NCBI GenBank assembly: GCA_965247485.1 | Contig: OZ252017.1 | Coordinates: 837,664 to 901,663, forward strand | Reading direction: 5' to 3' | Origin: Dehalococcoidia bacterium | GTDB taxonomy: Bacteria; Chloroflexota; Dehalococcoidia; DSTF01; WHTK01 | Length of the DNA stretch: 64,000 bases | In this document: one piece after another, positions 1 through 64,000 of the stretch | How positions within the stretch are numbered: the first letter of the stretch is position 1 | How the letters are laid out: each line of letters begins with the position of its first letter | Notes under the pieces: model-generated | The model's database searches: none | The model's input: only the letters and a program-made list of their open reading frames with translations | Told to the model about the DNA's origin: nothing | Program-made: the position numbers and the translations under genes

Positions 1-12
1 AGGTCGCCCGCG

Positions 13-843
13 GTGCGGATCAACACAAACGGAATCGAACTCAATGTTGAAATCAGCGGCGAGGGCCCCGCGGTCCTCCTGCTGCACGGATTCACCGGCA
101 GCAGCCAGACCTGGGACCCTTTCCAGGGCATCTGGGACGAATTCACAACCGTGGCAGTCGACATCATCGGCCACGGTAAGTCCGAGTCACCCGCCGACCC
201 GGCGCGTTTCACAATCGATTCCTGCATCGACGACCTTATCGCCTTGCTTGACCAACTCGAAATCAGGCGATGCGGCCTCCTTGGCTATTCGATGGGCAGC
301 CGCATCGCGGTGCGTTTTGCCTTGCGGCATCCACAACGCCTCTGGGCTTTGGTATTAGAGAGCGCCTCTGCCGGTATCGACGATTCAGCCCAGCGACGCG
401 AGCGGCTCACCAGCGATCAGGAACTTGCGGACCGCATCGAGTCTGAAGGTGTCGAGAAGTTCGTAAACTATTGGCAACAAATCCCCATTTGGGCCAGCCA
501 AGCCAGCCTCTCCGCCGAAAGCCGTCAGCAACTACGCGGCCAGCGGCTGACCAACAACCCTCTCGGACTGGCGAATAGCCTGCGCGGCATGGGCGCCGCC
601 AGCGACGAACCAATCATGAGCCAGATCGGCAGCCTCGCCATGCCGGCTCTGCTTGTAGCGGGATCGTTCGACACCCGTTACACCGAAATCGCCACCGAAA
701 TGGCCGCGGCTTTGGCCGCGGCGGAACTAAACGTCATCGAGGACGCCGGCCATGCGGTCCACCTTGAAAAGCCCGGTCGATTTGCCGGTGTCGTCACCGA
801 TTTCTTGCGTTGTTACGCACCCGTACGCGCCGAAGGAGTTTGA
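13..843 (+). CDS. alpha/beta-fold hydrolase, MenH-like (2-succinyl-6-hydroxy-2,4-cyclohexadiene-1-carboxylate synthase); possibly 5'-partial (GTG at 13, frame open to window edge)
   Basis: HGFTGS and GYSMGS (GxSxG nucleophile elbow) motifs; directly upstream of menB-menC-menE. Confidence 0.55.
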
Positions 844-850
844 GTCACAA

Positions 851-1669
851 ATGACTATTGATTGGCAGTCGATTCAGTCCTATACCGACATCCTCTACGA
901 ACACTACGAGGGCATCGCCAAAATAACGATTAACCGGCCCGAGGTGCGAAATGCCTTTCGGCCTCAGACGATCTCGGAGCTGGCCGATGCCTTTAGCCAC
1001 GCCCACCAAGACAGCACAATCGGCGTGATTATCCTCACCGGTGCCGGCGACAAGGCGTTCTGCTCCGGCGGCGACCAGAAGATCCGCGGCGACGGCGGCT
1101 ATATCGGTGACGACGGCGTGCCACGGCTAAACGTTCTCGAACTGCAACGCCAAATCCGCACTTTGCCCAAAGTAGTCATCGCCATGGTCGCGGGCTACGC
1201 GATCGGCGGTGGCCACGTCCTCCACGTTGTCTGCGACCTGACAATCGCCGCCGACAACGCCGTCTTCGGCCAAACCGGTCCAAAAGTCGGCAGTTTCGAC
1301 GCCGGTTACGGCTCCAGCCTGCTGGCTCGCAACGTTGGCCATAAGAAGGCCAAGGAGATCTGGTTTCTTTGCCGCCAGTACTTCGCGTCCGACGCTCTGG
1401 ATATGGGCATGGTCAATGCCGTAGTGCCACTCGACCACCTCGAAGATGAGACGGTCTCCTGGTGCCGAGAAATCCTCGATAAGAGCCCCGTGGCCCTGCG
1501 TTTTCTCAAGGCAGCCTTCAACGCCGACACCGATGGCCTTGCCGGCCTTCAGCAGTTGGCCGGCGACGCCACCCTGCTCTATTACCTGACAGACGAGGCC
1601 AAGGAGGGCAGAAACGCCTTCAATGAAAAGCGCCAGCCAGATTTCAGTCAGTTCCCCCGTTATCCCTAA
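851..1669 (+). CDS. menB: 1,4-dihydroxy-2-naphthoyl-CoA synthase
   Basis: Crotonase fold; characteristic MenB N-terminus MTIDWQ...[26 protein letters not shown] motif; ATG at 851 fits better than upstream M of the track ORF. Confidence 0.9.
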
Positions 1670-1684
1670 TGACCTCTTGAAGCC

Positions 1685-2791
1685 GTGAAAGTTGCAGAGA
1701 TTTCGCTATTCCCGTTTCGCATCCCATTTCGCCGACCCTATGTAACTGCGGCGGGCACCGCCGAAACTCGTGATGGCCTGATCTTTCGCCTGCGGACTGA
1801 CACCGGAATCGTTGGATACGGTGAATCCTCTGTTCTACCCCACAATCCAATTCAATTTGAGGACCTCGCCGACCCGGCGGAAGCCGCGGCCAAGGCGGCC
1901 CTAGGCCAAAACCTTGATCTAACGCCAAATGCGAATCCAGCTGGGGAACCAGCAGTCGTTGCCGCTCGATCGGGACTTGAAATGGCGGCATGGGACGCTC
2001 GTGCCCAGGATAGAGCTCTGCCCCTAGCCCGCCTGCTGAACCCGAAAGCCACTCAAGCGGTGGCTGTAAACGCCCTGCTCAGCCAAAGTTCCCTGGACAA
2101 AACCCTCACCGCCGCCCGAAAGGCGGTTGCAGCCGGCTTCAAGACACTCAAACTCAAGGTCGGAACCTTGCCCGATTTGGCTGGCGAGGAACAGCGGTTG
2201 GCCGCGGTGCGCGCGGTGGTTGGCGCCGACATCAAGCTGCGCCTCGATGCCAATGGCGCTTGGGGCGAAGCTGAGGCCGGGGAGATACTCAACGCCTTCG
2301 CTGCCTACGACATCGAATACGTCGAACAACCAATCGCCGCCGGAAATATCGAAGCGATGCGGCGTCTGCGTTCGAGGACCTCGACCAGAATCGCCCTCGA
2401 CGAAGACGTCACCAGCTTCGCCGCCGCCCAAAACGTTCTCGCGGCCAAAGCCGCCGACTTTCTGATCCTCAAGCCAATCTGCCTCGGCGGAATCGATTCC
2501 ACGATCAAAATCGCCGAAGCGGCACGGGCCGCCGGCGTCGAGGTCGTGATAACAACATCGATTGACACGGGCGTCGGCACCGCGGCAGCCCTGCATCTCG
2601 CCGCTGCGTTGCCCGACCAAAACGCCGCCGGCCTCGCGACGCTGGACCTGCTCTCGTCTCATCTGCTGAAGACCGCACCGGCGATCCAGAATGGGTGCAT
2701 GGCCATTCGCACTCAATCAGGCCTCGGGGTCGAACCTGACCCGGCGGCGCTCGCAAGATTCACGCTACGGCGCATTGAGGTTACGCCGTGA
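1685..2791 (+). CDS. menC: o-succinylbenzoate synthase (enolase superfamily)
   Basis: Enolase-superfamily motifs (KLKVG, LRLDANGAW, ALDEDV); position between menB and menE; GTG start. Confidence 0.7.
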   Translation: MKVAEISLFPFRIPFRRPYVTAAGTAETRDGLIFRLRTDTGIVGYGESSVLPHNPIQFEDLADPAEAAAKAALGQNLDLTPNANPAGEPAVVAARSGLEMAAWDARAQDRALPLARLLNPKATQAVAVNALLSQSSLDKTLTAARKAVAAGFKTLKLKVGTLPDLAGEEQRLAAVRAVVGADIKLRLDANGAWGEAEAGEILNAFAAYDIEYVEQPIAAGNIEAMRRLRSRTSTRIALDEDVTSFAAAQNVLAAKAADFLILKPICLGGIDSTIKIAEAARAAGVEVVITTSIDTGVGTAAALHLAAALPDQNAAGLATLDLLSSHLLKTAPAIQNGCMAIRTQSGLGVEPDPAALARFTLRRIEVTP

Positions 2792-4287
2792 CTGCTTCCG
2801 CCAGTGGCCGGCTCCCGGACTGGCTTCGCGAGCGCGCGAGCTTATCGCCTACTCACACCGCCCTCGTCTGCAACGACGATGTTTGGACCTTCGACGAACT
2901 TGACCGGCGCGCCGATCAGACCGCCATCAGCTTGCTCCTGGCTGGCCTGCGTCCCCGCGAGCGCGTAGCCTTGCTCGCCGGCAATAGCGCCGCCTTCGCC
3001 CAGGTCGCCTTCGCAACCGCCCGAACCAGCGCTACGCTGGTGCCCTTGAACATTCGCCTCACTCAAGCGGAAATCGGTTGGCAACTCTCGGATTGCCAGC
3101 CGGCCTTTATCATCACCGATAAACCCGAACTGATTGGCTCCTCGGCCGCTAGCGGCGCCGGCACCCCAGTTCTCTCCCTTGAAGAGCTCACCACCACGGC
3201 AAGTCACGAAGGGTCCGCGCCCGAACCAGAGATCGATGCCGACGACCCTCGGTGTATCTTCTACACCTCTGGCACCACCGGGAATCCCAAGGGTGCGATC
3301 CTGACTCACGCCAATTTCTTCTGGAGCGCCTTTGGTTCGCTGCTCCAGCTGGGACATCAGACCGGTGACCGCTGGCTGGCCTGCCTGCCGCTGTTTCACA
3401 TCGGCGGCCATTCAATCCTGACTCGCTGCGTGATCAACGGCACCACCAGCGTGATTCACGACTCGTTTGACGCGGAAGAGGCCAATCGTGCCATCGAAAG
3501 CGAAGCTGTCACCATGATTTCCGTTGTCCCGACCATGCTGCAGCGTATGCTCGATGCTCGAGGAGACCAGCCTTTCCCTGCAAACCTGCGCTGCGTCCTT
3601 CTCGGCGGCGGCCCCGTCTCCGGTGAGCTTACGCAACGCTGTCTGCGTCTCGGCGTACCAGCCTCTCAAACCTACGGCTTAACCGAGACAACATCCCAGA
3701 TTACGACCTTGGGACTGCAAGAGCTGGAGCAAAAGCCGGGCTCGGCCGGACGGCCGCTGATGCGATCCAAGATCAGGATTGAACGTCAAGATGGCTCTGT
3801 TTGCCAGCCCGGCGAAACCGGCGAGATTGCCGTCAGCGGCCCGACCATTACCTCGGGCTACTTTGGGCTTCAACAGGAGACAGCTCGCGCCCTTCGCGAC
3901 GGCTGGCTCCAGACCGGCGATGCCGGCTACCTGGATGCCGATGGCTACCTGTTCGTCATCGACCGCCGCGACGACCTGATCGTCTCCGGCGGTGAGAACG
4001 TCTACCCGGCCGAGGTCGAGGCGGTGTTGGAGTCGCACCCTGCCGTTTTGGAGGCCGGTGTCTTTGCTCAGGATGACCCGGACTGGGGTCAATCAGTTGT
4101 GGCTGCCGTCCTCCTCAAGACGGGCACTCAGGCCGATGCCGATGAGCTCCGAAGTCACTGCCGCCAATCGCTGGCGTCATTCAAAGTCCCAAAAACAATT
4201 TGGTTGACCGATGAGCTGCCCCACACCGCATCTGGCAAGCTCCTGCGCCGCGACTTGCGCTCGCGCTTCGCCCCCAGGCAAGCTTGA
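2788..4287 (+). CDS. menE: o-succinylbenzoate-CoA ligase (AMP-binding enzyme)
   Basis: AMP-binding signature YTSGTTGNPKG, YGLTET, GWLQTGD; overlaps menC stop (GTGA). Confidence 0.75.
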   Translation: MTASASGRLPDWLRERASLSPTHTALVCNDDVWTFDELDRRADQTAISLLLAGLRPRERVALLAGNSAAFAQVAFATARTSATLVPLNIRLTQAEIGWQLSDCQPAFIITDKPELIGSSAASGAGTPVLSLEELTTTASHEGSAPEPEIDADDPRCIFYTSGTTGNPKGAILTHANFFWSAFGSLLQLGHQTGDRWLACLPLFHIGGHSILTRCVINGTTSVIHDSFDAEEANRAIESEAVTMISVVPTMLQRMLDARGDQPFPANLRCVLLGGGPVSGELTQRCLRLGVPASQTYGLTETTSQITTLGLQELEQKPGSAGRPLMRSKIRIERQDGSVCQPGETGEIAVSGPTITSGYFGLQQETARALRDGWLQTGDAGYLDADGYLFVIDRRDDLIVSGGENVYPAEVEAVLESHPAVLEAGVFAQDDPDWGQSVVAAVLLKTGTQADADELRSHCRQSLASFKVPKTIWLTDELPHTASGKLLRRDLRSRFAPRQA

Positions 4288-4290
4288 CCG

Positions 4291-5112
4291 ATGCAGACAC
4301 CTGACGGTGACGCCGGAATCACCTTTCTCAACTCAACCGACGGTACCAGTCTCGCCTGCCACCATCAAGGCAGCGGGCCGCCGCTCCTCTTCGTCTATGG
4401 AGCCCTGGCCGACCAAACCTATTGGCGAGCCCTGCTACCGTTCTTGCGCGACAATTTCAGCCTCCATATTTTGGAGCGTCGCGGCCGCGGCGCTAGCGGC
4501 GACACCCAACCATACGCGGCAGAACGCGAGGTTGAAGATGTGGTGGCGGCCGTCGAACACATCGGACAGCCCTGTAACCTCTTTGGGCACTCCTCAGGAG
4601 CAATCCTCGCCCTGGAGGCGGCGCGGAGCACACAGCTTGTGCGCCGGCTCCTCCTCTACGAAACGCCCGTTGATACCAGCGGCACTGGGGAGCCAACCTT
4701 GCAGGCAGGCCTAAAGCAGACACTGGAGCGCATCCTGGCTCAGGGTGACCGCGATCAGGCGGTGGAAACTTTCCTCAGAGACGCCTTTGGTGCCCCCGCG
4801 CCGGCAATCGAAAAACTCAAAGGCAGCCCGCGCTGGCCGGACCACGTCGCCCTGGCTCACACGATGCTTTACGACGCCACCGTCGTGTCCCATTTCAATG
4901 GCGGCGAGATTGATCTGGCTGACTTCGCCACGCCGACCCAGCTTATCCTGGGCGGCTCCAGCCCCAGGGAAGACGCTTCTGGTACCAAGATCCTGGCCGC
5001 CGCCCTCCCTGATAGCCGCCTCTCCGTATTGGAAGGAGAAGGCCACAACGGGGTCTACACGGCGCCCGAGCGCGTTGCGGCGATAGTCAGAGACTTTTGC
5101 GCGTTGGAGTAA
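4291..5112 (+). CDS. alpha/beta hydrolase family protein
   Basis: GHSSGA nucleophile elbow, 273 aa; downstream of men genes. Confidence 0.6.
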   Translation: MQTPDGDAGITFLNSTDGTSLACHHQGSGPPLLFVYGALADQTYWRALLPFLRDNFSLHILERRGRGASGDTQPYAAEREVEDVVAAVEHIGQPCNLFGHSSGAILALEAARSTQLVRRLLLYETPVDTSGTGEPTLQAGLKQTLERILAQGDRDQAVETFLRDAFGAPAPAIEKLKGSPRWPDHVALAHTMLYDATVVSHFNGGEIDLADFATPTQLILGGSSPREDASGTKILAAALPDSRLSVLEGEGHNGVYTAPERVAAIVRDFCALE

Positions 5113-5170
5113 CCTGCTTTTCTCACTACACTCTCATGATGGTAGCCACCTCCGCGGCTAAGATGTCCTC

Positions 5171-6133
5171 ATGACCAGCACGATGCAGGACGCGGTTCAA
5201 ACCAACACCGCGTTGGTTGAGACGCGTGACCTGACCAAACGCTTTGGCGCAAAAATTCTGGCGCTGGATTCTCTAAACGTCACCGTCAATGCCGGCGTCA
5301 CCGGCCTGGTCGGCTCCAACGGTGCGGGCAAGAGCACTTTGATCAAAATCCTCCTCGGCCTGATTCCAGCTAGCGGCGGCTCCGCCTCTCTCTTCGGCTT
5401 CGATGTCGCCACTCAAGGTCCCACGCTCAGGCGGTTCGTCGGCTACATGCCGGAGCATGACTGCCTGCCGCCGGACGTCAGCGCCACCGAGTTTGTTTCG
5501 CACATGGCACAAATCAACGGCCTGCCCCGCGCCGCCGCGCGCGAGCGTACCGCCGAAGTTCTGCGCCACGTCGGCCTGTTTGAGGAGCGCTACCGGGCGA
5601 TCGGCGGTTACTCCACGGGCATGAAACAACGCGTAAATCTCGCCCAAGCCCTGGTCCACGACCCCCGCCTCCTGATGCTTGACGAACCCACCAACGGCCT
5701 CGATCCCGCGGGGCGAGACGAGATGCTCGACCTGATCCGCCGCATTGGCAGCGATTTTCAGATGTCGATCCTGATGTCGTCACATCTGCTCGGCGAAATC
5801 GAGCGCGTTTGTGACCACCTGGTCGTGATCGATGCCGGCCGCCTGATGCGCTCCGATTCGATTTCGAGCTTCACTGAGCAAGAGCAAGTGTTGGCCCTTG
5901 AAGTTGATTCCAAACAAGAAGAACTTGTCGACCGCCTCGCCGCCAAGGGCCTGGAAGCGTCAGTAGACGGACGCTTAATCCTCGTGGCCATAGACGGTTC
6001 AGCGCCTTACGACCTGGTTCGAGACGAAATCGTCGACCTCGGTATCGGTCTGCTTCGCCTGGAACAAAGGCGTCACAGTCTAGAAGACCTCTTCCGGGTT
6101 GAGAACGAAGAGGGGGCCGGCTCGGATGGCTGA
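5171..6133 (+). CDS. ABC transporter ATP-binding protein
   Basis: Walker A GSNGAGKST, signature YSTGMKQRV, Walker B LLMLDEPTNGLD. Confidence 0.85.
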   Translation: MTSTMQDAVQTNTALVETRDLTKRFGAKILALDSLNVTVNAGVTGLVGSNGAGKSTLIKILLGLIPASGGSASLFGFDVATQGPTLRRFVGYMPEHDCLPPDVSATEFVSHMAQINGLPRAAARERTAEVLRHVGLFEERYRAIGGYSTGMKQRVNLAQALVHDPRLLMLDEPTNGLDPAGRDEMLDLIRRIGSDFQMSILMSSHLLGEIERVCDHLVVIDAGRLMRSDSISSFTEQEQVLALEVDSKQEELVDRLAAKGLEASVDGRLILVAIDGSAPYDLVRDEIVDLGIGLLRLEQRRHSLEDLFRVENEEGAGSDG

Positions 6134-7019
6134 GCAAACGGCGAAGGGCACTGGGCGCATCTATGACCTCGGCTACCGTCCCTACGAGGGCGAGAGGCTA
6201 GGCCGTCAATACGCCATACGCTCACTCTTTATTTATAGCCTCCGGGCTGTATTCGGCATTGGCAGATCGATCATGAGCAAGATATTCCCCATTGGACTCG
6301 CGGTTATCGCCCTGGTACCGGCCACGGTTCAACTTGCGATCGCAGCAATAGCACCAGCTGACGTCGAATTTATTACCCATGAGGACTACTTCGGCATCGT
6401 TTCACTGGTCCTGGTGCTATTCTGCGCATTCGCAGCGCCGGAGATCGTTGGACGGGATCAGAGATTTCGCACAATCACGCTTTACTTCTCTCGGGCGCTA
6501 TCCCGTGTGGACTATGTTTCGGCCAACCTCGCCGCGCTGGCAGTCGCCCTCTTGTTTATCCTCCTGACGCCGCAAATAATCCTCCTGTTGGGCGGCGCCG
6601 TCGCCACTGATGACCTTCTCGGCCACCTGCGGGATGACCTGGACAAAGTGCCCCCGATACTCGGAAGCTCGATTGTCGTAGCACTCTTTATGGCTAGTAT
6701 CTCGATGGTCCTGGCCTGCTGGACACCGCGGCGAGCCTTTGCCACCGGCGGCGTCCTGGCCTACTTCGTGGTTTTCAGCGTATTGGCCGGCATCCTGGTC
6801 GAAACCACAACCGGTGGTGTCCAACAATACGTCCTCCTGATTGGCCCGCTAAGCGTTCTCGAAGGCGCCGTACTTTGGATTTTTGGCGAGGCTCCTGACC
6901 ATGACTCTGAGCTAGCCATGGCTGGGCTCAACGGAGCCTACTACCTCCTCGCGGTCGGATGCTATATCGCCGTCGCGCTTGGCGTCCTCTACCGCCGCTT
7001 TCTGAGGATGTCGGTCTGA
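6126..7019 (+). CDS. ABC-2 type transporter permease (multi-TM)
   Basis: Hydrophobic multi-helix protein between two ABC ATPases; ATG at 6126. Confidence 0.55.
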   Translation: MAEQTAKGTGRIYDLGYRPYEGERLGRQYAIRSLFIYSLRAVFGIGRSIMSKIFPIGLAVIALVPATVQLAIAAIAPADVEFITHEDYFGIVSLVLVLFCAFAAPEIVGRDQRFRTITLYFSRALSRVDYVSANLAALAVALLFILLTPQIILLLGGAVATDDLLGHLRDDLDKVPPILGSSIVVALFMASISMVLACWTPRRAFATGGVLAYFVVFSVLAGILVETTTGGVQQYVLLIGPLSVLEGAVLWIFGEAPDHDSELAMAGLNGAYYLLAVGCYIAVALGVLYRRFLRMSV

Positions 7020-7960
7020 TGTCAGTAGTCGAAGTTCCTCAAGTGGCGAATGCGGCGCTTAGCCTGGAAGGCGTGTCTCGCTGGTACGGCAACGTTGTCG
7101 CCGTCAACGACATCTCTTTTTCGCTAGGACCCGGATTAACCGGCTTGCTTGGTCCCAACGGCGCTGGCAAGTCCACCTTGCTTCACATGCTGGCCGGCGT
7201 TCTGAAACCCTCCAGCGGCGAAGCCAAAGTCATGGGACAATCCGCCTGGCGAAATCCGGATATTTACCGCCAGATCGGACTCGTTCCCGAGCGAGAGGCG
7301 ATCTACCTGTTTCTCACCGGCTTTGAATTTGTCCGCCTCAGCGCCCGGTTGCATAACCTGCCAGATGTTGATGCCGCCGCCAACCGAGCGTTGGATCAAG
7401 TCGAGCTAAACGATGTCAAAGACCGAGCCGTCGGTGGCTACTCCAAGGGCATGAAACAGCGCGTCAAGATCGCGGCCGCTATTGTTCACGATCCAGCAAT
7501 CCTGCTTCTAGATGAGCCGTTCAACGGCGCCGATCCAAGACAGCGGCTGCGAATGATGGACATGCTCAGGCAAATGGCCGACAGCGGCGCAACCATCGTC
7601 TTTTCCTCGCACATCCTCGAGGAAGTGGAGCGGCTAGCGTCTAGCGTCCTGGTGATCGTTGCTGGCCGGCTGGCTGCAGCCGGCGATTTCCACGAAATTC
7701 GCCAACTGATGACTGATCGTCCTCACTCGCTCATGCTGCGAACCAGCGACAACCGCGGCCTGGCCGCCGCGCTGATTAACCGGCCTTTCGTGAATGGGAT
7801 TGAAATTCAAGAAGAGTCGATGGCGATCCAGACGTCTGACCTCGGTTCCTTTGTCTCAGAGCTGCCTGGCGTCGCTAAGGACAATGGGGTCAGCCTTTTT
7901 GAACTATCACCCACTGACGAATCCCTTGAGAGCGTCTTCTCATACCTGGTGCGTCGTTGA
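7019..7960 (+). CDS. ABC transporter ATP-binding protein (second ATPase of the system)
   Basis: Walker A GPNGAGKST, signature YSKGMKQRV, Walker B LLLDEPFNGAD; ATG overlaps previous stop (ATGA). Confidence 0.85.
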   Translation: MSVVEVPQVANAALSLEGVSRWYGNVVAVNDISFSLGPGLTGLLGPNGAGKSTLLHMLAGVLKPSSGEAKVMGQSAWRNPDIYRQIGLVPEREAIYLFLTGFEFVRLSARLHNLPDVDAAANRALDQVELNDVKDRAVGGYSKGMKQRVKIAAAIVHDPAILLLDEPFNGADPRQRLRMMDMLRQMADSGATIVFSSHILEEVERLASSVLVIVAGRLAAAGDFHEIRQLMTDRPHSLMLRTSDNRGLAAALINRPFVNGIEIQEESMAIQTSDLGSFVSELPGVAKDNGVSLFELSPTDESLESVFSYLVRR

Positions 7961-8694
7961 CCGCCTTCATCTTTCGCCTAACCCTGCGGCAATTGGTCGG
8001 CCGCAAGAGTACCTTGCTGCTGGTCGGCCTTGGCTTGATCCCGCTCCTCGTCGCTGTCGTTTTTCGTCTCAGCGAGCCGGACATTGACCCGGACCGATGG
8101 GCCGCCCGTGTACTTTATGTGGGTCTGATCGTCACAGCGATCTTGCCACTCACCGTCCTCCTGCTCGGAACCTCGGTGCTGGGCGACGAGCTCGAAGACG
8201 GCACCGCGGTCTATCTTCTGACCAAACCAATGCCTCGCTGGCAGATCCTTCTGCCAAAACTCATGGCCGCCTGGGTGGTTTCGAGCCTCTTGGTTCTGGC
8301 CTCTGCGATTCCAAGTGGAGCAATAGCACTGCAAGGTCAAGGAGACTCTTCGCTGGTCCTCGGCTTCTCTGTGGCAATTCTTGCTGGCGCCTTCGCCTAC
8401 ACGGCAGCATTCGTGTTGCTCAGCATAGTGACCACCCGTGCGCTCATCGCTGGCTTGGTCTATGTCTTCCTCTGGGAAGGCGCGATAACTGGGATATTTG
8501 AAGGCACGCGATTCCTTAGTATCCGCCACTACACGATCGGATTTGCTGATTGGATCGCCGGGGCGCCCACCCAAACACTCGATGCCTATGTCGGCGGGCT
8601 AACCGCCGCCTTCCTGCTGGCCGTGGTCAGCGTCGCCGGCGTCATTTTTGCAAACCGCCGCCTGGAGCAAGCCGAGGTGAGGGAATCCTCTTGA
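7957..8694 (+). CDS. ABC-2 type transporter permease
   Basis: Six hydrophobic segments; translationally coupled to upstream ATPase. Confidence 0.55.
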   Translation: MTAFIFRLTLRQLVGRKSTLLLVGLGLIPLLVAVVFRLSEPDIDPDRWAARVLYVGLIVTAILPLTVLLLGTSVLGDELEDGTAVYLLTKPMPRWQILLPKLMAAWVVSSLLVLASAIPSGAIALQGQGDSSLVLGFSVAILAGAFAYTAAFVLLSIVTTRALIAGLVYVFLWEGAITGIFEGTRFLSIRHYTIGFADWIAGAPTQTLDAYVGGLTAAFLLAVVSVAGVIFANRRLEQAEVRESS

Positions 8695-8704
8695 CCGCTG
8701 CCTC

Positions 8705-9274
8705 TTAAGGTGCTCCACCCGGGCCTCTGCCGCCACCAGGCAACCCACCAGCGCCGGCGAGAAATCCCAAAGCCTCCGGCACTTTACTGATCGCCGTGGC
8801 CACGAAAGTACCATCCTCGTTTTCGCTTCCAATGACGATCACTTTCTGACCCTCCTCAAGACTGCCAACCTCAGCTTGGCTGAGAAGCTGCAAAGTCGTG
8901 GCCGGTCCGAGCACGATTGTTTGGCTGCCACCGCGGGTTTCGATCGTGATCGAATTCTCGCTTATCGCTGTAATGACTCCACTTGGATTCTGGCCCAACA
9001 AACCTCCTGCTCCGCCGAGACCACCGGCTGAACCGGGAGCCGCGCCCGGCGCAGCGCCCGGTTCAGCGGTGTCGCCGCCGTCACCAGCCGCATTGGCCGC
9101 CGCCGACTGCAGAACATCCGTCCCCAGCAGGGTCTGTAGCTGTTGAGCGCTGAGACCGCTCTCGATCGTCTTCGGGTCGCCGCGGCCCACAGCAATTCCG
9201 GCGCCGAAAGCAACTCCAAGCGCGAGCCCAAACACCGCCACGCCCGCTGCTACCTTGCGAAAATCAAAAACCAT
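8705..9274 (-). CDS. secreted/membrane-anchored Gly/Ala/Pro-rich protein with DUF5666-like beta domain
   Basis: N-terminal TM/signal segment, low-complexity GAAPGAAPG linker, C-terminal ITAISENSITIETRGGSQTIVLG repeat-like domain; last gene of the MacAB-like operon. Confidence 0.45.
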   Translation of the reverse strand: MVFDFRKVAAGVAVFGLALGVAFGAGIAVGRGDPKTIESGLSAQQLQTLLGTDVLQSAAANAAGDGGDTAEPGAAPGAAPGSAGGLGGAGGLLGQNPSGVITAISENSITIETRGGSQTIVLGPATTLQLLSQAEVGSLEEGQKVIVIGSENEDGTFVATAISKVPEALGFLAGAGGLPGGGRGPGGAP

Positions 9275-9310
9275 GTCTCTCTCCTAATGGGTTCAGCCTC
9301 TGGATCATTC

Positions 9311-10564
9311 TCATTCGTACCTAAGCGCCTCAATCGGCCGCAGCTTTGCTGCCGGGCGAGCCGGATAAAGCCCAAAGAAAACCCCGATTCCGGCAGCGAC
9401 AGCAAAAGCCATCAGTACCGATGTCCACGACACCACCGTCTGCACGTCCTCTCCCAACCCCGCGATGTCGCGGCCGTCAATAAAGGTCGCTGCCCCCACG
9501 CCGACCAAAATTCCGGCGACTCCACCGATCACCGTCACAGTGAGTGCCTCGGTTAGAAACTGCATCAAGATGTCGCTTTCGCGAGCGCCGACCGCCTTGC
9601 GTATGCCGATCTCCCGCGTCCGCTCGGTCACCGAGACCAGCATGATGTTCATGATCCCGATGCCTCCCACCAGCAGCGAAATACCAGCGATGCTGCCCAG
9701 CAGTACCGTCATCGTCTCGCTGACCTCATTCACCGCCGCCGCGATGTCCTCCTGGCTTTCGATAATCACGTCGGACTCGACAACTTGATGCTGGTCTCGG
9801 AGCAAAAGATCGATCGAGGTCTTCGCCTCGTCGATCTCGCCTTTGTCGGCAACCTGAACCGTGATTTGACTGACAATCGAAGAGTTGCCGGCCCCACGAA
9901 TCGACTGGATTTGGTTTTGGACCGTGGAAATTGGCAGGAAAATCTGGTCGTCGAGGCTGTTTTCGGAGGTGCCCCCCTTGGCTTCAAGGACGCCAACAAC
10001 CCGGACAGTGATCACCAGCCGGCCCAAACCCAGGCGAATCTGCTCCCCGAGAGGACTGGTATCAGGGAATAACTGCTCAGCCACGCTGCTGCCAAGAACC
10101 GCAACCCTGCTGCGCTGGTCGACGTCGGAAACGGATATGAAGGCACCCTCTGCCACTTGCAGCTCATAAGCTTCTGCATAGTCAGCCGTTACCCCAGCGG
10201 CCCTAGTAAAGGTATTCTGGCCGCCACCGCTGACCTGGAGGGGAATCCGGACCTCAGGCGCCACAACCACGGCCTCCGGCAGAAAGGCCAGAATCGCCTC
10301 GGCATCCTCCATCGACAGCGTTTGAGCCGAGCCGGCACCACCCGAAACACCGGCCTGAGTGGATGACCCGGGCCGCACAAAAACCAGGTTGGAGCCCAGG
10401 CCCTCAATCCGGTCCGTAACCGCCTTTTGCGACCCTTGGCCAACCGCCATCAGAGCGATAACTGCCCCAGCTCCGATGACGATGCCCAGCATGGTCAGCA
10501 GAGCCCGCATCTTGTTGGCGATTAGCGCCTCGATCGCGACTTGAACGGCATCCAGGAAGCTCAT
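9311..10564 (-). CDS. MacB/FtsX-family ABC transporter permease
   Basis: MacB_PCD periplasmic domain plus FtsX C-terminal 4 TM; N-terminus [31 protein letters not shown] typical of MacB/LolC/E permeases. Confidence 0.85.
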
Positions 10565-11004
10565 TTGGACTCGGCCGCTTCGGCCACTTCTGCCAGAGCG
10601 CTAGCCGGACTGGCCAGCCGCTCCATTTCCTCCAGGGCCCACCGCGGCGATCCAACCCTGATGTCGTCAACGATCAGGCCGTCACGCATTTGAATAATGC
10701 GCCCGGCATGCTCAGCAATCTCCGCTTCGTGAGTCACATAGATAACTGTGATCCCACGATCCCGGTTAAGGGTTTGGAAAATCGACAATATTTCCAGGCT
10801 CGTCCGGCTGTCAAGATTGCCGGTCGGCTCATCGGCGAGGATTAGAGATGGACCGGTTATCAGGGCGCGGGCGATGGCGACACGTTGTTGCTCACCGCCG
10901 GAGAGCTCTGCCGGCTTGTGGAACAGGCGCTCGCCTAAACCAACCGCCTCGAGCGCCTCCGCCGCCAAGGGCAGGCGGTCACGTATTCCCCGGTAGAGGG
11001 CCAA
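10561..11004 (-). pseudogene. ABC ATPase (MacB/LolD type), C-terminal 147 codons only (Q-loop to H-loop); first codon TTG is the internal Leu of ...ELPLALYRG...
   Basis: [15 protein letters not shown] signature, [11 protein letters not shown]alker B, VTHE H-loop; lacks Walker A, which lies on the opposite strand immediately adjacent. Confidence 0.85.
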
Positions 11005-11333
11005 TGATAGAACTCACAGAACTGACCAAGGTTTACGAGATGGGAGAGCACCAGGTTGTGGCTCTGAACCGCGTAAATCTGAGTATCGAAGACGGGGAAT
11101 TTGTCGCGATCATCGGAGCATCCGGTTTGGGGAAATCGACACTGATGAACGTTCTGGGATGCTTGGATCAACCTACTTCTGGGAGTTATGAACTGGACGG
11201 CCTCGCCGTGGGTGAGCTTACCGAGGATGATCTGGCTCTGGTGCGCAATCAGGCAATTGGATTCGTCTTCCAAAGCTATAACCTGCTGCCGCGGATGCCG
11301 GCGGTGCGACAGGTCGAGCTGCCGTTGGCCTAA
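11004..11333 (+). pseudogene. ABC ATPase N-terminal 109 codons (Walker A) of the same gene, inverted relative to the rest of the operon
   Basis: [46 protein letters not shown]...QVELPLA then stop; continues seamlessly into the minus-strand fragment once the 320-bp segment is flipped. Confidence 0.85.
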
Positions 11334-12976
11334 GGTGCCTGCAGCCCTCTTCCACCACCGCCGCCAGGAACGCCGACTGGGCCGGGAAACTGCTGCTCTG
11401 TCGTTTGCTGCGTCTGAGTTCCGCCGGTCGATGCGGCGATAACCAAGACCTCATCGCCCGGCTCAAGGCCCGAAAGAATTTGAGTCAGCGTGCCGTTCGT
11501 CACCGGGCGGACCTCGTCTCCAGCAGGCGTTTTGACGGTCACGACTTGCTGCCGGCCGGCACCGCTGACGGAGCGCGACGGTACGACCGGAGCGTCATCC
11601 ACCCTCTCAGTCGTCACGAGAATCGACGCGGTCATGCCAGGCGCCGGCAGCGGCACGTCAGTCGCCAAGTCTGCCGTGTTGATCGTCAGGTTGACCGAGA
11701 AAGTGACAACGCCCTGCTGCACCGAAGGAGCCGGGCCGATGGCGCTGACTTCCGCGTTATAGGTTCTGCCTGGCATGGCGTCGAAAGTCACCGTTGCGCT
11801 CTGACCAACCGCGAGGTTGATAATATCGGACTGATCCACGCTCGACTCGATCTCGACCAAGTCCGGATTCATCACCACGATGACTTCCGCCGTTCCCGAG
11901 ACACGGTCGCCCACGACCAAGTTGACTTCGCTAACCAAGTCATCAAACGGCGCAACGATCGTCGCCGCTTCGAGATCGCTGGCGGCGTTTTCCACAGCGA
12001 TCTTCGCTTGTGTAAGCGAAGCCTCCAGCGGCGCGACAACATCTGCTGCCGCTGGACCCATCAGCTCCGCGTATCGCGCGTCGGCCGCGCCCAGTGACGC
12101 GCGAGCCGTTTCCAGACTCAGTTGCACACTTTGAATCTCGCCCGCGTCCGGGCCGGCCAGAGTTTCGTCATATTTCTGCTGGGCAACAACCAGCCCCAAT
12201 TCCGCACTTTCGATCGCGCGCTCCAAGCTCCCGCTGCTGACCCCTTCCAGGTTTTGCGGATTGCTCAAATCGCTCCGTGCTTCTACCAAGGCATCCCTGG
12301 CGTTTTTCAGAGCTGTCTGCGCATTAAGAAGTGATTGCTCGGCCGCCGCGATTTCACTCAGCGTGGGCTTGCTGAGCACCTCATCCAGGTTGGCCTCCGC
12401 CGTCAAGACCTGGCCTTGGGCAGAGGAGATTGACTGCAGAGCCGATGCGGTGTCACTCGCACTCGCACCTTCAAGCACCGCATCCAGGCGCGCCTGAGCC
12501 GAAGCCAGCGAGGCTTCGGCAATCGCCAGCGACTGTTGAAGCTCCGTATCTTCGATCCGCGAGAGTGGTTCACCCGCCGCGACGCTTTCACCAAGGTTGA
12601 CCAGCACCTCGGTTACCTCGCCGGCACTGCCGAACGTTAGCGCCGCCTGTTGTCCGGCAGCCGCACTACCGCTGGCTGATATCGTGCTGTTCAAGGTCGT
12701 TTCAAACGCGGGAATGTAGGTCGCCGCGGTTGGCAAGGGAGCGTTCAGATCCGTTGCCGAGGCGTAGACCTTGTATCCGACAAAGGCCATCGCTAATCCC
12801 AGAACGACAAGGGCGATCACTTCCAACGACGAAGGTCCCCGTGAGATAGATCTCCCTTGCAACAACAGGCGACCGCGACCTCCATCGGCAATTGACTGGC
12901 TCAAAGTAAAATCCTTCTCAGCGATCCTAGTTCTCGCTCTGGAGGCATTTATCAAGAAACCTTTAAACAACAGCAA
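11330..12976 (-). CDS. HlyD-family periplasmic adaptor (membrane fusion protein) of the MacAB-like efflux system
   Basis: N-terminal TM anchor, long coiled-coil (Ala/Leu/Gln-rich), beta-barrel C-terminal domain; 548 aa; upstream of ATPase and permease. Confidence 0.75.
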
Positions 12977-13124
12977 AGATCGATAGAACTTTCTGCGGGG
13001 CCTGCAGGGAATGGCGGCCGGAAATTAGCGCTCTCTCGCCGGCAATTGAGGACCATCACCCCTGATTTTTAAGACCAAACACCTGCCGGCCTCCCCTGAC
13101 CTTCGCGCACCGGACGGCTCCGAT

Positions 13125-13460
13125 GTGCGCGTTCTGCTTGACCTCGAAGGCGGCAGTATGGCCCACTTTGAACTTGCCCCTGGCCGCGCTTCCCAGGCCG
13201 TCGTCCATCGCACCGTCGCCGAAATTTGGTACATCATCAGCGGTAAGGGAGAAATGTGGCGCCGCCAAGACAACCGCGAGGAAGTCATCGACATTGCACC
13301 TGGAACCTGCTTGACGATCCCGCTCGGCACCTCGTTCCAGTTCCGCACCACCAGCCCCGAATCCCTGAGGGCGATAGCGATCACCATGCCACCCTGGCCG
13401 GGTGCAACCGAGGCCGATCAAGTCAGAGGCAAGTGGGTTGCCAACCTCAACGACCGCTGA
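13125..13460 (+). CDS. cupin domain protein
   Basis: Small (about 100 aa) cupin beta-barrel motif pattern; the true start may be the internal Met (MAHFEL...) within the track ORF. Confidence 0.5.
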   Translation: MRVLLDLEGGSMAHFELAPGRASQAVVHRTVAEIWYIISGKGEMWRRQDNREEVIDIAPGTCLTIPLGTSFQFRTTSPESLRAIAITMPPWPGATEADQVRGKWVANLNDR

Positions 13461-13499
13461 GAGCTGCTCTGCTGGCGCCCCATTAACGCCTGGTAGAAG

Positions 13500-14156
13500 A
13501 TGATGTCCATGCGACTTTTGCTGGGCACCAAGATCACCGAAGCTGAGCCCGATTGGCGCCAAGCACTGCCGCGGCGTCCGGTGCTGATCGATCTCGGCGC
13601 CGGTGACGGCCGCTTTGCCTATGAACAAGCCAGGCACGATCCGGAAAACCTCTATGTCGCCGTCGACGCTGATAGCGCCACGCTCTCTGAATACGCCTTT
13701 AAAGCCGCCCGCAAGCCCTCCCGTGGCGGGATCGGCAACGCGATTTTTGTCGTTGCGGCGGCCGAAGCGCTGCCTGAGGAGCTGGCGGGCATCGCCAGCC
13801 TTATCCGGGTCAATTTTCCCTGGGGCAGCCTACTGCGCGGCCTTGTGCTGCCGGAACCCACCATCCTCAAGGCCGTAGCCGGTTTGGCTAGTCCTGACGC
13901 ACGCTTTGAGTTTGTCATCTGCTACGACCCGATTCATGACCTCGCCGGCCTCGGCGGTGAGCCCCTCAAGCCGCTGGATCAAACCCGAATCGACACCGTC
14001 TTGGAGCCGGCTTACGCCGCCGCAGGCCTGCTTCTAAAAGCCCGCCGCAAGCTCGACCTCAAAGAAGCCCTGGCCATTCCTTCGACCTGGGGTAGGCGTC
14101 TCGCCTATGGTCACCGCCGGGATGTCTTTTTGATTGAGGGCAGCTTTCAAGTCTGA
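13500..14156 (+). CDS. KamB/NpmA-family 16S rRNA (adenine1408-N1)-methyltransferase homolog (aminoglycoside-resistance type, class I SAM MTase)
   Basis: Family-like motifs along the whole length: LGTK..., IDLGAGDGR (SAM motif I), YVAVD, KPSRGG, NAIFVVAAAEALPEEL, FPWGSLL, RFEFV, WGRRLAYGHRRDVF; 218 aa like KamB/NpmA. Confidence 0.65.
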   Translation: MMSMRLLLGTKITEAEPDWRQALPRRPVLIDLGAGDGRFAYEQARHDPENLYVAVDADSATLSEYAFKAARKPSRGGIGNAIFVVAAAEALPEELAGIASLIRVNFPWGSLLRGLVLPEPTILKAVAGLASPDARFEFVICYDPIHDLAGLGGEPLKPLDQTRIDTVLEPAYAAAGLLLKARRKLDLKEALAIPSTWGRRLAYGHRRDVFLIEGSFQV

Positions 14157-14218
14157 ACCCGCGACCAATCAGGGCCCATCAGCTAACCTTGCATAGAACT
14201 AATTGATCACGCCCCGAA

Positions 14219-14947
14219 ATGGAGCCCTTCATGCTGAATGCGCGCAGCCTCCTGTTCGTCCCGGCCAACAGCGAGGCGATGATCGATGAAGCCGCTGCCA
14301 GCGCTGCTGACGTGGCCGTCCTCGATTTGGCGAACTCTGTGCCCGTGGACCAGAAAATCGCGGCTCGTTCCACGATTCGCTCCACCATCGAAAAACTCAA
14401 GGCAGCGGGCAAGACCGTCCATGTCCGCGTCAGCCATCTCGACTCCGGTTTGACCACGGAAGATTTATCCGCGGCTATCGGGGCCGGTCTCGACGGCATC
14501 GTCTATCCCAAGACCGATGCGCCCCACCAAATTCGAGAGCTTGATGTCTTGATCCGTCAGCAAGAGGTTAGCCACGAAGTACGGCCCGGCACCGCCGGCC
14601 TGTTCCCGCAGCTTGGCAGCGCCAACGGCCTCCTACGCTGCGAGGAAATCGCGCTCGCCTCAACCCGTATCGCCGGCCTCTCCCTCGACATTGAAGCCTA
14701 CACGGCCGATGTCGGCATCTTGCCGACCAGCTCCGGGCACGAACTAGACTATGCTCGCAACGTCCTGACTCACTGCTGCGCCGCGCATAAGCTGATGCCG
14801 CTCGACGTTGCCTTCTCAGAAGTCAAAGACCTTGCCGGACTCACCGAGGAAGCAATTCGCGCCCGCTCGCTTGGCTTCAAAGGCAAGTACCTGATTCATG
14901 CCGACCAAATCGACGCCGTGAACCGCGCATTTGCCCGGACGTCTTAA
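14219..14947 (+). CDS. HpcH/HpaI aldolase / citrate lyase beta (CitE)-like protein
   Basis: N-terminal RSLLFVPANSE...VLDL motif typical of CitE/malyl-CoA lyase family. Confidence 0.7.
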   Translation: MEPFMLNARSLLFVPANSEAMIDEAAASAADVAVLDLANSVPVDQKIAARSTIRSTIEKLKAAGKTVHVRVSHLDSGLTTEDLSAAIGAGLDGIVYPKTDAPHQIRELDVLIRQQEVSHEVRPGTAGLFPQLGSANGLLRCEEIALASTRIAGLSLDIEAYTADVGILPTSSGHELDYARNVLTHCCAAHKLMPLDVAFSEVKDLAGLTEEAIRARSLGFKGKYLIHADQIDAVNRAFARTS

Positions 14948-14994
14948 GGGCCGGCGGGGCGCAAATTAGGCAGCTCGCCGGCTCATGCCGGAAA

Positions 14995-15939
14995 TTAGAA
15001 GCGCTCCGCAAACCACTGATAGCGCTCAGGTGAGAGCTCCAGAAGTCCGACCGGGTCGCCAAAGTAGAGGGCAAAGCTGTTGGCGAAGTCCTCAAGCGGG
15101 TCATTTTTGGAAAGCCCGCTCCAGACCGCCTCACCGTCATAGGCATATTCCACTCGGGAGTGGTCAATTAGCGCTCCAACCTGGCTGGCCGGCGTGAGAA
15201 CTTGCCAGCCTGCCATGGCCATGAAGCTCTGCATCTCATCCCCTAGCAGCACGTCGCGTAGTCACCTGCTGGTGCATATCGCAGATTAAAGGCATGGCCG
15301 AACTCATGCAGAATCGTCAGCACCGGTTGCCTGGGATACAGCACTACTTCATTCAATCCGTCATTGGTCGTAAAGAAGTTGGCCGCTCCACCGTACGGCT
15401 GACTTCCCACTGAAGTAACCCCATCTGTGTTGACGCTAATCTTAATAATTCCCAATGCCGGATTTCCCAGCTCGGCCCTCACGGACGCCGGCAGACTAGC
15501 CAGAGCCTGTTGCACGTGGTCACAAGGTCCCAGTTTCCCGACCCAAGAGCTGGACAGAAGCACCGTCCTCTGCTGGCGCGGCTGGAACCACGGCCACTTG
15601 CTGTTCAAGTGATTCCTCGGCGGCTAGAACCTCCGGGCTAGCCTCGGTTGCGGTGCCAGACTCGGAAACCGAGCTACCTTCAGCTACGAGGCCACCCTGC
15701 GACGGCCATATGCTTTCTACGTAAACCCGCGAGGCGGAGTCAGCGACATAAGTAACGGCCTCGGTGCTCGATGTTTCCGCGACTGAACCAGCGGCCGGCT
15801 CTGCCGGTTGAAGTTCCAGGCTCGGCGCCAGTGATGCGGCGACATGCAGGAAAAACAGTGCCGCCAAGCCTGCGACCAAAGTCAGCAGTAGGCGGCCGGG
15901 GAATTGAAGCGCTCGCGACTGAGCAAATCGAGCTAGCAT
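14995..15939 (-). pseudogene. secreted HExxH zinc metallopeptidase, apparently disrupted by two frameshifts (three overlapping ORF pieces)
   Basis: Piece 1 (15939-15520) signal peptide plus Ser/Ala/Glu-rich linker; piece 2 (15608-15243) ends ...TILHEFGHAFNL (HExxH); piece 3 (15252-14995) continues with LGDEMQ... (candidate third ligand Glu); overlaps of 89 nt and 10 nt in different frames. Confidence 0.4.
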
Positions 15940-16076
15940 GCCAGCATCCTTGCTGCCTGGTCGCGCTTAGGCGCGACTCAAGTATTCGGACCGTCCTGGT
16001 CCTCACATACAAAAACGCCGGCCCTTGGCCGGCGTTTCACTTCTGAAATGGCCGTAGGACTGAATTTCTGCGGCGC

Positions 16077-16682
16077 CTAGCCGCCCTTCCCAATCAGGCT
16101 CAAGAATTCAGACCGGGTTCGTGCGTCAGTCTTGAAGCGGCCGAGCATACAACTCGTGCTGGCAAGGCTGTTCTGCTTCTCGGCTCCCCGCATCATCATG
16201 CAAAGATGTTGCGCCTCCATCACCACGCCCACTCCCTTTGGCTCCAATATCTCCTCGATCGCAGTGGCGATCTCCGTTGTCAGACGTTCTTGAACCTGGA
16301 GCCGGCGAGCGTAAACGTCAGCTATGCGCGCCAACTTGCTCAGCCCCACTATCTTGCCATTTGGCAGATAGGCGATGTGGCAACGGCCAAAAAACGGTAG
16401 CAGATGGTGTTCGCAGAGGCTGTAAACCTCTACGTCTCTCACCACCACCATTTCGTCATACTCGGCCGCGAAAAGCGCGCCGCCCAAGACATCTCGCGGG
16501 TCGACATCATAACCCTGCGTTAGGAACGATAGGCTGTTGGCTACGCGAGTCGGTGTCTCACGCAGGCCGTCTCGATCCGGGTTCTCACCAAGCTCAGCCA
16601 GCAGTGAGCGAACCAACCCGGCCAGGATCGAAGATCCTGCGCCATCACTTTCTGAGTCGAACTCGGCTTCACTTTCCATCAT
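16077..16682 (-). CDS. folE: GTP cyclohydrolase I
   Basis: Conserved [31 protein letters not shown] region. Confidence 0.9.
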
Positions 16683-16720
16683 TTGATTCTAACCCGTTAA
16701 ACCCGAGATTGACTGCTCCC

Positions 16721-17212
16721 CTACCAGCGTTCCTGATGGACCAACTCCTCCAGAGCTAGCCGTTTGCGGCTTTCTCTCGGTGCCTCATTCGGCGCCGGAT
16801 AGCCAAACGCAACGGCGATAGCCACGCCGAAGTTTTCGGGAATTCCAAGCGTATCCCGGCTTAGCTCCTCGTCTTGTAACCCGATCGGGCAATTTATGAT
16901 CCCTTCACTCCAGGCCGCTAGCATCATGTTCTGCGCCACCCGGCCGGCATCAAAAGCGCTAGCCCCCTGTTCCAGAGCCACCACCACACAAAGCGGCGCT
17001 GTGCGCAAAGGTTCCCCTCCGCGTCCTCCAGTCGCCAGCTTTCGCCTCGTATCCGGATCACGCACGACGATGAGACGGCATGGCTGTGAATTGCTGGAGC
17101 TCCCGGCCATTCGCCCAGCCTGCAATATGCGGTTAACCGCGTCCTCTTCCAAGTTGCGAGAATCATAGTTGCGCCGATCGCGCTTGGTCACAATGGTCTT
17201 GTAAGCGTCCAT
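16721..17212 (-). CDS. nitroreductase family protein
   Basis: Nitroreductase-fold N-terminal motif (KRDRRNY...RILQAGRMAGSSSNSQPCRLIVV). Confidence 0.65.
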   Translation of the reverse strand: MDAYKTIVTKRDRRNYDSRNLEEDAVNRILQAGRMAGSSSNSQPCRLIVVRDPDTRRKLATGGRGGEPLRTAPLCVVVALEQGASAFDAGRVAQNMMLAAWSEGIINCPIGLQDEELSRDTLGIPENFGVAIAVAFGYPAPNEAPRESRKRLALEELVHQERW

Positions 17213-17284
17213 CTAGCCCATTCCTTGTCTCTGCTGATCAGGAGCCTGTACTGTTCGAATCAAAATACTGCATTCGGAGGCCTC

Positions 17285-17683
17285 ATGACCGAACTCTCTC
17301 AAGATGCTCAGAAACTGATCGATGAAAAGCATCTCGCCCACGTCGTCACCCTGATGAAGGACGGCTCGCCTCAGGTGTCACCCGTGTGGGTTGATCACGA
17401 CGGCACTCATATCTTGGTCAACACCGCGGAAGGCCGTCAAAAACCGCGCAACCTTAGACGGGACGCCCGCGTCGCCGTTTCCATCGTTGACCATGAGAAC
17501 AGCTTTCGTTACCTGCTCGTACGCGGCAAAGTCACTGAGATCACTACAGACGGGGCCTGGGATCACATCCACAAGCTAAACCTCAAGTACACCGGCTCAA
17601 GCGACTATCCAAAGCACGAGGGTCAGGTGCGCCTCGTGATAAAGATTCTGCCGGAGCACGAATTCTTCAGTATCTCAGGATAG
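17285..17683 (+). CDS. PPOX-class F420-dependent oxidoreductase / pyridoxamine 5'-phosphate oxidase family protein
   Basis: HVVTLMKDGSPQVSPVWV...RNLRRDARVAVSIVD...RYLLVRGKV pattern; ATG at 17285 preferred over upstream M. Confidence 0.7.
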   Translation: MTELSQDAQKLIDEKHLAHVVTLMKDGSPQVSPVWVDHDGTHILVNTAEGRQKPRNLRRDARVAVSIVDHENSFRYLLVRGKVTEITTDGAWDHIHKLNLKYTGSSDYPKHEGQVRLVIKILPEHEFFSISG

Positions 17684-17796
17684 AATCCACCCCCAGCGAC
17701 CAACCACCATTTCAGAAAGTCGTCTTTGGCAGGCCGACAATGCGCCCCAGAGCCTTCCGCTAGCCGGGCTCACGAGAATGGTAGAATTCAGTCTAA

Positions 17797-17870
17797 GCGG
17801 CCAAGGTGTTGTGGTGGCATTCGTCCCTCCCACGGATGAGGCGGGGGTTCAATTCCCCCTGGCCGCTCCA
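17797..17870 (+). tRNA. tRNA, probably tRNA-Gly (anticodon CCC), 74 nt with encoded CCA; integration target of the downstream island
   Basis: Acceptor GCGGCCA/TGGCCGC, anticodon stem CGTCC/GGATG with loop CTCCCAC, T-arm GGGGG-TTCAATT-CCCCC, discriminator T, CCA; D-stem is weak (GTGT/GCAT), hence moderate confidence. Confidence 0.55.
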
Positions 17871-17871
17871 G
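17847..17871. repeat. attL core: 25-bp direct repeat GTTCAATTCCCCCTGGCCGCTCCAG (tRNA 3' end), identical copy at 30205-30229
   Basis: Exact 25/25 match between the two positions. Confidence 0.7.
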
Positions 17872-17897
17872 TCTTTTGCTTCGGTTTTGTATCTAAA

Positions 17898-17919
17898 AGA
17901 GGCCCGTGACAGGGCCTCT
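17898..17919 (-). terminator. perfect 8-bp stem-loop (AGAGGCCC-GTGACA-GGGCCTCT) between tRNA and integrase stop; possible integrase terminator (weak T-tract)
   Basis: Inverted repeat read directly; followed on minus strand by TTTAGAT. Confidence 0.3.
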
Positions 17920-17947
17920 CTAGGGTTCTGACCGCCTATCTGACCGC

Positions 17948-19075
17948 CTAACCGTGAAAAAGCTTATCCATGACGCTTACAGCTTGCTCCTGGGCGCCCT
18001 CGATCACGTGAGCGTAAATGCGCAATGTAGTCGAGATGTCGCTGTGGCCGAGCAGCTCCGAAACCACCTTGACCGGGACACCCTGAGAGAGCAGAACGGT
18101 CGCCGCGGTGTGTCTCAAATCGTGAAATCTCATTCGTGGTAGGCCTGCCTTGTCAAGTAACGGATGCAGCCCGCGGCTTAGGACGTGGCTATTGTCTAGG
18201 GGCTTGCCGAGCGCGTTTGTGAATGCGAGCCCGTATTCTTTCCACGCGGCGCCGGCAAGTTGGCGCTGACTGGGTTGATTAAGTCGATGGGTTTCTAGGG
18301 CCTCGCAAGCGGTTGCCGATAGCCAAACTGTGCGGCGTGACTTCTGAGTCTTCGGCTGGCCAAACAGAGGCTCGCCACCTCTCACTGTGGTCAACGTGCG
18401 GCTCACCTGAACCCGTTGGCGCTCGGTGTCTATGTCGCTCCACCGCAAAGCTTGGAGCTCGCCGAGTCGAAGACCTGACGTTAGTGCGAGGACAAAGAAC
18501 GCCTCAAGGGGATGACCTCTCGCGGCCTCGAGAAGCTGACGGGCATCCTCCGGGCCCAGGTGTCTTTGCTCGCCAGTGCTGCGCCGCGGCGGCGTGACGA
18601 GCGATGCGACATTTCGCCCAACAAGGCCCAGGCGCTCGGCATCACGCAAGGCGACATGGAGAACGCCATGACAATGCGCCACGGTGGTTGCACTGACTCG
18701 CCTTCCAATGGAGGCATAGGCTGCTCGCAAATCGGCCGGCTGAAGCTTGGAAAGGACGCGCCTTCCGAGTGCTGGCCCAAGATGTAGACGGCAAAGTGTG
18801 TTGTAGCGGCGCCACGTTTCCGGCCGTAAATCGCCCTGCTTGCCCTCTAGCCAGCTCGACAAGTACGCGCCAACCAAGAGTTTGTCACCTAGCAACGGGA
18901 GATTATCGTCCTGGCGCTTCTGGGCGTCCCGGAGCTTTTTGGAGACCTCAATGCGAGTCTTGCCGAATAGTGACCGGCGCCGCCGTTTTCCCGTGCTGGG
19001 CAGCGTTAGAGTGGCCTCCCAGCGGCCGTCTGCACGGAGACGGATGCTGCCTTCGCCCTTACCTCTCCGAGTCAT
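17948..19075 (-). CDS. int: tyrosine-type site-specific integrase
   Basis: C-terminal catalytic region HDLRHTAATVLLSQGVPVKVVSELLGHSDISTTLRIYAHV (R..H..R..Y); adjacent to tRNA and att repeat. Confidence 0.9.
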   Translation of the reverse strand: MTRRGKGEGSIRLRADGRWEATLTLPSTGKRRRRSLFGKTRIEVSKKLRDAQKRQDDNLPLLGDKLLVGAYLSSWLEGKQGDLRPETWRRYNTLCRLHLGPALGRRVLSKLQPADLRAAYASIGRRVSATTVAHCHGVLHVALRDAERLGLVGRNVASLVTPPRRSTGEQRHLGPEDARQLLEAARGHPLEAFFVLALTSGLRLGELQALRWSDIDTERQRVQVSRTLTTVRGGEPLFGQPKTQKSRRTVWLSATACEALETHRLNQPSQRQLAGAAWKEYGLAFTNALGKPLDNSHVLSRGLHPLLDKAGLPRMRFHDLRHTAATVLLSQGVPVKVVSELLGHSDISTTLRIYAHVIEGAQEQAVSVMDKLFHG

Positions 19076-19077
19076 CG

Positions 19078-19848
19078 TTAGCCTCCCTTTTTAATCATGG
19101 CAAGACGTGCCGCTATGTCATCTACATAGACCCCTCTAGGGGCCATTTTCCGGAGCCAGGAGTGAACAGGGCCCATTAACTCTGCGCCATATTTGATGTG
19201 TATAATCTCCGGATCTAGGATGTCTTCGTAAGTAAGTTGGGTGTCGGCTGTCTTTGGCTGGTAAGGGAAGGATTTCTCGCCAGACTGCGGCGGCCAAGTG
19301 CCACGAAACTCTTGGTGGACGCGAGCGTATGTTTCGTCGTCACGCCATAGAGCCCACCCCAAATATGCCTCCAAAGTCCGGCGGTCGGTCTCAGAAGCCC
19401 GCTCTGGCCTGCGCTCCCAAAACGCGAGGTCGACCGCCATCCACATACGGCTTTGGGGGCTGGCGTCGGGGGCAGCCTGCGTAACACGCCAAAACCAAAG
19501 CATGACCGGCAACAAAGGCCGTTTCAAACGATCTCCGATTGGGTTTAGTTCCCTTGCCAGATCGAAAAAGGCAGAGCTTGCTTCCCATGGTAAGGATCCG
19601 TCATCACTGAACGACTCGGGCCAGGTGACCACCTCTAGCCATCGACGTTCAGGGTTTGGTATCCGGGCCTCTCGGATGATGTCACTGACCGCACGAAGGC
19701 TGGGAGTCTTCTTACCCTTATACCCTTCCAGTCCCTCGGCGATCTTTGCTTGAATTAGCCGGCGCATAACCACGGCTCCCATCTGGCTATGGTTAACTGC
19801 GTTCACCTCAATCGTCCTACGGATTTGTGGATCGATTCTTGCTGGCAT
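19078..19848 (-). CDS. hypothetical protein, leftward gene next to int (position of a satellite/prophage master regulator)
   Basis: 256-aa ORF, Trp/Arg-rich, no recognisable motif. Confidence 0.45.
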   Translation of the reverse strand: MPARIDPQIRRTIEVNAVNHSQMGAVVMRRLIQAKIAEGLEGYKGKKTPSLRAVSDIIREARIPNPERRWLEVVTWPESFSDDGSLPWEASSAFFDLARELNPIGDRLKRPLLPVMLWFWRVTQAAPDASPQSRMWMAVDLAFWERRPERASETDRRTLEAYLGWALWRDDETYARVHQEFRGTWPPQSGEKSFPYQPKTADTQLTYEDILDPEIIHIKYGAELMGPVHSWLRKMAPRGVYVDDIAARLAMIKKGG

Positions 19849-19997
19849 TTGCCTACAAATCCTCCCTAGCTGCTATGTCCTTGGATTTTACTTCCATAGC
19901 ATTGCCATTCTGGCGCTTGACGACTGCCATACCAGGATTGATTCTACATCTCAGCAGAGGGCTGTCAAGGGATGGCAACCGCAAGAGGAGGCACCAA

Positions 19998-20192
19998 ATG
20001 GTAACCGAGACCACACGGCTAGCTTATCGAAGGATGGAAGCTGCAAAGGCCATCGATGTCAGCACCGACACCCTGGACAGATTGATTCAACGCGGAGAGA
20101 TCAAGTCTTTCAAGATCGGCGCCGCCATCTGCATCAGCGCTGACGAGCTCACACGTTTCATCAGAGAGCGCGAAGCGGCCGGCGGCGGCTAG
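19998..20192 (+). CDS. excisionase/AlpA-like helix-turn-helix DNA-binding protein
   Basis: AKAIDVSTDTLDRLIQRGEIKSFKIG HTH; RBS GGAGG upstream of ATG 19998; divergent from int. Confidence 0.55.
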   Translation: MVTETTRLAYRRMEAAKAIDVSTDTLDRLIQRGEIKSFKIGAAICISADELTRFIREREAAGGG

Positions 20193-20198
20193 CGCGAA

Positions 20199-20456
20199 GT
20201 GACGACCGCTGCCCATCATCCCAACTTCGTAGAACGCGACGAGATCTTGCGCCTACATCCAGGGCCGTGGAAAAAGAGCGGCGCCTGGCAGATGGCCTTC
20301 TGCCCAGTTCTAGCGCACGGCGACGGCCAGAAGCATGGCGGCAGGGGTGGCGAGTCCCTCGGGCTCTCAGACAAGGGCGTGCTCTCCTGCTTTGCTGGCT
20401 GTGCCTTTCGTGATGTCATGGCAGCGCTGCGGGCGGGTGATCAGGCGATTCGATGA
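20199..20456 (+). CDS. primase CHC2-type zinc-finger domain protein (separate small ORF preceding Toprim gene)
   Basis: CPVLAHGDGQKH...SCFAGC resembles the DnaG CHC2 zinc-binding motif; GTG start; stop overlaps next start. Confidence 0.5.
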   Translation: MTTAAHHPNFVERDEILRLHPGPWKKSGAWQMAFCPVLAHGDGQKHGGRGGESLGLSDKGVLSCFAGCAFRDVMAALRAGDQAIR

Positions 20457-22288
20457 CACCTTTGGGCGCTAAGCCGACGAACTGGTATGGCGAGACGATC
20501 TCGGGCTGGTATGGATATCAAGATGAAGCTGGCTCGGTTCGGTTTGACGTTGCGCGAACGCCCAGCAAAGAGTTTCCTGTCTATCACCCGGAAGGCACGA
20601 AATGGGCCAAGGGGTACGGCGGTCGGCGAATCCTCTACCGACTCCCCGAACTATTAGAGGCAGATCCAGCCGAGCCGGTTCTCTTATGCGAGGGCGAGAA
20701 GGACGCTGACCGGGCCCGGGCCGAAGGGTTCACCGCCACCACTACGCCAGGCGGCGCCTGGGCGGCTGATCATTGCGACCTCGGGCCGCTCGTTAATAGA
20801 ACTGTCGCGATCCTCCCAGACAACGACGAAGGGGGTGAAAACTATAGCTCTACGTTAACGGGCCTACTCGTTGGCAAGGCCGCCTCGATCAAGGTCATTG
20901 ACCTAACCGGCGTTCCGCCAAAAGGCGACGTTAGTGATTGGTTCGACGCCGGGCATGGCTCTGAGGAACTGAAGCAGTTGATCGGGCAACAAACGCCGGT
21001 AACACCCGTTTCTCCTCCGCAGCCTTCCACCTCGCAATCAACTACGTTGCTATTCCGGACGCCGCGACAAATCGCCCAACTCACACCCGAAACCCCAGAC
21101 GCGGTGGTCGCAGGCATCCTTGTAAGAGGCGCAATGACGGAAGTCAGCGCCAAAATCAAGACCGGCAAGACGACCTTCATGGGGCACTTAATCGCTGCTG
21201 TTCGCTCTGGGCACGACTTCTTAGGCTTGAAAACAAAACGCACAGCTTTTGTTGTGCTTACTGAGGAGCGAATTCAAACAATGCGAGCGGCCCTAGGGCG
21301 CGTCGGCCTTCTAGATGCGGACGATGTCCACATTCTCTCTCTGTACGACGCTGGCAAGCTCCCATGGCCCGACATAGTTGCCGAGGCGGAGAAATATGCC
21401 AAGGAGGTTGGCGCCGGCGTTATCGTCGTGGATACGCTTACTCGCTGGGCGCGCATTCCAAGCGATGATGAGAACAGCTCTGGCGCCGCGGCTGAAGCTA
21501 TTGAGCCCTTGGAGGCGGCAGCTGCTCATGGGTTCGCAATCCTTGTTATCCGTCACGACCGAAAAAGCGGAGGTGAGCTAGGAGACAGCGCTCGCGGGTC
21601 GTCAGCATTCGGTGGTGCTGCCGACATCATCCTCAACCTTCGCAGAGCGAATACCGAAGGCCATGAAAGTCGCCGGATATTACTAGGCGTCGGGCGCTTT
21701 GATGACGTTCCGTCTCAACTGACTATCGAGCTTCAAGCCGGCCGCTACGTAGTTCTTGGCGACACTGCCGCCATAGAACGTGACGAAACAAAGAGCCGAC
21801 TCCTGGACGTTTTGCCAGGTGTAAGCGGAGACCCTATTCGAGAGGATGATGTTCTTGCGCGGCTTGGCACTGAAGCAAAGAGATCAACTGTTCGGCGCGC
21901 CCTCAATGACCTGGTCGCGAATGCGTCCGTTGAACGAGTCTCCGGACTTGGGACGCGAGGCACTGCGAAAGGCTATCGCTTAGGCTCCCGTTACTCTACT
22001 GACCAGCCTATAGAGATGGACCCTGGTCAGAAGACTAACTCTCACGTTCCTGAAAGTAACGTGGATTACTTTAGTGACCAGCCCCATACCCCTGGTCAGA
22101 AACATAGTCCCCTACTCAACGGAAACTCTACTGACCAGCCCCCATTTCCTATAGGTGGTCAGTTGGGTAAGAACGACCTTTGCACAGAGCTTGGGTGTGA
22201 ACGTCCCGGTACTCACGCCAATCCAACCGATGGTGAGCTCGTTTGTCTGTATCACTTCACGCGGATGACCGCTGAGGTTGCGTCGTGA
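20453..22288 (+). CDS. Toprim-domain DNA primase fused to RecA-like (AAA_25/RepA-type) helicase domain; repeat-rich C-terminal tail
   Basis: Toprim motifs LCEGEKDADRA and ILPDNDEGG; Walker A KTGKTT, Walker B VIVVDTL; C-terminal STDQP/PGQK repeats and a Cys-rich tail. Confidence 0.8.
   Translation: MTPLGAKPTNWYGETISGWYGYQDEAGSVRFDVARTPSKEFPVYHPEGTKWAKGYGGRRILYRLPELLEADPAEPVLLCEGEKDADRARAEGFTATTTPGGAWAADHCDLGPLVNRTVAILPDNDEGGENYSSTLTGLLVGKAASIKVIDLTGVPPKGDVSDWFDAGHGSEELKQLIGQQTPVTPVSPPQPSTSQSTTLLFRTPRQIAQLTPETPDAVVAGILVRGAMTEVSAKIKTGKTTFMGHLIAAVRSGHDFLGLKTKRTAFVVLTEERIQTMRAALGRVGLLDADDVHILSLYDAGKLPWPDIVAEAEKYAKEVGAGVIVVDTLTRWARIPSDDENSSGAAAEAIEPLEAAAAHGFAILVIRHDRKSGGELGDSARGSSAFGGAADIILNLRRANTEGHESRRILLGVGRFDDVPSQLTIELQAGRYVVLGDTAAIERDETKSRLLDVLPGVSGDPIREDDVLARLGTEAKRSTVRRALNDLVANASVERVSGLGTRGTAKGYRLGSRYSTDQPIEMDPGQKTNSHVPESNVDYFSDQPHTPGQKHSPLLNGNSTDQPPFPIGGQLGKNDLCTELGCERPGTHANPTDGELVCLYHFTRMTAEVAS
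21994..22165. repeat. three imperfect copies of palindromic unit CT(A/G)(C/T)TGACCAGCC-N7-14-CCTGGTCAGAA inside the primase-helicase gene 3' end (candidate replication-origin iterons)
   Basis: CTGACCAG / CTGGTCAG inverted arms at 21998-22030, 22075-22100, 22131-22162. Confidence 0.5.
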
Positions 22289-22938
22289 ACCGCCAGGAGA
22301 GGCGCCGGGCGGGCAAAGCCGACAAGGGCCTCACAGAGAAGCTACGCGCTGAGCTACCCGGTATTCTCGGCTGGGCTGTGCGTGGGTGCCTTGAATGGCA
22401 ACGGCGTGGCCTCGAGCCGCCGGCCTCTATACAAGCAGCGACCGACGACTATCGCACTGAGAGCGATCCTTTAGCGGGCTTCCTCGCTGAGTACTGCGTT
22501 CTTGGTGACGGGCTGGCATCACCAGCCAACCCGCTGTACAAGGCCTACGCCCGGTGGGCGGCTGATCAAGGTTATCGCGACCGCGAATTGCTCACGAGCA
22601 CGGCATTTGGGCGGCTGGCGGGGAGTCGTTTCGACAGTGGCCGGAGCCGCGCCGGGAAGGTTTATTACGGCCTAGGTCTCTTAAATGCACAGCAAAGTGA
22701 TCTAAAGGTGACGGGTTTCACGTCTGACGACCCGTCACTTCCACTAAACCTTCCTATGTATTCACCTACGCGAGATTTGTTAGAAAACTCGTCACAACCC
22801 GTCACACCCGTCACAGAGGAAAACGAGCTCTGCACTCAGGCCAATTGCGACCTTCCGGGCACCCACGCCGAGCCAACTACTGGCGAACTTGTTTGCCTTG
22901 CCCACTTCCAGAAATTGGCTTCAGAGGTGACGTCGTGA
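22285..22938 (+). CDS. phage/plasmid primase P4-family C-terminal domain protein (D5/PriCT-like)
   Basis: Conserved pattern GILGWAVRGCLEWQRRGL...TDDYRTESDPLAGFLAEYC; ends with same Cys-rich tail as preceding gene. Confidence 0.6.
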   Translation: MNRQERRRAGKADKGLTEKLRAELPGILGWAVRGCLEWQRRGLEPPASIQAATDDYRTESDPLAGFLAEYCVLGDGLASPANPLYKAYARWAADQGYRDRELLTSTAFGRLAGSRFDSGRSRAGKVYYGLGLLNAQQSDLKVTGFTSDDPSLPLNLPMYSPTRDLLENSSQPVTPVTEENELCTQANCDLPGTHAEPTTGELVCLAHFQKLASEVTS

Positions 22939-23068
22939 ACCGTGAAAATCGGTGGCTCATGATGAGGGGGAAGGGGCCCTCGGATACTTCTCAGATATGG
23001 AAACGAACACCGCTACCCTACCACTCCTCGCACGCGGTCAGGTTTCAACCAAGGGGGGTTCAGCCTTA

Positions 23069-23545
23069 ATGGGTTCTCGCGGACCTTCGCCAAAGCCCAC
23101 AGCACTAAAGGCCTTGCATGGCACCGCTCGTCGCGACCGGAGCAATCCAAGCGAGCCTCAGCCGCAGGTCACCGCCGTTTCTTGTCCCGCGTTCCTAGAC
23201 TCCGCGGCGAAGGCAGAGTGGCGCCGGCTCATCCCGCACCTGGTCAAGTTGAAACTCATGAGCGATCTAGACCGGGGCCTCCTCGCTGCCTATTGCGCGG
23301 CCTGGAGTCGCTGGCGGAAGGCGGAGCTTGCGATCCAGAAGTTCGGTGAGGTCTTAGCGACGCCAAGCGGGTATATGCAGAAGAACCCTCACGTGACGAT
23401 TGCCAACGAATCAATCAGAACGCTCGAGAAACTGGCGGGGCACTTCGGTCTGTCGCCATCCACAAGGACGCGGGTTAGCGCCACACCAGAGGAGCAGGAG
23501 GACGATCCATTCGATGAATGGGAGCAGCGAAGGAGGTCGAGGTGA
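23069..23545 (+). CDS. terS: phage terminase small subunit, P27 family
   Basis: GPSPKPTALKALHGT...AKAEWRRLIPHLVKLKLMSDLDRGLLAAYCAAWSRW...NPHVTIANESIRTLEKLAGHFGLSPSTRTR matches the P27 TerS pattern; ATG 23069 preferred. Confidence 0.8.
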   Translation: MGSRGPSPKPTALKALHGTARRDRSNPSEPQPQVTAVSCPAFLDSAAKAEWRRLIPHLVKLKLMSDLDRGLLAAYCAAWSRWRKAELAIQKFGEVLATPSGYMQKNPHVTIANESIRTLEKLAGHFGLSPSTRTRVSATPEEQEDDPFDEWEQRRRSR

Positions 23546-23937
23546 TAAGGGCCATGATCGAACCGCTAACCGAAACCCCACCGCCGCCGGACTTCATCGG
23601 TAACCGAGATGCGGAGTGGGTGCGCGACTGGCACACACTCGCCGGAAAGCTCGTCGCATCGCGCACCTTGGCCGAGCTGGACCTAGTAATGCTCTGCCTG
23701 CTTATCGACGCTTGGCAGATCTACAGCCGCGGCCTTCGAGACATCGCCCGTTATCCAGAGCCAGAAGGCCTAAGGGAATCAATCGAAGAATGGCGGCTTC
23801 ACGCTCGCCAAGCCGCCAGTGAGTTTTTTCTTATACCTGAATCGCGAATCAATTTAGGAATCGTGGCCGACGCCGGCGGAGACAGCGAGTTATCGGCCCT
23901 TTTTCGAGAGAACAACGACGAATCAATCACGCAATAG
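23518..23937 (+). CDS. hypothetical protein with weak TerS-like helical pattern (second small-terminase-like/packaging-interference candidate)
   Basis: DAEWVRDWHTLAGKLVASRTLAELDLVMLCLLIDAWQIY mirrors the P27 A..EW..L...L..L.D...L...AW spacing. Confidence 0.35.
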   Translation: MGAAKEVEVIRAMIEPLTETPPPPDFIGNRDAEWVRDWHTLAGKLVASRTLAELDLVMLCLLIDAWQIYSRGLRDIARYPEPEGLRESIEEWRLHARQAASEFFLIPESRINLGIVADAGGDSELSALFRENNDESITQ

Positions 23938-24689
23938 CGGGCCGTAGGCCCGCCCAGTCAAGGGAGGAAAGACGATGGCAGCCACAGCGATTCAGGAAAT
24001 TAGCAAAAACGCGAAAGTCGACTACTGGCAGAACGATCATCCCTACGAGGTGGTTCGCATCGAGCCGTGAATTCCTGGACGAAATTGACTCATGATTATT
24101 CCTCGAGCATTTGAGGGCACATGGCTTGAGCCAGAGGAGCCTGCCTGGCGACCTGGAGACCCTTTCCCTGCGCCGTGGATACGTGAGGAATCGGAGAGAT
24201 GGTTAAGAAACTAATCAGCGAGAGCACCTCGCCAAGTTGAAGATGGTGACTGTTTTTGGTACGCCGAAAGCCCATAACTGGACAACTTACGCTCTGTTTA
24301 GAGTGAGTCTACAGCTGTGAATCGCCCGCCGCTTAGTAGCGTAGGCTTGGAAGGCAGATCGCACCGTGCGCTGTAGCAGCGTATCTAGGACCGTGAGCGA
24401 GAGCTGTCCAGTTATGGTGTGAAAGTTCTTGGGATTTTCTCCTACGCGATGCGGCGCCGTCCGGCGACCATGCTAAGAAGCCATGCAGTCAACGAAACCC
24501 TTGCCGACCCGCAGTTTGTCCGCGCCAATCCCAGGCTATCAATGCCTTAATCTCCACGGTCGGGACCTAAACTGTCCAAATTCTTACGGCCCTCGACCTG
24601 AACAGCGATGGCGCTGAGATTGACGAAGAGGACCGCCAATAGGCCACAGCAAGTCAGATTCGTGGTCGTGTATGAGGCGGGAAAGGATG

Positions 24690-24810
24690 GTTTGCCGGAA
24701 GGAGGCTCGAACCCCCAAGGCCTCGCGGGCGGCGGATTTTAAGTCCGCAGACGATAGGTTACTGACGTGTACTACCGTCCGCCCACGATGCGATTTGGTA
24801 GGCTTTCGGC
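24690..24810 (-). pseudogene. tRNA-Leu(TAA)-like remnant with ~30-nt insertion in the D-arm region (pseudo-tRNA)
   Basis: On minus strand: anticodon arm GCGGA-CTTAAAA-TCCGC, long variable arm, T-arm GGGGG-TTCGAGC-CTCCT, acceptor GCCGAAA/TTCCGGC with one mismatch; total about 120 nt, too long for an intact tRNA. Confidence 0.3.
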
Positions 24811-24981
24811 CGCCTACGTCCTGCGTCGGTTGAGGTTGTCCGTCCCGGTTGCTGTCTAATTTGCTGTCATTGCTCAATGCCGATGGCCCGCTACCGCTTG
24901 CCACCCACTTCATTCGGAGCGTCGCAAGTAGGTCGTTGTCGTTGCGACATTGCCTAGTATCAGCTGATCTCGTTCAGAAAG

Positions 24982-26034
24982 ATGCCGTACACGACAATGA
25001 TGAGAAGGCGGGGACGATACGGAGTCCCAATGCAGACGTACGGGTCGATCATCCCAGGCGGTCCAACCCTGGCTCGTCTCCTCCCAGAGGGAGCGCAGGA
25101 AGGCAGGGAGGAGCCACGACTATCACGTGAGGCGAAGGCGCGCCTCAGGGCTGTTGAGTGGCACAAGGATCACGGCGAGAAGGTGAGTCTGACGGCAAGA
25201 CGCTTTGGACGCAGCCGCTCAACCCTTTACTAGTGGCTAGAGTGCTACCGGCTCCGGGGTCCGCGGGGTCTGGAAGACCGCAGCCATAGGCCACACCAGG
25301 TCCGCAAGCCGACTTGGAGCCTAGAGTTCGAAGCAGCGGTGCTACGCCTGCGCCAAGACAATCCCGTCTGGGGCAAAGACAAGCTACAGCCGATCCTCAG
25401 ACGCGAAGGGGTCACTATCTCGGTCTCGATTGTGGGCCGCATCCTTAGCCGGCTCAGACGCCAAGGCAAACTGGGGCCTGCGAGTCTGAAGGACCCTTGC
25501 ATCGTCTCTCGGCCTCAGGTGCGGCCCTATGCCGTGCGTGAGCCCAAAGACTACGTCGTCAAGGCGCCGGGAGATCTGGTTCGGTGGACAGCGCCGACGT
25601 GCGCTGGACCGGTATTACCTGGCGCGTGATATTGTCAGCCGCTGGGACGTCTTGGGTGTCTACGGCCGCGCTACCGCCGGCACGGCGCGCGACTTCCTCG
25701 ATACGGTCATCGAGCGTATGCCGGGTCCGGTGAAGGCGATCCAGGTGGACGGTGGCTCTGAGTTCAGGGCCGAGTTTGAGGCCGCCTGTGAGCAGAAGGG
25801 GCTGCGGCTTTTTGTGCTGCCACCATGCTCCCCCAGGCTCAACGGCTGCGTGGAACGAGCCCAGCGCACCCACAAAGAGGAGTTTACCAGTTGGTTGACC
25901 CACCCGACTCGCTCAGCCAACTGAGAACCCAGCTGCTCCAACAGGAGCAGCGTTACAATACTTACCGGCCCCATCAGGCCCTTGGCCATCTAACGCCGCA
26001 AGAGTGGCTGCTAGCATTCACCGAGAGGAAGTAA
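24982..26034 (+). mobile_element. degraded IS481-family insertion sequence (transposase ORF split into at least 4 frames)
   Basis: HTH piece (24982-25233), LRLRQDNPVWGKDKLQPILRREG piece, DDE/rve core (DGGSEFRAEF...LPPCSPRLNGCVERAQRTHKEEF) and C-terminal YNTYRPHQALGHLTPQEWL piece in different frames. Confidence 0.7.
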
Positions 26035-26102
26035 GTGTCCGGCATCTACTGGACGAGTACAAGCACTTGCGCCTTCCAAACCGTCGCCCTACACTAATTG
26101 CA

Positions 26103-26129
26103 TTAGCACTCGCTTTAGCCGAGTGCTAA
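26103..26129. promoter_or_regulatory. CIRCE operator (HrcA binding site), perfect consensus TTAGCACTC-N9-GAGTGCTAA
   Basis: TTAGCACTC (26103-26111), 9-nt spacer, GAGTGCTAA (26121-26129); 40 bp upstream of groES. Confidence 0.85.
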
Positions 26130-26170
26130 ACTACGATAAAGCCTGAATTTATCCCCACGAGGAGGTCAGA

Positions 26171-26467
26171 ATAGCTTCGAGACTAATCCCTCTTGCCGAC
26201 AAGCTTGTTCTTAGGCCGATTGTCCAGGAGGAAGTCCTCTCCAGCGGAATCGTCATTCCAGACACCGCCAAAGAAAAGCCTAACCAGAGCGAAATCATCG
26301 CCGTGGGTCCAGGAAAGCGCGACGAGGACGGCAAAGTGATCATCCCGGAGGTCGTGATTGGTGACCGAGTGCTTTACGCCAAGTACACCGGCCAAGAGAT
26401 CAAGGTAGAAAATGAAGAGCTAATCGTTCTAGCGGAGAAAGATATCCTCTGCAAGGTCGAAGTCTAA
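26171..26467 (+). CDS. groES: co-chaperonin GroES (10 kDa chaperonin); apparent ATA start codon 5 nt after GGAGG
   Basis: Translation (I)ASRLIPLADKLVLRPIVQEE...GIVIPDTAKEKPNQSEIIAVGPGKRDEDGKVIIPEVVIGDRVLYAKYTGQEIKVENEELIVLAEKDILCKVEV; not in ORF track because no ATG/GTG/TTG start. Confidence 0.75.
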   Translation: MASRLIPLADKLVLRPIVQEEVLSSGIVIPDTAKEKPNQSEIIAVGPGKRDEDGKVIIPEVVIGDRVLYAKYTGQEIKVENEELIVLAEKDILCKVEV

Positions 26468-26491
26468 GTCCGCCCGCGTTAGGAGGGTCTA

Positions 26492-26551
26492 TTGGCAAAA
26501 CAAATCGTTTTTGATGAAGAGGCGCGTCGCTCACCGAAGGGTGAATCGTGA
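26492..26551 (+). pseudogene. groEL: groEL 5' remnant: 19 codons (L/M)AKQIVFDEEARRS... then unrelated sequence and stop
   Basis: AKQIVFDEEARR is the conserved GroEL N-terminus; RBS AGGAGGG upstream; TTG start; reading frame terminates at 26549-26551. Confidence 0.6.
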
Positions 26552-26769
26552 GTAATCACACAGGCCTTCAGTACGAAGGATACATTCAAGAAACAGGGTT
26601 CGGGATAAGTGAACTAGTACCGAGCGCCAACGAAACCATGGAAGACATTGTGTCGGCTTTAAAGGCTGCTGCAGAACGCCTCAAGCTTCACGTCCTTATT
26701 TGGGTGGATGAAGACAGGATTCTGCTTGCGTGTCCGCCTCCTGCCTTTGCCGGCATGCAGAGAAGTTAG
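26548..26769 (+). CDS. hypothetical small protein (73 aa), lower-GC cargo
   Basis: ORF only; non-repetitive composition. Confidence 0.25.
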   Translation: MSNHTGLQYEGYIQETGFGISELVPSANETMEDIVSALKAAAERLKLHVLIWVDEDRILLACPPPAFAGMQRS

Positions 26770-27728
26770 TAATCCTCAACGCGCCACCACACCTAAAGCC
26801 GAAAGGAGAAGAGGGCCTCCACGAGATGGCCCGCAGGATACGTTTTCGAAGCTGACGATTCGCGAGGCGTTCTGCGGACCTCTAGGAACCGGCAGGTTTT
26901 GCAACGATTTGGAAAATGAGGCTGGTTGCACTAAGACTTCGGCGCCAGACGACTTTCTTGCCTTGGCTCGATGCAGCAAGGGATGTCCGTCTCTTAATCG
27001 CTCGTTGAGAATCATCCTCGCTCAGGTCGATGGCTCCCCAATCGCCAACTTTAAGGGAACCTAAATATTCCAAGTACTCAGTGAGATCCTGGAGGTTAGT
27101 ATGCCTTCGCGTAAGATGACTAACTTCTGCATCAGACAGCTTCCTAAAATTTGGCATTGAAGTATCCCTCCAAGCTAATTCGTGGGTGCTCCACAGGAGC
27201 CCTATTGGATGCTAATCATAGGCCAAATTAGACGTCAAGCGTATACTCATTTTACTCCTGCTCTTTATTTCGACTATATTGTTATCGTAAGGGAATATGC
27301 ATTAGGCAGCAAGTGGGAAGCTCTCGCCGTGACAATGCATGATGCCCGCTCGTGGCACGAGACGCATAACGCCTAATGGCCCCTCCAGATTCCAAGTCAG
27401 GACCGAAACTGAAACAGCCGGTGGGGATCCAAGAGATCGGTCGGCGGCTGGCATTTGGGCCCCCGGGATACTTCCTAGGCTCGCTATCTGAGTGCGGGTG
27501 TTGGCCCGTAAAGAACATTCGCTAGCATCTGACCGCCACTGGTTTCTTCGAACCTCGTCAGACCGTTTGACTTGGAATCTTGAACCAACCTCTCAAACCA
27601 TCCAAGATATTGTCAGCAGAGTACGAGTCTTAGTCTTCGCTAACTGCATTCGCCAATGAGCTAAAAGAGAGATTCTTTGGTAGACTAATTCGAACCGTAT
27701 ATAGCCAATTGCAAAGACCGCTACCTAT

Positions 27729-28517
27729 TTGAGCAAGTTGAACTATATGCAGCAGACACGGAGAGTATTCGCTATGGAGCACCTTCTACCTTCTGAAGAC
27801 ACAGCCCGAGATCGACTATGTGTAGCGCTCGACTTGGCGGGAAGAGCTGACATTTCTCGGTGTATTTCAGAACTCGCAGATTTAGTCGGTTATTTTAAGG
27901 TAAATTCTGCATTTGCTCTGTACGGTCGTAGCCTGATCGAAGAAATATCCGAAGCTGGGGCCAAAGTTTTTCTCGATTTGAAACTCCATGACATTCCACA
28001 TGCTGTATCTGGATATGCAGATGCAGTCACTCGATTGGGAGTCGATTTAGTAACGGTTCACATCGCTGGCGGTACCCACATGCTTAAAGAACTTGTCAGA
28101 ACAGCAGATGACACAGCTAAAGAACTTGGAGTCAAGCGACCATTATTCATCGGTGTCACAGTCCTGACTAGTGTTGACAAGAGTATTCTCAACTCTGAGA
28201 TGAACATCAGGGGCGATGTTCGTCAGGAGGTGGCAAGAAGAGCCTTCTTAGCCGCGAAATCAGGACTCGATGGCATCGTCTGCTCTGCCGAAGACTTACA
28301 TTTCGTGAAGGGTGACCTACCCGAGGACTTCTTCTATGTAACACCGGGGATACGTGGTCTCAATGAGGAATCTCAAGACCATAAACGAGTTCTCTCCTAC
28401 GGGGAATCGGTTCAGGCAGGAGCAAGCTTGCTAGTTGTGGGCCGGGCGATCGTATCTGCTCCAGCCAGACGCGATGCGGCTTCCAAAATCCTGAGTGAAA
28501 TGACAGTGGAGGTCTGA
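27729..28517 (+). CDS. orotidine 5'-phosphate decarboxylase (PyrF type 1)-family protein, island cargo
   Basis: Hallmark motifs VALD...KVFLDLKLHDIPHAV, VTVH, VTVLTS, CSAED, VTPGIR, VVGRAI; lower GC than flanking chromosome. Confidence 0.8.
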   Translation: MSKLNYMQQTRRVFAMEHLLPSEDTARDRLCVALDLAGRADISRCISELADLVGYFKVNSAFALYGRSLIEEISEAGAKVFLDLKLHDIPHAVSGYADAVTRLGVDLVTVHIAGGTHMLKELVRTADDTAKELGVKRPLFIGVTVLTSVDKSILNSEMNIRGDVRQEVARRAFLAAKSGLDGIVCSAEDLHFVKGDLPEDFFYVTPGIRGLNEESQDHKRVLSYGESVQAGASLLVVGRAIVSAPARRDAASKILSEMTVEV

Positions 28518-28518
28518 G

Positions 28519-29097
28519 TTGGACTTCTCTCGCAAACCAGTCATTGGCTGCATCCACCTTCTGCCGACTCCAGGCTCTCCAGAATACGATGGTGACATGG
28601 CAAGGGTGTCCAATCTTGCACTCGAGGAAGCCGCCATTCTCAGAAGGTGCGGCGTCGACGCGCTCATTGTTGAGAACTTCCGGGACGGACCCTTCTTTCC
28701 AGAAGCTGTTCCAGTAGAGACGGTCGCCGCTATTTCAGGTGTCGCCCGCGAGATCGTGATGACAGGGGACGTACCCGTAGGTATAGCCGTTCTTCGCAAT
28801 GACGCCGAAGCCGCGATAGCGATAGCAACGGCAGTAGGCGCACAGTTCGTTCGTATAAACGTGCATATAGGCGCCGTGCTCGCGGAGCAAGGAATCGTTC
28901 AGGGCCGAAGTTTCGCGAGTATGCGATTACGGGCTAATCTACGCTCAAATGTTGCGATTTGGGCTGATGCGCGGGTCAAGCACTCCTTCCCTTTCGTATA
29001 TTCGAGTATCTCACAGGAGATTCGTGATCTAAACGGAAGAGCAGACGCAATTCAGCCCTGCGGTCCGCACTGGGCGCCTCTAAAGGCATCGCACTGA
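28519..29097 (+). CDS. BtpA/SgcQ-family (TIM-barrel) protein, C-terminally truncated relative to family (192 aa)
   Basis: PVIGCIHLLPTPGSPEY N-terminal motif and ADARVKH typical of BtpA; family members are usually about 260 aa; possible frameshift near 29065. Confidence 0.5.
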   Translation: MDFSRKPVIGCIHLLPTPGSPEYDGDMARVSNLALEEAAILRRCGVDALIVENFRDGPFFPEAVPVETVAAISGVAREIVMTGDVPVGIAVLRNDAEAAIAIATAVGAQFVRINVHIGAVLAEQGIVQGRSFASMRLRANLRSNVAIWADARVKHSFPFVYSSISQEIRDLNGRADAIQPCGPHWAPLKASH

Positions 29098-29279
29098 ATG
29101 AAGACGCCGGCATTGCGTTAAAGGCACTGCTGGAGGCCCCCTTAGCTCGTCAGGCCCTTGTACGCCGCCACGTCGAACTCCTCCACAATCGGGGAAGAAT
29201 GGCTGCCGGCAGTCCTGATTCTTTTAGAGGCTGAAGAGAAGCAGGCAGAGGCGGAGCGGCTGGACGCAGAGGGCTCGCT

Positions 29280-29585
29280 ATGACTGCTAGTCAACCCACC
29301 GAGACTTTCATCGTTCACGTACAGGACACTGAGACTATGCAGCTCCTCCAGTACCAGGTCGACTTCGGCGCGGCTACCGCAATTCGGGAATTATGCCGGG
29401 CATTGCAGGGTGTAGGCCGGGCTCAAGCCTCCGATGTGGGTGAGGCTCCCGTGACCACTCAGGAGCTTCTCCAGCTCCACGTTGAGGCTCTCCTGACGGT
29501 CCCCGAAGAATGGCTGGAATCGGCGCTGATCCAACTGGAGTCATGGGCCAAGATCGCCGGCGACTACCAGCCAGACACGGGCTAA
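29280..29585 (+). CDS. hypothetical acidic protein (101 aa)
   Basis: ORF with decent codon periodicity; no motif. Confidence 0.35.
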   Translation: MTASQPTETFIVHVQDTETMQLLQYQVDFGAATAIRELCRALQGVGRAQASDVGEAPVTTQELLQLHVEALLTVPEEWLESALIQLESWAKIAGDYQPDTG

Positions 29586-29647
29586 GGCCAGGCGTATAGT
29601 CGAAGGAATGACCGCGGGCGAAAACAAGACAGGCCTAATGAGACAAA

Positions 29648-29962
29648 ATGGACACGCCAAAGGAGTTCCCAGAAGAGCTGCTGCCATATCTGGAGCAGTT
29701 GGCGTCTGAGGACCGAGAGCGCCTGCTCGCAGAATTCGAGCGCGACATTCACGTAGAAGAGGCAAGGGCTCTAACGGGCGACAAGCTGGCGAACGAACTA
29801 GAGCGGCTGATAGCTATGGTGAAACTGCTCTCGCTCTTGAAGAAGCAAGAGGGCCCGGAAGCGCTCCGGTTGTTTAGTGATCGCGTCGGACTTTTACCGG
29901 GGCAGCTTGAGGCTCGGCTTAATGACCTCGACGACATTGAGCATATATGGGATGCGCAATAG
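29648..29962 (+). CDS. hypothetical acidic helical protein (104 aa)
   Basis: Glu/Leu-rich, predicted helical; no motif. Confidence 0.35.
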   Translation: MDTPKEFPEELLPYLEQLASEDRERLLAEFERDIHVEEARALTGDKLANELERLIAMVKLLSLLKKQEGPEALRLFSDRVGLLPGQLEARLNDLDDIEHIWDAQ

Positions 29963-30204
29963 GGCCCCCAGGGGACCTCGAAAACCTTAGAGCAAACGGC
30001 CTTGGAACCGCTGGCGAACCACTTTCCGGCTATTTATGAATTCCAAATGTTTTTAGAAAAGGTTTGCAGTGCCCACTTTCGCCACCTTTTGACCGCCTAT
30101 CTGACCGCCAGACGCAGCGGAACTATGCGGTCTCTAGCGGCCTAGATGGTAGAATCTGAATCTAGATGCGGCCCTTAGCGGTTTTGAGCGGAGCCTTAGA
30201 GGAA

Positions 30205-30229
30205 GTTCAATTCCCCCTGGCCGCTCCAG
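30205..30229. repeat. attR core: second copy of 25-bp direct repeat GTTCAATTCCCCCTGGCCGCTCCAG
   Basis: Exact match to 17847-17871. Confidence 0.7.
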
Positions 30230-30335
30230 ATTTTGCCCAACCGCGCTGATCTTAGGCACGGTCTAGCCATTCCAACATCGCGTCGGATCTTGGCGCGGCC
30301 TGGCTCTACCAGCCAGCGAGGACGCGCAACCGATC

Positions 30336-31523
30336 ATGACCACAGATAACGAAGACGAGGACGATTCCCAACAGCAAGAACCGCTCAGCGCTGACGGCGA
30401 AGAACCCGGCGCGTTAGAACCGCTTGAGCCGGCCAAGCTCCGCCCGGGCGGGCCGGTCGCACGTCGAATTTATACCTCCGGCCGTCCGGAACTCGACCAA
30501 CTCGTGGCCGAAATCTTGCGCGAACTCGAAACCGGCGCTGCCCCGACCGAGGCAGCACCGATCAGCACCGCGACCCTTGAGTTGGCGCGGGAGATGCTAA
30601 CCTCCTCTCTTCGACTCGTTTTGCAGCACGCCACCCGGGCAGAAATAAAACTTGTCAACGCCGCCCTCAAGGAGTTCGCCTACTCCTTCCGAGTCTTTGC
30701 CCCCTACCGCGACCTGCCCAAGGTCAGCATCTTCGGCTCGGCCCGAGTCGCTCCCGGCGAGCCGGCCTACCTCGCGGCTCGTGATTTCGCCATTGCCATC
30801 GCTGCCAAGGGTTGGATGGTTATAACCGGCGCCGGTCCCGGGATCATGGCCGCCGGCCACGAGGGCGCCGGTGCCAGTCAAAGCTTCGGCGCCAACATTC
30901 AGCTGCCAGCCCTCAACCCGGCTAACGCCTACATCGCCAAAGACGACAAACTGATCAACTTTAAATACTTCTTCACGCGCAAAGTTACTTTCCTCAAGGA
31001 ATCCAGCGCCTTCGTCCTTCTGCCCGGAGGATGGGGAACCCTGGACGAAACGTTTGAGCTGCTGACCCTGATGCAAACCGGCAAAAGCGACCTCCACCCG
31101 GTCGTACTCCTCGAACCGGAGGGCAGCAGCTACTGGCACCGCTGGCTGGAATTCCTACGTGAGGAAGTCCTTCAGCGCGGCTTCATTCTTGAGAGCGATC
31201 TCTCGCTGTTGTGCATCGCCAATAACGCTGAAGAGGCAGTCGACGAAGTAGAGGCCTTCTACCGCAATTATCAATCCGCTCGCTTCGTCGGTGACCACTT
31301 GGTTCTGCGGCTCAAGCAGGCTCCCAGCCCCGCGGCGCTAAGGCGCCTTAATCGTGAATTTACCGACCTCCTGGAGGAGGGTTCTTTTGAAGTAATAGAG
31401 CCGACGGCGCCCGAAAAACGCGACCAGGATTCACTCGACAGTGAACGCCTGGCCTTCTTTCCCAAGCACGCCTACGGCCGGCTGCGCGAACTAATCGATG
31501 TCTTGAACGACCTGACTGAGTAA
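30336..31523 (+). CDS. LOG-family protein (TIGR00730 / Rossmann-fold nucleotide-binding, lysine decarboxylase-like) with N-terminal extension
   Basis: KVSIFGSARV...ITGAGPGIMAAGHEGA...LPGGWGTLDETFELLTLMQTGK motifs. Confidence 0.75.
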   Translation: MTTDNEDEDDSQQQEPLSADGEEPGALEPLEPAKLRPGGPVARRIYTSGRPELDQLVAEILRELETGAAPTEAAPISTATLELAREMLTSSLRLVLQHATRAEIKLVNAALKEFAYSFRVFAPYRDLPKVSIFGSARVAPGEPAYLAARDFAIAIAAKGWMVITGAGPGIMAAGHEGAGASQSFGANIQLPALNPANAYIAKDDKLINFKYFFTRKVTFLKESSAFVLLPGGWGTLDETFELLTLMQTGKSDLHPVVLLEPEGSSYWHRWLEFLREEVLQRGFILESDLSLLCIANNAEEAVDEVEAFYRNYQSARFVGDHLVLRLKQAPSPAALRRLNREFTDLLEEGSFEVIEPTAPEKRDQDSLDSERLAFFPKHAYGRLRELIDVLNDLTE

Positions 31524-31537
31524 AAGCCTCAGCCAAT

Positions 31538-32437
31538 CTAACCCTCAGTCAAGCTCAAGTTGCCCAGTTTTTCTAGGGTTCTAACCAGGGCCTGAGTGCC
31601 CTCTTCACCGCGGCCTTCCGCCTCCAACCCCGCGAATAGCTGGTGCACCAGCGACGTGCCCGGCAAAGGCTGCGTGCTCTCGCGTGCCACCTCTAGTGCC
31701 AGCCTGAGGTCTTTTTGTTGATGCTGAACTTTGAACCCCGGCCGGAAGTCACCCTCCAGCATGCGTGGCGCCAGATTCGTCAGCTGCCAGGATGCCGCGG
31801 CACCATTCTCGACCGCCTCCAGCATCGTCCCAGGAGCAACGCCGGCCTTCTTCGCCAGCATTAATGCCTCGCAGACAGCCAGATTGGTCACCGACACCAG
31901 CACCTGATTGCAAAGTTTGACCGTCTGACCCGAACCAGAAGGCCCGCAATAGGTAATCGTCTTACCCAACACCTCAAAAAGCTCGCGGCAACGCTCGAAC
32001 ACTTCCTGCTTGCCGCCGACCATGATTGTCAAGGTCGCGTTGATCGCTCCCGCCTCGCCGCCGGAGATCGGCGCGTCCAACATCTCGATACCCTGGGCCG
32101 CGTATCGCTCCGCAACCGACTGCGTAACCGCAGGCGAAATCGTCGACATGTCGATGTGAATCAATCCGGGCGCGGCGCCCTCGGCGATCCCCCCGTCACC
32201 CAAGGCAACCTGCTCTACGTCGGGCGAATCGCCAACCACCGTGAACACCACTTTGCTCTGCCGAGCCACATCGGCGGCAGACTCGCCTTCGCGAGCGCCT
32301 TCCTCGACCAGCGCATCAATCCCAGGCCGGCTGCGATTCCAAACCGTCAACTCATGCCCAGCCTTCAGCAAGTGCGTGGCCATCGGCCTGCCCATGATCC
32401 CCAACCCAACGAATCCCAATCTCATCGCCGGCCTCAC
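31538..32437 (-). CDS. NAD(P)-binding 3-hydroxyisobutyrate/2-hydroxy-3-oxopropionate reductase family dehydrogenase
   Basis: N-terminal Rossmann MRLGFVGLGIMGRPMATHLLKAGHELTVWNRS; 6PGDH-type NAD-binding. Confidence 0.8.
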   Translation of the reverse strand: MRPAMRLGFVGLGIMGRPMATHLLKAGHELTVWNRSRPGIDALVEEGAREGESAADVARQSKVVFTVVGDSPDVEQVALGDGGIAEGAAPGLIHIDMSTISPAVTQSVAERYAAQGIEMLDAPISGGEAGAINATLTIMVGGKQEVFERCRELFEVLGKTITYCGPSGSGQTVKLCNQVLVSVTNLAVCEALMLAKKAGVAPGTMLEAVENGAAASWQLTNLAPRMLEGDFRPGFKVQHQQKDLRLALEVARESTQPLPGTSLVHQLFAGLEAEGRGEEGTQALVRTLEKLGNLSLTEG

Positions 32438-32516
32438 CTTTCATCGCTAATCGCAATTTTCTGAACAGAGATCAACTCCAGGCGCCGTCGCAGCCTTCGT
32501 GAAAAACTTCAGTTGA

Positions 32517-32690
32517 TAAGCTCTCACAAGCACCCCTTTTACTGGGGTCTGGGTGTCCCCAGCTTTGGAAGTCCCCCAGTTCTAAAGCCAGCCCCGGCTT
32601 TCAAAGCCAACGCCCCGCAACCCCCTTTAGCGGGGTCTGGGGTGTCCCCAGCTTTAGAAGTCAATAGGTTCGCCAAAGCCACTGCTTTTC
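32517..32690. repeat. about 1.5 copies of the GGGGTGTCCCCA / CTTTCAAAGCCAGCGCCCCG repeat family (same family as 33915-34225)
   Basis: Shared strings ...ctttagcggggtctggggtgtccccagctttagaag... Confidence 0.6.
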
Positions 32691-33821
32691 GAATGCGACT
32701 TTTGCCCAATGCCAAATGATACTCGGCTGCCTTAGCTTGATGCGGCGCTCAGCGGCAAGAAAGTTTCCTTGCGCCAGGGCCGCGGCCCCAGCCCCAACCT
32801 CAAGGAAGCATTTGCCCTCACCATCGTACGGGTCCGGCGCTGGGCCCCCTCGAATCCGGAAGGCAATCTGCCTCGACGCCGCTTTTGCCTGATTCTCGGC
32901 GAAAACGCCTGCCTTTGGCAGCTTGAGCCCATCCGACAGCGTTATTGAGGTGATGTCACCTATGGCGAACACGTTCTCGTGCTGTGTCTCCAAGGTTGCG
33001 GAATCGACTGGTAACCAGCCACTCGAATCGAGCAAATCCGTTGCGCCAATCACCTCCGGAGCCTGATGCTCCGGCACAGCAATCAACAAATCAAACGGCA
33101 CCGGCTCAGCGTCGGCGAAATTGACCACGCGGCCGCGGGGGTCAACGCCGATCAAATTGCGGCCCATGTGGAGCTCGATTCCTTTGTGCGCCAATAAGCC
33201 GGAGATTTCCTCACCGACCCGCGGGCCGGCGACCGCCATCGGACGCTCCTCCGGCGTGTGAATCTCAATCTCCACCTTCTGACGCATTCGGCGGGCGTGG
33301 AAATGCTGCTCTATGAGCATCGCGGCCTCGTACGGCGCGGCCGGGCATTTAAAAGGAACCCCAGCAACCGCAATTACAACCCTGCCTCCGGCAAAATAGC
33401 GCAGACTGGCGGCAAGCCGCTCGGCGCCATCCAGGGTGTAGAAATTCTGCGCCGCTTCCGCCAAGCCAGGTTTCAGATCCAGCGTTGTATCCGCCCCCAA
33501 GGCCAGGATCAAGTAGTCGTATCGAATCTCACGGCTGTCCGCGCGAATCTGGCGGTTCGCAAGGTCAATCTCCCGGACCTCCGCGTTGACAAACTCAACC
33601 CCGTGACGCGCCAGTTGCCCTCTCTGCCTACTGATCTCCTTCGCCTTGCGATCGCCGGTCATGACCCACAGATAGGACGGCGGAAACGAAGCCACAGGAT
33701 CTCGATCGACTACAACGACGCGACACTGCGACCGCACCAAGCGTCGCATCTCCTTGGCCGCCGCTACGCCGCCAATACCGCAGCCAAGAATCAAAACAGT
33801 GGGCTCAGACAAACTCGTCAT
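32661..33821 (-). CDS. FAD-dependent pyridine nucleotide-disulfide oxidoreductase (NDH-2 / sulfide:quinone oxidoreductase-like)
   Basis: N-terminal FAD Rossmann VLILGCGIGGVAAAKE, second GxGxxG-like motif, 386 aa. Confidence 0.7.
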   Translation of the reverse strand: MTSLSEPTVLILGCGIGGVAAAKEMRRLVRSQCRVVVVDRDPVASFPPSYLWVMTGDRKAKEISRQRGQLARHGVEFVNAEVREIDLANRQIRADSREIRYDYLILALGADTTLDLKPGLAEAAQNFYTLDGAERLAASLRYFAGGRVVIAVAGVPFKCPAAPYEAAMLIEQHFHARRMRQKVEIEIHTPEERPMAVAGPRVGEEISGLLAHKGIELHMGRNLIGVDPRGRVVNFADAEPVPFDLLIAVPEHQAPEVIGATDLLDSSGWLPVDSATLETQHENVFAIGDITSITLSDGLKLPKAGVFAENQAKAASRQIAFRIRGGPAPDPYDGEGKCFLEVGAGAAALAQGNFLAAERRIKLRQPSIIWHWAKVAFEKQWLWRTY

Positions 33822-33914
33822 CTATCGACGAGTTTACCAGAAGCCCATCCGCGCTCTGATCGCGACCGACTAGTCAGGCCTGTACACACCCTCTCGACAG
33901 ACAAATCCCATGCC

Positions 33915-34225
33915 CTTCAAAGCCAGCGCCCCGTTACCCCCTTTACCGGGGTCTGGGGTGTCCCCCAACTTTCAAAGTCCGGTTTGGGGTGTCCCCAGTT
34001 CTAAAGCCAGCCCCCAGGTTTCAAAGCCAGCGCCCCGTTATCCCCTTTGGCGGGGTTTGGGGTGTCCCCAACCTTCAAAGTCCAGTTTGGGGTGTCCCCG
34101 GCTTTAGAAGCCTCCCCAATTTTCAAAGCCAGCGCCCTTTACCCCCTTTAGCGGGGTTTGGGGTGTCCCCAACTTTCAAAGCGTGTCCCCCCCCCAACTT
34201 TCAAAATCCCCCCGGGCATCAACAT
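33915..34225. repeat. tandem array: 3 copies of an about 105-bp unit (each with two GGGGTGTCCCC(A)ACTTTCAAAG sub-repeats) immediately upstream of the oxidoreductase gene
   Basis: Units at about 33915-34020, 34020-34125, 34125-34225; roughly 85-90 percent identity by eye. Confidence 0.7.
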
Positions 34226-34280
34226 AAACCCACACCTTCTGCTATCTTTGCTAAATTCCAGCGGAAAACGGGAGGCACGA

Positions 34281-34730
34281 ATGACCCACGAACACCACGA
34301 TGACGACCTCGACCACTATATGGATCATGAACTCCACCCTCGCCATTTCTTTGGCGTTCTGCCTGTCTTTCTCGTTGACGACATCGTGCAGACCGTCGAA
34401 TACTACCGTGACGTCCTCGGTTTTGAAGTCGACTTCCTTTATGGCACACCACCCGCCTACGCCAGCGTTTCGCGCGACGACGCGATCATCAATTTCAGCC
34501 GGTCTGAACCTTCCGGCCGCCGCAACAGCATCACCAACGCGGGCACCGGCAACGGCACAGACGCCTACATCGTCGTCAGCGACATTGATGAAATCTTTGA
34601 CGAAGTGAAGTCTCACGGCGCCAAAATCGTGACTAATCTGGTCAACCAGGATTACGGAATGCGCGAATTTCAGATCGAGGACTGCAACCAGTATCGTCTT
34701 GCCCTTGCCGAGGAAACCGATGAAATCTAG
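34281..34730 (+). CDS. glyoxalase/bleomycin-resistance (VOC) family protein with His/Asp-rich N-terminus
   Basis: VOC-fold pattern FGVLPVFLVDDIVQTVEYYRDVLGFEV ... DAYIVVSDIDEIFDEVKSHGAKIV; ATG 34281 with GGAGG RBS. Confidence 0.65.
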   Translation: MTHEHHDDDLDHYMDHELHPRHFFGVLPVFLVDDIVQTVEYYRDVLGFEVDFLYGTPPAYASVSRDDAIINFSRSEPSGRRNSITNAGTGNGTDAYIVVSDIDEIFDEVKSHGAKIVTNLVNQDYGMREFQIEDCNQYRLALAEETDEI

Positions 34731-34756
34731 ACCCGCCTGCACCTATTGATCGAGCG

Positions 34757-35107
34757 ATGAGTGAGACCGAATTAGCCGAACGCAAATGCCAGAACCTGCC
34801 GGCCGGCGCGCTGGTACTCGAGCCCAAAAGCATCGAACATCTTTTGCTGGCTGTCGATGGTTGGCACCTGAGCAAGGACGGTAATTCAATTAGACGCACT
34901 CTGGAGTTCGAGGACTTCACCTCAGCGATCAGCTTTGTAAATGGCGTAGCCAGCCTCGCGGAAGCCGAACAGCACCACCCGAACATTAGGATTCATTCCT
35001 ATCGTCGGGTGACCCTAGAGTTTTCAACCTTCTCAATTGGCGGGTTGTCCGAAAACGACTTCATCATGGCCGCGAAGCTCAACCGGACCCTCGCTGCACC
35101 CGAGTAA
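34757..35107 (+). CDS. pterin-4a-carbinolamine dehydratase
   Basis: W.L..DG.SIRRTLEFEDFTSAISFVNGVASLAEAEQHHPNI...RVTLEFSTFSIGGLSENDF pattern of PCD/DCoH. Confidence 0.8.
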   Translation: MSETELAERKCQNLPAGALVLEPKSIEHLLLAVDGWHLSKDGNSIRRTLEFEDFTSAISFVNGVASLAEAEQHHPNIRIHSYRRVTLEFSTFSIGGLSENDFIMAAKLNRTLAAPE

Positions 35108-35114
35108 TCTTGGC

Positions 35115-36338
35115 CTAAATCGCATCCCCACCATCAGAGATCAGCGTGCGGCCGGTCAGCCGATAGTAATGTCGCTCCATCACCAACATGTTGGCCTCAA
35201 GCCGGCCCTCTGCCGCAACCTTCGCCCGGTTGGACTCCAGCACAGAGCGACGTAGCTCCTCGTCCGAAAAAGAACGGGCCAGCGCCGTGGCAAGCCCATT
35301 GACATCACCTGCCTTTACCCTCAAACCATTCACTCCATCGCTAATGAAGCCGTCCTGGCTTGGCAGGTCACTGACGATCGGAAAGCAACCCGCGGCCATG
35401 GCCTCCATCGTGCTGACAGCCAACGAATCGGAGACCGGCACAGAAGCATAGATCTGAGCACTCGCCAACGCCGCCTTCAGGCTCCCAGGGTCCAGCGTGC
35501 CCAGAAACTGAACCGCCTCACCAAGCCCGAGTTCAGCCGCGAGAGCTTCCAAGCGCCGCCGTTGGCTGCCGTCGTGCGCCACAAGCAGGCGCGCCTTTGG
35601 CAAGCGCGGCAAAAATTGCGCAAACGCTCGCAGCACGACATCGACCTTGTACAACGGCTCTAGTGCCCGATCGCTAATTAGCGTGGGCCGGTGGTCACCG
35701 GCCATTTCGTTTACCGAAGCCGGGGCAGGCGACAAAAAGAGGTCATGAACCCCCAACCGCACCAATTGCGCCCGTCCCTCGTTCACTCCGAGAGCCATCG
35801 CCCGATCTGCCAAAGCCGGATCGTTGGCGGTCACGAGGTCAGCCCGTCCCAGCGTCCATTTGGCGAACAAGTGGCCCATTGGCTTGTAAGAATCGACCAA
35901 CAGGTCTGAACCCCACGCACTGACGACATAGGGATGGAACCCGGCCAGGGCTCCGTAGAAACCATGCTCAACAGCGTAGTGAGCGTGGAAAATATCCGGC
36001 GATATTTCCCTCAGCTCGCGGCCCAAGCCGGCGCGTAGGTAGCGGGCGCCGTCAAGCGGCCGGCGCACTGACGGCGGCAGTCTCCGCGCCAACGAACGCC
36101 AGGTTGCCCTCTGTTCGGAGCCTTCACCGGGCGCTGCAAGAGCGGATGGCGCGGCTCGTTCTTGCAGCGCGTGCACCTTGACTCCCGGCAATTCGACCCG
36201 CGGCCGATAGTAGGAGATCGCGTGAACCTCGTGGCCACGCTCGACAAAAACTCGCAGCCAGCGGCGCGTGTGCTGGCTCTCAAAGTCACCCAAGAATGCA
36301 ATGCGTAGTGGCGCTCCGGGCAGTTCTACATCGCTCAT
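35115..36338 (-). CDS. glycosyltransferase family 4
   Basis: C-terminal GT-B motif EAMAAGCFPIVSDLPSQDGFISDGVNG (E-x7-E region). Confidence 0.75.
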   Translation of the reverse strand: MSDVELPGAPLRIAFLGDFESQHTRRWLRVFVERGHEVHAISYYRPRVELPGVKVHALQERAAPSALAAPGEGSEQRATWRSLARRLPPSVRRPLDGARYLRAGLGRELREISPDIFHAHYAVEHGFYGALAGFHPYVVSAWGSDLLVDSYKPMGHLFAKWTLGRADLVTANDPALADRAMALGVNEGRAQLVRLGVHDLFLSPAPASVNEMAGDHRPTLISDRALEPLYKVDVVLRAFAQFLPRLPKARLLVAHDGSQRRRLEALAAELGLGEAVQFLGTLDPGSLKAALASAQIYASVPVSDSLAVSTMEAMAAGCFPIVSDLPSQDGFISDGVNGLRVKAGDVNGLATALARSFSDEELRRSVLESNRAKVAAEGRLEANMLVMERHYYRLTGRTLISDGGDAI

Positions 36339-37735
36339 TCGTCGTCACCATTCCGCGGCGCCTTAGATCGCTTCGAACCGAATGGCAGATCTCGCGCCAT
36401 ATCGAGCAGAGCCGCCTTGGCCACGCCGGCATCAGCCGGGCGCGGAATCAGCGCCTCAATCAGGGAGCCGCCAGAAAGACGGCGATAAGCAACCACCGTT
36501 AGCCCCAGACTGACAGCGTAGGCAAGGCTGGAGGCCGCCGCGGCGCCCGGCACCTCGAATATTGGAATCAGCACTAAGTCAGCGCCGATCGCCACGGATA
36601 ACGTTGCCAGGGCTATCCAAGCGTTTATCATCGGTTTTCCCCGGCTAAAAATGTACGCGGCAAGCACCTTGCTGCCGGCGAGGGCGACAGTACCAGGCAA
36701 CAACCACAAAAACGGCGCCACCGCGTCCTCGAATGCCTCTCCAAAGATCGCTGGTATAACAAACGGCGAGACAGCCGCCGCTGCCAGGGAGGCTAGCGTC
36801 GTCACAAGGAGCGTGCCCCGGCAAATCAGTGGCGTCATCCGCCGGGCATACTCCTCATCGCTTGCAGTAAGGTTGGTGAGCAAAACAACCGTCACCGAGT
36901 TGGCGATAAACCAAAGCCCCTCACTCAGCGAGACCCCTGTGGCGTACAATCCAACCCCGCTGGCGTTGACGAACAGCAAGACCAGGTACGAGTCCAGTCG
37001 GTAATTCAGCAGTTGAATTAGGTTTCCTGCTTGAGCCTGAAGGCCAAATCGCACCGCCAGCGCCAACTGACCCGGCGTCGCCATGCGGTGGGGCCATGAT
37101 CGTCGGCCAATAAGCACGTAGCCAAAGCCCACCGGTGGTAGAAACGCCAGGCTCCAAGCGAAGATCGCGTTTGAGATCGTCAGGTTCTCCAGAAGCTCAA
37201 CCGCTCCGAGGGCCACCAGAACCGAGAGCGGCAGCGATACTTCCAGCAAATTCATCGCGCCAAAGCGGCCCTGAGCCCGCAGCACTCCCTCCAGGATTCG
37301 AAACTGAATCACCGCCGGCACCGCTACCAACAGCAGCCAGAAGGGGACATTCTCTTTGCCCAATTCGTCGTTGAACAAAATTGCCGCGATCAGCACGCCG
37401 GCGCCCGTGAGACCCAGCGCCAGAAGCGTGACACTAAGCCCGGCTTCTAGAGCTTGTGGACCGCTCATTTCACGGCGCCCCACTAGAAAAACGACCGCGG
37501 TCCCAATTCCTAAACTGAAGAATGCAAATCCCAGGCTCACGGCCGCTTGATAAAGCGCTGTCACCCCGCGTCCTTCCGGCCCCAATTCACGCGCCACAAG
37601 TACAACCACCAGAAAGCCAAGGCCGTAGGCGGCCACGGTGCTCAGGAAGACCAAATTTACGTTGAGGAGAAATCCACCACCCGTACCACCCGGTGTGGCG
37701 TTTTGGCCGGGACTAGACATCAGCCGCCCCGGCAA
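36335..37735 (-). CDS. polysaccharide biosynthesis flippase (Wzx/MOP superfamily)
   Basis: 466 aa, about 12-14 TM helices; between two GT4 genes. Confidence 0.65.
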   Translation of the reverse strand: MPGRLMSSPGQNATPGGTGGGFLLNVNLVFLSTVAAYGLGFLVVVLVARELGPEGRGVTALYQAAVSLGFAFFSLGIGTAVVFLVGRREMSGPQALEAGLSVTLLALGLTGAGVLIAAILFNDELGKENVPFWLLLVAVPAVIQFRILEGVLRAQGRFGAMNLLEVSLPLSVLVALGAVELLENLTISNAIFAWSLAFLPPVGFGYVLIGRRSWPHRMATPGQLALAVRFGLQAQAGNLIQLLNYRLDSYLVLLFVNASGVGLYATGVSLSEGLWFIANSVTVVLLTNLTASDEEYARRMTPLICRGTLLVTTLASLAAAAVSPFVIPAIFGEAFEDAVAPFLWLLPGTVALAGSKVLAAYIFSRGKPMINAWIALATLSVAIGADLVLIPIFEVPGAAAASSLAYAVSLGLTVVAYRRLSGGSLIEALIPRPADAGVAKAALLDMARDLPFGSKRSKAPRNGDDE

Positions 37736-38987
37736 AGTCCCGAGATTCCATCATCTCTTCCAGCGCCTCAGCTTCAGCATCGATGCGCTGATCCCAGGTC
37801 CAGAAATTGCTTTCAGCGAAGCCTAAGGCGCCCTCGCCCAGCCTGATCCTGAATTCGGCGTCGCGTGCGAGATCCGCCAGCGCATCAGCGATAGCTTCCG
37901 GCTCACTCGTTGGCAGCAAAACGCCGGTTTCGCCGTTGAGAATCAGGTCACCGGTGTCACCAGCATCCAAAGTCAAGATGCAGCGGCCGCAGCGCATCGC
38001 CTCGAGCAACGGGTTTCCCACGTTGGAAAGCTCATTCAATGAAAGAAAAACATCGGCGGCCCAAAGGTACTGCTGAACTTCGTCGTGTGGCACCGCTCCA
38101 ACAAAATTGACCTGTCGATCAATACCCAGAGCCCGGGCCTGGAGTTCGAGCTTGCTTCGCTCCTCGCCATCTCCAACCACCAAAAGGCGGGCGCTGGTAT
38201 TCCTCCGCCGCAGCGCGGCAACCGCATCCAAGGCCCGATCTACTCGCTTCCAGCGCGCCAGCCGCACGGCCGTCACCAAAACAAACTCATCGTCGGCCAG
38301 CCCGAGTCGCGTCCGGGCATCCGCGGCCTCTTTGGCGGTCGGTGCTCGCACATCGTCAAAATCCAACCCGTTGCGCCAAAATCTGACTTTTCCCGCTGAT
38401 CCCGGATTGAGCTGCTCCAGCACCTCATCGCCCTGGGTGCCATCGTCAGTCATTATGTATAGTTCAGCCGGTGTTTGCAGTGCCTGGACTTCTTCTTGCC
38501 TCCGCAGCAGGCTGATCCGCCGACCCAGATAAGGGTGCATGATCGTTCCCTGAAACCGCGCCACGATGGGTAGGCGTTGATGTCTTAGCCGGCCAGTAGC
38601 CAAGATGCCGTGCACCTCATAGCCATATAGCAGGTCAAACTTTTGCTGCCTCATCAATCGCCTAGCCTCACGAGCAGCAAGAATCGGAAACAGGAGGGCG
38701 AAAGCCAGCTTTTGGCCAACTTTGCGCACCAACGGCGGCAAAGGAAGCCGCGTTGAGGCCGGCGCCGGCATGTTCAGCAAGTGGTAGCGCACACCCGAAA
38801 TCAGCGGCGGCGGTTGGGGCGGCTGGCCGAACTGATGATTTGCCCCAATGCCCGGCCCAATGAAGTCAATGCTGTGGCCGCGGCGGGCCAAACCCTCCAG
38901 CGTTTTGAACAATGAGGGTGCACCCCCTTGTCCGGGGAGAGCCCAAACCTCGAGACCGCTGATTATTAGAATGCGAAATTGAGCCAT
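37713..38987 (-). CDS. glycosyltransferase family 4
   Basis: GT-B C-terminal motif NPLLEAMRCGRCILTLDAGDTGDLILNGETG. Confidence 0.75.
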   Translation of the reverse strand: MAQFRILIISGLEVWALPGQGGAPSLFKTLEGLARRGHSIDFIGPGIGANHQFGQPPQPPPLISGVRYHLLNMPAPASTRLPLPPLVRKVGQKLAFALLFPILAAREARRLMRQQKFDLLYGYEVHGILATGRLRHQRLPIVARFQGTIMHPYLGRRISLLRRQEEVQALQTPAELYIMTDDGTQGDEVLEQLNPGSAGKVRFWRNGLDFDDVRAPTAKEAADARTRLGLADDEFVLVTAVRLARWKRVDRALDAVAALRRRNTSARLLVVGDGEERSKLELQARALGIDRQVNFVGAVPHDEVQQYLWAADVFLSLNELSNVGNPLLEAMRCGRCILTLDAGDTGDLILNGETGVLLPTSEPEAIADALADLARDAEFRIRLGEGALGFAESNFWTWDQRIDAEAEALEEMMESRDFAGAADV

Positions 38988-39060
38988 TTGGCCTGATTGG
39001 ACCCTTTACAAGCACGCGGTAACTTGAAGCATTGAGACCGGAATTCGTATCATACAAAGT

Positions 39061-39137
39061 CGGCAAGCTCGGGGTGTAGCTCAGCCAGGTAGAGCGCACG
39101 GTTCGGGACCGTGAGGCCGGCAGTTCGAATCTGCCCA
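39061..39137 (+). tRNA. tRNA-Pro (anticodon CGG), 77 nt with encoded CCA
   Basis: Canonical cloverleaf: acceptor CGGGGTG/CACCCCG, D-arm GCTC-AGCCAGGTA-GAGC, anticodon arm CACGG-TTCGGGA-CCGTG, T-arm GGCAG-TTCGAAT-CTGCC, A-CCA. Confidence 0.85.
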
Positions 39138-39211
39138 CCCCGACCAGCTAATCCGGGGGGTTGCACCCGCCATCCCTATCCTGTTCGAATCAAACTGAGG
39201 TGTCCAGACCT

Positions 39212-40063
39212 ATGGAAATGAATCCACAAGCTCAGCGTGAGGAGGCGGCCCGTCTCAAGCGCCAGAGCACCGACCAGGCGATCCAGTTGGCCCTTGAAGG
39301 CAAATGGGAAGAGGCCGTAACCGTCAATCGCACCATACTCTCAACCCGCCCGGCCGAAGTCGATGCCTGGAATCGCCAGGGCAAAGCTCTCAACGAGCTC
39401 GGCCGATACCGAGAAGCCTTTGAATCTTATGGCAAGTCAGTCGAACTCGATCCGATCAACACAATAGCCAAACGCAACCTCGAGCGCCTTTCAGCTCTCC
39501 AGGAAGTCGACCAGGCTCAGGGTGTCGAGGGTGCTTCAAAGGTCGCCCAAGACCTCTTTATTGAGGAAGTCGGTAAATCCGGCGTGACTACGATCGACGG
39601 GATGTCGCGAGAGATGCTGGCGACCCTCACGGCTGGCGACGAAGTTTATCTGGCGCCGGCAGAGAGCCTGTTAAACATCGATAACGCCCAAGGCGAAACA
39701 ATCGGAACCGTCGAGCCCAAGCTTGGTCTCCGCCTCTTACGCCTCATCGAGGGCGGCAACCGCTACGCGGCTGCGGTCAAGAGCGTTGCTGAGAATGACG
39801 CCGAGTTGATCATCAAGGAGACCTACAAGGATCCCAGTCAAACCCGCCTCTCCTTTCCAGCCGGCCGTGAGGGCGTCCGAGCTTACACCAAGGAATCGCT
39901 GGTTCGCCTCACCGATGACGATGATGATGAAGTCATCGACTCCGATACGGATAACGAAGACTGGGAGAGTGATACCGACGATCCTGACGCGGGCAAAACC
40001 ACCGCCACCACCACCCCGAACGTGATCGAACCTGACGACAATGACGAGGACACCGACGACTAG
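39212..40063 (+). CDS. TPR-repeat protein with highly acidic Asp-rich C-terminal tail
   Basis: TPR-like helices (AWNRQGKALNELGRYREAFESYGKSVELDP) and DDDDEVIDSDTDNEDWESDTDDPD tail. Confidence 0.5.
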   Translation: MEMNPQAQREEAARLKRQSTDQAIQLALEGKWEEAVTVNRTILSTRPAEVDAWNRQGKALNELGRYREAFESYGKSVELDPINTIAKRNLERLSALQEVDQAQGVEGASKVAQDLFIEEVGKSGVTTIDGMSREMLATLTAGDEVYLAPAESLLNIDNAQGETIGTVEPKLGLRLLRLIEGGNRYAAAVKSVAENDAELIIKETYKDPSQTRLSFPAGREGVRAYTKESLVRLTDDDDDEVIDSDTDNEDWESDTDDPDAGKTTATTTPNVIEPDDNDEDTDD

Positions 40064-40067
40064 TGAG

Positions 40068-40754
40068 ATGAAGTCGCGTCCGCGCATTGCTGTTTCCAGT
40101 TGGGATTTCGCTGGCGGAGAGCGAAGTCAGCTTTACTGTGACCGAGTGCTGGATGCAGGCCTCGAGCCAGTGCTTTTAGGTCAGCCGGGCCAGAGTCTGG
40201 AGGATTGCGCCGGCTTGGTCCTAATCGGTGGCGTGGATGTCGATCCTTCGCTTTACCGTGAGGAACCTGGCCCACACACTCAGACACCCGACCCGGCTCG
40301 GGACGGTTTCGAATCTGGGCTGCTGCACGAGGCCATGCAACGCGACCTCCCTACCCTGGCAATTTGTCGCGGTTTTCAACTCCTCAACGTCTGCCTCGGT
40401 GGAAGTCTTGTCCAGCACATCGAAGGATGGGCCCACGCCACTAATCGCGATGAGGACAAAACTTCGAGTCATCATCAAGTGAAACTCAGCGGTCTACTCG
40501 CCGAGGTCCTTGACGCGTCCGAGGCAGTAGTCAACTCTCGCCACCATCAAGCAGTGACCGCTGAATGCCTCGCGCCCGGCCTTGAGCCCCTGGCCGCCTC
40601 CAGCGATGGCCTTATCGAAGCCGCCCGGGACCAGAATCACCGCTGGCTGCTTGGTGTTCAATGGCATCCCGAACGCACCGAGCCTCATCTGCCCGACTTC
40701 GACACCCAGAGCCTGCGCCTGTTCCGAGCCTTCGCCCAAGCCGCGGCCAGCTAA
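40068..40754 (+). CDS. class I glutamine amidotransferase (gamma-glutamyl-GABA hydrolase / peptidase C26-like)
   Basis: LAICRGFQLLNVCLGGSL (catalytic Cys), ...WHPE (His). Confidence 0.75.
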   Translation: MKSRPRIAVSSWDFAGGERSQLYCDRVLDAGLEPVLLGQPGQSLEDCAGLVLIGGVDVDPSLYREEPGPHTQTPDPARDGFESGLLHEAMQRDLPTLAICRGFQLLNVCLGGSLVQHIEGWAHATNRDEDKTSSHHQVKLSGLLAEVLDASEAVVNSRHHQAVTAECLAPGLEPLAASSDGLIEAARDQNHRWLLGVQWHPERTEPHLPDFDTQSLRLFRAFAQAAAS

Positions 40755-40891
40755 ATCCTCACATCTGGAATCACTGCCTGCCCGAGAGACTTTTTGAGCT
40801 CAAATTCGGCCGGTATGGTATCATTGATTTAGCAATTAAAGTCTCCCGCAGCCTTCACTCCGATGTGACGGCGCCTTCTTGAGAGCATCTC

Positions 40892-43444
40892 ATGACAACC
40901 TCCCCTATTGACGCCGGCAGCGTCCGCCCGACGCGAATCGAAGAGGAGATGCGCACCGCCTACCTGGATTACGCGATGAGCGTGAACGTCTCTCGCGCTA
41001 TTCCAGATGTTCGAGACGGCCTCAAGCCGGTGCAGCGCCGCATCCTCTATGGCATGTCGGAACTGAATTTAGCTGCTGGTAACGCCTACAAAAAAAGCGC
41101 CAGCGTCATCGGTGAAGTGATGGGTAAATTCCATCCTCATGGCGATGCCCCAATCTATGAGGCCCTCGTACGCATGGCCCAAGATTTCGCGCTTCGCTAC
41201 CCTTTGGTCGATGGCCAGGGAAATTTCGGCAGCATCGACAACGATCCGGCCGCCGCAATGCGGTATACGGAGGCCCGGCTAACCGCCATAGCAGGCGAGA
41301 TCCTCACTGACCTTGAAAAAAATACGGTCGATTTTCAGCCTACGTTCGACGACAGCCGTGAGGAACCAACTGTCCTGCCGGCGCGCGTACCAAACCTGCT
41401 GATCAACGGCGCTTCCGGCATTGGCGTCAGCCTTGCGACCAATATCCCACCCCATAACCTCGGCGAAATCTGTGACGCAATCTCTCTACTAATCGACGCG
41501 CCCGAAAGCACAACCGACGAATTGACCGAAATCGTCAAAGGACCAGATTTCCCCACCGGGGGGATAATTTTCGGTCGCCAGGCGATCAGGCAGGCCTACA
41601 GCGATGGCCGTGGCCGCATTGTTGTCAGAGCCCAAGCCCATGTCGAGGAATCGCCAAACGGCCGGGCGCAAATCATCGTCACGGAGCTGCCTTTCCAGGT
41701 AAACAAGGCAGCCTTGGTCGGACGCATAGCCGAACTCGTCAAGGCGAAAAAGATCGAGGGAATTAGCGATCTTCGGGATGAGTCTGACCGTCAGGGAATG
41801 CGCATCGTCCTCGAGCTGGGCCGTGGCGTCCAAGCTCGCCCGGTTCTCAACGCTCTCTACAAGCACACGTCCATGCAGACCACCTTCGCTGTGAACATGC
41901 TGGCGCTTGTAAACCGTGAGCCTCGGACCATCCGCCTAAAGTCGGCGCTGGAAAACTTTATCGACTTCCGGCGAGAGGTAATCCGCCGCCGCACCGAGTT
42001 TGATCTGGCTAAGGCCCAGGAGCGGGCTCACATTCTCGAAGGCCTCCTGAAAGCCCTCGAGAACATGGACGCAATTATCATCGCCATTCGCGAGTCAGCC
42101 TCCGCGGAAGCAGCCCGCACCCGGTTGCAGGAAGCACCCTTTGCCCTCAGCGAACGCCAGGCCCAGGCCGTATTGGACATGCAGCTCCGGCGGCTTGCCG
42201 CCCTGGAGCGCCAAAAAATTGAGACCGAGTACGCCGAACTCATTCAACTGATCAGTGAACTCGAAGATCTCCTCGCCAACCGCCAAAAGATCGACTTCCT
42301 GCTCAAAGAAGAGTCGCAGGAAGTCAAAGAGAAGTACGGCAACGAGCGCCGCACCCAAATCATCGAGAAAGAGGTCGAGGACTTCAGCGAAGAAGACCTA
42401 ATTCCTCATCAGGAGGTCGTAATAACCCTCACTCAGAAGGGTTACATCAAACGCGTGCCCCTGGAAACCTACCGGCCTCAGCGCCGTGGCGGCCGCGGAG
42501 TCGCCGGAATGGGCGTTCGCGAAGCCGATGGGATCCATCGCCTCTTGATCGCCGATACCCACGACAGCGTGCTCTTCTTCACCGGCCGAGGCCGCGTCTT
42601 TCAACTGCCGGCTCACGAAATACCCGATTCATCAAGAACCGCTCGAGGCACACCGATAGTCAACCTCATCGAGATTGGCGAAAAGGAAACCATCACTGCC
42701 GTCGTGACAACCACCACCTATGACCAAGACTTCATGCTGCTGGCGACCAGAAAGGGTGAAATCAAGAAGACGCCGCTGCGTGAATTCGCCAGCGTTCGCC
42801 GCGCCGGTCTGATCGCGATGGGCCTCGAAAAGGAAGATGAGTTAGTTTTCGCGCGCCTCGCCCGTGACGAGGACGATACAGTCCTTGTCGCCTCACACGG
42901 CAAAGCCATCCGCTTCTCCGTTCAGACCCTCCGCTCAGCTTCGCGGTCTAGCGGCGGCGTGCGAGGCATGCGATTAATCGCCGCCGGTGACGAGGTTGTA
43001 GCCATGGAGACTGTCGTCCCCGACGCCATGCTGCTAACCATTTCTGAAACTGGCCTCGGCAAACGAACCTCTTTCGAAGAGTACCCTCGACACTCGCGCG
43101 GCGGTCAAGGCGTAGCCACTCACAACGTCACCGACCGCACCGGCCGCGTCGTAGCCGCTCGGGCCGTGACCGAGGATGAGGACGTTATGACAATCTCTGA
43201 GAGTGGAATCGTCATGCGAACATCCGTCCAAAGCATCGCCAAAGTGGGACGCTCCGCCCAAGGAGTACATGTGATGAACGTCGGTAGCGGCGATCGCGTC
43301 GCTTCGGTGGCAATCATTGACCTATCTAAGCAGCCACCCGTCGACGACGATGAAAGCGAGGGGACAGTCGGCGATTCCCCTCCCGCAGCCGATAACCCGC
43401 CTCCCAAGGGTGGGGGCAACGGCCGCAAGCCTCGTCGCCGGTAA
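40892..43444 (+). CDS. gyrA: DNA gyrase subunit A
   Basis: [26 protein letters not shown], active-site RYTEARL, GyrA-box QRRGGRG, 850 aa with beta-pinwheel C-terminal domain. Confidence 0.95.
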
Positions 43445-43525
43445 CCTGGCGCCTGCCAGCCCGATTGACACTATTCCGACTCCGTTCCTAGAATCAATCT
43501 GCCCCTATGGGCCGGAGGAGTCACA

Positions 43526-43732
43526 ATGCGAAAAGAAATGATGGATATTCTCGCCTGCCCTGTCTGCAAAGGACCGCTAACTCTGGCAGCAACCAAGGAG
43601 GATGGCGACGAGGTGGTCGAAGGATCGTTGCATTGTGCCAAATGCGATGAATCCTACCCGATCAAGGAAACAATCCCGAATCTGCTGCCTCCAGACCTGC
43701 GCCAGGCCATGGAGAGCGGCAGCACTACGTGA
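43526..43732 (+). CDS. Trm112-like (UPF0434) zinc-ribbon protein
   Basis: ILACPVCKGPL...LHCAKCDESYPIKETIPNLL. Confidence 0.7.
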   Translation: MRKEMMDILACPVCKGPLTLAATKEDGDEVVEGSLHCAKCDESYPIKETIPNLLPPDLRQAMESGSTT

Positions 43733-43953
43733 ACCGAGCACAGACAATCGGCATCATCCTGATGGTCGGCGCCGCGCTCCAAATGCTGCTCTTCCTGATC
43801 GGCGTTACCCGCCGCAGTTACGCGGCCCTGGCTCTTCCAGTGATCGCGGCAATGACAACCCTCGCGGCGCTGACTTTTTGGGTGGGCTTTACCATGCTGC
43901 GTTTGGAAAATGAAGATCAGGAGCCGGCCTCAGTCAGCTCACCAGACGCATGA
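43729..43953 (+). CDS. small membrane protein (2 TM), hypothetical
   Basis: Hydrophobic 74-aa ORF coupled to Trm112-like gene. Confidence 0.3.
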   Translation: MNRAQTIGIILMVGAALQMLLFLIGVTRRSYAALALPVIAAMTTLAALTFWVGFTMLRLENEDQEPASVSSPDA

Positions 43954-43962
43954 GATCGACTT

Positions 43963-44481
43963 TTAGGCCGGGACCTCGCCCTCGTTTGCATTAGCCCAAT
44001 CTGGGCCGCCGATTCGTCGCAATCCGCTGGCTTCAACCTGACTTAGGAACATCTCCAACGGCTCACCTGTGGGCGGATAAAGCAGCCCCGGTTCTAAATC
44101 CAGCAGCGGCTGCAACACAAACGCACGCTCGCGAAGCCGCGGGTGGGGCAAGACAAGCTCTTCAGTCTCCACGGTTTCGTTGTTGTAGAGCACGATGTCG
44201 AGATCGATCGGCCGAGGCTCCCAACGCTGCCGTGAGTGGCGGCCAATTGCCTCCTCTATTCGCTTCAAGTGACGCAGAAGGAGACCAGGTGGCAGCCCTG
44301 TTGCCACCTGGCAAACAGCGTTTAGATAATCGGGCGGCGGTGCCGGCTGCTGCGGCGGCGATTCATAGAGCGGCGAAGACGCCTCAACTCGCACCAGGGG
44401 CTCCAACATTCGCAGAGCTAGCGCCAAGTTCGCTTGACGATTACCAAGGTTAGATCCGATAGCCAGATAAATCCCAGACAT
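43963..44481 (-). CDS. folK: 2-amino-4-hydroxy-6-hydroxymethyldihydropteridine pyrophosphokinase
   Basis: N-terminal AIGSNLGNRQANL motif; adjacent to folP. Confidence 0.85.
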   Translation of the reverse strand: MSGIYLAIGSNLGNRQANLALALRMLEPLVRVEASSPLYESPPQQPAPPPDYLNAVCQVATGLPPGLLLRHLKRIEEAIGRHSRQRWEPRPIDLDIVLYNNETVETEELVLPHPRLRERAFVLQPLLDLEPGLLYPPTGEPLEMFLSQVEASGLRRIGGPDWANANEGEVPA

Positions 44482-45314
44482 CAGACATCGCCCCGGACAA
44501 TAGCGTCAGTCATCCGGCTTACTTCCACCATCTCGGCCACATCGTGTACCCGGACCATGTCCGCGCCGTTCATGATCGCGATGGCTGTAGTGGCCGCACT
44601 TCCCCAAATCCGCTCCGCCTCCGGACGTTCTAGCACTGTCCCAATCGTCGACTTGCGTGAAGTGCCAACCAGCAAAGGAAGACCGAGATCGCCAAGCTCA
44701 GCGAGGCGCCTCAGCATTTCCAAGTTCTGCTCCGTGGTCCAGCCGAATCCGAAGCCAGGGTCGGCAATGAGTTTTTCCGAACCCAGGCCCGCCGCTGTCG
44801 CGATCTCCTGGCTCATTGCCAGGCCGGCCCTTACGTCCCCGATCACGTCTCCAATTTGACGGCCGCGTTGGTTGTGCATAATCACGGACGGAATGTTTCG
44901 CTTCGCCGCCACTCTGGCAACCTCCGGGTCGTGGCGAAAACCCCAGATATCGTTGATCATGTCTGCGCCGGCATCGAGCGCCGCCTCAACAACCGGCGCT
45001 CGATAGGCGTCAATACTTACCGGCAAACTAGTAGCTCGAACAATCGCCTCGATCGCCGGCACGATCCGGCGCCTCTCTTCTTCGATGCTCAACTCTGCAA
45101 ATCCGGGCCGGGTTGACTGCCCACCGACATCGATGATGTCAGCGCCTCCATCTGTAAATCGGCGTGCCTGTTCGGCCGCACCGGCCGCCTCACCGATGCC
45201 ATCGCCAGAGAACGAGTCCAGGGAGACGTTCACAACCCCCATGATGAAGGTCCGGCTGCCCCACACAAAGCGGTGCGACCTCACCGTAAGACTCCCGCTT
45301 AACTTGCTAATCAC
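44481..45314 (-). CDS. folP: dihydropteroate synthase
   Basis: GADIIDVGGQSTRPG and DIWG motifs of pterin-binding domain. Confidence 0.9.
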   Translation of the reverse strand: MISKLSGSLTVRSHRFVWGSRTFIMGVVNVSLDSFSGDGIGEAAGAAEQARRFTDGGADIIDVGGQSTRPGFAELSIEEERRRIVPAIEAIVRATSLPVSIDAYRAPVVEAALDAGADMINDIWGFRHDPEVARVAAKRNIPSVIMHNQRGRQIGDVIGDVRAGLAMSQEIATAAGLGSEKLIADPGFGFGWTTEQNLEMLRRLAELGDLGLPLLVGTSRKSTIGTVLERPEAERIWGSAATTAIAIMNGADMVRVHDVAEMVEVSRMTDAIVRGDV

Positions 45315-45402
45315 GATTTCATGTTAGTCGCGTCCTCGGCGCCAAACAAAGGGGCAAAGCGGCGTCAATTCAGTTCGCCAATGCCGCAACCGCTAAAACA
45401 AC

Positions 45403-46107
45403 TTGACAATTCCTTTCAATCGACACATAGTCGGAGCCACTGGTCAAATTGAAGCAAGGCGGGAAGGCGGTCAGCCGATGGAGCCAACGCCCGGAGCCTC
45501 CGCCGGTAGCGGCTACCCGGTGCGACTAGAAATCGAGCGGCCAGGCGCTCAGTCACGACTGACAAACTTCCCATTTCTCGGTGGCCTTATTCGAGCCGTC
45601 TTGCTGATTCCTCACCTGGTTATTCTAAATTTGCTCTCACTGGCCGCGAACGTTGCCTATTTCATCGCTACCTTTGCCATCTTGTTCACGGGACGCTATC
45701 CGCTTGGGCTCTTCAATTTTGCCGTCGGTGTCACACGCTGGAACACAGCGGTTTTAGCCTACTGGAGCCACCTCTGCGACGAATATCCGCCGTTTTCAAT
45801 GGAGTCTGGCAATCCCCGTATCCTTCTTGAAGTTGACTACCCCGATCGGTCCACCCGGCTTTTAAATCTCCCCTGGCTCGGCATGTTGGTCAAACTTGTC
45901 CTCTTGACCCCACATCTCATAATCCTTGGTTTCCTTCTCTTTGCGTTTTCGATCGTTACTCTCGTCTCCGAGTTCGCGATCCTTTTCACCGGCTCCTATC
46001 CCCAACCTCTACACACTTTCGCCGTGGGCGTCAGTCGCTGGTGGACCAGGACCAACGCCTACTTAGTCGCAATTACGGACCGTTATCCACCGTTCAGCCT
46101 CAGCTAG
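45403..46107 (+). CDS. DUF4389-domain membrane protein (two internal repeats)
   Basis: Repeated ILFTGRYP...FAVGV.RW...AY......YPPFS modules. Confidence 0.5.
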   Translation: MTIPFNRHIVGATGQIEARREGGQPMEPTPGASAGSGYPVRLEIERPGAQSRLTNFPFLGGLIRAVLLIPHLVILNLLSLAANVAYFIATFAILFTGRYPLGLFNFAVGVTRWNTAVLAYWSHLCDEYPPFSMESGNPRILLEVDYPDRSTRLLNLPWLGMLVKLVLLTPHLIILGFLLFAFSIVTLVSEFAILFTGSYPQPLHTFAVGVSRWWTRTNAYLVAITDRYPPFSLS

Positions 46108-46199
46108 CTAAATCTCATGCGACACCCTCACCCAGGCCCATTGCAATGCATCAAATGAACTGATGCCGTGCATGGACCGACGAAGATTAGAAGAATCGA

Positions 46200-46841
46200 G
46201 TGGCTATGGAATCAGACGCACATCCTCAAGACATGCCTGTTTACCCGATCAGGCTGGAAATAACCCAGCCAGAGACACAGCGCCGCCTTACAAACTTCCC
46301 GTTGTTCATCGGCACCCTGATCCGGCTTGTCCTGCTGATTCCTAGCTACCTGGTGCTCTATTACTTGATGTTTGGTGCCCTAATCGGCTATGTGGCGGCC
46401 ACGTTTGTCATCACCCTGCGAGGCCGCTATCCCAGGGGAATCTTCAAGCTATTGGTTGGAATTCACCGCTGGGAGGCAAACATCACCGCCTACTTTCTCC
46501 ACCTGTTCGACGACTATCCTCCATTGGACCTCGACCAGCGACTAGACCGAGCCCTCCAACTGGAAGTCGATTACCCGCAGCATCCGTCTCGGTGGCTCAA
46601 TGCACCTGGAATCGGCTTCGCCATCAAAGCGGTCATTCTTATCCCTCATTTTCTAGTTCTCAACGCCCTCTACTTCCTGGCCAGCGTCATCGTGCTAATC
46701 GGCCAAGTGGCGATACTTTTCAATCGCCGATTTCCACCTGGACTGCATCAAATGGTCGTCGGCTTTGTCCGTTGGGAACATCGAGTCACGGGCTACCTCT
46801 TCGGCCTCACCGACAAATACCCACCATTCAGTCTCTCCTGA
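46200..46841 (+). CDS. DUF4389-domain membrane protein, paralog of the upstream gene
   Basis: Same two-module architecture ending ...DKYPPFSLS. Confidence 0.5.
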   Translation: MAMESDAHPQDMPVYPIRLEITQPETQRRLTNFPLFIGTLIRLVLLIPSYLVLYYLMFGALIGYVAATFVITLRGRYPRGIFKLLVGIHRWEANITAYFLHLFDDYPPLDLDQRLDRALQLEVDYPQHPSRWLNAPGIGFAIKAVILIPHFLVLNALYFLASVIVLIGQVAILFNRRFPPGLHQMVVGFVRWEHRVTGYLFGLTDKYPPFSLS

Positions 46842-47108
46842 GAAAACGACCCAATCCTGGCCAAATGCTAAGCTGCAAAGGCAATGTTCCGTTCTCGCGG
46901 CCTTCGGCTCAGCCTCGTCGGGGCACTCATCTTCTTCCTCAGCTTGTTTTCGCTGGTCGCCCTGCCCTCCGGCCCCCCGATCGTGGGAATGGCCTTGGGC
47001 GGAGCTGCCATCTGCGCAGGATTCGTCTGGACGCTGCTCTCGCCGTACAGTTCCTAATACTCTTTCCGGCAAAGGCCATAAAACTCTTTTAAGAAAGTTT
47101 CGGCGCCG

Positions 47109-48164
47109 CTAGCGTGTCCAGTTGAACTCGTCCACTAAGACATTTGTTGCCGCCACTAGGGCGTCATGCGCACCGGCCACTAGGTTTCTCTGGACGATCG
47201 TCGCATTATAAAGGTCCACCAGGTCGTTGAAATCCAGCGCGATCGAGTTAAAGTGCTCGCGCAATTCGTCGTACTGGGCAAAGGCATCCGGCGGCAGCTG
47301 GCCCTCCGGGTAAGCCGCAAGGATCACGTCTATCTGACCGCGCAGCGCGTCCAGCTGAGCCTCAACATTGGCGACTTCCTGGCTATTCTCCGCTATCGCT
47401 GCATCGAGGCTCGCTATTTGAGCCGCCAAGACTCTTATTTGGGCTTGATTCGCGTCAATTTTCGCCTGCAGAGGTGCTCGCAGCGCTGCCACCCGCACTT
47501 CTTCATCGGCGTGGAATTGATCATGAGCGGCCTGAATCTCTAACTGTTCCTGGTTCCAGAGCGTTTCAACTTTGGTCTCCAGCACCTCACAACTCTCTGC
47601 CGCTGAGAACTCGACCATCTTCCCTCTAATGACCTCGACACCAGCGAAGTTGATGTCGACATGACGTTGCTCGTGAGCGGCAACAGCCGCTGAGAACGTT
47701 TGCCACTTCGACGCGATTTCTGCAGGAAGACTGCTTAGCCCCAAGTGTCTGGGCAAGATTACCCTGACATCGAGTGAGATTCTCATCGGGCCGATCAAGC
47801 AACCCTCCGGGAACGACAAGGTCTCCAGGCTGTATCCCCAGAGTGTCGCGGTAAGCCCGCTCGCCTTCTCCGTGTCACTATGAGGACCCGAAAGGGAAAT
47901 AGATTCGAAAATCTCGGTTGTAGTCTCCCCTTCAACCGAGTAGAAGACCGTCGTGAGGCTCGTGTCGACATGGATGCGATCTGACGCTACCGCGGTTGCT
48001 GTTGGCGTTGGCGTGGCTTCTGCCTGCGTGACCGAGGTAGACGTAGCGGTCGCCGTCGGCACTGTGCCCGGCCCCTCCGCATTGCTTTGGCTGCAGGCGG
48101 CCACTACCAGCAAGAACGCCAGCGCCAAAAATGCCTTGATCTGCTTGCGAAATGAATCGATCAC
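47109..48164 (-). CDS. lipoprotein with HExxH motif (DUF922-like) and long C-terminal coiled coil
   Basis: Lipobox LVVAAC, Thr/Ala-rich linker, AAHEQRHVD, heptad-rich Q/A/L C-terminus. Confidence 0.45.
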   Translation of the reverse strand: MIDSFRKQIKAFLALAFLLVVAACSQSNAEGPGTVPTATATSTSVTQAEATPTPTATAVASDRIHVDTSLTTVFYSVEGETTTEIFESISLSGPHSDTEKASGLTATLWGYSLETLSFPEGCLIGPMRISLDVRVILPRHLGLSSLPAEIASKWQTFSAAVAAHEQRHVDINFAGVEVIRGKMVEFSAAESCEVLETKVETLWNQEQLEIQAAHDQFHADEEVRVAALRAPLQAKIDANQAQIRVLAAQIASLDAAIAENSQEVANVEAQLDALRGQIDVILAAYPEGQLPPDAFAQYDELREHFNSIALDFNDLVDLYNATIVQRNLVAGAHDALVAATNVLVDEFNWTR

Positions 48165-48177
48165 GCTTTTTACTAGG

Positions 48178-49278
48178 CTACCGGGTGCGAATCGGAATCG
48201 CCACGGTCTTCTCCATACTCAATGCTACTCGCCAGTTCCGCCGGGAGGCGATTTTCATTACTTCATAAGGGTGAGCAGATACCTCGATCTCGATCTGGCA
48301 TTCGGCCAAGCCAGCGTCCCCCATCAATCTCGTGTACAGCCGAAAATTATTTCCGGTACCAACGGTCTCATTTATCTCGACCTCCAAAGTGGTCTCGAAG
48401 TTCCCCTTCGGCCGGCGATCACGCTGGATTATGACGTGCTCCGGGCGAACGCAGAGCGCCGCATCGTCGCCCAGATTGACATTGGAATCGGCCCTGGCGC
48501 GACCGCGAAACCAGGGCGTTTCAACTTCGACAAACTGCTCGTTCTTGACCACGACGCGACCTTTGAAAATGTTGCGGGAGTCCAGTAGCTCTGCAACTCT
48601 GACTGACGCCGGCCGGCTAAAAACCTCCGCTTTGGGCCCGAACTGCAGAACAACACCGTCATCGAATATTGCAATCTGATCGGCCAGTGAGTAAGCCTCC
48701 TGGAGGTCGTGGGTCACAAACAGAGTTGCTAGCCCCAAACGTCGCTGCAACTGTGCAACCTCACGCCGCAAAACATCACGTATCGAAGAATCGAGCGCCG
48801 TGAACGGCTCGTCTAGCAACAGCAGGCGCGGCCGCGCTGCCAACGCTCTGCCCAGCGCAACTCTTTGCTGCTGGCCACCCGACGTCGCCTGCGGAAGACG
48901 CGTCTCCATACCATTGAGTCCCAGCAACTCCACAAGCTCCGCGACGCGCTCTTGCCGCTGCGTACGAGGCCAATCCTGGATAGCAAAGCCAATGTTTTCG
49001 GCCACGGATAGGTGAGGGAACAAGGCCAAATCCTGCACTACGTAGCCCAGGTTGCGGGACTGAGGTGGCAGGTCAAGACCCCGCGCGGCGTCAAAAACCA
49101 CACCCTCTGGTAATTCGATGCGGCCAGCGTCCGGCGTGAGCAACCCAGCGATCGCGCGTAGGGTCAGCGTCTTGCCAGAGCCAGAGGGGCCAAGCAAAAC
49201 TACAAGTTCGTCCTGCGCCTCGAACCGGGGCTGTAGCCAAAACTCCCCGATCCGTTTTTCAAAGCGGACTGAAAGCAC
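48178..49278 (-). CDS. modC: molybdate ABC transporter ATP-binding protein with C-terminal TOBE domain
   Basis: Walker A GPSGSGKT, signature TSGGQQQRVALGRAL; operon with modB/modA. Confidence 0.8.
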   Translation of the reverse strand: MLSVRFEKRIGEFWLQPRFEAQDELVVLLGPSGSGKTLTLRAIAGLLTPDAGRIELPEGVVFDAARGLDLPPQSRNLGYVVQDLALFPHLSVAENIGFAIQDWPRTQRQERVAELVELLGLNGMETRLPQATSGGQQQRVALGRALAARPRLLLLDEPFTALDSSIRDVLRREVAQLQRRLGLATLFVTHDLQEAYSLADQIAIFDDGVVLQFGPKAEVFSRPASVRVAELLDSRNIFKGRVVVKNEQFVEVETPWFRGRARADSNVNLGDDAALCVRPEHVIIQRDRRPKGNFETTLEVEINETVGTGNNFRLYTRLMGDAGLAECQIEIEVSAHPYEVMKIASRRNWRVALSMEKTVAIPIRTR

Positions 49279-49280
49279 GT

Positions 49281-50120
49281 CTATATCCCGCGGCGCGCCG
49301 CTGATCCCGCAACGACACGCAGAAGAATCAACAATCCTACGCCCGTGAAGACCAAAACCACCGCCAACGCTATCGCCAGATCGATTGACCGCCCCGCATC
49401 AAAGACACCGATGATTGCCAGCGGCATTGTTTGGGTGCGCTCCGGGAAGTTGCCAGCAAACACCAAGGTTGCGCCTAACTCGCTAAGGGCCCGTGCCCAG
49501 CAAAGAATTGCCCCGGCGAGGACCGATGGCCATGAGAGGGGAAGAAGTACCTGGCGGAAGATGCGCAACGGGCTTGCGCCCAGGGTTGCCGCCACGCCTT
49601 CGTACTCGGAACTGACATTCTCAAAGCCCGCCTTCACCGTCCGTATATAAAACGGCGCCGCGACAAAAAGTTGTGCTAGGACCACGGCCGTCGTCGTGAA
49701 AGCCACTTCGATACCGAGGGAGTCCAGCTCGCCGCCGAGTATCCCTCGCCGCCCAAATGCCAGAAGCAGGGCGACCCCGGCCACAGTCGGAGGCAAGATC
49801 AGCGGCAAATCGACCAGCAAATCAACGATCGCTTTGCCAGGAAAGTTTCCACGTGCCAGCAGATAGGCGACCGGCGTGCCAAAAAGTACAGCCAGAACCA
49901 GAGCGATTGAGCTTGTCACCGCGCTCAGCCACATCGCATTGATTACAAGGCTGGAGGTGAGATTACCCGCAAGTTCGCCATTGGCGATCGCCCGCCAAAT
50001 CAAAGCCAGAATCGGCGTAACCACAAATGCGACAAAAAGGAACGCTAAGGGCATGAATGCCCGAGTCGCCTCAATGCCGCCACCCTTCCGGCTGATTTGG
50101 CGAATTCTTACGTTACTCAA
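49281..50120 (-). CDS. modB: molybdate ABC transporter permease
   Basis: EAA-loop region ARALSELGATLVFAGN typical of ModB/CysT-type permeases. Confidence 0.8.
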   Translation of the reverse strand: MSNVRIRQISRKGGGIEATRAFMPLAFLFVAFVVTPILALIWRAIANGELAGNLTSSLVINAMWLSAVTSSIALVLAVLFGTPVAYLLARGNFPGKAIVDLLVDLPLILPPTVAGVALLLAFGRRGILGGELDSLGIEVAFTTTAVVLAQLFVAAPFYIRTVKAGFENVSSEYEGVAATLGASPLRIFRQVLLPLSWPSVLAGAILCWARALSELGATLVFAGNFPERTQTMPLAIIGVFDAGRSIDLAIALAVVLVFTGVGLLILLRVVAGSAARRGI

Positions 50121-50964
50121 AGGGTAAAAAACCGTATGACTTCAGAATAAGTTGGCCTGTGGCCGACAAGACAAAGTCGATAAACGCCCGCGCACCGGAC
50201 TCATTTTTTCCTTCCGCCACCAGGGCGATCGGGTAAGAGACCACCAGGTTAAACCGCTCAGGCACCGCGATTACGTTGAGATCGGTCGCGAGGTCCGGGG
50301 TGACATCCGTAAAGTAGACCACGCCTGCATCAGCCTCTCCCAGGGCTACTTTCGCCGCGACCTGCTTCACATTGCTTTCTAATGAGATCACATTTGCCAA
50401 GACCGCGGCGCTAAAATCCGGACCGTATGCTGTCTCATCGCTCATGGCAGTCAAGATCTGCCGCGTGTAGAACCCAACCGGAACCTGCTCGTTAGCCAGG
50501 ATTATCTTGTTGCCATCACGCCGTAAATCCAGTGGTGATTCGATCATTGCCGGGTTGGCCGCGGGAGTAATAATCACCAGCGTGCTGCGGGCAAAAACAC
50601 TCGCATTCCCCGCTACCACTCCTTTTTGTTCAGCAATCTCCATCTGCTCAACATTGGCGCTAGCGAAAACATCGGCGCGTGCGCCCTGTTCAAGCTGAAA
50701 CCTCAGCGTCGGGGTACCGGCAAAGCTGAAAACTACCTTAATGCCAGGGTGATCTTCCTTAAAACGCACCCCAATCTCAGTGAAAGCAGATGAGAGAGAG
50801 GCTGCCGCAAAAACAGTAATCTCTCCGTCCAACCCATCGCTGTTCTTAGGCTCAGAAGGATTGAGGTCGCCACCGCAGCCAACTCCAATGAATGTCAGCA
50901 ATAGGGCTGCAGTAGCTATCAAGGCCCTTCTCAAGTACCTAATCCTCACCTGCAGCCAAGGCAA
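50113..50964 (-). CDS. modA: molybdate-binding periplasmic protein
   Basis: Lipoprotein signal; ITVFAAASLSSAF...VVFSFAGTPTL motif. Confidence 0.8.
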   Translation of the reverse strand: MPWLQVRIRYLRRALIATAALLLTFIGVGCGGDLNPSEPKNSDGLDGEITVFAAASLSSAFTEIGVRFKEDHPGIKVVFSFAGTPTLRFQLEQGARADVFASANVEQMEIAEQKGVVAGNASVFARSTLVIITPAANPAMIESPLDLRRDGNKIILANEQVPVGFYTRQILTAMSDETAYGPDFSAAVLANVISLESNVKQVAAKVALGEADAGVVYFTDVTPDLATDLNVIAVPERFNLVVSYPIALVAEGKNESGARAFIDFVLSATGQLILKSYGFLPFE

Positions 50965-51487
50965 CTAGACTTTCCTGGAGCCAGGCGCGAGTGGACTCCG
51001 CCGCGGAAGCTTTCGACGCCAAGACGATGGAGTCGAAGCTCATCGACTCAACAGCTTCGGCCTGCCGCGTTATGTCTAATGAATAAGAATCGCAAGCTTC
51101 GATCTGACTGGCGATCAATCGACGGGCCAGGCCCGGCTGCTCTTCCAAGGCGAAGTAGAGCTTAGCGAGAAAATCATTGCGTACCTCGCGCATGCGGCTG
51201 ACCGGTCGCAAGAGCCAACGTTGGAACTCCGCCTCACCTTCCGCCGTGATTGCGTAGATCGCCTTCGGCGGGTATTCGCTCCGATCCCATTCGCCATCAA
51301 TCAACTCAAGGCCTGAAAGCGACTTGAGGATCGCGTAAACCATCGCTGGCTCGACCGGGCAGACCCGGCCCAACCCGCTCCCAGCAACAAGATGACGCTG
51401 CAGGTCATAGCCATGGGCTGGCCGGCGGCGCAACAGACCTAGAACTGCGTACTCGCTAGCCGTTAGAAAAGTCTTAGCTCGAGGCAT
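50939..51487 (-). CDS. PadR-family transcriptional regulator
   Basis: Winged helix LSEYAVLGLLRRRPAHGYDL...AIYAITAEGEAEF. Confidence 0.75.
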   Translation of the reverse strand: MPRAKTFLTASEYAVLGLLRRRPAHGYDLQRHLVAGSGLGRVCPVEPAMVYAILKSLSGLELIDGEWDRSEYPPKAIYAITAEGEAEFQRWLLRPVSRMREVRNDFLAKLYFALEEQPGLARRLIASQIEACDSYSLDITRQAEAVESMSFDSIVLASKASAAESTRAWLQESLVALAAGED

Positions 51488-51936
51488 TACTCAGCAAATA
51501 CTTAATCAATTATTGAGTATCGTCAAGCAGTTCGCCCTCGCTACGCCAGACCGTCACAACCGTAACCAGTGCCAGAAAAAGACCGAGCTAGCCGCACCGC
51601 CGCCGCTGCCGGTCGCGGAACCGTAGATCAGTCGGGTCCTTGAGCGCCCGCTGCCAACTCAGCCAAAATAGCGCCGCGGTTACGATGACAATGTCCAGGC
51701 CAAAGAACAGCACCATCACGGCCAGGTCGATGGTCACTCTGGCTTCTCGTAGGACGTCGGGGATGAGTCCATTTTTATGATCCGCCTCCCTGCCGATCAA
51801 AGAGTCTAAGAGTCTAAAACGCGGCTCCCCGCTAAGGCATTTCAGCCCGCCAGCCGGGGTGGCAATTGACATCGCGCTTCTAGGCCGGAATGATCGCTGA
51901 GTGAATCCGTGCAGCCCAGCATGACTAGGAGTAAGA

Positions 51937-52809
51937 ATGAAAATTGGTGCTGTATTTCCCCAGACTGAGATCGGCAGCGATCCAGGCGGGATCCGCGACT
52001 ATGCCCAGGCGGTCGAAGCGCTCGGCTTCAACCACCTGCTTGCCTTCGACCATGTTGTTGGCGCTGACCCAGACCGCCCCGGTGGTTGGGACAGACCATA
52101 TGACAAGAACAGCATGTTCCACGAACCGATGGTCCTGTTTGGCTATCTAGCCAGCCTGACCAAGCGAATTGGCCTGGTCAGCAACGTAATCATCTTGCCT
52201 CAGCGCCAAACCGTGCTGGTCGCCAAGCAGGCCGCGGAGATCGATGTACTAAGCGGCGGCCGCCTTCGGCTAGGCGTCGGCATCGGCTGGAATCAGGTGG
52301 AGTACCAAAGCCTCAACCAGGAATTTTCAGACCGCGGCCGCCGGGTCGTCGAGCAGATTAGTGTCCTGCGCGCCCTCTGGACCAAGGAAGTCGTTAACTT
52401 CAAAGGACGCTGGCACAATATTGAGCTCGCCGGTATCAATCCACTGCCGGTCCAGCGCCCAATTCCGATTTGGATCGGCGGCGGCGCCGCCGCCGTGCTT
52501 CGTCGCATCGCCCGCCACGCCGACGGCTGGTTCCCTCAGTTTCCATTAGACGAAAATGCCCGACCAATCATGGACCAACTCCAAACCTACATACGCGATG
52601 CTGGACGGGAACCATCCGATGTCGGCATCGAAGCGCGCCTCGAATTTTCGCGCATGAACTGGGAAGAAATGGCAGAGGCGATCGAGACCTGGCGTGATTT
52701 GGGCGCCACCCACATCGGTATCAACACAATGAGGGCGGACCTCAAGACCCCTGAGGACCACATCAAAGTACTAACCCAGTTCCGAGAATTAACAAGTCAG
52801 TACACTTGA
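51937..52809 (+). CDS. LLM-class F420-dependent oxidoreductase (luciferase-like monooxygenase family)
   Basis: TIM-barrel LLM N-terminus MKIGAVFPQTEIGSDPGGIRDYAQAVEALGFNHLLAFDHV. Confidence 0.75.
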   Translation: MKIGAVFPQTEIGSDPGGIRDYAQAVEALGFNHLLAFDHVVGADPDRPGGWDRPYDKNSMFHEPMVLFGYLASLTKRIGLVSNVIILPQRQTVLVAKQAAEIDVLSGGRLRLGVGIGWNQVEYQSLNQEFSDRGRRVVEQISVLRALWTKEVVNFKGRWHNIELAGINPLPVQRPIPIWIGGGAAAVLRRIARHADGWFPQFPLDENARPIMDQLQTYIRDAGREPSDVGIEARLEFSRMNWEEMAEAIETWRDLGATHIGINTMRADLKTPEDHIKVLTQFRELTSQYT

Positions 52810-52854
52810 AGATCGTCGGGCGTTCTGGCCTACTAAAGTGGAGAGGTAACCAAA

Positions 52855-53088
52855 ATGGGTAAGGAACAGCTTCAGGCTTTGGCAAGAATCATCCAGGAGC
52901 AATCGGCAAAGGGACCGGGTAACGCCGTAACCGGTTCCTGGACAATTCGTTGGGATGGTGAGCGCGAGGTCTTTACCTTCGATAAGTGCGAAGACGGCTT
53001 CTATTGCGCTGAGCGCCCCGCCGTCGTCGACCTGGAAGGCCGTGTGTTAGATCCCGGCGGTCCGCTTTTCGAGGAAGCTCCAGAGTGA
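52855..53088 (+). CDS. hypothetical protein (77 aa)
   Basis: ORF with RBS-like GGAGAGG upstream. Confidence 0.3.
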   Translation: MGKEQLQALARIIQEQSAKGPGNAVTGSWTIRWDGEREVFTFDKCEDGFYCAERPAVVDLEGRVLDPGGPLFEEAPE

Positions 53089-53879
53089 ACCCACGCCTCG
53101 TGGGCGCCGCATTGCAGCGCCTCGCCGGAACCGGCCGCCTGGTGGTCTACGATGTCGCGGCTGACAGCGCACCATCGCGCGCCACTACCTCGACCCCTTT
53201 TGTTCGCGGAGGGGATGATTGGTGGCGCTTCGTCCAGCGCCGCCGTGCCCTGGATGACGGGCTCGACTTAAACCTACTCGTCTCGCTGCGCCGGCTGAGC
53301 CCGGATGAGCGGCTCTTGGTTGTGGGCTGGGGCACCGCCTTCACCAATTCATTTCTGCTGGTCGAACCCAGCGATGTGTCGGTCAACTTCACCACTCAAG
53401 CCGGCGTCACAGATTTCGCCAGCGCCAATGATCTTGCCGAGCCCGAAAAGCTAATCCGAGCAGCCTATGCGGAATGGGTCTACTGGGTTCGCGATCGCGG
53501 CAGTGATCTTGAAAGTCGCACCGCGCGGCTCGATGTCATGAACCCAAACCAAACGATCTGGCAAACGATCTGGGACCAACTGCCGCAAACCTTCGACGCC
53601 GCGGAGTTTCTCTCAATCCTGACTCTGCTCAACCTGCGCGAGCCGGAACTTTTTACTGGTGGGCGCGAGGTGGCTCGGGCAATTGTGCCTTTCCTCACCC
53701 GTCTGGGCATGCCAATCCTCTACGACGCTCGACACGTTATGCAGGCTATGCGTCAGCTAATCAATGCTGGGCTGGCTTCAGCCCAGGACCCGCAAGAAAA
53801 CCTGCGAACCTACCGCGGTCCTGGTGCACCATTGCCAGCAGAAATAAGTGACGAGCGCTTTGCGCTCATGCTCCGCTAA
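53085..53879 (+). CDS. hypothetical protein (264 aa)
   Basis: ORF translationally coupled to the preceding one; no motif recognised. Confidence 0.4.
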   Translation: MNPRLVGAALQRLAGTGRLVVYDVAADSAPSRATTSTPFVRGGDDWWRFVQRRRALDDGLDLNLLVSLRRLSPDERLLVVGWGTAFTNSFLLVEPSDVSVNFTTQAGVTDFASANDLAEPEKLIRAAYAEWVYWVRDRGSDLESRTARLDVMNPNQTIWQTIWDQLPQTFDAAEFLSILTLLNLREPELFTGGREVARAIVPFLTRLGMPILYDARHVMQAMRQLINAGLASAQDPQENLRTYRGPGAPLPAEISDERFALMLR

Positions 53880-54732
53880 CGCCAGCCCCTCGTCTCCTGC
53901 CAACCACCGCTGCGATCAGCCCGCGCCGTGGTGAGAAGAGAGCAACCGCCATGAACAGGCTGGTCGCCGTGAGTACAATCGTGCCGCCCGCCGCCAAATC
54001 GGTGTGCCAGGAGACATACAAACCAATGACGCCAGATGCGGCGCCAAGCACCGCACTCAGCGGCATCATCCGATCCATATCGTCCACAAGCAGGCGCGCC
54101 GTCGCTGCCGGCGTGACAAACATCGCCAAAACCAGCACATTCCCGACAGCTCGCAGTGAAACCACGATGGCCAAGGTGATCAGCATCAGCAGTAACGTCT
54201 CAAGCCAAAAGACCGGCAGGCCCATCGCCATCGCCATCTCGCGGTCGAAAGATGTCAGAATTAGGACCCGGCGCAACACGAAGCCAATCGCTAAGGCCAG
54301 ACCCCCAAAGCCCAAGCTCAGGTAAATATCCGTCGAGGTCACCGACAGAACATCGCCAAAAAGCAACGCCGTTAAGTCCCGCGTGTAGCCCGGGGATGTG
54401 CTGATTAGCACGACACCAAGTGCAAACGTCCCCGCAAAGACGACACCGATCGCCGTGTCCTCACGTAAGCGCCGGGTCAAACTCACACTGCTGATCATCA
54501 TTGCTGTCAAGAGTCCGAATGCCGCGCCGCCGGCGAAGAAGTTAATCTTGAGCAGGAAGGCGATTACAACACCCGGGAACACCGCGTGCGAAATCGCGTC
54601 GCCCACGAAGGCTAGACCGCGAATCACGACGAAGGCCCCGAGAAAACCCGCCACCGATCCCACGATCAGCACTTCGAGCAATGCCATGCGCATGAAACGA
54701 AATGAGAGCGGATCTAGCAGCCAGTCCAACAT
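53866..54732 (-). CDS. metal (Zn/Mn) ABC transporter permease, ABC-3 family
   Basis: ZnuB/MntB-like multi-TM with conserved DxxxA...G-rich helices. Confidence 0.8.
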   Translation of the reverse strand: MLDWLLDPLSFRFMRMALLEVLIVGSVAGFLGAFVVIRGLAFVGDAISHAVFPGVVIAFLLKINFFAGGAAFGLLTAMMISSVSLTRRLREDTAIGVVFAGTFALGVVLISTSPGYTRDLTALLFGDVLSVTSTDIYLSLGFGGLALAIGFVLRRVLILTSFDREMAMAMGLPVFWLETLLLMLITLAIVVSLRAVGNVLVLAMFVTPAATARLLVDDMDRMMPLSAVLGAASGVIGLYVSWHTDLAAGGTIVLTATSLFMAVALFSPRRGLIAAVVGRRRGAGVSGA

Positions 54733-54740
54733 GCCTGCAA

Positions 54741-55571
54741 TCAGTCCCCAGTTTCGTGGTGGTGCGCATCTTCCAGGATGTGGTCAAAGTGCTCCTCGCC
54801 GTGCAGCAGGTGCAGGTGCGTCCCATAGGCGTTGCTCAGAACACTCTCGGTCAGTGTTTCTCGCGTGGGACCAAAGGCAACTAGCCTCTGGTTTAAAACA
54901 CAAACCGTGTCACAGTTAGCTGAGGCCTGATTTAGATCGTGTGTCGCCATGATCACGGTTCGGCCTTGGTCTCGCATAGAGCCAAGGATTTCCAGAAAAA
55001 CGTCTTGGGTTTGCGGGTCGACTCCGGTCATTGGCTCGTCAACCAGGACAACGCTGCCTTCCTGCGCCAAAGTCCTGGCAAAAAGTACCCTCTGCTGCTG
55101 GCCAAACGACAGCTCACCGATCGCCGACCTGCGCAAGTCAGCCAGACCGACTCGCTCTAACGCGCCCTCCGCCGCCTCTTTATCTGATTTAGACGGCGAT
55201 CGCAGCCAACCCGCATGGCGAAGCCGGCCCATAAGTGCGACATCAAGTGCTCGTAATGGCAAATCGAGCTCCAGGTCCTTGCGCTGCGGCAAGTAGGCGA
55301 ACACCTCACGTGCCTCCGTAGGCGTCCTTCCGTCCATGTCGATTCGTCCAGAGGCCAAGCCGAGAACTCCCAAGATCGCCCGTAGCAGTGTGCTTTTGCC
55401 CGACCCATTCGGCCCGATAACTCCGAGGAATGAGCCAGGGTCGATCACACAGCTTATTTCGCTAAGCGCTGGTCGTTCCCCCAACAGGACGCTGACTTTG
55501 TCAATCCGAATCGCCGGAACGGCCCCGGCTAGCCGTCCGCTGGTGTTGGCTCGAATCCCTAAAACCGACAT
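54741..55571 (-). CDS. metal ABC transporter ATP-binding protein (ZnuC/MntA-like)
   Basis: Walker A GPNGSGKST, signature LSFGQQQRVLFARTL, Walker B VVLVDEPMTGVD. Confidence 0.85.
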   Translation of the reverse strand: MSVLGIRANTSGRLAGAVPAIRIDKVSVLLGERPALSEISCVIDPGSFLGVIGPNGSGKSTLLRAILGVLGLASGRIDMDGRTPTEAREVFAYLPQRKDLELDLPLRALDVALMGRLRHAGWLRSPSKSDKEAAEGALERVGLADLRRSAIGELSFGQQQRVLFARTLAQEGSVVLVDEPMTGVDPQTQDVFLEILGSMRDQGRTVIMATHDLNQASANCDTVCVLNQRLVAFGPTRETLTESVLSNAYGTHLHLLHGEEHFDHILEDAHHHETGD

Positions 55572-55654
55572 AACAGATACTTTATCTCAAACAGAACCAG
55601 CGACGCGACTTTGAGCAGCCCTGTAATAAAGCCCCGGACTATAATTGATTCATC

Positions 55655-56428
55655 ATGATCAGTGGCGCTCGCTACGTGAACGGAATGCCTGAGCGGTCGT
55701 GGCCAGCGGATCACGCTGACATTCTTGACCTGCTGGCAAGCGCGGAGCCAGTTCAAGCAGCCATTTTGGCCGCCGGCTCCAATTACGTCTATTTATTGAC
55801 CCTTCGCGACGCGTCCGCCGGCGATGGCTACGCCGTCTACAAACCAAAGCACGGCGAAGCCCCCTTGTCGGACTTTCCCGAAGGGACCTTGTACAAGCGT
55901 GAGTATGCTTCCTATCTAGTTAGCGAAGCCCTTGGCTGGGGCCTGGTGCCGCCAACGATCATTCGCCAGGCAGCGCTGCAGCCGGGTGTTGGAGCCCTTC
56001 AACTGTTTATCGTTCACGATCCGGCCCAGCACTACTTTACCCTGCGCCAAGACCACGCCGAAGAAATGAAACGAGTTGCGGTTTTTGACTGGCTGACAAA
56101 CAATGCCGATCGCAAGGGAGGCCATTGCCTCCTGGCCCCCGATCATCGCATCTGGTGCATCGACCAGGGCCTCACCTTCCACGAAGACGACAAACTCCGG
56201 ACCGTAATCTGGGACTTCCAAGGCCAGCCAGTCCCGGCCCGCCTGGCCGGCGAAGTCGCTGAATTCGGCAATCAACTCCGAGAAGATGAAAACCTTCGCT
56301 CTCAACTAATGGAGCTTATTAGTGAAGCCGAGTTTGCCGCCCTGGCCAGGCGAGCCGAGATCATCGGCCGAAACGGCATCTTCCCGCAGCCGCCCGTCAG
56401 CCGGCCCTACCCCTGGCCGATGATTTAG
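55655..56428 (+). CDS. SCO1664-family protein (PI3/4-kinase-like fold)
   Basis: ...DWLTNNADRKGGHCLL...IWCIDQGLTFHEDDKLRTVIWDF pattern. Confidence 0.55.
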   Translation: MISGARYVNGMPERSWPADHADILDLLASAEPVQAAILAAGSNYVYLLTLRDASAGDGYAVYKPKHGEAPLSDFPEGTLYKREYASYLVSEALGWGLVPPTIIRQAALQPGVGALQLFIVHDPAQHYFTLRQDHAEEMKRVAVFDWLTNNADRKGGHCLLAPDHRIWCIDQGLTFHEDDKLRTVIWDFQGQPVPARLAGEVAEFGNQLREDENLRSQLMELISEAEFAALARRAEIIGRNGIFPQPPVSRPYPWPMI

Positions 56429-56455
56429 CTCAGGGTCAAAAAAAAACGCGTCCGG

Positions 56456-56992
56456 CTATGACGTCCCCGCCTCGCCCCAAACGCGCTTCAGCGCTTCTTT
56501 TCGAACGTCTTCGCGTACGCCGGCGATCCGGAAGCCAAGGTCGCGAACCGTAACCAGCGTCTCTACTACTTGAGCGGCCTTGGGCCCTCGCAGCGCGGAG
56601 TCAAAGTCTTTCGAAATATCGAGAGCTAGGCCAATCGCTTCTTCAGCGACCTTCTGCCCTTCCGGCGTCAGCCCAACCCACACCACCCGCCTATCCTGCC
56701 GATCACGACTCCTAGTGATCAGGTCGCGGTCTTCCAAGCGGTTGAGCAGTCCGCTGACGCTATGGGTCTCTTGAAGCAGTAAGGCCGCCAGCATGGATGG
56801 CGTGATCTTTTCTTTCGCGTAATAGACAAGCGCTAGAATGCGCTGTTGTGCCACGCTGAGCTTGAGATGCGCAAGCCGCTTCTCCAAGCCCCTCTGCGCC
56901 ACATTGGCAGCATCAATTAGCGTCATTAGCGGCATGGTCTCCGAACGTACAGAGTCCTTCGCCAGATTTGTCATCATCGTTCTCCTATCCAA
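56456..56992 (-). CDS. MarR-family transcriptional regulator
   Basis: Winged-helix core LSVAQQRILALVYYA...VSGLLNRLEDRDLITR...DRR. Confidence 0.8.
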   Translation of the reverse strand: MDRRTMMTNLAKDSVRSETMPLMTLIDAANVAQRGLEKRLAHLKLSVAQQRILALVYYAKEKITPSMLAALLLQETHSVSGLLNRLEDRDLITRSRDRQDRRVVWVGLTPEGQKVAEEAIGLALDISKDFDSALRGPKAAQVVETLVTVRDLGFRIAGVREDVRKEALKRVWGEAGTS

Positions 56993-57023
56993 CTAACCTT
57001 CGTGCCGGCCGAATCTAGACGGT

Positions 57024-57047
57024 ATTACTCGCTAGAGTATCAGTAAT
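57024..57047. promoter_or_regulatory. nested palindrome ATTACTC-GCTA-GAGTATCAGTAAT about 30 bp upstream of MarR start; candidate MarR operator
   Basis: ATTACT/AGTAAT outer arms and TACTC/GAGTA inner arms in the MarR-purA intergenic region. Confidence 0.3.
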
Positions 57048-57347
57048 GGGCCGATGGTACCGGTCGATCAATCTATGCACAAGATGAAAATTATAGAATT
57101 TCGCATTAAATTTGTTTCAACTTAGAAATTGCTCGTCAGAGAAGAAGACCTCTCGCAAAGGTGATCGAGCTCGGGCCATCTAAAGAACGGGGGCTATAGA
57201 GCGCCCGGCAGCGGCTGAAATCATAGCCGGGCACGCAGGGTCACAACTAATCCGCTCGCCGAAATCTTTCTGGTATACTCCATCCCGGCGCGGCCAAGAG
57301 CTCGCACGACGAGAGAAGGAGCACCCCGACAACAGTCGGGGTTAATT

Positions 57348-58646
57348 ATGCCCGCAACAGTTGTAATCGGCGGCCAGTGGGGTGATGAGGGCAAGGGCCG
57401 GATCGTCGACCTGTTGGCTCGAGACGCCACCCTTATTGCCCGCTATTCGGCCGGAAACAACGCCGGCCACACAATTATCAATCACCTGGGGCTGTTCGCA
57501 CTGCACCTAGTCCCAGCCGGAATTTTTTACCCGGACAAGACCTGCTTGATCAGCAACGGCGTCGCCATCGACCCAAGCGTATTGCTCGATGAGATCGCCT
57601 CGCTCGAGTCGAAAGGCGTTAGTACAGACAATCTGCTGGTCAGCGACCGCGCCCACGTGATCATGCCGTACCACCCGCTCATCGACCAACTCGATGAGAA
57701 ACTACGCGGCGGGGCGGCCGTCGGCACGACCGGTCGTGGCGTTGGACCAGCCTTTGTCGACAAGGTAGGTCGAATGGGCATTCGCATGGGTGACCTGATC
57801 AATCCCGTGGCATTTCGTGAGCGCCTTAGCTTCATACTTCCGTACAAGAATGCAGCCCTGACCAGGCTCTACGATAGTGAGCCGCTTTCCTTTGATCAGG
57901 TCTACTCGACTTACAGCGAATTTGCCAGCCAACTCGCGCCACGCGTGGCAGACACCTCGAAACTCGCCCGCGAAGCCTTGGCTCGCGGTGAAAGCATTCT
58001 GCTAGAGGGTGCCCAGGGAGCACTCCTGGACCTTGATGCCGGCACCTATGACTACGTCACTTCGTCCGTCCCTTCATCCACCGCGCCCGGAGCTGCTATT
58101 GGAGCCGGGATCGGGCCAGCTGAAATCGTCAAGGTCGTTGGGGTTTTCAAGGCTTATATGACACGAGTCGGAAATGGCCCCATGCCGACTGAGCTAGTTG
58201 ACGACGAGGCCGGCCAGATTCTGCGTCTCCACGGGCCACGACCGGAAATCGGTACCACCACAGGACGCCCTCGCCGCACCGGATGGTTTGACGCCGTCGT
58301 TTCGCGTTACTCCGCGTCGATAAACAGTGTCAGCTCAGTAGCCTTGACTCGCCTTGATGTTCTGGACCCGTTCCGCTCAATTCAGGTATGCGTTGGCTAC
58401 AAAATTGACGGCGAACTGGTCGAAAGTCCTCCCGCAAGCATTTCGGCCTTCGCCAACGCCCAGCCCCAATTCGAGGAATTGCCCGGCTGGCAGGATGACA
58501 GCACCCAGGCGCGACAATTCGAAGATTTGCCAATCAACGCCCAGAACTACGTAAAACGGATTCGGGAACTTATTGGCAAGCCGATTGGGATTGTCTCTGT
58601 CGGCCCGGAACGCGAACAAGTCATCATCATCGACAATCCGATCTAG
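57348..58646 (+). CDS. purA: adenylosuccinate synthetase
   Basis: N-terminal P-loop VVIGGQWGDEGKGRIVDLLA, GTTGRGVGPA, 432 aa. Confidence 0.95.
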   Translation: MPATVVIGGQWGDEGKGRIVDLLARDATLIARYSAGNNAGHTIINHLGLFALHLVPAGIFYPDKTCLISNGVAIDPSVLLDEIASLESKGVSTDNLLVSDRAHVIMPYHPLIDQLDEKLRGGAAVGTTGRGVGPAFVDKVGRMGIRMGDLINPVAFRERLSFILPYKNAALTRLYDSEPLSFDQVYSTYSEFASQLAPRVADTSKLAREALARGESILLEGAQGALLDLDAGTYDYVTSSVPSSTAPGAAIGAGIGPAEIVKVVGVFKAYMTRVGNGPMPTELVDDEAGQILRLHGPRPEIGTTTGRPRRTGWFDAVVSRYSASINSVSSVALTRLDVLDPFRSIQVCVGYKIDGELVESPPASISAFANAQPQFEELPGWQDDSTQARQFEDLPINAQNYVKRIRELIGKPIGIVSVGPEREQVIIIDNPI

Positions 58647-58660
58647 CCACCTGCCCCAAA

Positions 58661-59176
58661 ATGGCCGGACAAGATCTCCCTGATTACCTCAGACCCAACC
58701 TCGATTTAATCATCGTCGGTATCAATCCCGGCTTGCGATCTGGCGCAGCCGGGCACCACTACGCTTTCCCTGGCAACCACTTCTGGAGCCTGCTCTACGA
58801 ATCCGGCCTTATCCCTGAACCTCTGACCTTCCAGGAGGACCATCGCGTGCTCGATTACGGCATCGGTCTCACTAACTTGGTTCACCGCACATCGCGCTCC
58901 GCCGGCGACCTGACTCGTGCGGAGTTGGCTGCCGGCGCAGAAGACCTTGGCTCCCGGCTGCTCTCTCTCCGGCCACGCATCGTTTGCTTCAATGGCATGG
59001 GTATCTTTACGGCATTTTCAGGTCAGAAGAAGGCCACTTTGGGACTCCAGCAAGAACGATTTCACGAAATCAAGCTGTTCGTGACCCCGTCCTCAAGTGG
59101 CCGTACCGCCGCCTACCAGCGCGATGTAAAGCTGCGCTGCTACCAGGAACTCAAGGCGCTGGTTGACCAAACCTAA
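58661..59176 (+). CDS. mug: G/U mismatch-specific uracil-DNA glycosylase (Mug/TDG family)
   Basis: LIIVGINPGLRSGAAGHHYAFPGNHFW and NPSG-type C-terminal motif (TPSSSG). Confidence 0.8.
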   Translation: MAGQDLPDYLRPNLDLIIVGINPGLRSGAAGHHYAFPGNHFWSLLYESGLIPEPLTFQEDHRVLDYGIGLTNLVHRTSRSAGDLTRAELAAGAEDLGSRLLSLRPRIVCFNGMGIFTAFSGQKKATLGLQQERFHEIKLFVTPSSSGRTAAYQRDVKLRCYQELKALVDQT

Positions 59177-59852
59177 ACGTCCAACGCAGGTGTCTCGCGT
59201 TGCTCTATGCGGGCGAAGGTGTGATAGTTTACTGAGATTCTCGGCCAAGCCTGACAGTTGTCCCAATCATCCTGCAGTCCCACACACCAAGTCCGTTGAG
59301 AAGCTGAAATTGACGCTAAAACCGCGAACAAAGCCAGAAGCCTCGGCACCGTCGGCCCCTCGCGCTGACGCCATCCTTTCCGAGCGCCTGGAGGAATTCC
59401 TCGGCCGGTTGCTCGAAGGCACATCGCCCAACGCTGGCATATTTTGCTCCTTCTGCTACAATCCCCTGCCACGTAAGTTCAAAAGCTGCGATCACTGCGG
59501 CCAGGACCTTGAAAAGCGTTCCGCCCTCAAAGCATTGCCGAGCGCGGTCCTGCAAATGTACCGGCGCAAGCTCCGTACCGAGAGCCTGATCGTCAACTCT
59601 TTTGCCTACCTGGGCTTGGCTCTCGGGTTGGCTCTCTACCTCGGCCTGGTGGCAATTAATGTCCTCTACCTGGAAAAGGCACTGTGGTTTTTTGTCATCG
59701 CCACCGTAATTTTCTTATTCAGCAGCCGCATGCTAGCCGGCTTGATCGGCGGATACATTGGTGATGAACTCGGCTACCGCGTGGCCAAGCGGCACCTGGC
59801 GGAAGACTGGGCGGCACATCTCAGCCAGCGCGAATCAGAACGCGACTCCTAG
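59163..59852 (+). CDS. membrane protein with N-terminal zinc-ribbon (CxxC...CxxC)
   Basis: FCSFCYNPLPRKFKSCDHCGQDL followed by 2 TM helices. Confidence 0.4.
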   Translation: MTKPKRPTQVSRVALCGRRCDSLLRFSAKPDSCPNHPAVPHTKSVEKLKLTLKPRTKPEASAPSAPRADAILSERLEEFLGRLLEGTSPNAGIFCSFCYNPLPRKFKSCDHCGQDLEKRSALKALPSAVLQMYRRKLRTESLIVNSFAYLGLALGLALYLGLVAINVLYLEKALWFFVIATVIFLFSSRMLAGLIGGYIGDELGYRVAKRHLAEDWAAHLSQRESERDS

Positions 59853-59875
59853 GATTTTTCGCAGAAGAGACGACG

Positions 59876-60805
59876 TTAGACGCTGACCGGCAAGTCTATC
59901 TTTTGACGCCGAACCTCGGCCATCAGCTTGGCTGATGAATCACCGTCCAGGTCATACAGAGGCAACCGCAACCCGCCAACCTCAAAACCAATCTGGTTTA
60001 GAACGTGCTTCACCGGAATTGGATTCGGGGCGATGGTCATTAGAGCCGTCATCAGCGGCAACAGGCCACGGTGAGCCGCCGCGGCTTCTGAATTCCTGCC
60101 CGCGACAAAGTCCTCAATCATTTTTTTCATTTGGCGACCGATCAAGTGTGAGCAGACGCAAATTACCCCGTAGCCTCCCACCGAGAGCAGGGGCAACGTG
60201 ACCTGGTCATCTCCGCTCCAAACTGGGAAATCAGGCCCGGCCTCAGCCACGATCTTGCTTACCGAATCGAGGTTGCCGCTGGCCTCTTTGACCCCCGTTA
60301 TGTTAGGAATGGCCGCTGTCCGGATAATCGTCTCCGGCAGCATGTTCACACCGGTGCGACTCGGAATGTTGTACAGAACGCCGGGAATCTCTACCGCCGC
60401 CGCGATCGCCTCAAAGTGCCGAAATAGCCCCTCCTGAGTCGGACGGCTGTAGTAAGGCACTGTCAGCAGCAACCCATCCACGCCAACCGCCTCTGCCTCA
60501 CGCGACAACTCAATGCTTTCCTGGGTGTCGTAGGTGCTTGTGCCGGCAAGGACGGCCCCGTCATCACCCGCCGCCTCCTTCACCGCTCTGAAGAGGTCGA
60601 GCTTCTCTTGGCGCTTCAGCGTCGGCGCCTCACCCGTGGTACCAGAAACGATGAACCCTTCGCTGCCCGAATCGAGCAGCGTCCGCGCTAGCTTTTGCGC
60701 CTGAATGTAGTCAACCCTGTCATCGCTCGTAAATGGGGTAACCAGCGCCGTCAGCAGCCGGCCGAACCTTGGCGTTCCGGAGGAACCATTCTCAGAACCA
60801 GACAT
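59876..60805 (-). CDS. dapA: 4-hydroxy-tetrahydrodipicolinate synthase
   Basis: GTTGE motif and catalytic Lys region ...ITGVKEASGN. Confidence 0.9.
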   Translation of the reverse strand: MSGSENGSSGTPRFGRLLTALVTPFTSDDRVDYIQAQKLARTLLDSGSEGFIVSGTTGEAPTLKRQEKLDLFRAVKEAAGDDGAVLAGTSTYDTQESIELSREAEAVGVDGLLLTVPYYSRPTQEGLFRHFEAIAAAVEIPGVLYNIPSRTGVNMLPETIIRTAAIPNITGVKEASGNLDSVSKIVAEAGPDFPVWSGDDQVTLPLLSVGGYGVICVCSHLIGRQMKKMIEDFVAGRNSEAAAAHRGLLPLMTALMTIAPNPIPVKHVLNQIGFEVGGLRLPLYDLDGDSSAKLMAEVRRQKIDLPVSV

Positions 60806-60997
60806 CTACATCCTCCTGAGCTTCATTTTAGTGGCATGTTTCTCGCCGCGAGAGATCCAGCCAGAAGGTCCATGCCCAGTGAACGAGAGGCCAACTTCTT
60901 CCTTTGCGGCGAGTGGCCCAGACGTAACCAGCGGGCTTTGCACCCGGATTCCTGCAAGTATAGGCCCTGTGAGGACCATCTGCTGAAAGAAGGCCGA

Positions 60998-62017
60998 TTA
61001 AACCAGTTTGCGGCTGATTAGCTCTTCGGCAATTTGCAAAGCGTTGAGCGCCGCGCCTTTACGCAGGTTGTCACCGACCGCCCAGAAGGCGATGCCATTG
61101 GGGTGCGAGAGGTCACGCCGAATACGGCCAACAAACACGGGGTCCTGGCCGGCAGCCTCCCAGGGCTGCGGATAAACGCTCGCCTGAGGGTCATCCTGAA
61201 CCACCACTCCCGGCGCCGGGCGCAACATGTCGGCAAATTCCTCCGGCGCCATCGGGTCGGTTAGCTCCACGAAGACGGCGGCGGAGTGGGAGACAAAGAC
61301 GGGCACTCGAACACAGGTCGCGGCTATGGCGATCGAAGGATCGTGCATTATCTTGTGTGTCTCGTGGACCAGCTTCATCTCTTCGCTGGTATAAGCATCT
61401 TCCTTCCAGGAGCCAATCTCGGGGATCAAATTGAAGGCAATCTGGTGGGGGTACACGGATGGAGCGACCGTGCCGTCCTCAAGCACTTGGCGAGACATCG
61501 TCTCCAGCTCTTTGACTGCCGGACCGCCGGTACCCGACACGGCCTGGTAAGTTGAGGCGATAATCCGCTTCACCGGGTTTATCTTGTGCACCGGCCATAG
61601 CGCCATAACCACGGGCGTGGTCGCGCAGTTCGGTGTCGCGATGATGCCTTTGTGCTGCTCGATGTCGTCCCCATTGATCTCGGGCACCACGAGCGGCACT
61701 TCCGGATCCATGCGCCAAGCGCCGGTCTTGTCGATAACGATAGCCCCTGCCTTCACGGCGCTGGGCGTGTACTCACGCGAGATCTCATCCGGTACGGCGT
61801 TGAACACAAGGTCGCAACCGCCAAAGCAATCGTGGCTTAGAGCCTCAACTTCGATATCTTGCTCACCGAAGCGAATCTTCTTGCCGGCTGAGCGCGCCGA
61901 CGCGATCAATCTCAGCGAACCGAGTGGAAATGAGCGCGTGGAGAGGATGCGCAGCAATTCTTCTCCCACGATCCCGGTCGCACCAACAATAGCCACGTTA
62001 TAGGCCTTTGCCATCAC
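60998..62017 (-). CDS. asd: aspartate-semialdehyde dehydrogenase
   Basis: VAIVGATGIVG Rossmann, catalytic ATPNCATT cysteine region. Confidence 0.9.
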   Translation of the reverse strand: MMAKAYNVAIVGATGIVGEELLRILSTRSFPLGSLRLIASARSAGKKIRFGEQDIEVEALSHDCFGGCDLVFNAVPDEISREYTPSAVKAGAIVIDKTGAWRMDPEVPLVVPEINGDDIEQHKGIIATPNCATTPVVMALWPVHKINPVKRIIASTYQAVSGTGGPAVKELETMSRQVLEDGTVAPSVYPHQIAFNLIPEIGSWKEDAYTSEEMKLVHETHKIMHDPSIAIAATCVRVPVFVSHSAAVFVELTDPMAPEEFADMLRPAPGVVVQDDPQASVYPQPWEAAGQDPVFVGRIRRDLSHPNGIAFWAVGDNLRKGAALNALQIAEELISRKLV

Positions 62018-62203
62018 CGCACCCTTTTAGGCTGAACTCCACGGCAAGATTCGTATGATCATAACGGCTGACAATGCAGGCCGGCAAACGCAATCGTCTA
62101 AACACCGCCAGGACGTCCCAAATTTGTTCTGACGCTCGACCTACTACCCGCCTCCTTAGCCGCGATTCTGGTTCAATTCAAGGAGTAGAGCCGGGCTCTA
62201 TCC

Positions 62204-63166
62204 TCAAGACCCACGCAGGCAGCCGACCGTATATGGATATTCCCAGGTCGCATGGTAGTGGTAGATATCAACGTTATCACCGTCCCAGGCAACAACGTGC
62301 GAATGGCCGTGGCACTCACCTAGGTCGCCATTTCTAAGCGCCACACCGTCCACTCCCTGATGACCATAAATACCAAACCCGTCCAGGGCGTATCCCACGA
62401 GTTCAGAATGCCCACCTGTCTCTCGCTCCAGGCAGGGCGTAATTGAGTGGTGATGGTACTCCCCGGTCTGCTCGGGGTGACCGTCGCATTTGTCCAAAAC
62501 CTCATGGGCCACGGCATCCCGTCCCTGAGCGTCGAGAGCATTGAAGATTGAACCACCGGACGTCGTTATGCCGATAGCGCCCATCGGAACACAGCTCGCA
62601 TCGGCGGCGAGCTCCGGATTGGCCGGAAGGGTTAGCAGTACACGGCGAGTGGAGATTGAGTTCGGGTTCCGGTCGTACTGGTACGCCTCGTCATTGCGGC
62701 CAACCGGAAAGATTCCGGTCGAGTAAGCACTTGGTACCCCGTTTCCTTCAATGATTCGTTGGCTTCCTTCGATTCTTACCGAGAATTCGCCTGGCCAGGC
62801 TACTTCGCCATCTACAACGGCCTTGGCAGTGAGGTCCCAGGTTCCGTCGCCACTTATCCAGGGGCCATCCTGAAACGCACCGCCTCCACCGAACCGCGTC
62901 TGGCAGGCGAAGACCGAACCGGCCACTGGCCGGGTTGAGACTTTACCATCGCCTAGCGGCAGCCGCGTAAGGTCGATTGCGTCCTCCTCCACAGCTTGGG
63001 TTGGTTGCTCATCGGCTTGGGTTGCGGCAGGCGCTACTGAACCAGAATCGCCGCCTTCCCCACACCCAGCGGCGGCAACGACAACAAGGAGCAGACTTAG
63101 ACGTAAGCCAATCAAGCGCTGGCACTTAACCAAGACCGCTCCGCCTCCAGAAAATTCGTTACCCAT
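62204..63166 (-). CDS. YHYH-domain secreted lipoprotein
   Basis: Signal/lipobox AAGCGEGG; C-terminal EYHHHS...YHYHATWEYPYTVGC motifs. Confidence 0.65.
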   Translation of the reverse strand: MGNEFSGGGAVLVKCQRLIGLRLSLLLVVVAAAGCGEGGDSGSVAPAATQADEQPTQAVEEDAIDLTRLPLGDGKVSTRPVAGSVFACQTRFGGGGAFQDGPWISGDGTWDLTAKAVVDGEVAWPGEFSVRIEGSQRIIEGNGVPSAYSTGIFPVGRNDEAYQYDRNPNSISTRRVLLTLPANPELAADASCVPMGAIGITTSGGSIFNALDAQGRDAVAHEVLDKCDGHPEQTGEYHHHSITPCLERETGGHSELVGYALDGFGIYGHQGVDGVALRNGDLGECHGHSHVVAWDGDNVDIYHYHATWEYPYTVGCLRGS

Positions 63167-63283
63167 CCAGTTTGGAACCCAAAAGCCTCCAACCGCAAGC
63201 CACCGTAAGACCGCAACCCACGCCTAGCATTAGACCGCCGCACTGACTAAAATCGACGAGACCAACTGACAACGGGGGACTCG

Positions 63284-63586
63284 ATGACAGCAGCTGTAGG
63301 CAAGCGATACGTTGCCGCTTCCGGGGCCGAGGTAATCATTACCAAGGGGAGTTCGGGAAGCCTCAGCGATGGTGAAGATCCGCTCTACCTCAAGGACGAA
63401 GCCAATGCTTCGCCCGAAAACGCCAGCAGTGACCGCAAGGATCCCGTGATTCAGCTCGGCAAGCGCTACCGATCATCGGACGGTGAAGTTGAACTCCTGG
63501 TGATAAAGCCCGGAGTTTGCGACCTTCGCTACGACGGCGAACCTATGGACCAGCTGAAGCCAAAAATTCTGCCATCGGCAGACTGA
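63284..63586 (+). CDS. hypothetical protein (100 aa)
   Basis: ORF only. Confidence 0.3.
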   Translation: MTAAVGKRYVAASGAEVIITKGSSGSLSDGEDPLYLKDEANASPENASSDRKDPVIQLGKRYRSSDGEVELLVIKPGVCDLRYDGEPMDQLKPKILPSAD

Positions 63587-63673
63587 CCCGCCAAATCAGG
63601 TACTCGAAGGATGCATCGGCATACGAATTGATCTGACTCACGCTCGGCTCACCTTGCAGCTCGGCCAGGTGAA

Positions 63674-64000
63674 CTAGGACTGAGCAAGTTCCTTGTGCCG
63701 CGCCAAAACAAAGACATCTACGGATTCCACGTACTCACGCCGGAAGGCCGCGTAATAGGTGCGCAGCATCTGGTTCATTTCTCGCTGCGGAACGATTCGA
63801 CGTTCAAAGTCCGAGTCCGCCGGAAAGTCCGCGATTCCTCCGACCTCAACCCCGTAGAGAACCTGATATGTCGTGGTTCCTGCCGGCTGGGTTTTTGAGT
63901 GAGTAGTGGCGCGGCAGCGGAAGTGCCCCAGGTGGGTGGCCTTTGGCCCCAGGACGCCGGCCTGGGCCAGGGCGATACGCTCAATCGCCGCGTCAGGATC
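63674..64000 (-). CDS. 3' end of a gene continuing beyond the window (108 codons visible), hypothetical
   Basis: Open frame from window edge to TAG at 63676-63674 on minus strand; not in track because no start inside window. Confidence 0.4.
   Translation of the reverse strand, partial: DPDAAIERIALAQAGVLGPKATHLGHFRCRATTHSKTQPAGTTTYQVLYGVEVGGIADFPADSDFERRIVPQREMNQMLRTYYAAFRREYVESVDVFVLARHKELAQS

Follow-up and report, generated by a model that had tools for sequence, protein, structure and literature searches.

A non-conservative micro-inversion splits the ATPase gene of a MacAB-like efflux operon that is probably being lost in one lineage of a Dehalococcoidia bacterium

Within the 64,000-nucleotide stretch of the Dehalococcoidia contig OZ252017.1 that was analysed here (hereafter the window), the ATPase gene of an efflux operon lies in two pieces on opposite strands, and turning the segment between two 6-bp inverted repeats joins the pieces into one open reading frame. 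This arrangement raises the question of whether the locus is a reversible switch caught in its OFF orientation, a gene inactivated by a chance rearrangement, or an error of assembly. On the minus strand, the operon reads HlyD-type membrane-fusion protein (MFP), ATPase, permease with MacB_PCD and FtsX domains, and a DUF5666 protein, an order that had been given in the preliminary description and with which Pfam agrees (Table 1). The presence of an MFP, an ABC NBD with Walker A, Walker B and signature motifs, and a MacB_PCD/FtsX permease in one operon identifies it as being of the MacAB/YknXYZ type. Its gene content is that of the MacAB-TolC and YknWXYZ-type (type VII ABC) efflux systems, namely an HlyD/YknX-like MFP, an MJ0796/MacB/LolD-like NBD and a MacB_PCD+FtsX permease. 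In E. coli MacB, however, NBD and permease are fused, whereas they are two separate polypeptides here; the operon also differs from these systems in that a DUF5666 gene follows and in that the NBD gene is split in this strain. The two ATPase halves were confirmed in the sequence where they had been described, and a reading of the open reading frames of the window revealed a split gene with no fusion ORF. The N-terminal fragment is identical to a public protein of 109 aa (P0125). A public gene call of 135 aa on the same contig (P0123) is a shorter form of the C-terminal fragment, whose ancestral coding sequence starts at 10997 and whose stop overlaps the permease start (ATGA).

Table 1. Coordinates of the features discussed in the text (positions within the window).
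Feature	Position	Strand	Remarks
Secreted DUF5666 protein gene	8705..9274	-	last gene of the operon; intact; Pfam
Permease gene, MacB_PCD + FtsX	9311..10564	-	417 codons, intact; Pfam
ATPase C-terminal fragment ORF	10561..11004	-	TTG start, 147 codons; signature LSGGEQQRV, Walker B, H-loop
Inverted block, 331 bp	10998..11328	+	only stretch aligning oppositely to conspecifics
Left repeat copy, GGCCAA	10999..11004		ancestral; part of GGGCCAATG in all relatives
ATPase N-terminal fragment ORF	11004..11333	+	109 codons + TAA; Walker A; G23R and S42L private
Right repeat copy, TTGGCC	11325..11330		made by the join; relatives have TTGGTC at the homologous site
HlyD/YknX-type MFP gene	11330..12904	-	524 codons from the TTG start used in relatives (relatives 528)
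HEFGH-motif protein gene, 317 aa	15008..15961	-	intact in relatives; private deletions of 1 nt (15254), 7 nt (15518) and 1 nt (15541)
Tyrosine integrase gene, tRNA-Gly island	17948-19075		unique in a 15-billion-protein collection
AAA_25 replication protein gene, tRNA-Gly island	20453-22288		
D5-like protein gene, tRNA-Gly island	22285-22938		
Small terminase subunit gene, tRNA-Gly island	22952-23545		
OMP decarboxylase and BtpA genes, within tRNA-Gly island	27729-29097		

Reverse complementation of positions 11005-11324 in silico gave a single ORF of 254 aa, as had been claimed. The restored ORF matches Pfam ABC_tran and, when compared with PDB sequences, aligns end to end and unbroken at the junction with the NBDs of MJ0796, MacB and LolD (E ~1e-63). 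A protein search with the restored ATPase, one of the checks that had been proposed, found an intact 253-aa protein of 98% identity, far above chance, on a 3.33-Mb contig of the same species; two related species carry ATPase proteins that are 88% and 79% identical. A contig scan with the permease yielded, among the matches listed, distant homologues of at most 52% identity. We then compared the orthologous operons in these genomes, as had likewise been suggested. The conspecific set comprised 11 assemblies, that is, the 3.33-Mb contig and ten further loci, which come from different samples and bear differing assembler-style names; these 11 loci are 99.3-99.65% identical to the window. In all of them and in both related species the ATPase is intact (253-277 aa) and co-oriented between MFP and permease, with the same synteny, which in the 3.33-Mb contig and the two related species extends over more than 20 kb. 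DNA comparison of the window with the 3.33-Mb contig gave identities of 99.7% and 99.1% on the two sides of the inversion, and positions 10998-11332 were the sole part that aligned in the opposite orientation. When one conspecific contig was tiled over about 51 kb and a second one over 44 kb and both were compared with the whole window, this 335-bp block was the only strand-switched segment in the approximately 50 kb shared with the two genomes. Moreover, protein cluster look-ups located annotations of both ATPase fragments on one public contig only (3,064,122 bp), whereas intact 253-aa versions were found on many contigs. The inverted allele is thus present in one of the 12 assemblies of the species and the collinear allele in at least 11, so that the derived state is private to one lineage and the collinear, ancestral state is found in close relatives and outgroups alike. 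A search of the JGI metagenomes for the inversion-specific junction and for an allele-neutral 27-mer gave no match to either.

The changes at the two junctions were determined by an exhaustive search over breakpoints and small losses of bases. The ancestral junction bases are identical in all 11 conspecifics and read TTAGGCC/GGGCCAATG and CCGTTGG/TCTACC, where the slash marks the breakpoint. On the sense strand, all 11 conspecifics have ...CACCTTAGGCC/GGGCCAATGATAG... on the 5' side and ...GAGCTGCCGTTGG/TCTACCGGGG... on the 3' side, and the window has ...CACCTTAGGCC/AACGGCAGCTC...CTATCATTGGCCC/TCTACCGGGG...; at the 3' site, P-L-V-Y-R-G is encoded in the two related species as well. The window could be reproduced only by inverting a segment of 331-333 bp with the loss of 2 bp, and no zero-loss model fitted. 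The region measures 629 bp in the window versus 631 bp in its ancestral form, with two SNPs left over. In the best reconstruction, segment 9995-10325 of the conspecific locus L081 is inverted and 2 bp are lost; the most economical block is GGGCC...GTTGG, with a length of 331 bp. This block runs from the final 6 nt of the ancestral MFP-ATPase spacer through ATPase codons 1-109 to the first base of codon 110, and its bases at 11327-11328 (GG), which constitute the 2-nt junction microhomology, can be assigned equally to the flank. The MFP-proximal junction shows this microhomology (CC/GG) inside a quasi-repeat that matches at five of six positions (TAGGCC versus TAGACC). The far junction was joined blunt, and three spacer bases (GGG) moved there, where they now read CCC. 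Flipping the segment back in silico yields ELPLALYRG (254 aa) versus the native ELPLVYRG (253 aa), with one extra codon, and leaves an MFP-ATPase spacer of 4 nt versus 9 nt in relatives. Since 2 bp were lost overall and 3 nt of the spacer changed place, the exchange was not conservative, and the terms 'clean' and 'precise' that had been applied to the inversion do not hold against the 11 conspecifics. What the junctions do display is homology of zero to a few nucleotides and a small loss of bases, with no mobile element or recombinase site. Conservative recombination in a pre-existing 4-bp repeat (CCAA/TTGG) was considered and rejected; it predicts TTAGGCCGGG-CCAA...TTGG-TCTACC, which is not observed.

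The 6-bp inverted repeats had been described as flanking the segment, and both are indeed present at those positions. The right copy, however, is absent from the intact conspecifics and was created by the join, its TTGG coming from the end of the inverted block and its CC from the MFP-proximal flank. Paired repeats of the kind that would serve as recombinase sites in both states were therefore not found: only 6 bp are perfect, and the conspecifics read TTGGTC at the right. The repeat is exactly 6 bp long, and the agreement of the flanks beyond it, at 10 of 40 positions, does not exceed the chance level. Inverted 6-bp pairs at spacings of 200-500 bp are common, the window containing 6,419 of them; a stretch of 1.4 kb has 286 pairs with a length of 6 bp or more. 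We also simulated random 331-bp inversions with a 2-bp loss, and a symmetric terminal inverted repeat of at least 6 bp resulted in 40 of 20,000 (0.2%). Since so few random events produce such a repeat, the breakpoints appear to have been guided by short pre-existing homology, and breakpoints guided in this way are a hallmark of illegitimate rather than site-specific recombination.

The only recombinase near the operon had been said to be an island integrase. In agreement with this, the proteins scanned in the 64-kb window included no invertase-type gene, and the tyrosine integrase of the island was the only recombinase found. Its action at the ATPase junctions was examined as a candidate and rejected, since the longest string that the junctions share with the 20-bp att core of the island is 5 nt. 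This att core is the direct repeat TGACCGCCTATCTGACCGCC, found at 17929 and 30090. The island itself is a segment of about 12.2 kb (17871-30088) that directly follows tRNA-Gly(CCC) (17797-17870) and is absent from the conspecifics, where about 0.94 kb of different sequence takes its place; the island is the only other structural difference from the two conspecific genomes compared over the whole window. Judged by its integrase, AAA_25, D5-like and terminase genes, it looks like a phage-satellite-like integrative element.

We asked how the operon has evolved in this lineage by counting the substitutions private to the window. The four operon genes contain 3 synonymous and 14 nonsynonymous private SNPs, and 28.9 kb of other genes contain 20 and 25, respectively. 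Synonymous private density is thus about equal in the operon and in the other genes (0.72/kb versus 0.69/kb), whereas nonsynonymous private density is 3.35/kb versus 0.87/kb, a 3.9-fold excess (binomial p=1.8e-4); a Fisher 2x2 test of the synonymous/nonsynonymous proportions gave p=0.08, which is suggestive only. Such a nearly four-fold excess of nonsynonymous changes at equal synonymous density classically marks a relaxation of purifying selection. The MFP gene accounts for 6-8 nonsynonymous and 2 synonymous private changes, the permease gene for 3 and 1, and the DUF5666 gene for 1 nonsynonymous change. Both private substitutions in the inverted block, G23R and S42L, are nonsynonymous, and the latter falls inside Walker A (GASGLGKST versus GASGSGKST in relatives).

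Further lesions accompany these substitutions. The MFP gene has a private in-frame deletion of 12 nt (~11499-11502), which removes TTGT (residues ~470-473), and 1 nt is missing upstream of it (13063). The gene for the HEFGH-motif (zinc-peptidase-like) protein, for which a Pfam search found no family, is frameshifted in the window, with 9 nt lost in total; a stop codon falls between the shifts. Each of the six length changes private to the window is a deletion. The five that lie outside the inversion are all on one side of it, at 11.5-15.5 kb; comparison with the conspecific genomes found no private indel in about 40 kb elsewhere, the island edge excepted. With a split ORF, an excess of nonsynonymous changes and private deletions, the locus bears the marks of a pseudogene that has lost its function and its constraint. 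The nonsynonymous excess at equal synonymous density suggests that, for much of the private history of the lineage, the pump either did not function or could be dispensed with. Import of the divergent tract at 11-16 kb by recombination together with the island was also considered; it is unlikely, since private SNPs are at background level at 16-17.9 kb, beside the island, and since synonymous density is not raised.

Several observations concern the surroundings of the operon and variation within the species. About 0.5 kb from the operon lies a gene for an NpmA-family 16S rRNA (adenine1408-N1) methyltransferase (13500-14156, plus strand; Pfam E 1e-55), which is kept in all relatives. The NpmA family is of the aminoglycoside-resistance type, and the conserved gene beside the operon hints at an antibiotic-related neighbourhood. 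Between it and the frameshifted gene, an HpcH/HpaI aldolase gene (14219-14947, plus strand) carries 4 private nonsynonymous and 0 synonymous changes, so the zone of relaxed constraint may reach beyond the efflux operon. Among conspecifics, the most variable small region is a 104-bp tandem repeat at 33916-34181 (2.6 copies, 87% matches) with G/C homopolymer runs and numerous indels, which are not the same in the two relatives compared. The 3.33-Mb relative (ctg125213; loci L099/L106) lacks 8 nt at each of window positions 45528 and 46360, in two adjacent DUF4389 genes, which are called at 168 and 292 aa there, the remaining genomes having 209 and 211 aa; private frameshifts therefore occur elsewhere in the species as well. 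In locus L088 (positions 5049-5617; 5x coverage by its contig name), the DUF5666 gene of the operon is split into calls of 103 and 97 aa, which reflects either an error of the consensus at low coverage or independent damage to this operon.

Taken together, these data make it probable that a one-off, non-conservative inversion associated with short homology turned the ATPase gene into a pseudogene, within an efflux cluster that is being lost in this lineage. An illegitimate, recombinase-independent inversion of 331 bp across the 5' end of the ATPase gene would have occurred in a single lineage. Both breakpoints would have fallen at ancestral short quasi-repeats (TAGGCC against TAGACC, and GGCCAA against GACCAA), each matching at five of six positions. 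One junction would have been sealed through the 2-nt microhomology with 2 bp lost, and the second joined blunt, 3 nt outside the repeat. The pathway may have been a template switch during replication or break-and-rejoin repair, the junction pattern being unlike that of site-specific recombination; with one junction lacking microhomology, template switch and end joining are both compatible with the data. The sequences compared show the ancestral state, the exact changes at the junctions, the uniqueness of the allele and the signature of relaxed selection; this pathway and the order of the lesions are points that we infer. Judged from sequence, the placement of the Walker A half on the opposite strand would leave the pump without a functional ATPase, and the four-gene operon and a neighbouring gene would then evolve unconstrained and gather deletions in this lineage. 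The accumulation of deletions in operon and neighbour makes the inversion appear as one lesion in the ongoing loss of a dispensable cluster. Among the explanations originally put forward, a recent rearrangement mediated by short inverted repeats and fixing a pseudogene is thus the one that our data favour, with two amendments: the exchange was not conservative, and the inversion is probably not very recent, because the operon already shows relaxed selection and further lesions.

The alternatives were weighed against the same data. An assembly or sequencing artefact, in which a chimeric or low-quality backbone read or collapsed strain heterogeneity would hide an intact gene, could account for the occurrence of the inverted allele in one assembly only. 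The clustering of private small indels beside the inversion could likewise reflect a locally poor consensus of a long-read metagenome, and the L088 split and the 8-nt deletions of ctg125213 show that other assemblies of the species have frameshifts too. However, no assembler graph can be misled by a repeat of 6 bp. An internal inversion of 331 bp, for which one molecule must contain two junctions, is in general not the usual foldback or ligation chimera. In addition, the junctions look like molecular joining, with 2-nt microhomology and 3 nt carried over, and consensus errors of the indel type do not explain a 3.9-fold nonsynonymous excess at unchanged synonymous density, an excess that argues against an artefact and that a real loss of function does explain. 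We therefore regard an assembly artefact as unlikely. Engineering, which had been named in the same breath, is excluded, since the public record carries annotations of the two fragments and neither junction matches the ancestor. Another explanation accepts the inversion as real and attributes it, together with the five small deletions and the extra substitutions over 4.5 kb, to a single episode resembling microhomology-mediated break-induced replication (MMBIR), in which a broken or stalled fork would have restarted in an error-prone manner and two template switches would have produced the inversion. Junctions of the microhomology or blunt type would fit such an episode, as would the position of the five further deletions, all within 4.5 kb on one side and none in the 10.4 kb opposite (chance ~6e-6 under uniform placement), and a private SNP density in the deletion zone of about 2.5 times the background. 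Relaxed selection, however, explains the same clustering more simply. A mutagenic episode should have raised both classes of substitution, yet synonymous density is not raised; indels that are all deletions fit ordinary pseudogene decay, and the permease and DUF5666 genes, which lie on the other side of the inversion, also have an excess of nonsynonymous changes. This explanation seems to us decidedly improbable, more so than an artefact.

Least credible of all is an ON/OFF inversion, programmed or at least reversible, in which an inverton lying wholly or partly within the gene would make the pump vary in phase and the window would show the OFF state. In its favour, exact 6-bp inverted repeats now stand on either side of the block, the flip opens a 254-aa ORF, and premature stops created by intragenic invertons are on record (Chanin et al., bioRxiv 10.1101/2023.03.11.532203). 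Those invertons share with the ATPase inversion an inversion end inside coding sequence, changed ORFs and a truncated protein. They are, however, defined by recognisable inverted repeats (11-bp in the validated thiC example), by reads in both orientations within samples and by a presumed invertase (bioRxiv 10.1101/2023.03.11.532203). At the ATPase locus no such repeats are seen, one contig is inverted as against at least 11 collinear assemblies, and no invertase was found among the proteins scanned in the window. Relative to the intact allele the exchange was not conservative. The right repeat copy is missing in all 11 intact conspecifics, the repeat has no extended similarity, and pairs of its length and spacing are commonplace in the window. 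The flipped product, moreover, would differ from the native protein (PLAL versus PLV) and its spacer would be 5 nt shorter, and the scan of the window found no invertase. A switched gene should also be kept under purifying selection, whereas this operon shows a nonsynonymous excess, S42L in Walker A and evolution without constraint, the opposite of what a maintained switch predicts. The on/off switch that the preliminary description had listed as a candidate is not supported by this comparison, nor by the finding of the inverted orientation in only one of 12 assemblies.

With the inversion read as an illegitimate event in a decaying operon, it can be set beside rearrangements known from elsewhere, as one more example of an established type of mutation. 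Spontaneous inversions in E. coli are reportedly conservative and occur between perfect repeats of ~12-23 bp. Like them, the ATPase inversion is small, has short inverted homologies at its ends, involves no dedicated invertase and is a rare mutation that alters a gene; unlike them, it was preceded only by quasi-repeats matching at five of six positions, lost 2 bp and displaced 3 nt. Pseudogenes in bacteria are said to decay with a deletional bias. The pattern here is the same, with several inactivating lesions specific to the lineage, length changes that are all deletions, and a raised nonsynonymous rate at an unchanged synonymous rate; the lesion in the ATPase gene differs from the usual ones in being a micro-inversion and not a frameshift, a stop codon or an IS insertion. 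Microhomology-mediated, U-turn-like inversions of organelle genomes are mostly single-junction events in rare molecules (Genome Res 2015, PMC4417113). They resemble the present case in that their junctions are associated with replication or repair, have very short homology and need no recombinase, whereas the present inversion has two junctions and is fixed in the assembled chromosome of a bacterium.

In an environmental bacterium, the locus offers a natural case, resolved to the base, of a micro-inversion with two junctions and microhomology. It also carries a caution, in that a split gene which can be mended by a flip between short inverted repeats mimics a phase-variation switch. Comparison with conspecifics shows that part of the repeat was produced by the join itself and that the flip fails to regenerate the native gene; screens of MAGs for invertons should therefore require conservative junctions and reads in both orientations. 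For annotation, the two ATPase fragments on the public contig should be labelled as one pseudogene. The biological weight of the event is small, and it represents one more route by which a dispensable gene dies.

Follow-up and report, generated by a model that had tools for sequence, protein, structure and literature searches.

An intact homologue of the Kam/NpmA-family 16S rRNA (A1408) methyltransferases at a conserved core-chromosomal position in a Dehalococcoidia bacterium

We analysed 64,000 nucleotides of the chromosome of an uncultured soil Dehalococcoidia bacterium, a stretch that we call the window, with a focus on the gene at its positions 13500..14156 (+). As the original prediction had described it, this is an intact ORF of 218 aa, and its translation is confirmed by the window sequence. 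The main features of the locus are given below, with L denoting a genome locus used in the comparisons.

13..4287, + strand: menaquinone operon menH-menB-menC-menE, with menE at 2788-4287.
4291..13460, no strand assigned: lineage-specific stretch of about 9 kb that separates menE from the methyltransferase gene, defined by gene calls and Pfam matches in L001-L009.
13125..13460, + strand: upstream cupin-domain gene, with PF07883 found on the orthologue in L001-L008.
13509..14156, + strand: homologue of the Kam/NpmA-family 16S rRNA (adenine1408-N1)-methyltransferases, 215 aa, annotated from PF24675, a structural model and the starts of homologues.
14219..14947, + strand: downstream HpcH/HpaI (CitE-like) gene, PF03328 at 141.8 bits.
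17797-17870: tRNA-Gly(CCC), followed by a tyrosine integrase.
17948..19075, - strand: tyrosine integrase, within a genomic island.

The translation start is probably the third ATG, at 13509, which yields a 215-aa protein (MRLLLGTK...), because 215 aa is also the length of the identical protein P0001 and of all close homologues, which begin with MR(I/L)L. An exact-sequence look-up with the 218-aa form returned no database match, since the databases use the 215-aa start. Residues are numbered here according to the 215-aa protein, and numbers in the 218-aa ORF are higher by three. All eight motifs listed in the original prediction are present in the same order, namely LGTK, IDLGAGDGR, YVAVD, KPSRGG, NAIFVVAAAEALPEEL, FPWGSLL, RFEFV and WGRRLAYGHRR. 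Around the methyltransferase gene, a promoter and terminator scan found no sigma70-like promoter and no terminator, and an Rfam scan found no element.

The four men genes all score above their NCBIfam cutoffs (TIGR03695, 257.9 against 208.6; NF005637, 509.6 against 380; TIGR01927, 143 against 130.6; TIGR01923, 400.4 against 330.2). The predicted placement of the methyltransferase gene between a cupin protein and a CitE-like lyase is borne out by PF07883 and PF03328. The cupin gene has 132 aa in the gene calls of conspecific contigs and hence probably starts further upstream, and the CitE-like neighbour reaches 155.7 bits against the citE model TIGR01588, under the cutoff of 443. The rest of the window is core chromosome, with folE, an F420-dependent PPOX-class oxidoreductase, gyrA, folP, purA and ABC transporters. 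Its glycosyltransferases adjoin a Polysacc_synt flippase, an arrangement like that of clusters for cell-envelope polysaccharides, and no gene of an aminocyclitol or aminoglycoside pathway (2-deoxy-scyllo-inosose synthase, sugar aminotransferase or other) occurs within the 64-kb window. The local GC content is 0.62, compared to about 0.59 for the window.

The block between menE and the methyltransferase contains an alpha/beta-hydrolase, two ABC-2-type exporter pairs, a DUF5666 protein, the cupin and a MacAB-like efflux system, which comprises a MacB/FtsX permease, an ATPase and a YknX-like membrane-fusion protein. It is missing between the two genes in L011-L013, L016, L017 and L019. In the window's own lineage, an insertion of about 9 kb has placed transporter genes and the cupin gene there. 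Within this block, a 335-bp segment (10998-11332) is inverted relative to five conspecific loci (99.1% identity) and three sister-species loci (82%), and it splits the MacAB-like ABC ATPase into a Walker A half at 10848..11333 (+) and a C-terminal half at 10561..11004 (-). The segment is flanked by no real inverted repeat (CCAA/TTGG only), 2 bp are missing at one junction, and the inversion is either a strain-specific event or an assembly artefact. On the other side of the methyltransferase, a 317-aa gene without a Pfam domain (14995-15939, - strand) is intact in L001-L003 and L005 and is broken here into three frames by deletions of 1 bp (near 15253), 7 bp (near 15517, common to L004) and 1 bp (near 15540). 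The breaks mark either a pseudogene in this strain or long-read indel errors.

Profile, PDB sequence and fold searches all place the protein with the Kam/NpmA family, in agreement with the original prediction. The Pfam profile PF24675 (NpmA family) matches with 188.7 bits against a gathering cutoff of 60 bits (E 1.1e-55), and the alignment of residues 11-213 to profile positions 7-211 of 214 is full-length. Four models of named A1408 methyltransferases are the only strong NCBIfam matches, each under its cutoff: WarA (NF051863, 143.3 of 305 bits), NpmB (NF040634, 134.2 of 460), KamB (NF000363, 126.1 of 350) and NpmA (NF000030, 110.7 of 470). Judged by these scores, the protein falls in none of the named subfamilies WarA, NpmB, KamB and NpmA. 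Sequence matches in the PDB are NpmB1 (7ehf), Kmr (4rwz), NpmA (3mte), KamB (3mq2), CacKam (4x1o) and UncKam (7jlz), spanning E values from 8e-40 (NpmB1, the best, at 7.9e-40) to 8e-20, followed by noise. Taken together, the protein is clearly a real, intact member of the 16S rRNA m1A1408 (Kam/NpmA) methyltransferase family.

An AlphaFold2 model, built from an alignment of 28 homologues, has a pLDDT of 93.5 and a pTM of 0.90, and its N-terminal strands E2-5 and E8-11 form the family-specific beta-hairpin. When it was compared to the PDB with Foldseek, the top 19 of 19 matches were A1408 methyltransferases with TM-scores of 0.75-0.90, led by NpmA (3mte; TM 0.90, rmsd 2.5), with KamB at TM 0.88. 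The modelled match to NpmA and KamB runs over the whole length, including the N-terminal hairpin and the beta5/6 and beta6/7 linkers. After rank 19 there is a sharp drop to TrmB (TM about 0.6, E 7e-9). We rejected a TrmB identity: the TrmB profile PF02390 matches only residues 26-107, with 24.7 bits against a cutoff of 24, TIGR00091 scores 20.5 bits against a cutoff of 112.65, and TrmB reaches E 4e-5 in the NCBIfam search. The relationship is a distant one, and the distant NpmA-TrmB relationship was already noted in the NpmA literature. The outcome that the original prediction had named as speaking against it, a lack of Kam-family matches together with best hits to unrelated methyltransferases such as TrmB or RsmC, is the opposite of what the searches gave.

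We assigned roles to individual residues from published mutagenesis and structures (PMC4705659, PMC2995053, PMC3061052) and assessed their invariance across the 28 aligned homologues. The functional features, by position in the window or by residue, are as follows.

13587..13613, + strand: SAM-binding motif I, IDLGAGDGR (GxGxG), in which D28 corresponds to NpmA/KamB D30.
D53: SAM binding, corresponds to NpmA/KamB D55, invariant.
E86: SAM binding, corresponds to NpmA/KamB E88, invariant.
13701..13724, + strand: basic beta2/3 linker KAARKPSR, by alignment the predicted 30S docking surface.
13821..13823, + strand: codon of W105 in the FPWG motif, corresponds to NpmA W107 and KamB W105, which stacks on the flipped A1408, invariant.
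14082..14120, + strand: beta6/7 linker, by alignment, S192-T-W194-G-R196-R197-L-A-Y-G-H202-R203-R204.
S192: SAM binding, corresponds to NpmA S195 and KamB T191, invariant.
W194: second stacking tryptophan, corresponds to NpmA W197 and KamB W193, invariant.
R197: beta6/7-linker arginine, corresponds to NpmA R200 and KamB R196, invariant.
R204: base flipping, corresponds to NpmA R207, invariant.

D28, D53, E86, W105, S192, W194, R197 and R204 thus align with residues of NpmA, KamB or CacKam that are essential or important by mutagenesis. In motif I, the residues D28, G30, G32, D33 and R35 are invariant across the 28 homologues and G34 is nearly so (at least 90%); the D30A substitution abolishes resistance in both NpmA and KamB (PMC2995053, PMC3061052). 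The tryptophan equivalent to W105 is likewise essential in NpmA and KamB (PMC2995053, PMC3061052). The original prediction had singled out two tryptophans that stack on A1408, and both are conserved (W105 and W194 for NpmA W107 and W197; W108 and W197 in 218-aa numbering). In the beta2/3 linker, which has a 30S docking role in characterised family members (PMC4705659), K65, R68, K69 and R72 correspond to NpmA K67, K70, K71 and K74, and all but K65 are invariant.

A few positions depart from the characterised enzymes. H202 lies eight residues past W194 and adjoins R203; at least 90% of the aligned clade members have an arginine there. Its match to KamB R201 comes from its register relative to the conserved tryptophan and from the equivalences in PMC4705659, not from direct alignment to KamB. 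R201 is essential in KamB, and the equivalent NpmA mutant, R205A, is fully active (PMC2995053, PMC3061052). The position of NpmA R153 is a glutamate here, within a beta5/6 linker that varies across the family (PMC4705659), and NpmA K66 is not conserved.

Pairwise identities to five characterised members are 42% (WarA), 41% (NpmB1), 38% (Kmr), 38% (CacKam) and 36% (NpmA); the identity comparison and the tree cover these five, with KamB and UncKam left aside. In a rough neighbour-joining tree, drawn without bootstrap, the menE-linked Dehalococcoidia sequences group together in a single clade, separate from the five. WarA of Nocardia wallacei is both the best NCBIfam match and the closest in identity, and it is a chromosomal, intrinsic Kam-family member of a non-producer. 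It differs in that the window's protein stays under the 305-bit WarA equivalog cutoff, in its phylum (Actinomycetota), in its place in a different neighbour-joining clade and in its shorter length (a 190-position model). At a Nocardia wallacei locus (L033, 291-950), the tblastn match to WarA crosses an in-frame stop at codon 16 of the extended frame, which is consistent with WarA being shorter and without the family's N-terminal hairpin.

NpmB1 is the best PDB sequence match and NpmA (3mte, 4ox9) the best structural match, with NpmA residues D30, D55, E88, W107, S195, W197, R200 and R207 all conserved and R153 and K66 not. In contrast to the core-chromosomal gene described here, NpmA and NpmB, at 36-41% identity, are acquired genes on mobile elements of clinical and gut bacteria. 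KamB of Streptoalloteichus tenebrarius shares the fold and the equivalents of its essential residues D30, D55, T191, W105, W193 and R196, whereas the equivalent of its R201 is His by register and the score of 126 bits lies under the 350-bit cutoff. KamB is a producer's self-resistance gene, whereas the window holds no biosynthetic cluster. Kmr of Sorangium cellulosum, CacKam of Catenulispora acidiphila and UncKam are chromosomal or environmental family members and offer a precedent for divergent environmental homologues as true A1408 methyltransferases, although they belong to different phyla and Kmr and CacKam are 38% identical to the window's protein. On its own, Kmr fails to bind SAM; in CacKam the tryptophan is sequestered and the beta6/7 linker is extended (PMC4705659). 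Because individual members have such peculiarities, mechanistic details cannot be carried over from them to the window's protein.

The family is small, with 676 cluster representatives at 50% identity (E <= 1e-10) out of 1.84 billion, and a scan of 185,579 species genomes confirmed 119 stretches. Named relatives are nearly all from soil MAGs of Dehalococcoidia and other Chloroflexota, followed by Actinomycetota including Nocardia. The original prediction describes the family as known mostly from aminoglycoside producers, plus a few clinical plasmids. That picture is outdated, as chromosomal and environmental members (Kmr, CacKam, UncKam, WarA, NpmC) have already been described. Some MAGs carry two Kam-family genes: MFD04944.bin.2.8 (L012, L067), DTUCFX13 (L050, L055) and CMU.bins.340 (L058, L064). 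In MFD04944.bin.2.8 the menE-methyltransferase-HpcH context surrounds both copies, an indication that the bin contains mixed strains; the two DTUCFX13 genes, with 41% and 34-35% identity to the query, may be true paralogues. A protein of 79% identity, P0002, was considered as a paralogue in the same genome and rejected; it has the same flanking genes and is the sister-species orthologue. P0001 and P0002 both report a longest carrying contig of 6,013,538 bp, the contigs that we inspected are all 3.0-3.6 Mb, and one public assembly may have joined two related genomes in a single contig.

The methyltransferase gene is under strong purifying selection. Five conspecific contigs encode an identical protein with 2-3 synonymous and 0 nonsynonymous differences, and dN/dS is about 0.1 (0.13 against the 79%-identity orthologue and 0.10 against a 75%-identity one, with dS near saturation). 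The reading of the gene as a pseudogene was considered and rejected. Two neighbouring genes are broken in the same strain while the methyltransferase is intact; assembly error is possible for both lesions.

Gene order around the methyltransferase is deeply conserved. The order cupin, methyltransferase, HpcH, 317-aa gene, folE, nitroreductase and PPOX is the same in conspecific and sister-species contigs. In 15 of the 15 genome loci with a methyltransferase of at least 52% identity (L009-L021, L039, L067), an HpcH/HpaI gene lies directly downstream. In most of these loci, which represent about 15 species, a menE homologue lies directly upstream on the same strand, with a gap of 0-90 bp to the methyltransferase in six. 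At that depth, identities are 51-57% for menE, 42-55% for HpcH and 52-62% for the methyltransferase; the neighbours have diverged as much as the methyltransferase, as shared vertical descent predicts. Among the distant homologues (35-48% identity), none has the menE/HpcH context.

A strain-specific genomic island lies downstream of this conserved segment. It extends over 12.4 kb (17847-30229), and its ends are marked by a 25-bp direct att repeat (17847-17871 and 30205-30229) that copies the 3' end of the tRNA-Gly (GTTCAATTCCCCCTGGCCGCTCCAG). The stretch 17884-30087 is missing from conspecific contigs. Besides the integrase, the island encodes an excisionase-like protein, a D5-type primase-helicase split into ORFs of 611 and 217 aa and a terminase small subunit in ORFs of 197 and 139 aa; no capsid or large terminase gene was found in its 12.4 kb, and GC falls to 0.48-0.53 at 26-29 kb. 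This gene content resembles that of a phage satellite (a PICI-like element) in a Chloroflexota genome. In the island-less contigs L001 (14348-15457), L002, L003 and L005, two 25-bp att copies are separated by about 1.08 kb that contains just a 62-aa ORF, and L004 has one copy; the paired copies in four of the five conspecific contigs suggest either what is left of an element or a separate mini-element that uses this tRNA-Gly site. In the sister-species contigs L006 and L007 the integrase region aligns at 76% identity, and the only integrase gene called there is a 61-aa fragment.

The original prediction saw no obvious mobile element near the gene. An integrase-bearing one lies 3.7 kb downstream; the methyltransferase is nonetheless outside its att boundaries, and strains that lack the island carry the same protein at the same place. 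Consequently, the island is irrelevant to the origin of the gene. Recent acquisition with this island or with another element would still find some encouragement in the tRNA-Gly, the tyrosine integrase and the strain-specific 12.4 kb so close by, and in the 9 kb of lineage-specific transporter genes just upstream. We give this reading a next to negligible probability, as it is largely refuted by the island-less contigs, by synteny kept down to about 52% identity and by the att boundaries, and the GC content is unremarkable. A producer that encodes an aminoglycoside-like compound elsewhere in its genome, and that protects its ribosomes as KamB does, is also very improbable. KamB-type enzymes do serve actinomycete producers in this way, and the window is a view of 64 kb within a multi-megabase genome (carrying contigs of 3.0-3.6 Mb), but no gene of an aminoglycoside pathway occurs in the window, its glycosyltransferases accompany a flippase, and the linkage across about 15 species is to men and citE, not to a biosynthetic cluster.

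Two further readings turn on what the enzyme does. It may be a Kam-fold enzyme that has come to act on another RNA position, or on a metabolite tied to the neighbouring CoA-ester genes, in line with its conserved adjacency to menE and the CitE-like lyase, its scores below all subfamily cutoffs, its separate tree clade and the H202 substitution. However, the base-stacking tryptophan pair, the base-flipping arginine and the basic linker for 30S docking do not vary within the clade and would have no purpose for a small-molecule substrate, and the full-length fold match to NpmA and KamB includes the N-terminal hairpin and linkers; we see only a slight chance for a changed substrate. The main rival, which overlaps mechanistically with the explanation that we prefer, is a housekeeping role in which A1408 or a nearby decoding-centre base would be methylated constitutively, the gene would be co-transcribed with the men operon, and tolerance would be a by-product. 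A fixed position by housekeeping genes over about 50% protein divergence, on one strand and with 0-90 bp gaps to menE and HpcH, is what such a role would produce; the strong purifying selection, the failure of the scan to find a promoter-like site of the gene's own and the lack of antibiotic biosynthesis genes in the 64-kb window point the same way. Yet so small and patchy a family (676 clusters of 1.84 billion; 119 stretches in 185,579 genomes) is unlike a general ribosome-maturation factor, and PMC12406665 reports that expression of these methyltransferases lowers the fitness of E. coli. Gene order alone is also no proof of co-transcription, and 9 kb separate menE from the gene in the window's lineage. 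We consider the housekeeping role unlikely.

The explanation that we prefer, with a probability of roughly three in four, is that the gene encodes a functional N1-methyltransferase for A1408, has been passed on vertically in its lineage and provides intrinsic tolerance to aminoglycosides of the kanamycin, neomycin and apramycin types. By homology with characterised members, the basic beta2/3 linker of this class I SAM-dependent enzyme would serve to dock it on the assembled 30S subunit, and the beta6/7-linker arginines R197 and R204 would flip A1408 out of helix 44. The flipped base would be held between W105 and W194, and a methyl group would pass from SAM to its N1. The resulting m1A1408 would then block kanamycin-, neomycin- and apramycin-type aminoglycosides, as it does in every characterised system. 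We infer the A1408 target, the resistance phenotype and the expression of the gene; its family, fold, conserved residues, selection, synteny and location off the island are observations.

On the comparison of loci, the gene is best read as an old, vertically inherited chromosomal gene that became fixed between menE and a CitE-like gene, and this ancient position makes intrinsic aminoglycoside tolerance the most likely role. It does not look like producer self-protection or a recent acquisition. WarA of Nocardia wallacei and Kmr of Sorangium are precedents for intrinsic chromosomal members in non-producers. The original prediction had left three origins side by side; conserved synteny favours intrinsic resistance or a housekeeping modification, and the producer-type origin finds no support in the window. 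Counting against the preferred explanation are the subfamily scores far under their cutoffs, the identities of 36-42%, H202, the glutamate at the NpmA R153 position, the heterogeneity of the family as seen in Kmr and CacKam, and the lack of a promoter-like site in the scan around the gene. The tight linkage to genes of CoA-ester metabolism could also reflect a role other than antibiotic resistance.

Methyltransferases that form m1A1408 confer very high-level resistance to several aminoglycoside classes, including apramycin, and the origin of the clinical genes NpmA, NpmB and NpmC is an unsettled question. In the literature searched we found no description of the menE-linked Dehalococcoidia clade, and one genome-survey text makes no mention of Chloroflexota. 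What is new here is a divergent Dehalococcoidia member; chromosomal, non-producer and environmental members (Kmr, CacKam, UncKam, WarA, NpmC) were already known, and only the conserved menE-kam-citE arrangement comes as a mild surprise. The finding leaves the understanding of the family unchanged and reveals no new kind of system. It does identify a divergent, apparently functional clade that is fixed in the core chromosome of soil Dehalococcoidia beside housekeeping genes, thereby widening the known environmental reservoir and offering a candidate that can be expressed. More tentatively, and with the odds against it, the gene may be a lineage-wide, constitutively expressed ribosome-modification gene that has stood at the end of the men operon (menE-kam-citE) since before the species diverged. 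If so, the ribosomes of a Dehalococcoidia lineage would natively carry m1A1408, and the resistance mechanism would have an ancient, vertically inherited origin or reservoir outside producers and pathogens.

Follow-up and report, generated by a model that had tools for sequence, protein, structure and literature searches.

Within the window, that is, the whole 64-kb stretch of DNA that was analysed, a discrete insertion of 12,358 bp (12.4 kb) occupies the 3' end of a tRNA-Gly(CCC) gene of a Dehalococcoidia-like (Chloroflexota) genome and is absent from related genomes. The 25-mer GTTCAATTCCCCCTGGCCGCTCCAG that bounds this island has exactly two copies in the window, at 17847-17871 and 30205-30229 (0 expected from 100 shuffles), and no third core appears when up to 3 mismatches are allowed. 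An earlier note had taken this exact direct repeat for att sites at a tRNA 3' end; as ARAGORN and Rfam agree on tRNA-Gly(CCC) at 17797-17870, the repeat is indeed the T-arm plus acceptor 3' end of this tRNA. The features of the two ends are as follows.

17797-17870, plus strand: tRNA-Gly(CCC), the integration target, intact though the site is occupied (ARAGORN; Rfam tRNA 50.1 bits)
17847-17871, plus strand: attL core, 25 bp exact, the same sequence as the empty-site core of genomes L086 and L087
17926-17948, plus strand: left arm-type repeat, TGACCGCC twice at a spacing of 12 bp (repeat search)
30087-30109, plus strand: right arm-type repeat, two TGACCGCC copies, retained by conspecific genomes in their 1.1-kb relic
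30147-30204, plus strand: mimic of the promoter and 5' end of tRNA-Gly, carried by the element (ATGGTAGAAT...CTA..GCGGCC), directly 5' of the attR core and present also in the L084 relic
30205-30229, plus strand: attR core, 25 bp exact; the sequence rightward of it is homologous to the post-tRNA sequence at the empty sites

The window contains 11 occurrences of the motif TGACCGCC (3.0 expected), with paired copies solely at both island ends, and an analogous repeat lies near both ends of the sibling element L007; these pairs are probably the arm-binding sites of the integrase.

The empty att site that the earlier note proposed to look for was found in L086, L087 and L088 (two related species), where the flanks of the island are joined directly at the tRNA. 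Three further genomes (L084, L093 and L094) have flanks 99.7-99.9% identical to those of the island, and their site holds just a 1,084-bp relic without integrase, whose right end shares only about 81% identity with that of the island. Because such near-identical flanks enclose nothing but an integrase-less relic in these three genomes, the island is strain-specific and was gained recently. The integrase gene cluster has one member, versus five for the flanking genes, which are housekeeping genes. A scan of IMG/VR and the JGI metagenomes with the right-end/att-core sequence, which would reveal attR or a circular attP, gave no match.

Gene content of the island

17948-19075, minus strand: tyrosine integrase, 375 aa (Phage_integrase 3e-29, Phage_int_SAM_3; phrog_1 8e-74)
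19078-19848, minus strand: 256-aa all-alpha protein with N-terminal HTH (family HMM; AF2 model)
19941-19968, minus strand: candidate sigma-70-like promoter, TTGACA-16-TAGAAT, 11/12 matches (consensus match only, in the 149-bp divergent intergenic region)
19998-20192, plus strand: excisionase/AlpA-like HTH protein, 64 aa (HTH_17 5e-7; phrog_66; TIGR01764 33.7 bits, above cut-off)
20199-20456, plus strand: 85-aa ORF with a Cys/His motif, in ATGA overlap with the primase-helicase gene
20453-22288, plus strand: primase-helicase, 611 aa, with Toprim, AAA_25 RecA-like helicase, winged HTH and Cys/His tail (AAA_25 6e-18, weak GntR; phrog_239 2e-25; NF005477 for the Toprim part)
21993-22162, plus strand: dyad repeat in three units, TGACCAGCC-N8-15-(C)TGGTCAG, within the 3'-terminal part of the helicase gene (0 expected by chance)
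22285-22938, plus strand: 217-aa ORF with P4-family primase C-terminal/Pox_D5 domain (Pox_D5 3e-5; phrog_6088 9e-28; TIGR01613 1.4e-17)
22952-23545, plus strand: TerS1, P27-family small terminase (Terminase_4 1e-28; phrog_83 3e-46; TIGR01558 84.5 bits versus a cut-off of 45.6)
23518-23937, plus strand: second TerS-like ORF, 139 aa, highly diverged (Terminase_4 25.7 bits versus a cut-off of 24.7; phrog_83 3e-6)
23938-24689, no strand: non-coding stretch 3' of the terS genes (no ORF reaches 60 aa; one has 59 aa)
about 24690-24748, minus strand: 3' part of a tRNA-Leu(TAA), from anticodon stem to 3' end (aligned to the tRNA-Leu(TAA) of L004)
24982-26034, plus strand: transposase pseudogene in at least 4 frames (weak HTH_28, HTH_32 and DDE_3; transposase PHROGs)
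27729-28517, plus strand: pyrF, orotidine-5'-phosphate decarboxylase, cargo (OMPdecase 2e-44; NF001273 206.6 bits versus a cut-off of 193; GC 45-50%)
28519-29097, plus strand: btpA, a truncated BtpA/SgcQ-family gene, cargo (175/257 profile positions covered)
29280-29962, plus strand: pair of small acidic ORFs (101 aa and 104 aa) in accessory position before attR

Among the genes of the island, the integrase is intact and TerS1 is a bona fide member of the P27 family; with them come an excisionase-family HTH protein, a conserved HTH protein and a primase-helicase of its own. Most of the gene order read by the earlier note (leftward integrase, rightward AlpA/Xis-like HTH, Toprim plus RecA-like helicase, P4-family primase C-terminal domain) is borne out by these profile matches. 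The leftward 256-aa ORF, listed there as unknown, has zero matches in Pfam, PHROG and PADLOC. Its own family comprises 453 cluster representatives at E<=1e-3, and the family HMM matches the integrase-adjacent leftward ORF of other elements (L044, 1e-40; L007, 3e-14; L004, 9e-9; L003, 4e-4). The AF2 model (pLDDT 84) has an N-terminus similar to the HTH domains of Pax5, Tc3 and TnsB; the protein is encoded by a conserved backbone gene of the element family, in repressor position. The true start of the excisionase-family gene is probably the ATG at 19998, with AAGAGGAGG as a likely ribosome-binding site upstream.

The replication module is divided over three ORFs. The primase-helicase has 1069 homologues, chiefly in Chloroflexota. 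Homologues are longer at the N-terminus by about 84 residues, which include the motif CPxHxD...CxxGC, and the 85-aa ORF occupies the position of this Zn-finger, which the homologues have fused to the primase. The ORF has no significant match in the Pfam and PHROG scans or to the Zn-finger N-termini of the homologues, so that its earlier designation as a CHC2 zinc finger comes down to the Cys/His motif and was not upheld. The 217-aa ORF shares the Cys/His tail of the helicase and overlaps its gene by GTGA. The dyad repeats in the helicase gene are a candidate replication origin (iterons); the paralogue P0001 is short of exactly one dyad unit, which amounts to a 24-aa deletion.

The terminase homology of TerS1, the absence of which the earlier note had named as speaking against a satellite, passes the curated Pfam and NCBIfam cut-offs. 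Homologues were found in 666 phage records, the best matches listed being annotated as TerS, and in phages the homologous TerS always precedes TerL, portal, protease and capsid genes. Public annotation places the start of TerS1 at 22997 (182 aa). The second TerS-like ORF was also recognised, weakly: it exceeds the Terminase_4 cut-off by a small amount, falls below that of TIGR01558 (20.1 bits) and is 24% identical to TerS1 over 45 aa. The non-coding stretch after the terS genes matches no Rfam family, contains a 23-bp inverted repeat (24272-24294/24395-24417) and may represent a pac/cos region.

Roughly half of the island's 12.4 kb consists of DNA that is decayed or of foreign origin. The tRNA-Leu-like remnant of the earlier note is real (anticodon arm 17/17 identical, plus the T-arm), although the fragment is missed by Rfam; its extent equals that of the siblings' 43-51-bp att cores, and the sibling L004 sits at tRNA-Leu(TAA), which identifies the fragment as the relic att site of a sibling element. 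The supposed IS481 remnant is a transposase remnant, but the weak matches listed above do not place it in the IS481 family. GC content falls to 45-52% at 26-28.2 kb, as expected of the lower-GC cargo described previously. The 101-aa and 104-aa ORFs match nothing in PHROG, PADLOC or NCBIfam. This distal 6 kb (tRNA-Leu relic, dead transposase, pyrF and truncated btpA) is passenger or decayed DNA outside the machinery.

No other protein for building or filling a capsid is carried by the island. Scans of all sizeable ORFs with Pfam or PHROG gave no capsid, tail or lysis gene, and hmmsearch --max (filters off, E<=5) gave no homologue or remnant of TerL, portal or capsid; this agrees with the earlier reading that the repeats enclose no capsid, portal, large terminase or tail gene. 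Neither tblastn with TerL and portal queries nor profile search gave a TerL or portal match in the 64-kb window, which also contains no helper prophage, and no capsid-size or packaging-interference gene was recognised. The earlier note held that a full set of structural genes in the same element, just outside the window, would make it a conventional prophage; the element stops at the att repeats, and the sequence beyond them is free of structural genes.

Relatives and rival explanations

Four att-bounded relatives of 7.8-10.1 kb, with the same backbone, occur at other tRNAs in other Chloroflexota. Their att repeats are exact or near-exact (43-51 bp), and each has at most one or two phage-type genes.

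L002: 7.8 kb, tRNA-Lys, TerS of phrog_4102
L007: 9.4 kb, tRNA-Thr, TerS of Terminase_2/phrog_51
L064: 10.1 kb, tRNA-Glu, weak P27-like TerS and ClpP-like protease
L044: 9.3 kb, tRNA-Gln, virion protein of phrog_1731

A TerS-type gene is thus present in three of the four, from three different families (one a weak match). Among 74 loci of the wider integrase plus primase-helicase family no P27 TerS was found, and 91 downstream ORFs gave just a few TerS or HNH matches, so that TerS is not universal in the wider family.

The main rival of a satellite is a defective prophage, derived from a small temperate phage at tRNA-Gly such as L092, L097 and L098 (integrase, primase-helicase, HNH/TerS, TerL, portal, protease and HK97 capsid) by deletion of everything downstream of terS, accompanied by IS activity and the entry of foreign sequence; the genes left over would then have no satellite lifestyle. 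In these three and in L047, all phages or prophages, related primase-helicases lie directly beside TerL and portal genes, before the packaging genes as in the island, and hence the left arm of the island is collinear with a prophage arm. The tRNA-Leu relic and broken transposase sit exactly at the post-terS junction, btpA in the distal half is truncated, and the paralogous primase-helicases of sibling genomes are cut to 430 and 296 aa. However, fragments of TerL, portal and capsid are undetectable even in the unfiltered search, whereas integrase, both att cores, arm sites, regulators, primase-helicase and TerS are all intact. A strain-specific island amid 99.8% identical flanks argues for recent arrival already in its present form, and random decay, acting separately each time, would hardly have left four independent relatives at other tRNAs so alike in reduced size, in att repeats and in having at most one or two phage-type genes. 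We regard a defective prophage as less likely than a satellite, at a fairly low probability.

It is also conceivable, with rather low probability, that the island is an autonomous integrative and replicative element (integrative plasmid-like, or a tycheposon-like cargo shuttle) that spreads by a non-capsid route such as vesicles or transformation, its terS being captured phage DNA without a role or only an anti-phage decoy. The cargo of pyrF and truncated btpA would suit such an element, most of the wider family has no recognisable packaging gene, and cargo-carrying tycheposons, whose backbone is that of the PICI-like ones, were not detected in viral fractions (bioRxiv 10.1101/2020.12.28.424599). 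Against this, TerS1 is full length, exceeds curated cut-offs and is 99-100% conserved in two genomes while the adjoining primase-helicase is mosaic, and the same slot in siblings holds TerS of three unrelated families, which argues for selection on TerS function. A composite, in which tandem integration or recombination joined an int-to-terS element of 6 kb to a 6-kb block of unrelated origin without forming one functional element, appears quite improbable, and it is compatible with a satellite rather than opposed to it. The att-like tRNA-Leu(TAA) relic at the junction, the low GC and dead transposase of the distal part and the smaller size of the bounded siblings would fit a composite; yet there are just two tRNA-Gly cores, and the arm-type repeat and pseudo-tRNA end adjoining attR match the family right end in conspecific relics, so that the ends of the present unit are matched and excision would release 12.4 kb.

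Proposed life cycle and comparison with known satellites

With modest confidence, the region is best explained as a PICI-like element, a phage satellite with site-specific integration. The earlier note had proposed this from the combination of int, pri-rep and terS in about 12 kb; PICI core functions, bounded relatives, the absence of structural genes beyond the att repeats and the homology of TerS1 now support it. Points against it are the division of the replication module over three ORFs, the degraded half of the island, the unmatched metagenome scan, the lack of a helper prophage in the window and of a recognised capsid-size or packaging-interference gene, the patchy presence of TerS in the wider family and the collinearity with a prophage arm. 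Dependence on a helper phage would follow from such a lifestyle. The leftward operon (256-aa HTH protein and integrase) would hold the island quiescent and integrated, and infection by, or induction of, a helper of HK97-like type (HNH/P27-TerS/TerL) would switch on the rightward operon. Integrase and excisionase may then recombine attL with attR via the paired arm sites, and the primase-helicase and P4-type C-terminal ORF would replicate the circle from the dyad iterons. The island TerS would bind an island DNA site, probably in the 750-bp non-coding stretch, and recruit the helper's TerL (and HNH), bringing island DNA into helper capsids; a possible role for the second, diverged TerS-like protein is interference with the TerS of the helper.

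Literature searches found no satellites described from Chloroflexota, a phylum in which other members have islands like this one, whose terminase genes are interchangeable. PICI-like tycheposons and VEIMEs agree with the island in architecture. PICIs are reported to occur as several elements per genome (PMC10085698), and here a second, paralogous primase-helicase is encoded on the same 3.06-Mb contig. In the SatelliteFinder scheme, which defines PICIs by five core components plus forbidden components, four of the five core functions are present in the island, as counted at the level of function, and the forbidden functions are absent (PMC10085698).

Insertion site and its state in related genomes

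The 25-mer GTTCAATTCCCCCTGGCCGCTCCAG, which the earlier note had taken for the att repeat of the island, occurs exactly twice in the 64-kb window, at a spacing of 12,358 bp, and no third copy with up to three mismatches is present there, the chance expectation being none. The adjoining tRNA was called as tRNA-Gly(CCC) by both ARAGORN and Rfam, and because the position of the repeat falls within this call, the core corresponds to the T-arm and acceptor 3' end of the gene, which remains intact while the site is occupied. Housekeeping genes lie on either side, encoding GTP cyclohydrolase I, a nitroreductase and a PNPOx-family protein on the left and a LOG-family protein and a 3-hydroxyisobutyrate-type dehydrogenase on the right.

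Features of the island and its ends (window coordinates)
17797-17870, tRNA-Gly(CCC)
17847-17871, left copy of the 25-bp core (attL)
17948-19075, leftward, tyrosine integrase, adjoining attL
19998, rightward, most likely start (ATG) of the excisionase-family HTH gene
22285-22938, + strand, 217-aa P4-type primase C-terminal ORF
22952-23545, + strand, P27-family small terminase (TerS1)
23518-23937, + strand, diverged TerS-like ORF (TerS2)
24690-24748, - strand, 3' fragment of a tRNA-Leu(TAA)
27729-29097, low-GC cargo, pyrF with a BtpA/SgcQ-family gene directly after it
30205-30229, right copy of the core (attR)

Neighbourhoods in other assemblies were retrieved through matches to the GTP cyclohydrolase (FolE). 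An unoccupied att site was found in two related species (loci L086/L087 and L088; 87-88% FolE identity), where the PNPOx gene, the tRNA-Gly(CCC) and the LOG gene lie side by side with a gap of 207-270 bp and the sequence 3' of the tRNA is homologous to the right flank of the window; this arrangement is the empty attB. The insertion bears the marks of a tRNA-integrating genomic island, namely a repeat that matches a tRNA 3' end, an adjacent tyrosine integrase and an empty site in relatives. Three other loci (L084, L093 and L094), whose flanks are 99.7-99.9% identical to those of the window, carry between two identical tRNA-Gly cores a 1,084-bp integrase-less segment with a single 62-aa ORF (L084:7728-8836, L093:8786-9894 and L094:8786-9894). 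Its right ~117 bp hold an arm repeat of the TGACCGCC type and a pseudo-tRNA end and are ~81% identical to window positions 30088-30204, and the remainder is unrelated to the island; a deletion product of the island was therefore rejected in favour of a sibling-element relic. The segment may represent such a relic or, alternatively, a non-autonomous miniature element mobilisable by the integrase of a sibling.

The island is thus specific to this strain and recently acquired. A cluster look-up agrees with strain specificity, as the island integrase has no relative at 90% identity in other assemblies, while the flanking proteins have five each. The closest named relatives of the host proteins are Dehalococcoidia MAGs. 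A short-read Logan contig (L085, ERR14231557_338065) is 100% identical to the left flank and ends in the tRNA at window-equivalent position 17851, 5 bp into the att core, as is expected where an assembly graph branches at a repeat; the branching may reflect either the repeated cores or a mixture of occupied and alternative states. An exact scan of JGI metagenomes and IMG/VR yielded no other copy of the island right end joined to the core, as attR or as a circular attP. The junctions predicted for excision are as follows.

Predicted junctions
attP in the excised circle: ...GCCTTAGAGGAA + core + TCTTTTGCTTCGG...
attB after excision: ...GATGAGGCGGGG + core + ATTTTGCCCAACC...

Paired TGACCGCC repeats lie ~55 bp inside attL and ~95 bp before attR, and an analogous pair is found close to both ends of the sibling element L007; they are read as putative integrase arm sites. 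The final ~60 bp before attR mimic the promoter and 5' end of the tRNA-Gly (ATGGTAGAAT...GCGGCC). In a comparison of 30147-30204 with 17779-17802, read by eye, a -10-like TAGAAT and the first bases of the tRNA, GCGGCC, are copied and then followed by a shortened, diverged body. This pseudo-tRNA end is also kept in the relic of the sister strains. Because the right end copies these 5' features, the attP of an excised circle would resemble a pseudo-tRNA gene with its own promoter.

Gene content of the island

The recombination and regulatory genes proposed in the earlier note were largely borne out. The integrase matches Phage_integrase (3e-29), and the Xis-like HTH protein belongs to the excisionase family (HTH_17; TIGR01764 above cut-off), its most likely start lying behind a AAGAGGAGG site. 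Neither this protein nor the divergently encoded 256-aa HTH protein matches Phage_AlpA or a known Stl. No match in Pfam, PHROGs or PADLOC was obtained for the 256-aa leftward ORF, which belongs to a family of 453 cluster representatives. Its AlphaFold model is confident (pLDDT 84) and all-alpha, with an N-terminal HTH that, in predicted structure, resembles the DNA-binding domains of Pax, Tc3 and TnsB; the remainder of the model has no match among solved structures. The divergent region of 149 bp that separates this ORF from the HTH gene contains a predicted leftward promoter with a near-consensus sequence.

For the replication module, the Toprim plus RecA-like helicase proved to be a 611-aa primase-helicase (Toprim + AAA_25; phrog_239), and the P4-family primase C-terminal domain was recovered as a 217-aa ORF that matches TIGR01613 and the C-terminal ~130 residues of long phage primases. 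The CHC2 zinc finger suggested for the 85-aa ORF was not upheld, as this ORF has a Cys/His motif only and nothing significant by BLASTP or homologue profile; it occupies the position of the Zn-finger that is fused to the primase-helicase in homologues. Overlaps of ATGA and GTGA link the three replication ORFs, an arrangement that may point to translational coupling and not to decay. Within the 3' end of the helicase gene lie three dyads, TGACCAGCC-N8-15-(C)TGGTCAG, which constitute a candidate replication origin. In addition, a Cys/His tail of ~45 residues is common to the primase-helicase (22165-22288) and the 217-aa ORF (22800-22938), with the pattern N-E/D-LCT...C..PGTHA.PT.GELVCL.HF (45% identity, E 6e-15), and it may be a Zn-binding or partner-binding module.

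The host genome encodes a second primase-helicase, P0001, elsewhere on the 3,064,122-bp source contig, which is 84% identical overall and mosaic, being near-identical from residue ~216, diverged before it and without the Toprim part. Exactly one dyad unit is missing from this paralogue, as a 24-aa deletion. Its presence implies a second sibling element in the host genome. A sister genome encodes a TerS with 99% identity as well as a helicase fragment of 296 aa, and proteins P0489 and P0217 on a 3,032,360-bp contig were grouped with the P0001 observation.

The P27-family small terminase, on whose terminase homology the earlier note had made its reading depend, scores 100 bits with Terminase_4 and 84.5 with TIGR01558 (cut-off 45.6), and matches phrog_83 at 3e-46. 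The second TerS-like ORF received partial support: it passes the Pfam Terminase_4 cut-off (25.7 vs 24.7) and falls below that of NCBIfam, and it shares only 24% identity over 45 residues with TerS1. Beyond the terS genes, 750 bp carry no coding sequence and include a 23-bp inverted repeat; a putative packaging site would most likely lie in this stretch.

Homologues of TerS1 were identified in 666 deposited phage genomes, the best hits listed being annotated as small terminase, whereas the island primase-helicase has just 14 partial matches among deposited phages. In IMG/VR contigs with a ~45% identical TerS, the next genes encode TerL, portal, S78 protease and HK97 capsid. Related primase-helicases are also encoded in IMG/VR contigs of 25-45 kb, sometimes directly before TerL and portal genes (as also in locus L047). 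A 42.8-kb phage contig (L092) encodes, in order, a Toprim/AAA_25 primase-helicase, HNH, P27 TerS, TerL, portal, ClpP and capsid; a relationship of its primase-helicase to that of the island was rejected, as there is no tblastn match and domain architecture alone is in common. In a further locus (L091:4042-8498), a 47% identical P27 TerS ends a small block of methyltransferase-like, DUF3489 and small ORFs, without TerL, between truB and ABC-transporter genes; it may be another TerS-bearing islet.

The absence of structural genes was confirmed, as no island ORF matches a capsid, portal, TerL, tail or lysis family. The only ORFs of at least 150 aa are those for the integrase, the 256-aa protein, the primase-helicase, the 217-aa ORF, TerS1, pyrF and the truncated btpA. 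TerL and portal proteins of the phages with the most similar TerS have no match anywhere in the 64-kb window, and profile searches for TerL, portal or capsid remnants in the island, with filters off, returned none even at E<=5.

The island from ~24.7 kb onward is baggage. The tRNA-Leu remnant reported here earlier was confirmed by alignment as a tRNA-Leu(TAA) 3' fragment; an Rfam search of 23.8-27.8 kb missed it and detected no RNA element. It is inverted relative to the tRNA-Gly. Because it spans the anticodon stem to the 3' end, exactly the stretch that the 43-51-bp att cores of siblings cover, and because the sibling L004 is integrated at a tRNA-Leu(TAA), the most plausible reading of the fragment is that of an att site left behind when the island or a forerunner recombined with a sibling. 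The distal half also contains a transposase gene broken over several frames, two small ORFs without assigned function and a block of 45-52% GC. Within the low-GC cargo, pyrF is intact and above the NCBIfam equivalog cut-off, and btpA is truncated (175/257 profile positions).

Related elements and evaluation of the satellite reading

Homologues of the primase-helicase number 1069 at E<=1e-10, the named ones being mostly from Chloroflexota, and a scan of one genome per species yielded 72 loci. An integrase commonly adjoins the related primase-helicases. By tblastn and a TerS HMM, a P27 TerS beside them was absent from 74 of 74 loci, and TerS genes of other families surfaced only with PHROGs. For four relatives, a tRNA and a direct repeat mark the boundaries precisely.

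Relatives with precise boundaries (length; target tRNA; att repeat; phage-type genes located two or three genes after the helicase)
L002: 7,843 bp; tRNA-Lys; 43 bp; TerS of phrog_4102/309
L007: 9,405 bp; tRNA-Thr; 45 bp; TerS of Terminase_2 / phrog_51
L044: 9,328 bp; tRNA-Gln; 51 bp; virion structural protein (phrog_1731)
L064: 10,093 bp; tRNA-Glu; 45 bp; weak P27-like TerS and ClpP-like protease

All four share an order of leftward integrase, leftward ORF of 210-370 aa, small rightward ORF at the position of the island HTH gene, and then primase-helicase, and none has an ORF that resembles a TerL, portal or capsid protein or that reaches the size of one. The 256-aa protein of the island is homologous to the leftward ORF in L044, L007, L004 and L003. 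In the sibling at tRNA-Leu(TAA), which belongs to a Dehalococcoidia MAG, an IS21-type transposase/IstB pair directly follows the primase-helicase, in the slot that holds terS in other siblings (L004/L001:11618-13890).

The island is a discrete, recently acquired tRNA-integrated element with intact genes for recombination, regulation and replication and a bona fide phage TerS, and it belongs to a family of similar-sized elements in which the TerS family varies. That it is a phage satellite of the PICI-like kind is held with moderate confidence. Its TerS would recruit the TerL of a helper phage, and probably HNH too, leading to mobilisation of the island, as in pac-type SaPIs and PICIs. In phages, a P27-family TerS goes with HNH-dependent packaging, according to the passage of PMC9618062 that cites Kala et al. 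2014.

The main rival is a prophage that has lost everything after terS. The collinearity of phage arms with the island and the debris at the junction after terS would fit such a loss; however, structural remnants are wholly absent, the ends are intact, the arrival is strain-specific and recent, and the same reduced design recurs at other tRNAs, so that a decayed prophage is considered unlikely. An integrative replicon that is no satellite is given still less credence, and it is quite improbable that the island is a mere composite.

Beyond the satellite reading itself, it is tentatively suggested that the island is a member of a coherent, undescribed Chloroflexota lineage of phage satellites, which would combine an exchangeable terS slot with a new family of regulators, an end that mimics a tRNA, and miniature derivatives. 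The backbone of this lineage would consist of a tRNA-specific tyrosine integrase, the 256-aa HTH protein, an excisionase and the Toprim/AAA_25 primase-helicase, and directly behind the helicase there would be a plug-in slot, occupied by a TerS (drawn from any of three or more unrelated families), by a virion protein or by a protease of the ClpP type, so as to suit different helper phages. The right end would mimic the target tRNA in its promoter and 5' half, and 1.1-kb integrase-less derivatives with both att cores and arm sites could be mobilised in trans.

Elements of this kind are well known from many phyla through SatelliteFinder, tycheposon and VEIME work, and a full-text search for phage satellites in Chloroflexi/Chloroflexota found no paper apart from the IME1 work. 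If these elements are real satellites, satellite parasitism would reach a large phylum that is mostly uncultured and matters in soils, sediments and bioremediation, and a satellite-borne TerS could offer a handle for identifying the phages of such hosts. They would also provide a clear natural case in which terS is exchanged while the backbone stays constant, and so illustrate the retargeting of helpers by satellites. The conserved 256-aa HTH protein would be a candidate master regulator of satellites, of a new class. Should the island be a deleted prophage instead, the finding is ordinary.

Comparison with known phage satellites

Judged by gene function, under the function-level definition behind SatelliteFinder (PMC10085698), the island has the PICI architecture attributed to it earlier, with four of five core components and no forbidden ones, and corresponds to 'Type B'. 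It has an integrase at one end, a small terminase subunit and a primase-replicase module, the last by function and with a protein family that differs from SaPI Pri/Rep, and it has no tail, holin, portal or head-tail connector/adaptor genes. For the regulation module, defined as a homologue of alpA, merR or stl, the candidates are the excisionase-family HTH_17 protein and the divergently transcribed 256-aa HTH protein. A capsid morphogenesis or packaging interference gene was not detected in the island by Pfam, PHROG, NCBIfam or PADLOC, and Type B PICIs likewise do without one (PMC10085698); TerS2 is a speculative candidate for packaging interference. Further points shared with 'Type B' PICIs/SaPIs (de Sousa et al. 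2023, PMC10085698) are the att repeats, the divergent regulatory region, an excisionase/AlpA-type HTH, an own primase-replicase followed by terS and then accessory genes, and a size of ~10 kb; PICIs also occur several per genome, as does the island with the second paralogous copy in its host. Unlike PICIs, the island has a Toprim + AAA_25 (T7 gp4-like) primase-helicase with a detached P4-type C-terminal domain, an integrase-adjacent regulator of an unannotated family, no recognised capsid-morphogenesis or Ppi-type gene, a P27-family TerS, tRNA integration and a Chloroflexota host. SaPIs use a Pri/Rep pair for replication.

Assignments to the cfPICIs and to the defence islands were rejected, the former because none of the capsid, portal, protease, head-tail connector or terL genes proper to a cfPICI is detectable in the island, the latter because PADLOC was empty. 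For a prophage, there is no PHROG structural match and no TerL, portal or capsid profile match between the att sites. P4 and P4-like elements are similar in their size of ~11 kb, tRNA-site integration and an integrase beside the tRNA, and in P4 the primase-helicase is fused and has its origin-binding domain at the C-terminus, the TIGR01613 family matched by the 217-aa ORF being named 'primase, P4 family'. The island differs from P4 in helicase type and in having no sid, psu, delta or epsilon in Pfam and PHROG scans. P4 itself is without terS and relies on the cos site of its helper. [quoted passage not shown]

Dehalococcoides IME1 (Nesbo et al. 2026, bioRxiv 10.64898/2026.09.15.751708) shares with the island a Chloroflexota host, a location downstream of a tRNA, a tyrosine recombinase as first gene and a primase-helicase. 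A PICI identity was at one time proposed for the IME1 elements, but the current argument is for autonomous viruses of the filamentous type (bioRxiv 10.64898/2026.09.15.751708); unlike the island, IME1s measure 21-28 kb, have a conserved virion module with a pI-like ATPase and lack a terminase. Assignment of the island to IME1 was rejected, as it measures 12.4 kb, against about 23 kb in the definition of IME1, and is without the large metallophosphoesterase-like CDS, the pI-like ATPase and the terminal Cro/C1 repressor.

The PICI-like tycheposons of Prochlorococcus and other marine bacteria (Hackl et al., bioRxiv 10.1101/2020.12.28.424599) have, like the island, a tRNA-targeting tyrosine recombinase, xis, a primase/helicase, cargo modules and, as their sole virion-related gene, one phage packaging gene (terS or MCP), with partial tRNAs and degraded elements scattered inside. 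In both groups the integrase sets the tRNA target and siblings lie at different tRNAs. Tycheposons are defined as one gene-sharing network in cyanobacteria (bioRxiv 10.1101/2020.12.28.424599), and their comparison with the island, from another host phylum, is by gene content. The VEIMEs (Eppley et al. 2022, PMC9618062) are environmental satellites with tyrosine integrases, primase/helicases and AlpA or excisionases, and their variable modules contain HNH endonucleases, serine proteases or TerS, the latter closest to those of co-occurring phages (PMC9618062). A similar variable slot is seen in the siblings of the island, with TerS families, a ClpP-like protease and HNH. VEIMEs are defined as concatemers packaged in virions (PMC9618062). 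By gene content, the island closely parallels both the PICI-like tycheposons and the VEIMEs.

What the first reader, a model, noticed from the sequence alone, without database searches (positions are those of the whole stretch)
21994..22940. Iteron-like palindromic repeats inside the primase-helicase 3' end and a duplicated Cys-rich C-terminal tail shared by two consecutive primase-module proteins
(a) Three imperfect units CT(A/G)(C/T)TGACCAGCC-N7-14-CCTGGTCAGAA occur at 21998-22030, 22075-22100 and 22131-22162; CTGACCAG and CTGGTCAG are reverse complements. In protein they appear as STDQP...PGQK repeats, but their hairpin/iteron character and location at the end of the rep gene resemble satellite/P4-type replication origins embedded in the replication-protein gene. 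(b) The last 35-40 residues of the helicase gene (...LCTELGCERPGTHANPTDGELVCLYHFTRMTAEVAS) and of the next gene (...LCTQANCDLPGTHAEPTTGELVCLAHFQKLASEVTS) are clearly homologous. Both genes end with the identical 13-nt string TCGTCGTGAACCG, in which the stop TGA overlaps a GTG start. This looks like a duplicated C-x4/5-C...C..HF zinc-ribbon-like module, possibly a shared interaction/oligomerisation tail, or a footprint of a recombinational module swap.
Basis: seen in the sequence. Interest (0 to 1): 0.5.

Follow-up and report, generated by a model that had tools for sequence, protein, structure and literature searches.

The report
Two replication origins inside replication genes
The repeats are very probably the replication origin of a small integrated mobile element, written into the end of its own primase-helicase gene; the next gene is a leftover of a second, unrelated replication module with its own origin and an old copy of the same cysteine-rich tail, which makes this a clear new example of a known principle rather than a new principle.

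Summary
Both observations are real. (a) Three inverted-repeat units (TCTnCTGACCAG / CTGGTCAGnAGA) lie at 21990-22168, just after the winged-helix domain (WHD) of a T7-gp4-like primase-helicase. Relatives only 35-50% identical carry 1-3 such units at the same place. Arm sequences differ between relatives, and a recognition-helix residue changes with them. Some units lie in other reading frames or after the stop codon, so the constraint is on the DNA. Best reading: an iteron origin (ori-1) bound by the protein's own WHD, as in SaPI Rep-ori; here the ORF reads through it. This is inferred, not shown.

(b) The two 39-aa C-x4-C...C-x2-H tails are true homologs: BLASTP E=6e-15; 59% amino-acid identity; third codon positions nearly randomised. 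The duplication is therefore old and under protein-level selection. The shared string is 12 nt, not 13, and is not significant by itself.

New: gene 2 is only the last ~130 aa of a P4/D5-type primase. Its "linker" is that family's typical origin (ori-2, ACCCGTCAC iterons around an AT-rich spacer), matching 80 relatives and the annotated origin of Lactobacillus phage A2. The island thus holds two WHD+origin+tail cassettes, which looks like a module-recombination footprint. Tail function is unknown.

The parts
17797..17871 (+). tRNA-Gly(ccc) with attL core (17847-17871), the left end of the integrated island
   Evidence: ARAGORN. The 25-nt direct repeat recurs at 30205-30229.
17948..19075 (-). 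Tyrosine integrase
   Evidence: Pfam Phage_integrase, E=3e-29.
20199..20456 (+). Separate 85-aa CHC2-type primase zinc-binding domain; its stop overlaps the next start (ATGA)
   Evidence: The motif CPxxxH...CFAGC is visible in the translation. The domain is fused to the primase in homologs.
20453..22288 (+). 611-aa primase-helicase. Toprim primase about residues 4-186; RecA-type SF4 helicase about 197-436; winged helix 438-510; disordered linker 518-575; Cys tail 576-611
   Evidence: Pfam AAA_25 and GntR-like. AF2 model, mean pLDDT 86.6. Foldseek best hits are T7 gp4 (E=8e-16) and Twinkle.
21764..21982 (+). Winged-helix domain (H-H-H plus beta wing), the proposed origin-binding domain
   Evidence: AF2 elements H438-453, H464-471, H477-489, E493-499, E505-510, pLDDT above 90. 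The recognition-helix residue co-varies with the arm class across homologs.
21990..22039 (.). ori-1 unit 1: TCTACTGACCAG - 16 nt (CCTATAG...) - CTGGTCAGAAGA
   Evidence: Inverted repeat I5, 17-nt arms, 88% complementary.
22063..22110 (.). ori-1 unit 2: TTTAGTGACCAG - 10 nt - CTGGTCAGAAAC
   Evidence: Inverted repeat I6.
22125..22168 (.). ori-1 unit 3: TCTACTGACCAG - 16 nt (...CCTATAGG) - TGGTCAGTTGGG; a mirror image of unit 1
   Evidence: Inverted repeats I10 and I1.
22172..22288 (+). Tail 1: NDLCTELGCERPGTHANPTDGELVCLYHFTRMTAEVAS, then the stop
   Evidence: AF2 pLDDT 70-78.
22285..22938 (+). Gene 2 (217 aa). Residues about 6-142 are the extreme C-terminal domain of a P4/D5-type primase-helicase; the rest is ori-2 read through, then tail 2
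   Evidence: Pfam Pox_D5, 24.7 bits against a cut-off of 21.4. phrog_6088 positions 642-765 of 772. Its 24 database relatives end right after this domain. PDB profile hits to ASFV C962R and poxvirus D5, and weakly to an RFX winged helix.
22708..22814 (.). ori-2: GTGACGGG (22708-22715, minus orientation); CCCGTCAC (22731-22738); AT-rich spacer containing TACGCGAG (22739-22787); CTCGTCAC, CCCGTCAC, CCCGTCAC (22788-22814)
   Evidence: Same iteron and same offsets as relatives L220, L146 and L180. Same layout as the annotated rep_origin of phage A2.
22822..22938 (+). Tail 2: NELCTQANCDLPGTHAEPTTGELVCLAHFQKLASEVTS, then the stop
22935..23069 (+). Possible 44-aa ORF that links tail 2 (GTGA overlap) to TerS (TAATG overlap)
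   Evidence: inference only.
22952..23545 (+). Terminase small subunit (P27 family); the true start is probably 23069
   Evidence: Pfam Terminase_4, E=1e-28. phrog_83. Translation.
23518..23937 (+). Second, diverged TerS-like gene
   Evidence: Pfam Terminase_4, E=1.5e-5.
30205..30229 (+). attR core (repeat of the tRNA-Gly 3' end)

Best explanation
Proposed mechanism. The island at tRNA-Gly encodes a T7-gp4-like primase-helicase that is also its own initiator. Its C-terminal winged-helix domain binds the three inverted-repeat units encoded just downstream (ori-1, 21990-22168). Opposed arms would position helicase rings in both orientations around a locally A+T-richer stretch, from which the element is unwound, primed by the Toprim domain and copied by host polymerase. 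In this lineage the ORF does not stop before the origin. It reads through it, so the origin DNA encodes a disordered linker that joins the WHD to a small Cys3-His tail.

Gene 2 is not a normal partner protein. It is the 3' end (WHD region) of a P4/D5-type primase-helicase from another replication module, together with that module's own origin (ori-2, 22708-22814), again read through into a diverged copy of the same tail. The simplest history is recombination or deletion between two related islands that shared the tail-orf44-TerS region to the right of the origin. The junction would lie a few codons after the first tail's GTGA.

Shown: the repeats and their family-wide conservation at the DNA level; the domain identities; the homology of the tails and the purifying selection on them; the truncation of gene 2; the match of ori-2 to the layout typical of its family.

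Inferred: that the WHD binds the units; that either site fires as an origin; the recombination history; any role of the tail. My best guess for the tail is a zinc-binding module that contacts DNA or a common partner.
For: Position and enrichment in the gp4-like family.
- The units start about 10 nt after the confidently modelled WHD, and the linker they encode has pLDDT below 50.
- Among 61 non-redundant homologs with 90-500 nt after the WHD, 30% have at least 4 copies of one 7-mer, against 0.5% of upstream in-gene windows (Fisher p=4e-15) and 0.08% of codon shuffles.
- 79% of these tails have at least one 7-mer inverted pair 12-40 nt apart, against 33% of upstream windows.

The units are homologous across the family but their sequences vary.
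- Arm classes include GGnCAGAAA, CTGGTCA, CTGTCCA, CTGWWCAG and TCGGAYGAA.
- The recognition helix follows the class: RSTxQRA with GGnCAGAA; RSTx(R/K)R with CTGnnCA; Rxxx(Y/H)E with TCGGAYGAA.

The constraint is on DNA.
- Units occur after the stop codon (L018, L033, L055) or in other reading frames.
- In short-tail homologs they span or follow the stop.
- Between L016 and L114 the arms are conserved, synonymous sites included, while the upstream coding DNA differs at third positions.

Other support for ori-1.
- G+C is lower in this segment than in the gene (0.60 against 0.65; 54 of 61 loci; p=7e-9).
- Copy number varies: a paralog has 2 units.
- The units travel with the helicase, not with TerS: no TerS homolog was found in any other locus, whereas integrases were found in 52 loci.

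Known parallels.
- SaPI Reps bind iterons through a C-terminal WHD. Those iterons lie just downstream of rep, in opposite orientations around an AT-rich centre (PMC9371898).
- N15 initiates replication within repA (PMC2847241).

ori-2.
- 62% of 55 P4/D5-type relatives have at least 4 iterons within 300 nt after the homologous domain, against 2.9% of control windows.
- The iterons form opposed sets around spacers of 46% G+C, against 60% for the loci.
- L220, L146 and L180 use the same ACCCGTCAC iteron.
- The phage A2 record annotates a rep_origin with this layout, starting 27 nt before the primase stop.

Tails.
- E=6e-15.
- Identity by codon position is 27, 32 and 17 of 39.
Against: No experiment, and no direct binding or replication data, exist for this family.

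Spacing between arm starts varies (19-25 nt in the window, 18-31 nt in relatives). This is loose for a rigid dimer site.

The A+T enrichment of ori-1 is modest (minimum about 40% G+C over 30 nt), and there is no long AT tract.

Most units of the GGCAGAA class are read in one frame (19 of 26), so some protein-level constraint on the linker cannot be excluded.

The recognition-helix/arm correlation is confounded by phylogeny.

ori-2 in the window has only one left-hand iterons in minus orientation plus one extra plus-orientation copy, so it may be decayed.

The tail has no homolog outside this lineage among 1.84 billion representative proteins, nor in any of 222 related loci. That limits inference about its function. 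It also makes it odd that two unrelated initiator families would each carry it.
Confidence: 0.65

Rival explanations
1. The units are cis sites for a DNA-binding protein with a non-replicative role. Candidates are a packaging (pac) site for the adjacent TerS proteins, a partition or centromere-like site, or an operator for the island's HTH regulator.
For: Two TerS genes lie about 800 nt downstream. Palindromic repeats are typical of many protein-binding sites. N15 also has centromere sites inside repA (PMC2847241).
Against: The units keep their position next to the WHD in relatives where no TerS homolog was detected. No partition genes were seen in the island. The arms co-vary with the adjacent WHD recognition helix. 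A site at the 3' end of a gene is an unlikely operator position.
Confidence: 0.12
2. The inverted repeats act as RNA hairpins in the mRNA, affecting stability, processing, translational pausing or termination, rather than as DNA sites.
For: The region folds far better than shuffles as RNA (-71.9 kcal/mol, z=-6.5). Some relatives have the unit just after the stop codon, where terminators sit.
Against: All units within one element share the same arm sequence, and the arm family is conserved across distant relatives. Independent hairpins do not need this. Stems are about 8-12 bp with 10-18-nt loops and no U tract; the terminator scan found nothing on the + strand here. In long-tail genes the units lie upstream of a translationally coupled gene. 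The spacer motif CCTATAG is conserved.
Confidence: 0.08
3. The repeats are a protein-level repeat (STDQP...PGQK linker motif), and the DNA symmetry is incidental.
For: The repeats are in frame. Most GGCAGAA-type units in relatives are read in the same frame (19 of 26).
Against: The left and right arms encode different peptides yet are reverse complements. Units occur untranslated or in other frames. The encoded segment is predicted disordered. Inverted pairs are enriched against codon shuffles that keep amino-acid content.
Confidence: 0.03
4. Gene 2 is a working regulator or adaptor, not an inert remnant. It would be an origin-binding-domain-only protein that binds ori-2 and, through the shared tail, either recruits the gp4-like helicase or a common partner to ori-2, or blocks replication of competing P4-type elements or phages that use ACCCGTCAC iterons.
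For: The ORF is intact, with an SD-like GAGG 8 nt upstream and a GTGA overlap. The WHD region is complete up to the family's usual C-terminus. ori-2 has all the family hallmarks. Tail 2 keeps every ligand position.
Against: No ortholog of this fusion exists beyond an identical copy, so selection on gene 2 as such cannot be measured. The divergence of the tails may have happened before the fusion. None of 142 related gp4-like loci has such a gene.
Confidence: 0.12

Closest known systems
SaPI/PICI Rep-ori modules (Staphylococcus aureus pathogenicity islands; PMC9371898)
   Same: A self-loading initiator-helicase, sometimes fused to a primase, has a C-terminal winged-helix domain. Short repeated sites lie immediately downstream, point in opposite directions and flank an A+T-richer centre. 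The element is a small integrase-bearing island with TerS.
   Different: The helicase here is RecA-type SF4 (gp4/Twinkle-like), not an AAA+/SF3-clade helicase. The sites are 1-3 long inverted-repeat units, not two opposed sets of 5-6-nt iterons. The ORF runs through the origin into a further domain. Binding and replication are untested.
Phage lambda O protein and ori-lambda (own knowledge, not checked in the paper library)
   Same: The origin consists of repeated sites with dyad symmetry. It lies inside the initiator's own gene, in the part that encodes a flexible inter-domain linker, and is bound by the initiator's own DNA-binding domain.
   Different: Lambda O is not a helicase or primase; it recruits host DnaB through P. 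Its DNA-binding domain is N-terminal. There is no sequence relationship.
N15/PY54 RepA (linear plasmid prophages)
   Same: A multifunctional primase-helicase-type initiator; bidirectional replication starts within the repA gene itself (PMC2847241, Fig. 1 legend).
   Different: RepA is P4-alpha-like (primase plus SF3 helicase). I recall, from memory of Ziegelin et al. 2005 (not held in the library), that the PY54 origin lies in the 3' part of repA. The site architecture was not compared here.
P4-family primase genes followed by their origin, for example Lactobacillus phage A2 ORF35 and its rep_origin
   Same: Gene 2's domain is 43% identical to the A2 primase C-terminus. A2's annotated rep_origin starts 27 nt before that gene's stop. 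It consists of ACGGGAGGAT x4, an AT-rich stretch, then ATCCTCCCGT x4. ori-2 has the same layout and a similar ACGGG core.
   Different: In the window the primase-helicase body is missing and only the last ~130 aa remain. The ORF continues through the origin into a Cys tail that no relative has.
T7 gp4 / Twinkle (SF4 primase-helicases)
   Same: The fold and domain order, Toprim primase then RecA-type hexameric helicase, are shared (Foldseek E=8e-16). The N-terminal zinc-binding domain is of the same type but is a separate ORF here.
   Different: gp4 has no origin-binding WHD, and T7 origins are promoter-driven. The WHD, linker and tail are additions. Sequence identity is about 15%.

Membership tests
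Iteron origin next to a self-loading initiator-helicase (SaPI/PICI-type rep-ori) | The initiator carries helicase motifs and a C-terminal winged-helix domain | tested here: met
   AAA_25, E=6e-18; GntR-like wHTH. AF2 gives H-H-H plus a wing at residues 438-510, pLDDT above 90. GKT Walker A motif is invariant.
Iteron origin next to a self-loading initiator-helicase (SaPI/PICI-type rep-ori) | Repeated short sites lie immediately downstream of the WHD or rep coding end, in both orientations | tested here: met
   Six arms at 21990-22168, alternating in orientation. The same position is used in relatives.
Iteron origin next to a self-loading initiator-helicase (SaPI/PICI-type rep-ori) | An A+T-rich unwinding region lies between opposed sites | tested here: inconclusive
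   ori-1: G+C dips to 0.40-0.43 between units, against 0.58 for the gene; the family-wide dip is 0.60 against 0.65, p=7e-9. There is no long AT tract. ori-2: a 49-nt AT-rich spacer is present.
Iteron origin next to a self-loading initiator-helicase (SaPI/PICI-type rep-ori) | The initiator binds the sites specifically and the fragment supports replication | not testable with these tools
   The only indirect evidence is co-variation of the recognition helix with the arm class.
SF4 (T7 gp4/Twinkle/DnaB-type) primase-helicase | Toprim primase domain followed by a RecA-type helicase core | tested here: met
   Foldseek top 14 hits are T7 gp4 and Twinkle, E from 8e-16 to 7e-12. phrog_239 DNA primase/helicase, E=2e-25.
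SF4 (T7 gp4/Twinkle/DnaB-type) primase-helicase | N-terminal zinc-binding domain fused to the primase | tested here: not met
   The CHC2-type domain is a separate 85-aa ORF (20199-20456) overlapping by ATGA. It is fused in homologs.
P4/D5-family primase-helicase (gene 2) | C-terminal Pox_D5 / P4-primase C-terminal domain | tested here: met
   PF03288, 24.7 bits against a cut-off of 21.4. phrog_6088, 1829 and 1156, E from 1e-27 to 4e-25, at the extreme C-terminus of the profiles.
P4/D5-family primase-helicase (gene 2) | D5_N and P-loop SF3 helicase core, and a primase domain | tested here: not met
   Gene 2 starts about 10 residues before the C-terminal domain. No P-loop or primase part is present. 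Gene 2 is therefore a fragment, not a member enzyme.
P4-family primase-associated origin (ori-2) | Tandem iterons in opposed sets around an AT-rich spacer, starting at the end of the primase gene | tested here: met
   Window 22708-22814. 62% of 55 relatives have this layout, against 2.9% of controls. Spacers are 0.46 G+C against 0.60 for the loci. Phage A2 has an annotated rep_origin of this kind. The window's left-hand set is reduced to one minus-orientation copy.
Zinc ribbon / zinc-knuckle (the tails) | Four conserved metal ligands in two knuckles | tested here: met
   C-x4-C-x15-C-x2-H is conserved in tail 1, tail 2, P0001 and P0146. Similar C-terminal CC...C(H/C) tails occur in about 4% of relatives.
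Zinc ribbon / zinc-knuckle (the tails) | Match to a curated zinc-ribbon family, or a confident fold | tested here: inconclusive
   No Pfam hit even at E up to 10. AF2 pLDDT is 70-78, with two short strands and a C-terminal helix. A single-sequence model was poor. Metal binding is not testable here.
Phage satellite of PICI type (the island as a whole) | Integrase, excisionase/regulator, primase-rep with an adjacent origin, TerS, and no capsid or tail genes | tested here: inconclusive
   Integrase, HTH_17, primase-helicase and two TerS genes are present. No structural genes were seen up to attR. The right half holds transposase fragments and metabolic genes. Helper dependence and induction are not testable.

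The most novel reading that the evidence does not exclude
The Cys3-His tail is a portable docking module that lets origin-binding domains of unrelated initiator families use one replication or packaging partner. On this reading the OBD-only gene 2 protein sits on ori-2 and recruits, through the tail, the gp4-like primase-helicase or a shared partner. One helicase could then fire from two origins of different specificity. Alternatively, gene 2 blocks rival P4-type elements that use the same iteron. More generally, origin DNA that doubles as a disordered inter-domain linker would be a recurrent design in gp4-like initiators, joining the WHD to zinc ribbons or even to a family-A polymerase.
Probability: 0.1. 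Interest if true: 0.6.

Novelty: new variant of a known kind. Interest (0 to 1): 0.45.

Why it matters
It gives a concrete, testable origin and origin-binding domain for a large uncharacterised family of gp4-like primase-helicases. The family has more than 1,100 database relatives, mostly on integrase-bearing elements of Chloroflexota, Acidobacteriota and other uncultured lineages. No full-length homolog was found among sequenced phages or plasmids.

The rule "look right after the winged helix" held in two unrelated initiator families. It could be used to annotate origins, and possibly replication-specificity groups, in mobile elements from metagenomes, and to build replicons for organisms with few genetic tools.

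The finding is also a caution. Peptide "repeats" in C-terminal linkers of replication proteins can be by-products of DNA sites. A short ORF after a rep gene can be a recombination remnant that still carries an origin.

Tried and rejected
- Fetching the DNA of the paralogous copy (P0001) and of the identical gene 2 (P0121) with the look-up of encoding contigs failed: they are not on record. The second island in the same genome could not be examined.
- A profile of the two tails against 1.84 billion representative proteins found only this lineage plus one spurious eukaryotic repeat protein.
- A relaxed HMM search of all ORFs in 222 related loci found no tail homolog and no free-standing small gene of that kind.
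- Pfam gave nothing for the tails.
- A single-sequence AF2 run on residues 443-611 was uninformative, pLDDT 52.
- Profile-profile comparison found no homology between the WHD region of gene 1 and the D5_C domain of gene 2. The duplicated part is therefore the tail, with weak similarity in the linker, and not the whole C-terminal half.
- The pac-site idea was rejected because no TerS homolog was found in any related locus.
- The idea that the 12-nt identity marks something special was rejected: p is about 0.16. It overlaps an SD-like GAGGT and the GTGA stop/start, and NTGA overlaps are common in the family.
- No internal att remnant was found that would prove a tandem-island origin.
- Literature searches found no description of this gp4-like+WHD family or of its origin.


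Full report
CONTEXT

The finding lies in an island integrated at tRNA-Gly(ccc) (17797-17870). A 25-nt repeat of the tRNA 3' end marks attL (17847-17871) and attR (30205-30229). The left half of the island encodes, in order:
- a tyrosine integrase;
- a 256-aa protein of unknown function;
- an HTH_17/excisionase-like protein;
- a free-standing 85-aa CHC2 zinc-binding domain;
- the 611-aa primase-helicase (20453-22288);
- the 217-aa gene 2 (22285-22938);
- two P27-family small terminase genes.

No structural phage genes were seen. The right half holds transposase fragments and metabolic genes. The element therefore looks like a satellite-type integrative island. I did not test that membership fully.

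CHECK OF THE OBSERVATION

The three units are at the stated coordinates. Each is an inverted repeat: TCTnCTGACCAG, then 10-16 nt, then CTGGTCAGnAGA. Units 1 and 3 are also mirror images of each other, spacers included. Exact copies of the 12-mer occur nowhere else in the 64 kb.

The tails align with E=6e-15. Over 39 codons they share 59% of amino acids and 65% of bases. Identities at codon positions 1, 2 and 3 are 27, 32 and 17. The duplication is therefore old, and both copies evolved under selection on the protein.

One detail is wrong. The shared terminal string is 12 nt (CGTCGTGAACCG), not the 13-mer quoted. A run of that length is expected in about 16% of shuffled alignments.

WHAT THE 611-AA PROTEIN IS

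An AlphaFold2 model built on 73 homologs is confident (mean pLDDT 86.6) from residue 4 to 517. It shows a Toprim primase, a RecA-type helicase and a classic winged helix at residues 438-510. Residues 518-575 have pLDDT below 50. The last 36 residues reach 70-78. Foldseek's best solved matches are T7 gp4 and Twinkle. The protein is thus an SF4 primase-helicase with an added C-terminal WHD. The disordered stretch is exactly the part encoded by the repeats.

THE REPEATS ARE A CONSERVED DNA ELEMENT OF THE FAMILY

I fetched 142 loci that encode relatives, 31-53% identical by best tblastn segment and mostly from Chloroflexota, Acidobacteriota and soil metagenomes. I examined the DNA after the WHD.

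Enrichment
- Of 61 non-redundant genes with 90-500 nt after the WHD, 30% have at least 4 copies of one 7-mer, counting both strands. The figure is 0.5% for same-length windows upstream in the same genes (Fisher p=4e-15) and 0.08% for codon shuffles.
- 79% of these genes have at least one inverted 7-mer pair 12-40 nt apart, against 33% of upstream windows.

Arrangement
- The copies alternate in orientation and form 1-3 units, as in the window.
- Once oriented, the arms are recognisably related across the family: cGGCAGAAAgnAA, GGTCAGAAAC, CTGGTCAGAAGA. They fall into classes.

The constraint is on the DNA
- The two arms encode different peptides.
- Units occur after the stop codon (L018, L033, L055) or in other reading frames. 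In short-tail genes they span or follow the stop.
- In the pair L016/L114 the arms are identical through synonymous sites, while the upstream coding DNA shows ordinary third-position divergence.

Further features
- The segment has lower G+C than its gene in 54 of 61 loci.
- Spacers often carry CCCTATAG next to the right arm: 15% of units against 0.5% background. Window units 1 and 3 have it.
- In some relatives a single palindrome with 12-15-nt arms sits in the linker between the WHD and a fused 3'-5' exonuclease/family-A polymerase. Reading through the element into another domain is therefore recurrent.

WHO BINDS THE UNITS

The units always follow the WHD. No TerS homolog was found in any related locus, whereas integrases are common. 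The fifth residue of the recognition-helix motif changes with the arm class:
- RSTxQRA with GGnCAGAA;
- RSTx(R/K)R with CTGnnCA, which includes the window (RSTVRRAL);
- Rxxx(Y/H)E with TCGGAYGAA.

The wing motif changes too: GDPYRY against GRAFGY. This fits recognition by the WHD, but shared ancestry confounds it.

The layout is that of SaPI Rep-ori modules. There a C-terminal WHD binds iterons placed immediately downstream of rep, in opposite orientations around an AT-rich centre, and the helicase loads itself (PMC9371898). An origin inside the initiator gene is known for N15 RepA (PMC2847241) and, from my own knowledge, for lambda O.

I therefore read 21990-22168 as the island's origin (ori-1). 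The RNA-hairpin, pac-site/operator and protein-repeat readings are the weaker rivals.

GENE 2 IS A REMNANT WITH ITS OWN ORIGIN

Residues about 6-142 match only the extreme C-terminus of P4/D5-type primases: phrog_6088 positions 642-765 of 772, and PF03288. Its 24 non-identical database relatives are fragments or C-terminal parts of such enzymes. All of them end right after this domain, with no linker or tail. None of the 142 gp4-like loci has such a gene.

I noticed a second repeat set in gene 2's "linker": GTGACGGG at 22708, CCCGTCAC at 22731, and three tandem copies at 22788-22814. I then fetched 80 viral contigs with relatives of this domain.
- In the 300 nt after the domain, 62% of 55 non-redundant loci have at least 4 copies of one 7-mer, against 2.9% of 890 control windows.
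- The typical layout is about three tandem iterons in one orientation, a spacer of 50-90 nt, then about three in the other orientation, beginning at the stop codon.
- The spacers are A+T-rich (0.46 against 0.60) and often contain (T)ACGCG. The window's spacer has TACGCGAG.
- L220, L146 and L180 use the same ACCCGTCAC iteron at similar offsets.
- In Lactobacillus phage A2 the primase C-terminus is 43% identical to gene 2. The deposited record annotates a rep_origin that starts 27 nt before the primase stop. It consists of ACGGGAGGAT x4, an AT-rich stretch, then ATCCTCCCGT x4.

So 22708-22814 is a P4-family origin (ori-2). The body of its cognate helicase is missing. Here too the ORF runs on through the origin into a Cys tail.

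THE TAILS

The four ligand positions (C-x4-C-x15-C-x2-H) are conserved in both tails and in two related proteins. These are P0001, a paralog in the same 3.06-Mb genome that has only two units, and P0146, from another genome.

No other homolog exists among 1.84 billion representative proteins or in the 222 related loci. Pfam gives no hit. Different C-terminal CC...C(C/H) tails occur after the linker in about 4% of relatives. The fold is plausible as a zinc knuckle followed by a helix, but it is not established.

Both tails end in an SD-like GAGGT, 6 nt, then GTGA. This is a coupling signal, and such overlaps are common in the family. After tail 2 a 44-codon ORF bridges to the probable TerS start (TAATG).

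MOST LIKELY HISTORY (INFERENCE)

Two related islands differed in their replication module, one gp4-like and one P4-like. They shared the region to the right of the origin: tail, small ORF, TerS. A deletion or illegitimate recombination joined the sequence just after the first tail's GTGA to the interior of the P4-type gene. Gene 2 thereby borrowed the start signal of the small ORF.

This history accounts for four things: the truncation of gene 2; the two different origins; the old divergence of the tails; and the end of homology a few bases past the stop. I could not test it, because the paralogous island's DNA was not retrievable and no internal att remnant exists.

VERDICT

The principle, iterons next to the WHD of a self-loading initiator, is known.

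What is new:
- the family (SF4 gp4-like plus WHD, absent as a full-length protein from sequenced phages and plasmids);
- the palindromic-unit architecture with a conserved spacer motif;
- the translation of the origin as an inter-domain linker;
- the tandem arrangement of two origin cassettes with a lineage-specific tail.

Interest is moderate.

Noticed in passing
window 20199-20456 and 20453: The primase's CHC2 zinc-binding domain is a separate 85-aa ORF whose stop overlaps the start of the 611-aa ORF (ATGA). In homologs the domain is fused. This is either a split gene kept by translational coupling or a frameshift.
   Followed up: partly
window 17929-17948 and 30090-30109: An exact 20-nt repeat, TGACCGCCTATCTGACCGCC, lies just inside both island ends. 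It contains an internal TGACCGCC / CTGACCGCC duplication. These are probably integrase arm-type sites.
   Followed up: partly
window 24000-30200: The right half of the island holds broken HTH/DDE transposase pieces (24982-26034), a GroES C-terminal fragment (26303-26467), an OMP-decarboxylase/HUMPS-family gene (27729-28517) and a BtpA-family gene (28519-29097). This is cargo or decay, not phage-like.
   Followed up: partly
window 22935-23071: A 44-codon ORF starts at the GTGA of tail 2 and ends in TAATG at the probable true TerS start (MGSRGPSPKPTALK...). This gives a chain of coupled genes: gene 1, gene 2, orf44, TerS. Two TerS-like genes follow in tandem (22952/23069-23545 and 23518-23937).
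   Followed up: partly
window 22008-22014 and 22149-22156; loci L034, L083, L092, L109, L121, L136 and others: The spacers of the gp4-like family's palindromic units carry a conserved CC(C)TATAG next to the right arm: 15% of inverted-repeat units against 0.5% background. The units are therefore asymmetric, not pure palindromes. Its role (melting or priming site?) is unknown.
   Followed up: partly
window 22767-22774; loci L143, L146, L165, L166, L175, L220: The AT-rich spacers of P4/D5-type origins often contain (T)ACGCG(T/C)G: 17 of 42 against 21% background. The window's ori-2 has TACGCGAG.
   Followed up: partly
L082, L086-L088, L091, L093, L098, L109 (about 50-120 nt after the WHD): Some relatives are primase-helicase-WHD proteins fused to a 3'-5' exonuclease and family-A DNA polymerase. 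The joining linker is encoded by a single perfect palindrome with 12-15-nt arms, for example ATTCGTCCGAGAC-N13-GTCTCGGACGAAT.
   Followed up: partly
proteins P0001, P0146, P0148 (no DNA available): The same 3,064,122-bp genome holds a second, 5'-truncated copy of the primase-helicase (P0001; 84% BLASTP identity to the window protein over the aligned 74% of the query) with two units instead of three. Another genome (3,032,360-bp contig) has a frameshifted copy with three units.
   Followed up: partly
L005, L019, L067, L073, L100, L102, L114, L122 (gene after the primase-helicase): Many relatives have a small, translationally coupled downstream gene with the motif LxxLxxRGVxLxxDGDxLxxxAP. In the window gene 2 occupies this slot.
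   Followed up: no
L041 and L134 (gene after the primase-helicase): Downstream HNH-endonuclease-like genes start with a C-x4-C...C-x2-H motif (for example CLEHGCPTLTGRSRCPAHQ) that resembles the window's tails. No significant sequence similarity was found.
   Followed up: no
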